From an uncultured virus (IMG/VR IMGVR_UViG_3300031963_011487) (Duplodnaviria; Heunggongvirae; Uroviricota; Caudoviricetes): a stretch of 20,000 nt of DNA. How positions within the stretch are numbered: the first letter of the stretch is position 1; the number at the start of each line of letters is the position of its first letter. The stretch lies in IMG/VR virus record IMGVR_UViG_3300031963_011487. The stretch is one strand, 5' to 3'. Positions 1 to 20,000 of this stretch are shown piece by piece. A program made the translations under genes and the position numbers. Under the pieces are notes generated by a model, which did no database searches, had not been told where the DNA came from, and saw only the letters and a list, made by a program, of their open reading frames with translations.

Positions 1-1173
1 TTAGAAAAACAGAAACAACAAAATAAAGAACTACTACAATCCGACGTATGTAAAAAATGTACTACATGTGAAAGTTCACAAACAACTACGCCCCGACCGA
101 CCGGACAAAATTCATATGTGTCAAAATCAGGACGAATAATAACCATTCCGGTAAATACAAATAGTCCAGGAAAACTCGACAGTACTAAAAAATTATATGC
201 AGCAGGACATAGAAACGGACAATTAAGTACTTCTCTACTAGTAGCAGGCACAGGTGGCGCCTATCTGTATAAGGATGTTGCTGCAAAGTGGAATCAATTA
301 GTTGCAGCTGCAAAAACTGAAGGTATTAATTTGACACATAACTGGGCATATCGTTCATTAGCCGAACAGATTCGTATAGCCAAACAAGAAGGATTGTACA
401 AACAAGAAGCACCACGAGATAGTACAAACTCTACGGGTAAAGCAGCAGATCCAGGAACTTCAAATCATGGATGGGGGTTTGCTCTTGATATAAACGTGGG
501 AAAAAGTTATACAAGTAAAAACTATCTATGGCTAAAACAAAATGCAAGTAAGTATGGATTTGCAAATACGGTAGATGGGGAACCACATCACTGGGAATAT
601 ATTGGCCCCATATCCGATCCACCAAGAGCCAGTACACCACCAACGCCAAACTCTACACCTACCACACCACCCACTCCGAAACCTGACGGTACATGCACTG
701 ACTTTTTAAGTAAAAATCAAGAAGAATGTAAAAAATGTAAATCGGCAGAACTAATAAATTCTCAAATTGATAAAGTACTACCCGATAAACAAAAATTTAC
801 AATTGTCACCCGACAGTTTGAGGGACTACAGAATTTATTCAAGTATATAGAGATATTTCCAGATTATATGACTGCTGCAATTACGGGAACCGCAGACGGA
901 AATGTAGCAAACGCATTTGGTGCTTCGCCAGGTTCGTTGGCAATCAAAGCAGATTTAACTTTACCTGGTATAAACGGAATGCGAGTAGGTGAATTATTTT
1001 GGATAGATCGTATCCCTTCTTTTTATAAAGCATTTGGAGCATTCCAGATTATGAGTATTGAAGATGTTCTCGGAACGGATGGATGGAAAACTAAAATTCA
1101 TGCCCAATTTAATTATCTAGGAGAACGTTGGAAATCGGCAATGGAATCTAGACTCAGTGGAAGAACAACATGA
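1..1173 (+). CDS. 5'-truncated probable baseplate hub/tail protein with internal M15B (VanY-like) peptidoglycan peptidase domain
   Basis: Frame is open from base 1 (LEKQKQQNKELLQSDVCKKC...), so GTG 118 is not the real start. M15B motifs: AYRSLAEQ, PGTSNHGWGFALD, WLKQNASKYGF, EPHHWEY. The C-terminal ADLTLPGINGMRVGE...FQIMSIEDVLGTDGWKTKI resembles the end of hub/late-control-D-like proteins (less certain than the peptidase call). Confidence 0.75.
   Translation, partial: LEKQKQQNKELLQSDVCKKCTTCESSQTTTPRPTGQNSYVSKSGRIITIPVNTNSPGKLDSTKKLYAAGHRNGQLSTSLLVAGTGGAYLYKDVAAKWNQLVAAAKTEGINLTHNWAYRSLAEQIRIAKQEGLYKQEAPRDSTNSTGKAADPGTSNHGWGFALDINVGKSYTSKNYLWLKQNASKYGFANTVDGEPHHWEYIGPISDPPRASTPPTPNSTPTTPPTPKPDGTCTDFLSKNQEECKKCKSAELINSQIDKVLPDKQKFTIVTRQFEGLQNLFKYIEIFPDYMTAAITGTADGNVANAFGASPGSLAIKADLTLPGINGMRVGELFWIDRIPSFYKAFGAFQIMSIEDVLGTDGWKTKIHAQFNYLGERWKSAMESRLSGRTT
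48..739 (+). repeat. 14-bp direct repeat ATGTAAAAAATGTA (48-61 and 726-739), both copies encoding CKKC
   Basis: Identical 14-mers read directly from the sequence. They flank the M15 domain and its Pro/Thr linkers. Confidence 0.8.
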
Positions 1174-1574
1174 TTGATCAAAAAATATTGGATTCTTTAT
1201 ATAAAAGTAATGAACAGCAACTAAAAGAATTCTTAGAACCTATTCCGCAACAGATATCTCCTATAGTAACACAGAAAGATGTTACTAACAAATATATGAT
1301 TAGATATTTTGTACGACAAGTAAACGATCAACTCTATGTAGTTGAAGTAAATAAACAACAATATGAAAGTTTTAAAACAAACCCACGGTTTATAACTGTT
1401 AAAATTAAATGGAAAATTATAGGAAAAAAAGAAACCACTGTACTAAGTAGCGGGGCCAAAATATACGGCGTAGATGATCAGAATCGGATTGAGGTAGAAA
1501 CTGCGGACTTGACATTTGGTGGGTTACGTAGTTACATTACAAGTTATCTGGAGTACTGGTTTTCCGAGGAATAA
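1170..1574 (+). CDS. hypothetical phage protein
   Basis: 134-aa ORF with ATGA overlap with the upstream stop, directly abutting the next gene. No catalytic motif recognised. Confidence 0.8.
   Translation: MIDQKILDSLYKSNEQQLKEFLEPIPQQISPIVTQKDVTNKYMIRYFVRQVNDQLYVVEVNKQQYESFKTNPRFITVKIKWKIIGKKETTVLSSGAKIYGVDDQNRIEVETADLTFGGLRSYITSYLEYWFSEE
1509..1538 (+). promoter_or_regulatory. possible sigma70-type promoter for the polA-like gene
   Basis: TTGACA (1509-1514), N18, TACATT (1533-1538), inside the upstream CDS and about 37 nt before ATG 1575. Confidence 0.4.
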
Positions 1575-2819
1575 ATGATTATTAGTAGTTACGTACAGTA
1601 TCAACAATTAATTCAACGTATAGATCGGGAGCAATGTATATTGATTCCGATTTTTCGTGACATACATCTGCATAGAAAAGAGAATAATATACTATGCATA
1701 GCAATTAGTTTTTTAGATCAAACATATATAATATCTATATCACACGAGGACGCCCCGTGTTTCTTGATTCCAGAGGGTTCGTATTTAACGTCAGATGACA
1801 TACAAACACTTGCCTACGTTAATAATATTCCACTATCTGAATGGGAATACTGTCCCTATATCGTTGATACACATAACCAGTTTTGGAATGTTACGGATGT
1901 AAACCGATTAATTCCGTTGTCGGTGTGGTCATCTGTACTAAAAAAATATGCAGAGAAACAATGGAAGATTGTAAATACAGTCCCGCAAAATGAAACCTAT
2001 GCGTCTACCGTAAGTATGATTAAAACATTACGGGAAATTGAAGATGCGGGAATCTGCGTGGATCGTAACGTACTCCAACAACATTTTGAATCTAAGACGT
2101 TACGTGCGTTTAAGAGTAATCTCGTTTATTCAGAATATAATCCATACACAACCACGGGTAGACCAAGCAATCGGTTTGGTGGGATTAACTTTTCTGCACT
2201 GAATAAATCCGATGGTACTCGTGATGCGTTTATCAGTCGATATGAGGAGGGTATATTGGTACAAATGGATTTTGAGGCATACCATCTCCGACTCATTGCG
2301 GATCAGTTTGATATTCCACTACCCAACACATCGTTACACACAGAACTTGCTAAAAAGTATTTTGGTACCGATGATATTACTGATGAATTGTATGCAATGA
2401 GTAAGCAAAAAACATTTGAGATCATGTATGGGATGTCTGATGAAACCTATGGCGTTCATCTATTTGAACGGGTAGTAGAATTACGGAAGTTGTTTCAGAC
2501 TACGACGGGAACGCTAGAACTACCCAGCGGAATAACAGTAGATTTCCCAGAACCAAACGCAAGTAAAATGTTTAATTATTATGTTCAATCGTTGGAAGTA
2601 ATAAAGACTTTACCTAAGTTACGTAAAATACTAGACTTATTAAAAACCACGCGGAACCACTTGATACTTTATACTTATGATAGTATCTTACTAGATATGG
2701 AACGATTTGATAAAGAATTACTTATGCAGATTGTTGCTATCTTAGAAGACAATAAAAAATTTCCTGTTCGTGTATATACGGGCACAACATATGGTAACAT
2801 TTCGGAGATACGGTTATGA
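1575..2819 (+). CDS. compact, divergent family A DNA polymerase-like protein
   Basis: EDAGICVD, TTTGRPS, motif A DFEAYHLR (2268-2291), motif B KQKTFEIMYG (2403-2432), motif C YTYDS (Asp codon at 2679). Only 414 aa. Confidence 0.85.
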   Translation: MIISSYVQYQQLIQRIDREQCILIPIFRDIHLHRKENNILCIAISFLDQTYIISISHEDAPCFLIPEGSYLTSDDIQTLAYVNNIPLSEWEYCPYIVDTHNQFWNVTDVNRLIPLSVWSSVLKKYAEKQWKIVNTVPQNETYASTVSMIKTLREIEDAGICVDRNVLQQHFESKTLRAFKSNLVYSEYNPYTTTGRPSNRFGGINFSALNKSDGTRDAFISRYEEGILVQMDFEAYHLRLIADQFDIPLPNTSLHTELAKKYFGTDDITDELYAMSKQKTFEIMYGMSDETYGVHLFERVVELRKLFQTTTGTLELPSGITVDFPEPNASKMFNYYVQSLEVIKTLPKLRKILDLLKTTRNHLILYTYDSILLDMERFDKELLMQIVAILEDNKKFPVRVYTGTTYGNISEIRL

Positions 2820-3676
2820 CATTTGAAATTGGTGTACTTGGATTGGGATACGTTGGGGGAACAGTAGCGCAAGCGTATCAACGAAAGAACGTTTCCATTC
2901 ACACGTATGATATTGATCCAAACAGAAATCCTACATGTGAAACGTTTGAAGAATTTTTGAATAAGGCAAATTTGATTTATGTTGCCGTGCCGACCCCGAT
3001 GACACGGGAAGGTGCGTGTGATACTCGGATCGTTGAGCAAGTGGTCCATGATTTGTGCATGACGGATCAGTCCAAAGTCATTATTATTAAATCGACTGTT
3101 CCGCCCGGTACCACGGAGAAGCTACAGGAACGGTACACCAATCACACCATACTATTCAGTCCAGAGTTTTTAACGGAAAGAAATGCATTAAGTGATTTCT
3201 TAAATCAGGAAGTCATGTTAATTGGAAAGTCTAAACGGGCTTCACAAGAACTTGCTGATTTGGCACTGAGTAGTCAGGCTAGTGTCACGGAGACAATACG
3301 ACTGGCTAAGGTGGTAGATGCCACAGTAGCAGAACTATATAAGTATACATCTAATTTATTCTTGGCAACCAAAGTATCATTTGCCAATGAAATGGCAGAT
3401 ATTGCAGCAAATGTCGGAGTGGAGTGGAATTCTGTGGAACGACTGCTTTTGTATGATACCCGACTAGGAAAGAGTCACTGGATGGTTCCTGGACCAGATG
3501 GTCATCGTGGATTTGGTGGTACCTGTTTTCCGAAAGATTTGTCTGCATTGATTAGTCACGCAGAATCCAATGGAGTTCCAACACCACTACTTCGTTCTGT
3601 CTGGAAACGTAATGTATTAGTAGATCGTCCCGAACGAGATTGGGAGCAAATGAAGGGACGTGCGGTGTCTGAATAA
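2816..3676 (+). CDS. ugd: UDP-glucose/GDP-mannose 6-dehydrogenase family protein (short form)
   Basis: GLGYVG Rossmann motif, VPTP, IKSTVPPGT, SPEFL, AELYKY (catalytic Lys), GFGGTCFPKD (catalytic Cys). 286 aa. Confidence 0.9.
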   Translation: MTFEIGVLGLGYVGGTVAQAYQRKNVSIHTYDIDPNRNPTCETFEEFLNKANLIYVAVPTPMTREGACDTRIVEQVVHDLCMTDQSKVIIIKSTVPPGTTEKLQERYTNHTILFSPEFLTERNALSDFLNQEVMLIGKSKRASQELADLALSSQASVTETIRLAKVVDATVAELYKYTSNLFLATKVSFANEMADIAANVGVEWNSVERLLLYDTRLGKSHWMVPGPDGHRGFGGTCFPKDLSALISHAESNGVPTPLLRSVWKRNVLVDRPERDWEQMKGRAVSE

Positions 3677-3740
3677 CGGTATTTTACCACCATGAAGTAA
3701 TATTTATTATGAGATTGTTTCCTTTTAATGAGTATTACAC

Positions 3741-4142
3741 ATGGAATCAGACACACAGTTACTCTGTACATTTACAACTATTGAAGGAATTGATGCGACT
3801 ATAGAAGCAATAAAAGATTCCTATAAATTAGTATTTAATAAAGTTTATGTACTTGAAAACACCGAAGATGCAAATCAGTTGGTCTTGACATATAATGTAG
3901 CAAAGCCTACAGATGCAACGGTTACCCCACCACCGTCAACAATATCGGTTCATAGAAAAAAGCAAACGAATACCATTTACACGATTAATGCAATTAACAA
4001 ATTAATTGAAAGTAAAAATGGTGGGGTGTTAGACAAATCATATAAGATTGATTGGAATGAATTACAAAATATGGTACTGGTGACTGCCTACGGAAAACTA
4101 AAAATTGTAAATACTAAACTTGTAAAAATCATAGATCTCTAA
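3741..4142 (+). CDS. hypothetical phage protein
   Basis: 133-aa ORF filling the gap before the SSB promoter (LLCTF...SVHRKKQTNTIYTINAIN). Function not recognised. Confidence 0.8.
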   Translation: MESDTQLLCTFTTIEGIDATIEAIKDSYKLVFNKVYVLENTEDANQLVLTYNVAKPTDATVTPPPSTISVHRKKQTNTIYTINAINKLIESKNGGVLDKSYKIDWNELQNMVLVTAYGKLKIVNTKLVKIIDL

Positions 4143-4146
4143 ACAC

Positions 4147-4175
4147 TTGACAACCTTGCTGGACCCTATTACTAT
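4147..4175 (+). promoter_or_regulatory. sigma70-type promoter upstream of SSB
   Basis: Intergenic TTGACA (4147-4152), N17, TACTAT (4170-4175). Shine-Dalgarno AAGGAG at 4219-4224. Confidence 0.8.
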
Positions 4176-4231
4176 ACGTGATAGGGAGTTTTAAACTCAC
4201 TAAACATCTAAACACTAAAAGGAGTAAACGT

Positions 4232-5017
4232 ATGTCACTAAACATTGCAGCACTTAAGGCAAAGCTCAATCAGTTCAACCGTCAAGGTGACCGTGGTGAG
4301 GCACTCTGGAAGCCCACTGAAGGTAAGCACGTAATTCGTATTGTTCCGTGGAAGGAAAACAAGGAAAATCCTTTTATTGAACTGTACTTCCATTATCTAG
4401 GTAATAAGACCCATCTGTCGCCTACATCATACGGCAATCGTGATCCTATCATGGAGTTTGCCGAGGCACTTGCTGCCGGTGGTACGAAGGATGATTGGGC
4501 ACAATCTCGTGTATTCCGTCCGAAGCTCCGTACGTTCGTTCCAATTATCGTTCGTGGTGAAGAAGACAAGGGCGTTCGTTTCATGTCATTCGGCAAGACG
4601 GTATATACAGAACTTCTTTCCATCATTTCCGATCCCGATTACGGCGATATCACGGATGTAAAGAACGGTCGTGACATTGTGGTTGAATACATCCCACAGG
4701 AAAAGAGTGATACGAACTTCGCTAAGACGATGGTTCGTCCAAAGCCAAATCAGACTCCTGCGGGTACCGCAGAGCAGATCCAAAAGTTCATCACAGAACA
4801 GCCAGATATTCGTTCCATCTTCAAGGAGCCCTCTTACGAGGAATTGAAGGTTGCGCTCGAACGGTATCTTGACCCAAGTAGTGGTCCAGCAGTTCCAACA
4901 CAGAAGACTGTTGAAGATACTCCCGTCGCTTCACCGACAGCTACAAAGTCGGCAACCACACAGAAGTCTACGTCAGTCAAGGATATGATTGACGAGTTCG
5001 ACGAAGTATTTAATTAA
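4232..5017 (+). CDS. single-stranded DNA-binding protein, T4 gp32-like
   Basis: ATG 4232 follows AAGGAG. WKP...VIRIVP, FGKTVY, DITDVKNGRD motifs, then a low-complexity linker and acidic tail (IDEFDEVFN). Confidence 0.85.
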   Translation: MSLNIAALKAKLNQFNRQGDRGEALWKPTEGKHVIRIVPWKENKENPFIELYFHYLGNKTHLSPTSYGNRDPIMEFAEALAAGGTKDDWAQSRVFRPKLRTFVPIIVRGEEDKGVRFMSFGKTVYTELLSIISDPDYGDITDVKNGRDIVVEYIPQEKSDTNFAKTMVRPKPNQTPAGTAEQIQKFITEQPDIRSIFKEPSYEELKVALERYLDPSSGPAVPTQKTVEDTPVASPTATKSATTQKSTSVKDMIDEFDEVFN

Positions 5018-5023
5018 TCACAC

Positions 5024-5052
5024 TTGACACTACGTGCGTGACCTACTAGATT
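5024..5052 (+). promoter_or_regulatory. sigma70-type promoter upstream of recA
   Basis: Intergenic TTGACA (5024-5029), N17, TAGATT (5047-5052). Confidence 0.75.
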
Positions 5053-5070
5053 CTAGTGGGTCACCACGTA
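5031..5070 (+). terminator. long stem-loop after SSB (possible terminator or RNA stability element)
   Basis: TACGTG-C-GTGACCTACTAG att CTAGTGGGTCACCACGTA gives about 18 bp with one bulge and one G-U pair. It is followed by TTCTATT, a weak U-tract. Confidence 0.55.
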
Positions 5071-5090
5071 TTCTATTATAGGAATCATTT

Positions 5091-6227
5091 ATGGCAAAAG
5101 AAAAGAAGGTTATTCAAGAACCTGACCGTGATGAGTTAGCGTCCCTCATTGCAGAGTCACTAAATAAAATGAACAAGGATAGTGATCAAATTGCATTCTT
5201 CCTTGATGGACGAGAAAATACACCCACCGACTTTACCGATTTTATTTCAACGGGTAATACGATGTTGGACATTGCAATTAGTAATCGTCCACATGGTGGT
5301 ATTGCAGTTGGTCGTATTACGGAACTTACTGGATTGGAAGGATCTGGCAAGTCCTTGATTGGTGCGCAGTTAATTGCCAACACGCAGAAACGTGGCGGGG
5401 TGGGTGTATTGATTGACACAGAAACCGCAGTCAATCCAGAGTTCTTTAAGGCGGTTGGTATTGATACAAATAAATTAGTTTATGTTCATCTCGCAACCGT
5501 TGAGGAAATTTTTGATGCTGTCACCACAATTATTGAAAAGGTGCGTACTGGAAAGGATAAAGACAAACTGGTCACGATTGTCGTTGACTCCGTTGCCGCT
5601 GCGTCAACCAAGAAAGAAATGGAAGCCGATTTTGGAAAAGACGGATATGCTACAGATAAAGCAATCATTATCTCCAAAGCAATGCGTAAGATTACTGGAT
5701 TGCTTGGAAGAGAGCGAATTGCACTAGTCTTCACAAATCAGTTACGTCAAAAGATGAACGCAATGGCGTTTAGTGATCCGTGGACGACTTCGGGTGGAAA
5801 GGCAATTGCGTTCCATGCATCCACTCGTCTCCGACTCAATCTGATGGGGAAGATCAGTAACTCCGCAGGTGATGTGATTGGTGTAAAGGTGAAGGCAAAT
5901 GTAATCAAGAACCGATTGGGACCGCCACATCGTACTGCCGAATTCCAAATTTATTTCAATCGTGGTATTGATGATGCAAGTTCGTGGTTGGATGTGATGA
6001 AGGAAAACAAGTTGGTTAAGCAGGCAGGTGCTTGGTATACGTATGTGGATCCGACCACTGGTGAAGAAACGAAGTTCCAATCCAAAGAGTTTGCCAAGTT
6101 CCTTGATGCAGATGCGGAACGAAAGGAAGTCATCTATCAAGCAATTTGTGATTCACTTATCATGAAGTATCAGACAGAATTTGATCCAGAAGCAATTAGT
6201 ATCACGGGAGCATCCGATGACGAATAA
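5091..6227 (+). CDS. recA: RecA/UvsX-family recombinase
   Basis: ISTG, GRITELTGLEGSGKS (Walker A), IDTE, IVVDSVAA (Walker B), FTNQLR, TTSGGKAIAFHASTRL, KNR, AGAWY. Confidence 0.95.
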   Translation: MAKEKKVIQEPDRDELASLIAESLNKMNKDSDQIAFFLDGRENTPTDFTDFISTGNTMLDIAISNRPHGGIAVGRITELTGLEGSGKSLIGAQLIANTQKRGGVGVLIDTETAVNPEFFKAVGIDTNKLVYVHLATVEEIFDAVTTIIEKVRTGKDKDKLVTIVVDSVAAASTKKEMEADFGKDGYATDKAIIISKAMRKITGLLGRERIALVFTNQLRQKMNAMAFSDPWTTSGGKAIAFHASTRLRLNLMGKISNSAGDVIGVKVKANVIKNRLGPPHRTAEFQIYFNRGIDDASSWLDVMKENKLVKQAGAWYTYVDPTTGEETKFQSKEFAKFLDADAERKEVIYQAICDSLIMKYQTEFDPEAISITGASDDE

Positions 6228-6459
6228 TCTAGAAGATGTTGTTCAGTTAGTCATGCGTGCATATACTGAAACGCACGGTGACGAATTTGATATTACGCCG
6301 ATGTTTGAATTGGAAGTACGGAAGGCGTTAATGCAGAAGTATTGTTCTAATTTACCATCGCATACATACACGATTAATAAAGGTAATTTGATGGGACAAT
6401 GGAACGTGAACCTTGCTAGTAATGCAACTAGTTCACATAACATCTTGTTACATGGTTGA
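6217..6459 (+). CDS. small hypothetical protein (80 aa)
   Basis: ATG 6217 after GGGAG. Overlaps both neighbours and fills the recA-exonuclease gap. Confidence 0.65.
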   Translation: MTNNLEDVVQLVMRAYTETHGDEFDITPMFELEVRKALMQKYCSNLPSHTYTINKGNLMGQWNVNLASNATSSHNILLHG

Positions 6460-7501
6460 TCTCCAGAGTGTTTTTCATAACATGAAGTTTGAAAACGACG
6501 AACAGGGCATGGGATATAATTCTCGTGTCCTGTTAGTCGATGGCCTCAATACCTTTCTACGATCTTATACAGTTGTTCCATCAATGAATGATGATGGTCA
6601 TCACATTGGCGGTATGATAGGATTTTTAAAAAGTATTGGGCTTGCTATTCGTACATTCAAACCTACACGTTGTATTGTAGTGTTTGATGGAAAGGGTGGA
6701 AGTCAAAGACGGAGAAAGATTTATCCGCAGTATAAGGCAAATCGTAAACCACCAGTTCGGTTGAATCGTGCATATGATTTAACCACCGATGAACAAGAAA
6801 AAGAAAATATGAAATTTCAATTAGTATCACTGATTGAAATGTTAGAGTGTTTACCCGTTACTATTATTGCTTTAGATAACGTAGAAGCAGATGATGTGAT
6901 TGGACAGTTAAGTCAACTGGTAACTGCGGAAGGTGGTCATAGTATTATTTATTCTACTGATAAAGATTTCTTACAACTCGTTTCCGAATCAGTTAAAGTA
7001 TATAATCCTGTTAAAAAGAAAACATTTGATGTTGATGTGGTTCTAGAAGAATATGGAATACATCCGAAACATTTTTATTTTTACAGAGCACTTGACGGAG
7101 ATAACAGCGATAACATTGACGGAATTAAAGGAGTGGGACAAGCAACATTAAAGAAATATATTCCAGAAATTGTTGATCCGTCGATGGATATTAATTTACA
7201 GTTTATTGAGAACAAATATGTTGACGTTAAAAAGTTACCTAAAGTTATTAGCAATATACTTGACAATCGTGATATCGTGGAACGCAATATTCAGTTAATG
7301 AATTTACATGAAGGTATGATGTCACCTGACGCACGTATGAAAGTAGTACATAAGTTTCAAGATACCGTTACGTCATTTCATAAATATGACTTGACAAAAA
7401 TGATGATGAGAACTAAGTTATTAGGTGCGTTCCCGAATTACGATTCGTGGATTGCACAGACGTTTATTCCTCTCAATAGATTTAAGCATGACACAAACTG
7501 A
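6452..7501 (+). CDS. 5'-3' exonuclease/flap endonuclease (PolI N-terminal/T4 RNase H family)
   Basis: LLVDGLN, VVFDG, YKANR, EADDVI, STDKDFLQL, GDNSDNIDGIKGVG (H3TH motif). ATG 6452 is preferred over TTG 6413. Confidence 0.95.
   Translation: MVDLQSVFHNMKFENDEQGMGYNSRVLLVDGLNTFLRSYTVVPSMNDDGHHIGGMIGFLKSIGLAIRTFKPTRCIVVFDGKGGSQRRRKIYPQYKANRKPPVRLNRAYDLTTDEQEKENMKFQLVSLIEMLECLPVTIIALDNVEADDVIGQLSQLVTAEGGHSIIYSTDKDFLQLVSESVKVYNPVKKKTFDVDVVLEEYGIHPKHFYFYRALDGDNSDNIDGIKGVGQATLKKYIPEIVDPSMDINLQFIENKYVDVKKLPKVISNILDNRDIVERNIQLMNLHEGMMSPDARMKVVHKFQDTVTSFHKYDLTKMMMRTKLLGAFPNYDSWIAQTFIPLNRFKHDTN
7391..7419 (+). promoter_or_regulatory. possible internal sigma70-type promoter for helicase
   Basis: TTGACA (7391-7396), N17, TAAGTT (7414-7419), about 70 nt before ATG 7488. 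Confidence 0.45.
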
Positions 7502-8873
7502 TACGACCGTAGATAATCTAGCTAAATATGGACCAACGTTTCAAGCAAAGGTATTGGCAAATTTACTTTCATCAACCGATTTCTTACAACAGTCGTTAGA
7601 TGTATTAAATCCTAAATTCTTTGAAAGTGATGCGGGTCAATGGATTGTACAAAAGACAATGGAGTATTTTACTGATTATCGTTCTACTCCTACACTGGAA
7701 GTATTTAAGATTGAACTGGATAGAATCAATGACGATGTATTGAAGATTGCCGTCAAGGAACAATTGCGATCTGCGTTTCAACGAAAGAACGATGATGATC
7801 TAGAATATGTCAAAGATAGTTTTCTAGACTTTGCAAAGAATCAAGCAATTAAAACTGCCATCATTAAGTCCGTTGATCTATTACAAATCGGTAGATATAG
7901 TGAAATTAAAAGTTTGGTTGATAATGCATTGAAAGCAGGACAGCCACGAAACATTGGTCATGATTGGAAAAAGGATATTGAAATTCGTCTCGCAGGTGAA
8001 TCACGTGATGTAGTTGCCACGGGATGGGATGCAATTGATCTACTTATTGGTGGTGGACTTGCTGCTGGTGAGTTGGGTGTGATTGCGGCTCCGTCTGGTA
8101 TTGGTAAGAGTTGGGCACTTGCAACGATTGGAGCCAATGCAGCACGTGCAGGAAAACGTGTGGTATACTACACATTAGAACTCAACGAAAATTATGTAGG
8201 ATTACGATACGATACGATCTATACAGGAATTGAACCTGGTAATATTCCGAATAATGCAGACGCAGTTCGTAATATTGTAGAAAGTATTCCCGGTGACATT
8301 ATTATCAAATACTATCCAACGAGTGCTATTACAGTACATACGTTACGAGCACATTTGGAAAATTTGATTTCTAGTAAGATGAAGCCCGATCTGATGATCA
8401 TTGATTACGCAGATCTTATGCGTTCCACTGAACGGGTGGAAGCACGCCATCAAGAACTTGGAGAAATTTATAAAGAACTTCGTGGACTTGCGGGAGAAAT
8501 GAAACTTCCCGTATGGACCGCAAGTCAAACACAACGATCCAGTATTCAAGATGAAGTCATTCAAGCAGACAAGATTGCATCATCATACGAAAAGATTATG
8601 AACGCAGATTTGGTGATTTCACTTTCTCGTAAATTGGAAGATAAAGCAAACCATACTGGACGAGCCCACGTGATGAAAAATCGGTTTGGTGCCGATGGTA
8701 TTACATTACCTGTGTTTATGAATACAAGTCTTGGTAAAATTGAAATTTATGATGAGAATTCTTCCAAGGGAATTTTATTGAAGAAACAAATGCAAGCAGG
8801 TGAGGGGATGTTAAAGAAAGCACTTGCTAAAAAGTTTTCTGAATTACACGATGATATTTTAGAAGACGAATGA
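7488..8873 (+). CDS. replicative DnaB/gp41-like helicase
   Basis: TGW..ID, APSGIGKS (Walker A), YTLE, IIDYADLM (Walker B), WTASQ, KNRFG. Likely start at ATG 7488. Confidence 0.93.
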   Translation: MTQTDTTVDNLAKYGPTFQAKVLANLLSSTDFLQQSLDVLNPKFFESDAGQWIVQKTMEYFTDYRSTPTLEVFKIELDRINDDVLKIAVKEQLRSAFQRKNDDDLEYVKDSFLDFAKNQAIKTAIIKSVDLLQIGRYSEIKSLVDNALKAGQPRNIGHDWKKDIEIRLAGESRDVVATGWDAIDLLIGGGLAAGELGVIAAPSGIGKSWALATIGANAARAGKRVVYYTLELNENYVGLRYDTIYTGIEPGNIPNNADAVRNIVESIPGDIIIKYYPTSAITVHTLRAHLENLISSKMKPDLMIIDYADLMRSTERVEARHQELGEIYKELRGLAGEMKLPVWTASQTQRSSIQDEVIQADKIASSYEKIMNADLVISLSRKLEDKANHTGRAHVMKNRFGADGITLPVFMNTSLGKIEIYDENSSKGILLKKQMQAGEGMLKKALAKKFSELHDDILEDE

Positions 8874-8919
8874 TATACTTATAAGAACCGACAAACCTTA
8901 ACATTTTGGAGAAGTATAG

Positions 8920-10770
8920 ATGTTGTTAGAATCTAAGCTGCTGTCAGATATTACGACTTTTATGAAGTATAGTAAATATGTACCAGAAAAGCAACGCCGT
9001 GAAACATGGAACGAATTAGTAGACAGAAATAAACAAATGCATGTGGAAAAGTTTCCACATTTGGTAGAAGAAATTGAAGCAGCTTATAAATTTGTATACG
9101 ACAAAAAGATTCTCCCATCTATGCGTAGTTTACAGTTTGCTGGAAAACCTATTGGTATTAATAACGCACGGTTATACAACTGCTGCTTCTTACCAATTGA
9201 TCATGCGGATGCGTTTAGTGAAGTCATGTTCCTCCTTCTTTCTGGAACAGGCGTAGGATATTCCGTACAACGTCAACACGTAGAAAAACTTCCAGAAATT
9301 AATAAGCCCGTGAAGACCCGTCGTTATCTCGTCGGTGATAGTATTGAAGGATGGGCTGATGCAGTCAAGGTGTTGATGGCTGCTTATATGAAGGGTAAGC
9401 CACTTCCACTGTATGACTTCCGTGACATTCGTCAAAAGGGTGCATTACTGTTGACGAGTGGTGGAAAGGCACCTGGTCCTGAACCCTTGAAGGATGCATT
9501 ACATAATATCCAAAAGATCCTTGATCGTAAGGAAAACGGTGAACAACTGTCATCAATTGAAGTTCATGATATTTTGTGTTTTATTGCTGATGCAGTACTG
9601 TCAGGTGGTATTCGTCGTTCGGCAATGATCAGCCTTTTTGATCTTGACGATGACGATATGTTAACGTGTAAGTTCGGTAACTGGTGGGAAACCAATCCAC
9701 AACGTGGTCGTGCTAACAACTCCGCAGTTATTCTTCGTCATAAGATTGAGAAGGAAGTTTTCTTGGATCTATGGAAGAAGATTGAACGTAGTGGATCTGG
9801 CGAGCCTGGTTTCTTTTTTACTAATGATGCAAGCTGGGGATTAAACCCGTGTGCGGAAATCTCTCTCCGTCCCTTTCAATTCTGTAACTTGACAACTATC
9901 AATGCGGGTACGGTGGATAGTCAAGAAGAATTGAATGCCCGCGCACGGGCCGCAGCTTTCATTGGCACCCTCCAAGCAAGTTATACGAACTTTCATTACT
10001 TGAGAGATATATGGAAAAAGACTACGGAACGCGAGGCATTGATTGGCGTGAGTATGACCGGTATTGCTTCTGGTGCAGTACTCAAGTTGGACATGAAGGA
10101 AGCAGCGAACGTAGTGAAGGCAGAGAACGAACGGGTCGCAGAAATAATCGGCATCAAGAAGGCTGCCCGTACTACTACGGTAAAACCAGAAGGTACCTCT
10201 TCTCTGGTTCTTGGAACTTCTTCTGGAATACACGCTTGGCATAACGACTATTACATCCGTCGTATTCGGGTGGGGAAGAACGAAAGTATTTATTCATACC
10301 TACTTCTCAACCATCCAGAATTGTTGGAAGATGAATACTTCAAGCCACATCAACAAGCAGTTATCAGTATTCCACAACGTGCTCCAGAAGGTGCAGTTAC
10401 CCGTCAAGAAACTGCATTAGATCTTCTCGGTCGTGTCAGTAAGGTGTGGAAGGATTGGGTCAAGGTTGGACATCGTAAGGGTGAAAACAAGAACAATGTC
10501 TCCGTTACGGTAACCATTAAGGATGGTGAATGGGAAGGTGTGGGCGAATGGATGTGGGTAAATAAGGAAAACTTTACAGCCCTATCAGTATTACCATATG
10601 ACGGTGGCTCATACATTCAAGCACCATTTGAAGACTGTACGAAAGAAAAGTATGAAGAATTGGTTTCACATTTACATGAAATTGATTTGAGTGAAGTTGT
10701 AGAACTTGGTGATGACACTAATCTCGCGGGTGAAGTAGCCTGTGGTGGGGGAGGTTGCGAAGTACAATGA
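8920..10770 (+). CDS. nrdJ: class II (adenosylcobalamin-dependent) ribonucleotide reductase
   Basis: RETW, PSMR, YNCCF, GTGVG, RRSA, NPCAEI (thiyl Cys), TTVKPEGT and C-terminal CGGGGC redox pair. No beta subunit adjacent. Confidence 0.92.
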   Translation: MLLESKLLSDITTFMKYSKYVPEKQRRETWNELVDRNKQMHVEKFPHLVEEIEAAYKFVYDKKILPSMRSLQFAGKPIGINNARLYNCCFLPIDHADAFSEVMFLLLSGTGVGYSVQRQHVEKLPEINKPVKTRRYLVGDSIEGWADAVKVLMAAYMKGKPLPLYDFRDIRQKGALLLTSGGKAPGPEPLKDALHNIQKILDRKENGEQLSSIEVHDILCFIADAVLSGGIRRSAMISLFDLDDDDMLTCKFGNWWETNPQRGRANNSAVILRHKIEKEVFLDLWKKIERSGSGEPGFFFTNDASWGLNPCAEISLRPFQFCNLTTINAGTVDSQEELNARARAAAFIGTLQASYTNFHYLRDIWKKTTEREALIGVSMTGIASGAVLKLDMKEAANVVKAENERVAEIIGIKKAARTTTVKPEGTSSLVLGTSSGIHAWHNDYYIRRIRVGKNESIYSYLLLNHPELLEDEYFKPHQQAVISIPQRAPEGAVTRQETALDLLGRVSKVWKDWVKVGHRKGENKNNVSVTVTIKDGEWEGVGEWMWVNKENFTALSVLPYDGGSYIQAPFEDCTKEKYEELVSHLHEIDLSEVVELGDDTNLAGEVACGGGGCEVQ

Positions 10771-11036
10771 TTCAAGTAAAGAAATTTTCAGCTCCGTGGT
10801 GCGGACCCTGCAAGGCGCTCGCACCCGAATTTAAGAAGATCAAAGAAATGTTTCCTGACGTTAAATTTGTAGACGTAGATGTGGAGACTGATGATAATAT
10901 TGTGTCTTTATATAATGTAAGAACCGTTCCCACGGTGATTATAGAAAAGGATAATGAAATTGTTGAACGATTAACTGGATTACACGCTAAACAAAAATAT
11001 ATTGATGTAATCAGTGCGTTACGAGAATCTACATGA
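10767..11036 (+). CDS. thioredoxin
   Basis: WCGPC active site and cis-Pro VPT. ATGA overlap with the nrdJ stop. Confidence 0.93.
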   Translation: MIQVKKFSAPWCGPCKALAPEFKKIKEMFPDVKFVDVDVETDDNIVSLYNVRTVPTVIIEKDNEIVERLTGLHAKQKYIDVISALREST

Positions 11037-11046
11037 TTGACACATT

Positions 11047-11421
11047 ATGAAGGATAAGAAGGACTCGTTAAATAAAATAGAACAAAAGGTGTTTGATTTA
11101 TTAAAAAAATTACGAGTACAGTTTCAAACGCAAGTAAAAATTGATAAATATAATGTTGACTTTTTGGTAAACGATACATATATAATAGAGTGTTATGGAG
11201 ATTTTTGGCACTGCAACCCACAGAAATATAAACCCGATTATTTCAATCGCGGAAAGAAAAAAACTGCAAGAGAAATTTGGGAACGTGATTTGGAAAGAAA
11301 GAAACGGTTTGAAGAACTTGGGTATAAGTTTATAAACTTATGGGAATGTGATATACGCGATAACACTAAAAAAATAAAAACAAAATTAAAGAGATATCTT
11401 AATAGAGGTGGTTATGATTAA
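11047..11421 (+). CDS. Vsr/DUF559-like endonuclease
   Basis: VDFL..IIECYGDFWH, D..RK, GY.FI.LWECD pattern. Lys-rich protein in AT-rich DNA. Confidence 0.85.
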   Translation: MKDKKDSLNKIEQKVFDLLKKLRVQFQTQVKIDKYNVDFLVNDTYIIECYGDFWHCNPQKYKPDYFNRGKKKTAREIWERDLERKKRFEELGYKFINLWECDIRDNTKKIKTKLKRYLNRGGYD

Positions 11422-11788
11422 AGACATTACCATGAAAGAAATAACAGAAGGATTACCTAATCCAGATAATGATATACATTTACTTATGTTTTTTGGATCT
11501 AACTGTGGACCATGTAAAGCTACTATGCCACATTACGAAGCAGTTGCAAAATTTTACACAGAAAAACAATCTCGTATAAAATTTTATAGAATTAACGCAT
11601 GGGAACCGGTTGAACAGGCAACTTTTTGTAGTACTAAACTGGGTGTTAATGGAGTCCCAACCTTCAGAGCTTATTGTAAAAGTACACAATTTTCAGAAAA
11701 GGTTGGGGGTGGAGATGAAGAGATTCTAAAAAAATATATTAATGGTTTGATAGACGATGTATTTAACAAATTTGGAGAACGTATATAA
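11414..11788 (+). CDS. second thioredoxin-fold protein
   Basis: FFGSNCGPCK and GVPTF motifs. Start is ATG 11414 or GTG 11408. Confidence 0.85.
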   Translation: MIKDITMKEITEGLPNPDNDIHLLMFFGSNCGPCKATMPHYEAVAKFYTEKQSRIKFYRINAWEPVEQATFCSTKLGVNGVPTFRAYCKSTQFSEKVGGGDEEILKKYINGLIDDVFNKFGERI

Positions 11789-12207
11789 TGAAAGTAAAAA
11801 GGTTACATGAGCAAGCACAACTTCCTGTAAAAGCTCACGCAGGTGATCTTGGATATGACTTGTTCTCAAACAGTCAACTCACGTTGTTGGCAGGGGAAAC
11901 GAAGTTAGTTAGTACAGGCATTGCAATTCAATTTCCCGAAGGATATGGCGGACTACTACGGGATAGATCATCAGTAGCAACCAAGCGAGGATTGTTCGTC
12001 GTGGCAGGAGTAATTGATAACGGGTACACAGGAGAAATCTTAGTTGCACTTCATAACTCCAACGAGGGATTTCAAACCATCTATAAAGGTGATAAGATTG
12101 CACAACTCTTGTTGATTCCTACGGTTGATTTTCCCGTCGAAGAAGTTGAGGAAATATCTTCTAGTGATGGACGAAACGCAAATGGATTCGGCAGCACAGG
12201 GACTTGA
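11788..12207 (+). CDS. dut: trimeric dUTPase
   Basis: GYDL, RSS, GVIDNGYTGE, GDKIAQL, R..NGFGSTG (motifs I-V). Confidence 0.96.
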   Translation: MKVKRLHEQAQLPVKAHAGDLGYDLFSNSQLTLLAGETKLVSTGIAIQFPEGYGGLLRDRSSVATKRGLFVVAGVIDNGYTGEILVALHNSNEGFQTIYKGDKIAQLLLIPTVDFPVEEVEEISSSDGRNANGFGSTGT

Positions 12208-12227
12208 TCTTCAAGTCCCTTTGTTGT
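12198..12227 (+). terminator. perfect 10-bp hairpin over the dut stop, possible intrinsic terminator
   Basis: AGGGACTTGA-tct-TCAAGTCCCT followed by TTGTTGT. Confidence 0.6.
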
Positions 12228-12232
12228 ATATT
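12204..12232 (+). promoter_or_regulatory. sigma70-type promoter upstream of polB
   Basis: TTGATC (12204-12209), N17, TATATT (12227-12232). Confidence 0.55.
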
Positions 12233-12259
12233 ATATGATGGACCCTGTAACGAGATAAT

Positions 12260-14779
12260 ATGGCATATCAAAACATTTATATTGATTCACAATCAGATGA
12301 ACAAACTGCATATATTTGGGACGATAAACGGGGATTAATTACCTTACCGTTATCGGATTTTAATTATGCATATGTAAAAGATCCCACGGGAAAATATTTA
12401 AGTATGACAGGTGTACGTTTGAGTAAGACTCGCAGGTTTACTCGCGGGCATCCCAACGTATTTGAGAGTGATCTACCACGGGAAACTCGTATCCTAACTG
12501 ATCTATACTTGTACGAAGACACGCCGTCAGAAGGAAATATTGTATTGTTTTTTGACATTGAGGTGTCGATGACAAACGGTATTCCAGACATTCACAAACC
12601 AAATAATGAAATTACCTCTATCGCACTCTATGATCCAACGATAAAAAAATATACGGTATTGGTATTAGACACCGCAGAATTGTATGACAACAAATCCGTT
12701 GGTGATGCGGAAATCATTTTCTGTGCAAGTGAAGTGGAACTACTGCATGCTTTTATTACGGTGTATGAACAGATCCAACCCACGATTATTACGGGATGGA
12801 ACAGCAATGGATTCGACGTACCCTATCTGTATAACAGAGTACGGCAAGTGTGCGGACAATCGATTGCAAATAAACTCAGTCCTATTGGAAAGGTTAAATA
12901 TTCTGAACGATTGGAACGGTATGCCATTGCTGGCGTGAGTTCGTTGGATTATCTGGATCTGTATAAGAAGTTTACGTATACGCAGCAACCAAATTATCGA
13001 CTAGATACGATTGGTCGGTTGGAAGTGAACATGGGGAAGGTACCCTACGAAGGTTCTCTTGATCAACTGTTCCGTGACGATCTGGAAAAGTTTATTGAAT
13101 ATAACTTACAAGACGTGCGTATTATTGTCGAGATGGATAGAAAGCTCAAGTTGATTGAGTTGGTGCGTGGTATCTGCCATATCGGGCATGTGCCGTATGA
13201 AGATTATCCCATGTCATCACGTTTCCTTGAAGGCACCATCGTTACCTATCTTCACCGTAAGGGAATTATCGTTACAGATAAACCACAGTCGAATAAAGAG
13301 AAATCGGAAAACACGGGAGATGAGGACGGTAGTTTTACTGGTGCGTATGTAAAAGATCCTGTGCCTGGATTGTATGAATGGATTTATTCACTGGACTTAC
13401 AATCACTGTACCCATCGATCATCATGAGTTTGAATATCTCGCCAGAAACCAAGGTGGGCTACGTAAAGAATTGGGATCTTGAGCAACATTTAAAGAAACA
13501 AATTGTTGCGTACGTAATTCAAGAAAAAGATAATGATACGACGATGGAGTTGGGATATGACGCCTTCAACGAATTTATGCAAGAGAACAACCTATCCATT
13601 AGTTCCAACGGCGTCATTTATAATAATGATAAGAAAGGTATCATTCCCGAAGTACTTGAGACATGGTTTGCCCAACGTGTGGAATACAAGAATACCATGA
13701 AGAAGTATATCAATGAAGGCAACAAGGAGATGGCAGAATATTATGACCGTCGTCAACATATTCAAAAGATTTTCTTGAACTCGTTGTATGGTGTATTGGG
13801 GTTGTCCGTATTCCGTTTCTATGACGTAGACAATGCAGCAGCAGTTACCTTGTCCGGTCAAGATGTGATTAAAACCAGTGCCAAGTTTCTGAATCTCAAG
13901 TATGAAAAAATTACGGGTGATAAGAAAGATCACTGTGTTTACGTAGATACCGATTCCTTGTACTTTCCTGCGGGACCATTGGTTGAGGGTGCCGACGATA
14001 CGTTGAAAGCAACAATTGATCTTGCATATGGCGTAGAAAAAGAGTTAAACAGATTTTATGACTCTATGGCAAAACGATTATTTAATGTGAGTACGCACAG
14101 ATTCCATATCAAGGGTGAATCCGTTGCTCGTACAGGATTCTGGGTAGCGAAGAAACGATATGCACTGGATAAGGTATATGATTTGGAAACCAACCAGCCA
14201 GTAAATAAAATGGTCGTGAAGGGGTTGGATGTTGTCCGATCCTCATTCCCGAAAGCTTTCCGTGAATTCATGAAACAAGCACTGAATGATATTCTGAATA
14301 AGGTACCAAAAGATGAAGTAGATACAAAGATTCTGACGTTTAAGAATTCCTTAGATGATCGGGACTTCTTAGATATTGCACGAAACACATCGGCCAATAA
14401 CATCAGTGAATATACCTTACATGATACGCCCGGACTTCGTGCATTCAAGAAGGGTGCTCCTGCTCACATCAAGGCGGCAATCGTATACAATCGGTTACTG
14501 GAACACTTCAATATCACCAACAAGTATGAAAAGATTATGGATGGTGAGAAGATTAAATACGTCATGTTGAAGCCAAATAATCTCCAGATAGAAGCACTTG
14601 CCATTAAGGGATATCAAGATCCTCCACAAATTATTGAGATGATTAAACAATATATTGATACCAATGCATTGTTTGAAAACGAACTCAGAAATAAACTGGA
14701 TGATTTTTATACTGCACTTAACTGGGGAAACATTCCTACGGAAGTAAATCAAAACGCGTCCGAATGGTTCAGTTTCTAG
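12260..14779 (+). CDS. family B DNA polymerase with proofreading exonuclease
   Basis: Exonuclease motifs FDIE, GWNSNGFD, YNLQD. Polymerase motifs DLQSLYPSII, KIFLNSLYG, YVDTDS, KKRY, KGL. Confidence 0.97.
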   Translation: MAYQNIYIDSQSDEQTAYIWDDKRGLITLPLSDFNYAYVKDPTGKYLSMTGVRLSKTRRFTRGHPNVFESDLPRETRILTDLYLYEDTPSEGNIVLFFDIEVSMTNGIPDIHKPNNEITSIALYDPTIKKYTVLVLDTAELYDNKSVGDAEIIFCASEVELLHAFITVYEQIQPTIITGWNSNGFDVPYLYNRVRQVCGQSIANKLSPIGKVKYSERLERYAIAGVSSLDYLDLYKKFTYTQQPNYRLDTIGRLEVNMGKVPYEGSLDQLFRDDLEKFIEYNLQDVRIIVEMDRKLKLIELVRGICHIGHVPYEDYPMSSRFLEGTIVTYLHRKGIIVTDKPQSNKEKSENTGDEDGSFTGAYVKDPVPGLYEWIYSLDLQSLYPSIIMSLNISPETKVGYVKNWDLEQHLKKQIVAYVIQEKDNDTTMELGYDAFNEFMQENNLSISSNGVIYNNDKKGIIPEVLETWFAQRVEYKNTMKKYINEGNKEMAEYYDRRQHIQKIFLNSLYGVLGLSVFRFYDVDNAAAVTLSGQDVIKTSAKFLNLKYEKITGDKKDHCVYVDTDSLYFPAGPLVEGADDTLKATIDLAYGVEKELNRFYDSMAKRLFNVSTHRFHIKGESVARTGFWVAKKRYALDKVYDLETNQPVNKMVVKGLDVVRSSFPKAFREFMKQALNDILNKVPKDEVDTKILTFKNSLDDRDFLDIARNTSANNISEYTLHDTPGLRAFKKGAPAHIKAAIVYNRLLEHFNITNKYEKIMDGEKIKYVMLKPNNLQIEALAIKGYQDPPQIIEMIKQYIDTNALFENELRNKLDDFYTALNWGNIPTEVNQNASEWFSF

Positions 14780-14780
14780 T

Positions 14781-15296
14781 ATGTGGATGGGATTGGTGGC
14801 GTTATTACAAATAACAGAACCTACAGTACTTGATAAACCAATTCGTATGCCGTATAAGGTGAAACGGGATACGACAAAAAATTTCATTGTATTACATTAT
14901 GATGATAGTGATAGTTATTTAGGAACACGTAAATGGTTAATTAAAAAACGAAATAGTTATCATTATTACATTCAACGTTCTGGTGTAATTGTAAAGATGG
15001 TAGATCCGAAGTATCAAGCAAATCACGCAGGTGCTTCGTTGTGGAGAAGTTATCTTCGGATGAACAAGTATAGTATTGGTATTTGTCTAGAGAATAAACC
15101 TCCGCAACTATATACCGATAAACAATATAATAGTTTGGCGTGGTTAATTAAAGTATTACAAAAACGATATCCAGACTCCACAAGTCGGTTTATTCTTGGG
15201 CATTCAGACGTAGCAGTTCCTCGTGGAAGAAAGCACGATCCTGGTCCACATTTTGAATGGGAGAAACTTTTAAAACTTTTGTTGGGGGAAGCGTGA
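14781..15296 (+). CDS. N-acetylmuramoyl-L-alanine amidase (Amidase_2/AmpD-like)
   Basis: IVLHY, SYHYYI, ANHAG, SIGICLE, GHSDVA...RKHDPG (Zn ligands H/H/D). Confidence 0.9.
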   Translation: MWMGLVALLQITEPTVLDKPIRMPYKVKRDTTKNFIVLHYDDSDSYLGTRKWLIKKRNSYHYYIQRSGVIVKMVDPKYQANHAGASLWRSYLRMNKYSIGICLENKPPQLYTDKQYNSLAWLIKVLQKRYPDSTSRFILGHSDVAVPRGRKHDPGPHFEWEKLLKLLLGEA

Positions 15297-15297
15297 C

Positions 15298-15657
15298 ATG
15301 GGACTATTTGACGAAATCAGAGTAGAACATATATTACCGGGTAACACCGAAATTACCGATGAATGGTATCAAACGAAATCTCTTGAGAATGTCATGGGTA
15401 AGTATGTAATTTCTGCCAACGGTGAGTTATATGAAGAAAAGTGGCAGTGGGAATGGGTAGAAGAAAATACCCATTGGTTGGGTGGATACATGAAAAAAAT
15501 AGAAGGTAGTTATCATCGTGAGTACTTGACAGATTATCACGGAGATGTTAGATTTTATAAAGGTTCAAAGCCAGAAAACGGTAAATGGCGTGATTATTAT
15601 GTACGATTTACCGATGGGAAGTTATCAAAGATGTGGTACGTAGATAAAGACTATTAA
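15298..15657 (+). CDS. hypothetical phage protein
   Basis: 119-aa aromatic-rich ORF (MGLFD...YQTKSL...F.DGKL) starting 1 nt after the amidase stop. Confidence 0.8.
   Translation: MGLFDEIRVEHILPGNTEITDEWYQTKSLENVMGKYVISANGELYEEKWQWEWVEENTHWLGGYMKKIEGSYHREYLTDYHGDVRFYKGSKPENGKWRDYYVRFTDGKLSKMWYVDKDY
15526..15554 (+). promoter_or_regulatory. internal sigma70-type promoter upstream of the clamp operon
   Basis: TTGACA (15526-15531), N17, TAGATT (15549-15554). Both hexamers are identical to those of the recA promoter. Confidence 0.6.
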
Positions 15658-15678
15658 ACAATAAAGGGGTTAACGGTT

Positions 15679-16398
15679 ATGGAAAAGTCAAAGTTTGAAA
15701 GGTTTATTGGCAAGTATAATTTGGGTGGTTCGTGTGAAAGTGTAGTACTGAAGTCGGAAGGAAGTACGTTATCGGTACGTTCTATTTCCGACGATAAGAA
15801 TGTCTTGGGTGAGATCGTCGCATCCAGCATCAGTTTCCCAGAGGGTGAGTTTGGTATTTATGACACAAAGAAGCTCCGTTCTATCTTGAGTGTACTGGAA
15901 GAGCAACTAACCGCCACTGCTCAGACCAGTGGCGATAAGATTACTGCTCTTAATATTACTGACGGGTCTACAAAGACAACGTTCGTTCTTGCCGATCAGT
16001 CGGTGATTCCCACGGTTCCTGAGTTAAAGAAGCTCCCACCGATGGATTTTACAATTTCCCTTGATCCAAAGTTCGTAAATACCTTCATCAAGGCAAAGGG
16101 TGCGTTGAGTGAAGTGGAAACATTTACGGTCATGAGTGAAGGAAATGACAACACCGCATCTGTGGTTCTTGGTTATTCCTCCACAAACACCAACCGTATC
16201 GTTATCACTGCAACTACGAACACCGCTGTTCAGATGGAACCAATTAGTTTTTCTGCAAACTATCTCCGAGAGATTCTTTCTGCAAACAAGGAAGTAACGA
16301 ATGGTACTCTGGAAATCTCGTCAAAGGGTCTTGCCAAGGCATCATTTGAATTTGATGGGACAACCTCTACATACTACTTGGTACAAGTCAAGTATTAA
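15679..16398 (+). CDS. DNA sliding clamp, T4 gp45-like
   Basis: 239 aa, beta-rich, with EFGIYD..KL, L.ISSKGLA..F and YYLV patterns. Context between polB and clamp loader. Confidence 0.8.
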   Translation: MEKSKFERFIGKYNLGGSCESVVLKSEGSTLSVRSISDDKNVLGEIVASSISFPEGEFGIYDTKKLRSILSVLEEQLTATAQTSGDKITALNITDGSTKTTFVLADQSVIPTVPELKKLPPMDFTISLDPKFVNTFIKAKGALSEVETFTVMSEGNDNTASVVLGYSSTNTNRIVITATTNTAVQMEPISFSANYLREILSANKEVTNGTLEISSKGLAKASFEFDGTTSTYYLVQVKY

Positions 16399-16404
16399 TC
16401 GGTT

Positions 16405-17664
16405 ATGGAAATTATTAAAATACACACAAGTAACAAAGATAAGTTAGAGAACTTACTGAAGACTACGGTAATCCCAGGTGATTTCTGGGATTACACACTT
16501 CCGTATGAGTATGATTGGAAGAATCATGATTTTTATGATTTGACTTGTGAGCATTATACTGACCTGCCAGAGTTTGTGTGGTCCCCGTACTTGAAGCAAC
16601 GGTATCTGATTAATGTTATGGTGAAGAACCAGCAAGAAAAAGATATTTTACACAACGTACTTGGGATGAAAGAAAACAAAACAGGATATATTCATTATGA
16701 ACTGGAAGAAAATCCCCTTACCGATTATGAATATGAATACACCCATAAAATTCATCCAAAATATCCGTTATATGTTATTACCAAGGGTCGATGGCAACGT
16801 ACTCTTACGATTGACACGCTTGAGGACATGGGAGTAGATTTTCGTATTTGTGTGGAACCCGACGAATACGATAACTATGCAGCAAACGTAGACATAAAGA
16901 AGATTATCAAACTTCCAGAGAATTTCAGCAAACGAAAGCAGGGGAGTATTCCTGTTCGTAACTTTGTATGGCAACATGCAGTTGACGCTGGTCATAAGAA
17001 GCACTGGGTGATTGACGATAATATTCATTGGTTCTTCCGATGGAATAATAATCTCAAGAAGAAACTTCGTGATGGGGTCTTCTTTAGAATCATGGAAGAT
17101 TTCAGTGATCGGTATGAAAACTTGGGATTGGTTGGTTGTCAGTATGCGTCATTCGTACCAGCAACAGAACCAGGTCGTAGTCAGTTTATTAAAAATACCA
17201 GAGTGTATAGTTGCATTCTGATTAATCATGAACTACTGGATACGCGTCTGGAAGAACGGTGGAGAGGAACGTATAATGAAGATACGGATCTTTCCCTACG
17301 TGTATTGTCCACGGGTGATCTCTGCACCGTCAACTTTAATACGTTACTCAGTGGTAAGCAAACCACGGGAACGATGCGTGGCGGAAATACCGATACGATC
17401 TATGAAGGTGGTGTCTATTCTGGATATAAAAAGAAGTTTGATGAATTGAAAGAGAACTGGGGTAAGATTGTGAAGTTGACGCATGACAAGCACGTCGATG
17501 GTCGTCCACACCACCATATTGCTTATACAAAAATCTTTAAGCAAGACTTGGTATTGAAAGAGGGCGTGTCGTTAGAACCAAAGATTAATGAATACAATAT
17601 GATACTAACTAAGATGACAACCAACAGTACAAATGATGTTGCAACTGAACATGAAGATATCTAA
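16405..17664 (+). CDS. TAGT/GREB1-like GT-A glycosyltransferase (putative DNA base glycosyltransferase) with N-terminal extension
   Basis: KYPLYVITKGR, VEPDEY..Y, RNFVW, HWVIDDNI, NTRVYSCIL, WRGTYNEDTDLSLRVL, K..T..MRGGNT. Confidence 0.8.
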   Translation: MEIIKIHTSNKDKLENLLKTTVIPGDFWDYTLPYEYDWKNHDFYDLTCEHYTDLPEFVWSPYLKQRYLINVMVKNQQEKDILHNVLGMKENKTGYIHYELEENPLTDYEYEYTHKIHPKYPLYVITKGRWQRTLTIDTLEDMGVDFRICVEPDEYDNYAANVDIKKIIKLPENFSKRKQGSIPVRNFVWQHAVDAGHKKHWVIDDNIHWFFRWNNNLKKKLRDGVFFRIMEDFSDRYENLGLVGCQYASFVPATEPGRSQFIKNTRVYSCILINHELLDTRLEERWRGTYNEDTDLSLRVLSTGDLCTVNFNTLLSGKQTTGTMRGGNTDTIYEGGVYSGYKKKFDELKENWGKIVKLTHDKHVDGRPHHHIAYTKIFKQDLVLKEGVSLEPKINEYNMILTKMTTNSTNDVATEHEDI

Positions 17665-18337
17665 GAGATTTATTCGTACATGGCAGGGTGATGCTCCAAT
17701 ACCTCCGATGTTTGAGGAGTGGTGGCAGATGTTTCACGATATACATCCTGGATATGAGTTTATGACGATCACCGATTACGATCATTTACAAATTCCACCT
17801 GATATTAAAGACATCATGCAGTATATTACCACGTATTCAGGTATTTCAGATGTTATTAGGGCAGTGGCTCTTTACCAATATGGCGGTATTTACGTTGATA
17901 CAGATGTTATGCCTCTCAAAACATTTGAACCGTTGACAGAACTTGATAAGCCATTTGCTGCAAAAAGGTCATCTAAGTCATTTGAAGTTGCAGTCATGGG
18001 ATCTCCACCACAACATCCTGCAATGAAAGCAGTGTTGGATGCACTTCCGAATCACTGGAAAAAATATCACGATAAGTCTAATGCAGTATCTACGGGACCT
18101 GCATTTTTCTCCTCGGTTCTGTTTGGTCGCCCAGATGTAGTCCACCTTCCAACGAGTACATTTTATCCGTATAATGGATGGGGAGCACCGAGCCGTGAAG
18201 AAAAATTGAAAATTTTTGAAAACAAAGAAAACTTCCCGCCAGAGATGATTGCTGCACACTTCTCAAATCATACATGGGGTTCAAACAAAAATAGAAAAAA
18301 GTATATTCCTCCAAAAACTCATGATTGGTGGGAGTAG
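17651..18337 (+). CDS. GT32-like DXD glycosyltransferase
   Basis: W...HPGYE, SDVIR..ALYQYGGIYVDTD, TGP, FYPY and AAHF..TW motifs. ATG 17651 overlaps the upstream CDS. Confidence 0.88.
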   Translation: MKISKRFIRTWQGDAPIPPMFEEWWQMFHDIHPGYEFMTITDYDHLQIPPDIKDIMQYITTYSGISDVIRAVALYQYGGIYVDTDVMPLKTFEPLTELDKPFAAKRSSKSFEVAVMGSPPQHPAMKAVLDALPNHWKKYHDKSNAVSTGPAFFSSVLFGRPDVVHLPTSTFYPYNGWGAPSREEKLKIFENKENFPPEMIAAHFSNHTWGSNKNRKKYIPPKTHDWWE

Positions 18338-18343
18338 TTTAAA

Positions 18344-19561
18344 ATGTATCAATCATACTTTGACAAATTCCTAAACATGACTCCGTATCTAGAAATAGGT
18401 GCGGAGGAGTGGGAACATATAAAACAGACGTTCTCCGTAGACGACATTAAAGAAAGTATGGCAACGGTTTGTATGACGTATCCTATTCCTTATAATGATA
18501 TTACGGAAGAAGATGCATATCGTGGTTATATGGATTTAAAAGCAGTTCGTTGGGATAAATTATATACTGCTGGGGAATGGTTTTATAGATCCACGAATTC
18601 CCGTTATGAATTAAGTCCGTATTATTTTTCCAAGTCAACGACGGGTAATTCTGCGTCCAATTACTTCCAACAACAGAATCGGTGGGAGGCAAATTCTAAT
18701 CGGTCGCCTGGACCCGCTAAGACGTGGCGTACGAAGAGTACAATGATTACCTTGATGGGATCACTGTTTACATTAAAGGTTCCGAAAATTGATAAGGGAA
18801 CCTTACGGGGTTGTTTACATCTACGAAAGTATACCTGTTCACAGTTCCGACCCAGTACGGCAAAAGCACTGTATGATAAGTTTAACGCAAAGAATGTACT
18901 GGACTTTTCTATGGGTTGGGGTGATCGTCTTGCTGGATTCTATGCAGGGAATACAACCGAACATTATGTTGGGTTAGATCCAAAAGCAGATAATCATCCC
19001 ATTTATAACGCACAAAGAAAGTTTTATAATACACATACGACATTCTTTGAAAACGATAAAGAAAGTGAATTTCATATAAGTCCTGCGGAAGAATTTGATT
19101 TTAAACCATATACAAATCACTTTGATATGGTATTTACTTCACCACCGTACTTTAACGTAGAACATTATAGTCAAGACGACACCCAGAGTTTTAAACGATA
19201 TAAAGAAGTAGAAATGTGGAGTGAACACTTTCTCCACAAGGTATTGACTAACATCTATCCCAGTGTTAAATTACATGGTATAGTCGCCATTAACATTTCT
19301 GATGTATTTTCTACGTCTGGTAAAGGACAGAAACGTTGGTTAGAAATTACCAATCCCATGAATGATCATTTAAAATCATTAGGCATGGAATACATGGGAG
19401 CAATTGGTATGGAGATGGCGAAACGTCCGAATAGTGCAGGAGCAGGTATGGTGTTTGAAGGAAGTGCGCCAAACGAATGGACGGATGACGCAATGACTAG
19501 AGCAGATAATTCAAATAATAAAACATTCTGCGAACCGATTTTTATGTGGAGAAAAGTATGA
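18344..19561 (+). CDS. SAM-dependent amino (N4-C/N6-A) DNA methyltransferase-like protein
   Basis: QFRP..AK, motif I VLDFSMGWGDRL, YVGLDP, motif IV FTSPPYF (SPPY at 19139-19150), terminal EPIF.W. Confidence 0.82.
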   Translation: MYQSYFDKFLNMTPYLEIGAEEWEHIKQTFSVDDIKESMATVCMTYPIPYNDITEEDAYRGYMDLKAVRWDKLYTAGEWFYRSTNSRYELSPYYFSKSTTGNSASNYFQQQNRWEANSNRSPGPAKTWRTKSTMITLMGSLFTLKVPKIDKGTLRGCLHLRKYTCSQFRPSTAKALYDKFNAKNVLDFSMGWGDRLAGFYAGNTTEHYVGLDPKADNHPIYNAQRKFYNTHTTFFENDKESEFHISPAEEFDFKPYTNHFDMVFTSPPYFNVEHYSQDDTQSFKRYKEVEMWSEHFLHKVLTNIYPSVKLHGIVAINISDVFSTSGKGQKRWLEITNPMNDHLKSLGMEYMGAIGMEMAKRPNSAGAGMVFEGSAPNEWTDDAMTRADNSNNKTFCEPIFMWRKV

Positions 19562-20000
19562 ATGAAAATACGCTCTGGGTGGAGCGCTATCGACCGAGTA
19601 CATTGGAAGGATATGTAGGGAATGATACCGTTCGTGCCAAGATTGAACAGTATATCACCACGCAAGATATCCCTCATCTGCTGTTCTACGGAACGGCTGG
19701 CACGGGTAAGACCACTGCCGCCAAGATTCTCGTCAAGAACATTGATTGTGATTATATGTTTATCAATGCATCTGATGAACGTGGTATTGATACGGTTCGT
19801 GATAAGATCAAGGGATTTGCGGCAACGATTGGATTCAAGCCACTCAAGATCGTGGTATTGGATGAGGCAGACTTCTTAGGACGAGAAGCACAGCCTGCAC
19901 TTCGTAATCTGATGGAGGCGTATTCTGCGAGTACACGATTCATTCTCACTGCTAATTATGTAGAACGGATTATTGATCCACTGGTGAGTCGAACGCAGGT
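19558..20000 (+). CDS. clamp loader AAA+ subunit (RFC/gp44-like), 3'-truncated
   Basis: Not in the ORF track. Manual translation gives MNENTLWVERYRP...PHLLFYGTAGTGKTT...INASDERGIDTVR...LDEAD...ALRNLME...RFILTANY...SRT. ATGA overlap with the MTase stop. Confidence 0.95.
   Translation, partial: MNENTLWVERYRPSTLEGYVGNDTVRAKIEQYITTQDIPHLLFYGTAGTGKTTAAKILVKNIDCDYMFINASDERGIDTVRDKIKGFAATIGFKPLKIVVLDEADFLGREAQPALRNLMEAYSASTRFILTANYVERIIDPLVSRTQ

Follow-up and report, generated by a model that had tools for sequence, protein, structure and literature searches.

What is a miniature family A polymerase doing in a phage genome that also encodes an intact family B enzyme? We addressed this question for a 20,000-nucleotide stretch of DNA from an uncultured member of the Caudoviricetes (IMG/VR record IMGVR_UViG_3300031963_011487), called the window here. 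An earlier note, made from the sequence alone, had described a miniature PolA alongside an intact PolB and had taken PolB, clamp and clamp loader to provide the replicase. Both descriptions hold: the window encodes a 414-aa family A polymerase-like protein and an intact PolB of 839 aa (44.5% identity to PolB of Microcystis phage Mel-JY01), as well as a sliding-clamp-like protein and a clamp-loader AAA+ fragment (Table 1).

Table 1. Coordinates of the polymerase-like gene, its motifs and domains, and the surrounding replication genes in the window
Feature	Position	Strand	Remarks
orf134, orphan small protein, upstream neighbour	1170..1574	+	TAA stop directly followed by the polymerase ATG
divPolA1-type family A polymerase-like gene	1575..2819	+	ORF with ATG start, 414 aa
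N-terminal domain, aa 1-140, exonuclease-like (3'-5') fold, reduced and lacking recognisable exo motifs	1575..1994	+	
Thumb stump, about aa 160-180	2052..2114	+	about 87 more residues in Klenow here
Motif A, DFEAYHLR	2268..2291	+	D232 catalytic; H237 at steric-gate position E710
Motif B, YAMSKQKTFEIMYG	2391..2432	+	Y273 at R754; K277, F281 and Y285 retained
Motif C, YTYDSILLD	2670..2696	+	Y368-D369-S370 for H881-D882-E883
orf133, orphan small protein, always between polymerase and gp32	3741..4142	+	38/38 loci with at least 6 kb downstream
gp32-like ssDNA-binding protein	4178..5017	+	PF08804, E 9e-15; syntenic in 36/38 loci
RecA/UvsX-like recombinase	5091..6227	+	PF00154, E 1.9e-52; syntenic in 36/38 loci
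5'-3' exonuclease / flap endonuclease (FEN)	6413..7501	+	PF02739, E 4.1e-35; syntenic in 35/38 loci
DnaB-like replicative helicase	7425..8873	+	PF03796, E 5.5e-22; syntenic in 34/38 loci
T4 gp43-type family B DNA polymerase, regular replicase	12260..14779	+	PF00136, E 5.7e-46; PF03104, E 7.1e-23
Sliding-clamp-like protein	15679..16398	+	phrog_223 'DNA polymerase processivity factor', E 7.3e-13
Clamp-loader AAA+ subunit, truncated at the window end	19546..19998	+	PF00004, E 5.7e-16; PF13177, E 7.4e-8

The 414-aa protein departs from canonical family A polymerases. Its match to PF00476 (E = 6.4e-6) covers only residues 181-291 and scores 25.8 bits, below the curated gathering cut-off of 34.3 bits, and the Glu steric gate and HDE motif C are absent, with His237 and Y368-D369-S370 in their places. 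A tblastn search matched it to four records of Flavobacterium phage immuto annotated 'DNA polymerase family A', with 32.8% identity to immuto gene 1 over query residues 100-399 (E = 2e-37). The gene order in immuto, divPolA1 - hyp - hyp - SSB - recombinase - 5'-3' exonuclease - DnaB - RNR, is the same as in the window. Immuto is the exemplar of the divPolA1 family, which was named by Yutin et al. in 2024 from computer analysis (PMC11348598), and on homology and synteny with this exemplar we assign the product of the gene to divPolA1.

As described in that paper, divPolA1 proteins have a conserved palm, a truncated thumb and an inactivated exonuclease domain whose fold is present but whose catalytic Asp residues are replaced; conserved replication genes lie downstream, and a regular polymerase of family A, B or C is encoded elsewhere in the genome (PMC11348598). 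Its authors judged that divPolA1 is most likely still a DNA polymerase in activity, and counted it in 14 phages. The protein studied here resembles the exemplar in its length class (about 410-450 aa), its retained palm residues, truncated thumb and motif-less exo-like domain, its position at the head of an SSB-recombinase-FEN-DnaB-RNR block and its coexistence with a regular polymerase, but it is just 33% identical, and the regular polymerase of its clade is PolB (five of five large relatives). In barbaviruses, too, a regular PolB is accompanied by a second, divergent PolA-like gene, of the divPolA2 family; as described, however, its N-terminal globular domain is unrelated, its neighbourhood varies and its structural matches include RNA polymerases (PMC11348598), none of which applies to the present protein, as far as the fold matches listed show. 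Our literature search on divPolA1 returned only the 2024 paper and its preprint, and no assay of any member; the words 'steric' and 'histidine' are absent from the text of PMC11348598, figures aside. The gene is thus real and strongly conserved but not new, since divPolA1 was already described in 2024. With 2758 proteins in 90% clusters and 927 representatives in 50% clusters, the family is nevertheless much larger than the original count of 14 genomes suggested.

Strong purifying selection acts on the gene. Among the 40 pairs listed of 52 with 80-99.5% amino-acid identity, dN/dS, which the earlier note had proposed to check in homologues, ranges from 0.059 to 0.180, and in 74 of 80 loci the ORF is intact and 380 aa or longer.

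Structure prediction, as proposed in the earlier note, placed the protein among Pol I large fragments. The AlphaFold2 model (pLDDT 96, pTM 0.92) aligns with the Bst Pol I large fragment (4dqi_A) with a Z score of 25.9 and an rmsd of 3.6 Å over 387 residues; the best 50 fold matches listed by VIA-align are all Pol I large fragments (Z 24.2-25.9), and the Foldseek matches listed are family A DNA polymerases throughout. The protein is compact, at about 47 kDa, and confidently modelled. It shares the fold of the Bst, Klenow and KlenTaq large fragments over 387 of its 414 residues, with motifs TGR, A, B, 6 and C alignable, but differs from Pol I in having no fused 5'-3' exonuclease, FEN being a separate gene of the block. 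The thumb is also shortened. In the phmmer alignment, 38 residues separate E156 of EDAG from T194 of TGR, versus 125 between E541 and T666 of Klenow, and therefore about 87 thumb residues are missing. Two alignments leave Klenow chain positions 236-311 or 242-328 (76-87 residues) with no counterpart, and the thumb region of the model contains only two short helices, 164-170 and 173-176. The truncation and the 38-aa spacing noted from sequence thus stand, but the figure of roughly 100 residues given for Pol I was a slight underestimate.

The N-terminal domain is about 55 residues smaller than the exonuclease domain of the Pol I large fragment. We read it as a reduced exo-like fold because model residues 1-410 align to residues 302-876 of Bst Pol I in the fold search. 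As in Bst and Taq, the domain would be without exonuclease activity, here as read from sequence and model. The earlier note had seen no clear exonuclease motifs, and profile comparison agrees: hhalign of 24 homologues detected no similarity between the N-terminal 145 aa and the Klenow exonuclease domain (probability 0.07%), and when the whole family profile was compared with Klenow, only the polymerase domain aligned. Relics of ExoII and ExoIII suggested by a by-eye alignment were unsupported and were dropped. Across 24 sequences the domain has four invariant residues, D29, H33, D75 and P114, the first three of which make up a conserved polar cluster.

The polymerase active site is altered in a conserved manner. 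We aligned the protein with Klenow in three independent ways, by phmmer, with a profile of 76 homologues (E = 4.6e-10) and by hhalign (97%, E = 8.9e-11). All three agree, gap-free, in motif A, where D232 corresponds to D705, H237 to E710 and R239 to R712. Motif B equates Y273 with R754, K277 with K758, F281 with F762 and Y285 with Y766, and motif C equates Y368, D369 and S370 with H881, D882 and E883. R196, N334 and Q338, equivalent to R668, N845 and Q849, are also kept. The protein therefore differs from the Pol I large fragment by E710 to His, R754 to Tyr, H881 to Tyr and E883 to Ser, while both metal-binding Asp, the primer/template contacts and the dNTP contacts are retained. In all three alignments this bears out the earlier reading of a His at the E710 steric gate with both catalytic Asp kept, of Tyr at R754 and of YDS in place of HDE.

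Conservation of the His and of YDS, which the earlier note proposed to examine, was counted among 270 family sequences: H237 and D232 occur in 270, D369, Y368, K277 and Y285 in 269, F281 in 266, Y273 in 248, and S370 in 240, with Ala in 27 more. Such conservation indicates that the substitutions in the pocket are not chance. R754 and E883 are both important to catalysis by Klenow, as reported from mutagenesis, and their loss could signify a different substrate or chemistry; in particular, Tyr for R754 and Ser or Ala for E883 point to altered handling of the triphosphate and the primer terminus. The invariant His237, next to the retained Y285, probably still excludes or senses the 2'-OH. The family carries an invariant replacement of the family A steric gate, and divPolA1 could reveal how a His gate and a missing thumb affect sugar selectivity and processivity.

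The gene neighbourhood is conserved as well. The block reads orf134 - divPolA1 - orf133 - gp32 - RecA/UvsX - FEN - DnaB - RNR, and the synteny counts over 38 loci in Table 1 refer to those with at least 6 kb downstream. Where 9 kb or more of downstream sequence was available (27 loci), orf133 was found in 27 and gp32, RecA, FEN and DnaB in 25 each. Whole-genome questions were put to five large relatives, G002 to G006, of which G002 is 90% complete, G004 67% complete and G005 complete. Each of the five encodes one intact PolB (837-854 aa), and none has a PF00476 match above cut-off besides the divPolA1 gene itself. The nearest record, G001 (21 kb, 12% complete), gave no match to the polymerase protein.

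Taken together, these features suggest that divPolA1 is probably a minimal Pol I-type auxiliary enzyme that works beside a processive replicase, the job of Pol I being split over several genes. The protein, with its motif-less reduced exo-like N-terminal domain, palm, shortened fingers and thumb stump, would be an active template-directed DNA polymerase, and its gene heads a fixed replication and recombination block in a large clade of T4-like aquatic phages. Weak duplex binding and short-patch synthesis are to be expected of it because the thumb tip is lacking; a thumb truncation of E. coli Pol I is active, but less processive and lower in fidelity (Minnick et al. 1996, in PMC10061031). The most economical arrangement would have divPolA1 fill gaps, displace primers for FEN and take part in Okazaki fragment maturation, although extension of recombination intermediates made by gp32 and RecA may be an alternative task. 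A distributive gap-filling enzyme had been among the proposals of the earlier note; this part fits the truncated thumb, the retained contact and catalytic residues and the SSB-RecA-FEN-DnaB block, and we infer from them that a distributive auxiliary polymerase beside PolB, active with FEN in gap filling or Okazaki maturation, is the most likely role. That FEN, SSB and RecA are encoded nearby is weak evidence for a common pathway, however, because gene order is conserved region-wide. In T4-type phages without divPolA1, Okazaki fragments are matured by RNase H and the replicase, and for this reason a dedicated gap-filler is not obviously needed. The biochemistry of divPolA1 might also explain why, throughout a clade of large aquatic phages, the second polymerase is retained while the main one changes.

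Other readings of the same features place the enzyme at the start of replication or give it a different substrate. The reduced exo domain and thumb stump have a precedent in CcPol of Staphylococcus aureus SCCmec, described as a polymerase of family A whose exo domain is partial and whose thumb is shortened, and which acts as a primase in complex with MP, a small OB-fold protein (Bebel et al. 2020, PMC7581432; Rice 2023, PMC10061031; PMC10201439). By description, small-protein genes adjoining the polymerase, a helicase nearby and a mobile or viral genome are further points of likeness to CcPol-MP and related Pol-SSB pairs. With orf134 or orf133 as its partner, divPolA1 could similarly initiate DNA or RNA synthesis de novo for DnaB, whose gene lies within the block; both small orphan genes are conserved, and orf134 looks translationally coupled to the polymerase. 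We regard such a role as very unlikely. CcPol systems are described from Bacillota mobile elements, not phages, and the CcPol partner is an OB-fold SSB encoded between polymerase and helicase, a position held by orf133 only; the model of orf134 matched none of 48,161 solved PDB chains (best Z 2.5). Moreover, relative G003 encodes a canonical primase of 300 aa with a Zn ribbon, DNAG_N 28 bits above its cut-off and Toprim_2 above cut-off, and homologues with 43% identity are present in G005, which has terminal repeats, and in G006. A DnaG-type primase in three of the five large relatives argues against priming by divPolA1, and this candidate was set aside. The search for a separate primase recommended by the earlier note was therefore positive in part, as none was found in G002 or G004. 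Use of ribonucleotides, by an RNA polymerase or a mixed rNTP/dNTP polymerase, appears very unlikely too. The steric-gate Glu is replaced in every family sequence and E883 by Ser or Ala in 267 of 270, and motif C of T7 RNA polymerase, HDS, resembles YDS; T7-type RNA polymerases, however, have Gly at the steric-gate position, and the His of divPolA1 is bulky and could block a 2'-OH much like Glu. The whole protein aligns within the Pol I large fragment, with no extra N-terminal promoter-binding domain, for which its 414 aa would not suffice. The 2024 authors considered an RNA polymerase role for divPolA2, the other divergent family, but DNA polymerase activity for divPolA1 (PMC11348598). The earlier proposal of an rNTP-incorporating or priming enzyme is thus not supported, given the primase of the relatives and fold matches that, among those listed, are all DNA polymerases.

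A polymerase specialised for hypermodified phage DNA, copying or inserting modified bases, glycosylated or other, with which the replicase copes poorly, is as improbable as a priming enzyme. The window does encode two glycosyltransferases, one of them TAGT (E = 8.1e-38), together with a methyltransferase-like protein and a UDP-glucose-dehydrogenase-like protein whose gene overlaps the polymerase stop codon. TAGT occurs in three of the five large relatives; its presence was scored there because the fetched loci, with flanks of 10 kb, do not reach as far as TAGT and the other modification genes. It was not found, however, in G004 or in the complete G005, which keeps divPolA1, and only 6 of 38 loci carry the UDP-glucose-dehydrogenase-like gene; these observations weakly disfavour the adaptation to modified nucleotides that the earlier note had raised. 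The range of regular replicases reported for divPolA1 phages, from families A, B and C, points to a function that is not tied to a particular DNA chemistry, and the hmC DNA of T-even phages is replicated by PolB alone (PMC10201439). Also very unlikely is a catalytically dead scaffold, which would retain the polymerase fold only to serve as an adaptor in the replisome or in recombination. It would accommodate the loss of the R754 and E883 equivalents and the subthreshold Pfam score, but a scaffold would not need the metal-binding Asp and the K758, Y766, R668, N845 and Q849 equivalents, which are kept in 261-270 of 270 sequences.

The auxiliary-polymerase reading leaves orf134, orf133 and the N-domain cluster D29/H33/D75 unexplained. 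A GAGG lies 5 nt upstream of the polymerase ATG at the junction with orf134, which is a possible partner of the polymerase. Of 70 loci with upstream DNA, 58 have an orf134 homologue no more than 1.5 kb upstream, and immuto has one as well (hhalign 98.5%); the divPolA1 section of PMC11348598 makes no mention of the family. The AlphaFold2 model of orf134 has a pLDDT of 91. Neither orf134 nor its longer homologues matched a Pfam or PHROG family, all Atlas scores for orf134 were below 0.9, and the only matches in BFVD were four uncharacterised proteins of uncultured Caudovirales. Likewise, orf133 had no match in Pfam, PHROG or Atlas, and a best E value of 0.19 in a PDB profile search. It is conceivable, though unlikely, that orf134 and orf133 join divPolA1 in an enzyme of three parts, with divPolA1 as the catalytic core, in which the His/Tyr/Ser pocket would confer a sugar or triphosphate specificity not seen in any characterised family A polymerase. 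One possibility would be a Pol-alpha-like extension of very short DnaG-type RNA primers, or tolerance of a ribonucleotide terminus, followed by hand-off to whichever replicase, of family A, B or C, the phage carries. If true, such a Pol-alpha-like step would account for the retention of divPolA1 in phages that exchange their replicases.

The 414-residue product of the gene under study almost certainly belongs to divPolA1, a phage PolA family defined by Yutin et al. in 2024 under the section heading 'Two novel phage PolAs' (PMC11348598). In that section, divPolA1 is described as accompanying a regular family A, B or C polymerase, with a conserved palm, a truncated thumb, an exonuclease domain in which the three catalytic Asp residues are replaced, and replication genes downstream in a conserved arrangement (PMC11348598). 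The protein shares 32.8% identity (E 2e-37) with the family exemplar, gene 1 of Flavobacterium phage immuto, whose record has the same gene order as the window: divPolA1, two hypothetical genes, SSB, recombinase, 5'-3' exonuclease, DnaB and RNR. Of the six defining features, five were compared and all five are present; the sixth is residue-level loss of the exonuclease Asp residues. A full-text literature search found the word divPolA1 only in PMC11348598 and its preprint, and the words 'steric' and 'histidine' are absent from the text of that article, figures aside. The 2023 reclassification of PolA recognizes 19 clusters, none described in the accessible part of the article as an enzyme of about 420 residues with a truncated thumb (PMC10201439). 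The gene represents a new member of an already known family.

In Pol I, the 2'-OH gate consists of E710 and Y766, the triphosphate is held by R754 and K758, and the primer terminus is the site of E883 and H881. The Pfam DNA_pol_A match of the new protein is weak (E 6.4e-6, 25.8 bits versus a cut-off of 34.3) and covers residues 181-291 only. Alignments to Klenow by phmmer, with a 76-sequence profile (E 4.6e-10) and by hhalign (97% probability, E 8.9e-11, 230 columns) were concordant. Motif A reads DFEAYHLR versus DYSQIELR in Klenow, so that D232 corresponds to D705 and H237 to E710. In motif B, Y273, K277, F281 and Y285 match R754, K758, F762 and Y766, and motif C is YDS instead of HDE. E156 of EDAG and T194 of TGR are 38 residues apart, versus 125 for the aligned Klenow positions, and the thumb therefore lacks about 87 residues. 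The N-terminal 140 residues and the exonuclease domain of Klenow showed no sequence similarity (hhalign probability 0.07%). These comparisons bear out every element of what the earlier note had observed, namely the retained catalytic Asp pair, the His at the steric gate, the Tyr at R754, YDS for HDE, the mostly missing thumb and the lack of clear exonuclease motifs; only its Pol I spacing of roughly 100 residues needs adjustment.

An AlphaFold2 model built with a 76-sequence alignment had a mean pLDDT of 96.0, a pTM of 0.92 and no residue below 50. Among the chains listed by Foldseek, all were family A DNA polymerases (apicoplast polymerase, Pol theta, Pol nu, Bst, Klenow and M. smegmatis Pol1), and the 50 matches listed by VIA-align were all Pol I large fragments (Z 24.2-25.9). 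With Bst Pol I large fragment (4dqi_A), 387 residues aligned (Z 25.9, rmsd 3.6 A). As residues 1-410 of the model cover residues 302-876 of this chain, the N-terminal domain is predicted to be a reduced exonuclease-like fold, and the model depicts a complete but miniaturised Klenow-type enzyme. Across 24 diverse homologues, D29, H33, D75 and P114 of this domain are invariant, and N37, H57 and N110 nearly so; such conserved residues in a supposedly dead exonuclease-like domain may mark a repurposed site or an interface.

The family is large. A word-indexed search identified 2758 relatives at E <= 0.001 among 5023 candidates, and HMMER run exhaustively over representatives at 50% identity yielded 927, of which 704 had E <= 1e-10 and 370 had E <= 1e-30; the best 150 of these 927 are 263 to 477 residues long. 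Among 600 IMG/VR stretches listed, at least 587 encode a relative. In 270 family sequences (median length 428 residues), R196, D232 and H237 are invariant, K277, Y285, Q338, Y368 and D369 are each found in 269, F281 in 266, N334 in 261 and Y273 in 248, while S370 is present in 240 and replaced by Ala in 27. The two-metal Asp pair is retained, and so are the residues with which Pol I touches the primer terminus, the minor groove of the template and the incoming nucleotide. Nei-Gojobori dN/dS values ranged from 0.059 to 0.180 (40 pairs listed of 52 with 80-99.5% amino acid identity). The ORF was intact, with at least 380 residues, in 74 of 80 loci; the other six gave none, several being cut at a contig end. 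The decay that the earlier note had asked about is not seen: no sign of pseudogenisation appeared in these loci or dN/dS pairs. The gene, whose product has a Pol I-type fold and is homologous to divPolA1, is under purifying selection at a fixed genomic position.

Genes of the window, with one primase gene from a relative
Feature	Coordinates	Strand	Remarks
VanY-type peptidase	1-1173	+	Window start; also matches tape-measure PHROG
orf134	1170-1574	+	134-aa orphan
divPolA1-type polymerase	1575-2819	+	414 aa
N-terminal domain of polymerase	1575-1994	+	aa 1-140
UDP-glucose-dehydrogenase-like (UGDH-like)	2816-3676	+	
orf133	3741-4142	+	133-aa orphan
gp32-like SSB, then RecA/UvsX	after orf133	+	
5'-3' exonuclease (flap endonuclease, FEN)	6413-7501	+	
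DnaB-like helicase	7425-8873 as listed	+	
Class II-type ribonucleotide reductase, two thioredoxins, dUTPase	between DnaB-like helicase and PolB	+	
DUF559/MTES_1575 restriction-endonuclease-like small ORF	11047-11421		Between the two thioredoxin genes
T4 gp43-type PolB	12260-14779	+	
Amidase_2	14781-15296	+	Directly 3' of PolB, inside replication module
Clamp-like protein	after amidase	+	phrog_223
TET-associated glycosyltransferase (TAGT), second (DXD) glycosyltransferase, methyltransferase-like gene	within 16405-19561	+	In a row; TAGT E 8.1e-38
Clamp-loader subunit	window end	+	Beginning only
DnaG/T4 gp61-like primase (G003)	L082:1414-2316	-	Also L083 in G005, L084 in G006

The long ORFs of the window all lie on the plus strand and, judged by sequence, make up a phage module for replication and nucleotide metabolism. 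Of 38 loci that extend 6 kb or more past the polymerase, orf133 was found in 38, gp32 in 36, RecA in 36, FEN in 35, DnaB in 34 and RNR in 27. The UGDH-like gene, whose ATG overlaps the polymerase stop as ATGA, was present in only 6 of them and is therefore a variable insert. Its UDP-glucose/GDP-mannose dehydrogenase-like product matches the N-terminal and central domains, without a C-terminal domain match.

On the other side, orf134 ends in a TAA directly before the polymerase ATG, and a GAGG lies 5 nt upstream of that ATG. A same-strand orf134 homologue lies within 1.5 kb upstream in 58 of the 70 loci having more than 500 nt there (61 of 80 overall). Immuto has a homologue of orf134 (hhalign 98.5%, E 3.2e-15) as the final gene of its record; on a permuted genome that gene would stand before gene 1. 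The homologues in immuto phages are longer, with an N-terminal extension that contains a repeated YxGxYH-like motif. The orf134 model (pLDDT 91.1) had no structural relative among 48,161 PDB chains (best Z 2.5), and its BFVD matches were uncharacterised proteins of uncultured Caudovirales only. Because gene order is conserved region-wide and orf134 also borders the peptidase gene, the adjacency is weak evidence of partnership. The other orphan, orf133, which lies between divPolA1 and gp32 in all 38 of the loci counted above, has no match in Pfam, PHROG, PDB sequences or Atlas; its invariant residues include C9, H71, R72, N77, Y80, N83, N86, N93, D98 and W105.

The earlier note had placed the polymerase beside an intact PolB and proposed gap filling, priming or rNTP incorporation, or adaptation to modified nucleotides. 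The PolB was confirmed: its nearest counterpart is the PolB of Microcystis phage Mel-JY01 (44.5%), with those of T4-like cyanophages next at about 32%, and five of five large relatives (G002 to G006, used for whole-genome questions) encode a single intact PolB of 837-854 residues. None of the five has a PF00476 match above cut-off, the four sub-threshold matches being the divPolA1 genes themselves. Priming has a precedent in CcPol, a similarly reduced A-family enzyme with a partial exonuclease domain and a short thumb, which primes once bound to a small OB-fold protein, as described in PMC7581432 and PMC10061031; it was therefore worth testing, and the orf133 slot (polymerase, small ORF, SSB and, farther on, helicase) recalls that of MP in CcPol operons. 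However, G003, whose divPolA1 is 58% identical, encodes a protein of 300 residues that combines a CHC2 zinc ribbon with DNAG_N (28 bits) and Toprim_2, the latter two above cut-off. Homologues at 43% identity occur in G006 and in G005, a 217.7-kb genome with terminal repeats that is 100% complete. Searches of G002 and G004, which are 90% and 67% complete, gave no DnaG-type primase. As three of the five thus have a conventional primase, a priming role is unnecessary and rather unlikely. These primase genes lie tens of kilobases from the block of DnaB helicase and divPolA1 rather than adjoining the helicase. Nor is divPolA1 tied to the TAGT modification system: three of the five relatives have TAGT, but a search of the complete G005 did not find it. 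In the window, TAGT and the two genes in a row with it probably form a DNA hypermodification cluster; no TET/JBP gene lies inside the window.

The interpretation offered in the earlier note is supported in part, and its gap-filling proposal fits best. The polymerase would be an active, distributive, non-proofreading DNA polymerase making short patches, most likely within a Pol I function split across separate genes, with the downstream FEN supplying the nuclease; we favor this reading, with some reserve. Pol I without its thumb tip is still active, but binds DNA less well and has reduced processivity and frameshift fidelity (Minnick 1996, cited in PMC10061031). Alternatively, the polymerase might extend gp32/RecA recombination intermediates. 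A more unusual specificity is possible in view of the invariant His, of Tyr in place of R754 and Ser or Ala in place of E883, of the two orphan neighbors and of the D29/H33/D75 cluster. The divPolA1 family would merit study by a polymerase laboratory.

Two genes of the window, the VanY-type peptidase and Amidase_2, are of cell-wall hydrolase type. As listed, the FEN ORF runs 77 nt into that of DnaB, whose true start is probably a later codon. No Pfam match covers the first 197 residues of the DnaB-like protein. Finally, the DUF559/MTES_1575 ORF is present in only 4 of 80 related loci and hence looks like a mobile, homing-type insertion.

Follow-up and report, generated by a model that had tools for sequence, protein, structure and literature searches.

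In the DNA of an uncultured T4-like water phage, the gap between the genes for the sliding clamp and the clamp loader is a variable islet for modifying enzymes, and in this lineage it holds two independent modules. The stretch analyzed (the window) comprises 20,000 nt of a genome known here from about 21 kb. The first module is a TAGT-family GT-A glycosyltransferase (TAGT) followed by a swappable second gene, and the second is a class I amino-methyltransferase (MTase). With about even confidence, we propose that these phages glycosylate their DNA in two steps near the replisome and that the outer sugar is diversified through gene swapping. TAGT would place the first sugar on the acceptor, and the exchangeable second transferase, a GT32 enzyme in the window and a TAGT paralog (TAGT2) in the closest relatives, would add or alter the outer sugar. 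The acceptor would be the phage’s own DNA, with modification taking place at the replication fork or shortly behind it, and exchange of the second enzyme would change the outer sugar or its linkage, the part that host nucleases and glycosylases see. The MTase, which carries an SPPYF motif, would work independently of the glycosylation pair. Sugar-coated DNA is a main means by which phages escape restriction enzymes and CRISPR nucleases.

An earlier note on this DNA had described TAGT, GT32, and an SPPY-type MTase as tightly packed between clamp and clamp loader, and this was confirmed by the open reading frames, their junctions and their family matches (Table 1). Read from the sequence, clamp and TAGT are separated by 6 nt, TAGT and GT32 overlap by 14 nt, GT32 and MTase are again 6 nt apart, and MTase and clamp loader overlap in an ATGA; the T4 counterparts of the flanking genes, 45 and 44, are direct neighbors in that phage. 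Between positions 14700 and 20000, neither promoter-like sites (17 vs. 18.2 expected) nor terminator-like sites (3 vs. 3.1 expected) were commoner than in shuffled sequences, which is consistent with co-transcription of the clamp-to-loader genes without proving it. The phage is without a cultured close relative. The cassette DNA gave zero matches when searched against 50,697 phage records, the best match of its PolB was that of Microcystis phage Mel-JY01 (44.5%), and the nearest record to the window is a near-identical fragment of 21 kb (G001). NCBIfam held no family for the TAGT, GT32, or MTase of the window.

Table 1. Features of the clamp to clamp-loader region of the window.
Feature	Position	Strand	Evidence
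gp45-like sliding clamp, 239 aa	15679..16398	+	phrog_223 DNA polymerase processivity factor, E 7.3e-13
TAGT-family GT-A glycosyltransferase, 419 aa	16405..17664	+	PF20691 E 8.1e-38; phrog_842 E 3.5e-32
Replaced segment (last ~20 TAGT codons and whole GT32)	17603..18342	.	blastn vs. L002
GT32 (Gly_transf_sug, DXD) glycosyltransferase, 228 aa	17651..18337	+	PF04488 E 1.4e-11
GT32 C-terminal tail NKNRKKYIPPKTHDWWE, candidate clamp-docking peptide	18284..18334	+	invariant residues in alignment
Class I SAM amino-methyltransferase (MTase), 405 aa, SPPYF motif	18344..19561	+	PF01555 E 7.3e-4, below cut-off
gp44-like clamp-loader large subunit, cut at window end	19558..20000	+	phrog_168 E 2.9e-54; PF00004 E 5.3e-16

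The first enzyme had been proposed to be a TAGT-type GT-A transferase, and its sequence upholds this: it is a confident member of the family with an apparently intact catalytic core. The match to PF20691 scored 130.8 bits (cut-off 27.5) and covered TAGT residues 120-327 and profile positions 1-205 of 205. An N-terminal alpha/beta domain (residues 1-119) precedes the GT-A core, which starts at residue 120, and the protein ends in a disordered tail (407-419). In an alignment of 23 sequences, D204, D205, and D293 were invariant and R129 and E292 nearly invariant. The core motif of the window enzyme (R129, D204-D205-N206, and E292-D293-T294, i.e., DDN...EDT) deviates at its third positions from the R...DDD...EDY/F motif given for the active site of characterized enzymes (Pyle et al., bioRxiv 10.1101/2023.12.21.572611); the TAGT2 paralogs carry DDD. 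Foldseek searches with a structure model of TAGT (pLDDT 80.7) returned TarP as the top solved fold (6h4m, E 7.8e-6), ahead of SpsA and further enzymes of the GT-A type; all of these being GT-A enzymes, they inform the GT-A part of the protein only and not its N-terminal domain. TarP was also the top PDB match reported for phage GT-A enzymes shown to glycosylate 5hmC in DNA (bioRxiv 10.1101/2023.12.21.572611). Searched by sequence against solved structures, TAGT and MTase gave no match at E up to 1. The N-terminal domain is lineage-specific. The fold searches did not identify it, its neighbors in an Atlas search were small viral hypothetical proteins with scores at chance level (0.81-0.83), and hhalign comparison with the small ORFs that lie upstream of TAGT reached a probability of 56% for locus L036 and 31% for locus L037, a lead at most.

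TAGT is a conserved resident of the gap between clamp and clamp loader. Of 28 close viral loci, 22 show the order clamp-TAGT-...-clamp loader, and three more, cut by contig ends, are consistent with it; in three (L023, L024, and L026) clamp and clamp loader are absent near TAGT. The association with replication genes recurs across replisome types, since TAGT adjoins the Pol III beta and alpha genes in L037, sits between primase and PolA in L036, and is present, unannotated, between the clamp loader and dUTPase/polymerase genes of Vibrio phage henriette 12B8. In Vibrio phage 1.076.O, TAGT lies between portal and head-morphogenesis genes.

The gene that follows TAGT occupies a swappable slot, which may hold GT32, a TAGT paralog or nothing. 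When the window was compared by blastn with its closest relative, L002, positions 11132-17602 aligned at 87% and 18343-20000 at 92%, with nothing between, and exactly at the position of the window’s GT32, L002 carries TAGT2 (L002:11221-12111; PF20691, E 1.9e-24). Among related clamp-context loci, just four carry GT32, namely the window, the G001 record, L086, and L087. In the TAGT tree, the window pairs with the TAGT2-bearing L002 (97/94), and the GT32-bearing L087 belongs to a clade (100/98) in which the remaining four members lack a second transferase, its nearest relative being L027 (89/78); these placements indicate at least two separate slot events. GT32 in the window is a recent replacement of a different type of transferase, and the exchange is in effect an experiment of nature that sets GT32 against a TAGT paralog in otherwise near-identical phages. 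The order in L086 is TAGT-GT32-FkbM methyltransferase (TIGR01444, E 2.3e-18)-MTase, and we take the FkbM family to comprise sugar O-methyltransferases.

GT32 scored 45.3 bits against PF04488 (cut-off 23), and in alignments of 11 and 20 sequences D83 and D85 were invariant and T84 invariant or nearly so; an alternative in-frame ATG exists upstream at 17633, and homologs begin at the 17651 start. A DXD region above the Pfam cut-off and a conserved D-T-D thus ally the protein to the GT32 family (Och1-type mannosyltransferases), but its subfamily is set apart by being linked to TAGT and, at 46% identity or more, confined to phage or metagenome contigs. It is distant from the GT32s of 78 cellular loci (21-35% identity in the longer alignments and at most 50% in short ones). 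A TAGT gene lies within about one gene of GT32 in six of six viral and 13 of 13 metagenome loci (52-64% identity; the 19 include at least three duplicates across collections) and in none of the 78 cellular loci, all of them distant relatives. Adjacency in all 19 loci that are at least 52% identical makes an initiator-plus-extender reading reasonable. Judged from these sequences, TAGT and GT32 are a real pair and are predicted to be functional partners, and the earlier view of GT32 as the partner of the first enzyme gains support. The pair also occurs in small phages, among them a complete phage of 32 kb (G007), and there it is located immediately upstream of terminase and structural genes.

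The MTase is likewise an independent resident of the clamp/clamp-loader gap, drawn from a very large phage family whose members also sit in this gap where glycosyltransferases are missing. The window protein falls below the PF01555 cut-off (20 vs. 26.7 bits) and a homolog at L054:448-1683 reaches 27 bits; many of the 3208 homologs carry PF01555 in precomputed annotation, some are labeled RsmD by one source, and 27 of the 30 nearest Atlas clusters are PF01555. S266-P267-P268-Y269-F270 and D187..G191-W-G-D-R were invariant in all 29 sequences aligned. The model (pLDDT 83) has a class I MTase fold with Z scores of about 15, and many ties at 14-15, including the amino-MTases Trm11 and TrmN, mean that no target class can be read from the fold. 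It is probably a phage-specific DNA N4-cytosine or N6-adenine methylase acting alone; DNA is the substrate predicted from its context, a clamp-MTase-clamp loader order without TAGT in L054-L056. A single pathway can be envisaged in which an MTase-like enzyme readies the acceptor on an exocyclic amino group and both transferases then build a glycan on it. The tight coupling and overlaps of the window genes would suit such a scheme, and in L055, where a 2OG-Fe(II) oxygenase comes after the MTase homolog within the clamp/clamp-loader gap, there is a hint of N-methyl oxidation in some phages. However, we consider a single pathway highly improbable given that 13 clamp/clamp-loader-context loci of an HD-gene clade, and L007 as well, have TAGT but not the MTase, that the MTase occurs without TAGT in L054-L057, that none of the small-phage loci with the GT32-TAGT pair shows a window-type MTase, and that G002-G004 contain no oxygenase. 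The same distribution does not bear out the idea of one three-gene cassette put forward in the earlier note: the trio does not co-occur in relatives, GT32 being restricted to the four loci named above.

To our knowledge, the solved cases of DNA glycosylation all begin with a hydroxylated pyrimidine supplied by a ThyA or TET relative. A search for ThyA (PF00303) found it in none of five records (G002-G006), none of a further five that include the complete 32-kb phage (G007-G011), and none of the five records G013-G017; the same search recovered it from four of five named TAGT phages. PF00145 and PF13640 were each found in none of five. A genome search for Tet_JBP (PF12851) was likewise negative in five of five, but its positive control was also silent, so that this result carries no weight alone and reliance is placed on Pfam scans of ORFs and on PF13640. 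The Pfam scan of G003 (215 ORFs and 8 boundary ORFs) detected no ThyA, TET/2OG, C5-MTase, or TGT/QueC family. The relatives appear, by these sequence searches, to be without every known enzyme that readies a DNA base for sugar, and a hydroxymethylpyrimidine acceptor finds no support: neither G002 (76% complete) nor G003 (90% complete) has genes for a ThyA-family enzyme, a 2OG oxygenase, or a C5-MTase. It could nonetheless be supposed that a classical pathway operates, and that 5hmC, 5hmU, or 5-hydroxy-C comes from a ThyA- or TET-type enzyme that is encoded elsewhere in the genome, too divergent, or supplied by the host. Only about 21 kb of this phage or of the near-identical record is known, neither G002 nor G003 is 100% complete, the Tet_JBP search had no working control, many G003 ORFs have no family, and ThyA-family genes do accompany TAGT in four of the five named phages. 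Against this, none of the 15 records searched, each either related or carrying the pair and one of them a complete genome, yielded a ThyA-family candidate, G003 has neither a C5-MTase nor a 2OG oxygenase of any Pfam family, and the ordinary route to dTMP is encoded, with ThyX and a dCMP deaminase in G003 and dUTPase in the window. We regard a classical pathway as improbable. A short adenylosuccinate-synthetase homolog in G003 raised the possibility of a Z-genome; its match to PurA (E 5e-57) is closer than those to PurZ (E 7e-26 and 5e-18), it is absent from G001, G002, G004, and G012, and a Z-genome was rejected as an explanation.

It is also conceivable, if somewhat unlikely, that TAGT and GT32 modify something other than DNA, such as a phage or host protein, a teichoic-acid-like or envelope polymer or a small molecule, and that the replication locus reflects early co-expression only. 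GT32 enzymes, and GREB1, an animal relative of TAGT, act on glycans, lipids, or proteins. TarP, the best solved fold match, glycosylates poly-ribitol-phosphate, and the relatives have no known acceptor-making enzyme. G003 encodes two glycan clusters with about ten glycosyltransferases, and glycans for non-DNA targets are thus plainly made in the lineage; the head-gene context of TAGT in Vibrio phage 1.076.O and the position of the small-phage pair just upstream of terminase and structural genes point in the same direction. A non-DNA target is, however, hard to square with the way TAGT repeatedly neighbors genes for the clamp, its loader, primase, and polymerase across three unrelated types of replisome or with the phage-only distribution of the coupled GT32. 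None of PF20691, PF04488, and PF01555 is a membrane-protein family, and the phage TAGT/GT-A enzymes cited as characterized, in those parts of the two sources that were available, all act on DNA (PMC13216743; bioRxiv 10.1101/2023.12.21.572611). Features that count against a DNA-glycosylation reading as such are the lack of an acceptor-making enzyme, the many other glycan genes, the non-replicative TAGT contexts, and the DDN...EDT motif.

Two-step glycosylation of phage DNA, the reading preferred here, has precedents from which the window departs. The T2/T6 beta-glucosyl-HMC-alpha-glucosyltransferase shares with the window the PF20691/phrog_842 family, a GT-A fold and a two-enzyme scheme leading to a DNA disaccharide, the T6 TAGT adding a second glucose on DNA, but in T2/T6 the TAGT acts second, after a GT-B alpha-GT and on 5hmC derived from a ThyA homolog (PMC13216743). 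Here, TAGT is the conserved member, paired with GT32 or with a second TAGT, and the searches detected no hydroxymethylase. Pfam scans of the window genes and of G003 detected no alpha- or beta-GT families, and the sequences have diverged so far that among the 25 matches listed for tblastn from the window TAGT or TAGT2 there was no Escherichia (T-even) record. The GT-A DNA glycosyltransferases that Pyle et al. associate with 5mYOX(TET) or ThyS resemble TAGT in their GT-A fold and in having TarP as the top solved match, in the extension of the glycan by secondary transferases, and in neighbors that include gp45/clamp, ParB, and methyltransferases (bioRxiv 10.1101/2023.12.21.572611). They differ in that the secondary transferases are GT8-like rather than GT32, in the DDD...EDY/F motif, and in that the characterized clusters contain a C5-MTase and a 5mYOX, neither of which was found in the window’s lineage (bioRxiv 10.1101/2023.12.21.572611). 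Orphan TAGTs have already been flagged in print: a solitary TAGT is recorded in 288 of 753 phages (PMC13216743) and about 65% of GT contigs stand alone (bioRxiv 10.1101/2023.12.21.572611), with function left open in both. The window’s clade may be among these published solitary TAGT or GT-A contigs. The locus offers a compact, testable case, with a conserved putative initiator beside the clamp, a phage-only GT32 coupled to TAGT and a complete 32-kb phage without a known acceptor pathway, and the identity of the acceptor would reveal either a new DNA modification chemistry or non-DNA targets of this enzyme family in phages.

A more specific proposal, which we rate as unlikely, is that the pair glycosylates DNA on an acceptor that does not derive from a thymidylate-synthase- or TET-type enzyme and does so while docked to the clamp through the GT32 tail and/or the N-terminal domain of TAGT. 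Such an acceptor might lie on a canonical base (e.g., at an exocyclic amine) or in the backbone, or an unrecognized enzyme might supply a precursor, and if true this would represent a new DNA glycosylation chemistry across T4-like and small tailed aquatic phages. A 2004 study reportedly demonstrated binding of the T4 alpha-glucosyltransferase to the gp45 clamp. This enzyme has been described as acting together with the replisome (PMC13216743). The likeness of the window to such a DNA sugar transferase tied to the clamp consists in the placement of its genes between clamp and loader and in the aromatic tail of GT32. The T4 enzyme differs in its GT-B fold and in being encoded elsewhere in the genome, and clamp binding in the window phage is a candidate property only. 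The basic...WW tail of GT32 is a lead, a candidate clamp-docking peptide recognized from its residues: all 11 GT32s of the tail-bearing group share K216, Y218, W226, and W227 without variation, the three members with known gene context (the window, L086, and L087) are all T4-like, and the tail is missing from the seven small-phage GT32s compared. An aromatic pair within the last six residues is rare: in relative G003 it is present in 3 of 215 ORFs, and one of these three is the homolog of the replication-module ORF at 1170-1574. PolB in the window’s clade terminates in (E/D)(W/F)F(S/A)F.

The window comes from an uncultured T4-like phage and carries its replication module, with genes for gp32-like, RecA/UvsX-like, FEN/RNase H, DnaB-like helicase and class II RNR proteins, two thioredoxins, dUTPase and a family-B polymerase. 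After these come an Amidase_2 gene and a small ORF, then the clamp (gp45-like) and the clamp loader (gp44-like). Among cultured phages the closest polymerase, at 44.5%, belongs to Microcystis phage Mel-JY01, and no entry in the phage record collection shared DNA with the cassette. The junctions described by the earlier note at the clamp/clamp-loader gap (6-nt gap, 14-nt overlap, 6-nt gap, ATGA overlap) were identical on re-reading, and promoter-like and terminator-like sites around the cassette showed no excess over shuffled sequence. Cell-wall enzyme genes also sit within the module: that for Amidase_2 (N-acetylmuramoyl-L-alanine amidase; 14781-15296, E 6.6e-27) begins after a 1-nt gap from the polymerase, and the window opens with a VanY-type D-Ala-D-Ala carboxypeptidase domain (1-1173). 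A Vsr/DUF559-type endonuclease-fold gene (11047-11421; PF18741, E 4.9e-12), flanked by the two thioredoxin genes, is kept in relatives.

Genes under study in the clamp/clamp-loader gap and their profile matches
Gene	Coordinates	Match
1, TAGT	16405-17664	PF20691, 130.8 bits (cut-off 27.5); phrog_842; confident
2, GT32-type enzyme	17651-18337	PF04488, 45.3 bits (cut-off 23)
3, methylase	18344-19561	N6/N4 methylase profile, 20 bits (below cut-off 26.7)

An IMG/VR scan with TAGT as query returned 37 loci. Where TAGT identity was at least 64% (28 loci), clamp lies upstream and clamp loader downstream in 22; three loci end at contig edges in an order compatible with clamp-TAGT-clamp loader, and the remaining three (L023, L024, L026) belong to a different phage type with no clamp nearby. 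TAGT is followed by a second paralogue, TAGT2 (291-297 aa; PF20691, E 1e-22 to 1e-25), in L002-L008, of which L007 has no methylase; the methylase comes directly after TAGT in L009-L011 and L027, and the group L012-L022, L025 and L029 lacks a second transferase as well as a methylase. Methylases of 53-55% identity also occupy the gap without any TAGT in L054-L056 (clamp-methylase-...-clamp loader). The earlier note had treated the three genes as one cassette, which these arrangements contradict; since the neighbours of TAGT vary and the methylase occurs without it, the gap is a hot spot in which separate modifying modules are mixed. A single pathway using all three products, however closely their genes adjoin in the window, is highly improbable.

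Between clamp and TAGT, loci with upstream flank in the group without second transferase and methylase (L012-L016, L018-L022, L025) have a gap of ~700 nt, filled by a 222-224-aa ORF in the five read (L012, L015, L016, L019, L025). The L012 ORF (L012:4089-4754) has a weak HD-domain match (PF01966, E 0.0095) and matches phrog_28876, a metal-dependent phosphohydrolase (E 1.8e-6); a Pfam search with its L019 counterpart gave zero matches. It is possibly a nucleotide-pool enzyme tied to modification.

Relatives of the methylase make up a very large phage family (3208 full-length proteins, the best 120 at 52% identity or more), and in 29/29 homologues the SPPYF motif and D..GWGDR SAM motif are invariant. 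In the Atlas the methylase falls among viral clusters of PF01555; its model (pLDDT 83) resembles class I methyltransferases in general (Z ~15), with many ties, Trm11/TrmN included. In T4-like phages without TAGT, the gap contains two tandem SPPY paralogues (L054:448-2882) or a methylase with a 2OG-Fe(II) oxygenase after it (L055:1011-2866); several more 2OG oxygenase genes are found downstream.

Comparison with the closest relative, L002 (TAGT 98%, methylase 95% identical), reveals a precise exchange: DNA homology stops at 17602 and restarts at 18343, and 740 nt with GT32 in the window replace ~895 nt with TAGT2. On the TAGT tree the two are paired (support 97/94) within the group that carries TAGT2. 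A second locus with GT32, L087 (clamp-TAGT-GT32-methylase-clamp loader), falls in a clade (100/98) in which the four remaining loci lack a second transferase; L027 lies closest to it, at weaker support (89/78). As the window and L087 lie in different groups, GT32 has been gained or lost from this slot at least twice.

TAGT lies within about one gene of GT32 in 6/6 viral loci (GT32 identity 52-59%), all small tailed phages with ERF, RusA, NinG, ParB_N and terminase genes, and in 13/13 metagenome loci (52-64%), at least three of which duplicate viral loci; the one GT32 to depart from this, 32% identical, has a GT4 gene after it. At 78 bacterial and archaeal genome loci, where GT32 relatives are distant (21-35% identical over longer aligned stretches), no TAGT was detected within 8 kb (HMM, 0 matches among 3210 ORFs), the same HMM finding TAGT in 17/21 phage loci, with two of the four misses being genes cut at contig ends. 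The phage record collection held no GT32 relative above 30% identity, the best (27-30%) being in actinobacteriophages. In L086, a further GT32 locus, an FkbM-family methyltransferase (1086-1820; TIGR01444, E 2.3e-18) lies between GT32 and methylase; FkbM enzymes usually methylate sugars, so this insertion fits a glycan-building logic. The post-methylase position expected for the clamp loader (L086:3024-3443) holds another ORF that weakly matches a kinase-type PHROG (E 9e-4).

The C-terminal tail K..Y......WW is invariant in 11/11 GT32s of the window's subgroup and absent from the seven small-phage GT32s compared; the three tail-bearing enzymes with gene context seen (window, L086, L087) are all from T4-like phages. 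The tail is a candidate for docking to the clamp. Polymerases of the window's clade end in (E/D)(W/F)F(S/A)F, and an aromatic pair within the last six residues occurs in 3/215 ORFs of G003, a near-complete relative. A 134-aa ORF without assigned function in the replication module (1170-1574) ends in ...YLEYWFSEE, resembling the polymerase EWFSF, and is kept in G003 (L043:12801-13205) as YWFAEEV; its C-terminus makes it a possible further clamp client.

In an alignment of 23 TAGTs, D204, D205 and D293 do not vary, and R129 and E292 hardly do. The motifs of the window enzyme are DDN and EDT; characterised phage GT-A enzymes are reported with DDD and EDY/F, and TarP is the top match for 5hmC-DNA glycosyltransferases (bioRxiv 10.1101/2023.12.21.572611). 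TarP is likewise the best solved match (E 7.8e-6) of the GT-A core in the AlphaFold model (pLDDT 80.7). An additional alpha/beta domain occupies residues 1-119; it is found in the window's clade and one distant locus (L031) and has weak profile similarity to small ORFs directly upstream of TAGT (hhalign probability 56%, L036; 31%, L037).

We are evenly poised on the reading in which DNA glycosylation is linked to the replisome, TAGT acting as initiator and an exchangeable enzyme as extender. DNA is suggested as the target because, across three unrelated replisome types, TAGT repeatedly adjoins genes for clamp, clamp loader, primase and polymerase, because the phage family members cited as characterised in the source portions available all act on DNA, and because the T4 alpha-GT is reported to work with the replisome (PMC13216743, in part). 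Arguing against DNA, or leaving the target open, are the variant core motifs, the non-replicative contexts of TAGT in L023, L024, L026 and Vibrio phage 1.076.O, the many other glycan genes of G003 and the missing acceptor pathway. An acceptor other than DNA for both transferases is in our judgement unlikely.

In the accessible sections of three papers (PMC13326640, PMC13390438, PMC13216743), established routes to glycosylated phage DNA all begin with 5hmC, 5hmU or 5-hydroxy-C, which homologues of thymidylate synthase or 5mYOX/TET enzymes produce. The earlier note had proposed scanning the rest of the genome for TET, hydroxymethylase or C5-MTase genes; in relatives and pair-bearing phages the scans came back empty. 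ThyA was found in 0/15 related or pair-bearing records, including G002 (146 kb, 76% complete), G003 (164 kb, 90% complete) and G007, a 32.4-kb phage whose genome is complete, bears terminal repeats and has the order GT32-ParB_N-TAGT; the same search detected ThyA in 4/5 named TAGT phages. A Pfam scan of the G003 ORFs (215 + 8 boundary) and G007 ORFs gave no ThyA, 2OG oxygenase, C5-methylase or 7-deazaguanine genes, and PF00145 and PF13640 were each found in 0/5 close records; these absences describe relatives and pair-bearing phages, the window's genome being known for ~21 kb. This evidence leaves out the Tet_JBP genome search, for which no control worked. An ordinary dTMP route is encoded (ThyX and dCMP deaminase in G003, dUTPase in the window). 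A classical hydroxylated pyrimidine made by an unseen gene would match the established routes and is, set against these counts, quite improbable.

The glycan genes of G003 form two large clusters (L040:16244 to L041:15724 and L044:4881-12472) with about ten transferases. Among their genes are those for two GT2, two GT4, GT11, GT25 and two GlcNAc-transferases, for FkbM methyltransferases, and RmlA-like, 4,6-dehydratase, DegT, PseB-like, PIG-L, GNAT and DUF1599 genes. G003 also encodes ribosomal protein S21, ClpP and, beside a metallophosphoesterase, a short (342 aa) adenylosuccinate synthetase homologue (L041:16277-17302) that is nearer PurA than PurZ and absent in the records G001, G002, G004 and G012. 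In the window, a nucleotide-sugar dehydrogenase gene (2816-3676) sits in the replication module with a PolA-like ORF on one side and gp32 on the other; its UDP-glucose 6-dehydrogenase-like product (286 aa; TIGR03026, E 1.2e-53; phrog_9148, E 1.6e-52) has NAD-binding and central domains only, the UDP-binding C-terminal domain being missing. The ORF after it (3741-4142; 133 aa) has no family match, and the pair is kept in G003. The dehydrogenase could provide the TAGT and GT32 transferases with a uronic-acid donor.

The T6 TAGT linkage is beta, so TAGTs are inverting, and GT32 enzymes are retaining; on this basis, GT32 in place of TAGT2 would change the anomeric linkage or the identity of the outer sugar. 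In T4, a stereospecific host glycosylase discriminates such linkage differences, according to the portion available of PMC13216743. Orphan TAGTs and GT-A genes adjoining gp45/clamp, ParB and methylase genes are already published (PMC13216743; bioRxiv 10.1101/2023.12.21.572611; both in part). What appears to be new is the obligate, phage-only TAGT-GT32 pairing, the exact GT32-for-TAGT2 replacement in near-identical phages and the conserved GT32 tail, no published description of which was found in a literature search that was not GT32-directed and had supplementary tables outside it.

The cultured Vibrio phage henriette 12B8 (L072; 107 kb) has a TAGT homologue (record 21361-22206; 38.6% identity, E 7e-45) in an unannotated stretch between clamp-loader genes and dUTPase/DNA polymerase genes, and could be an experimental system for TAGT.
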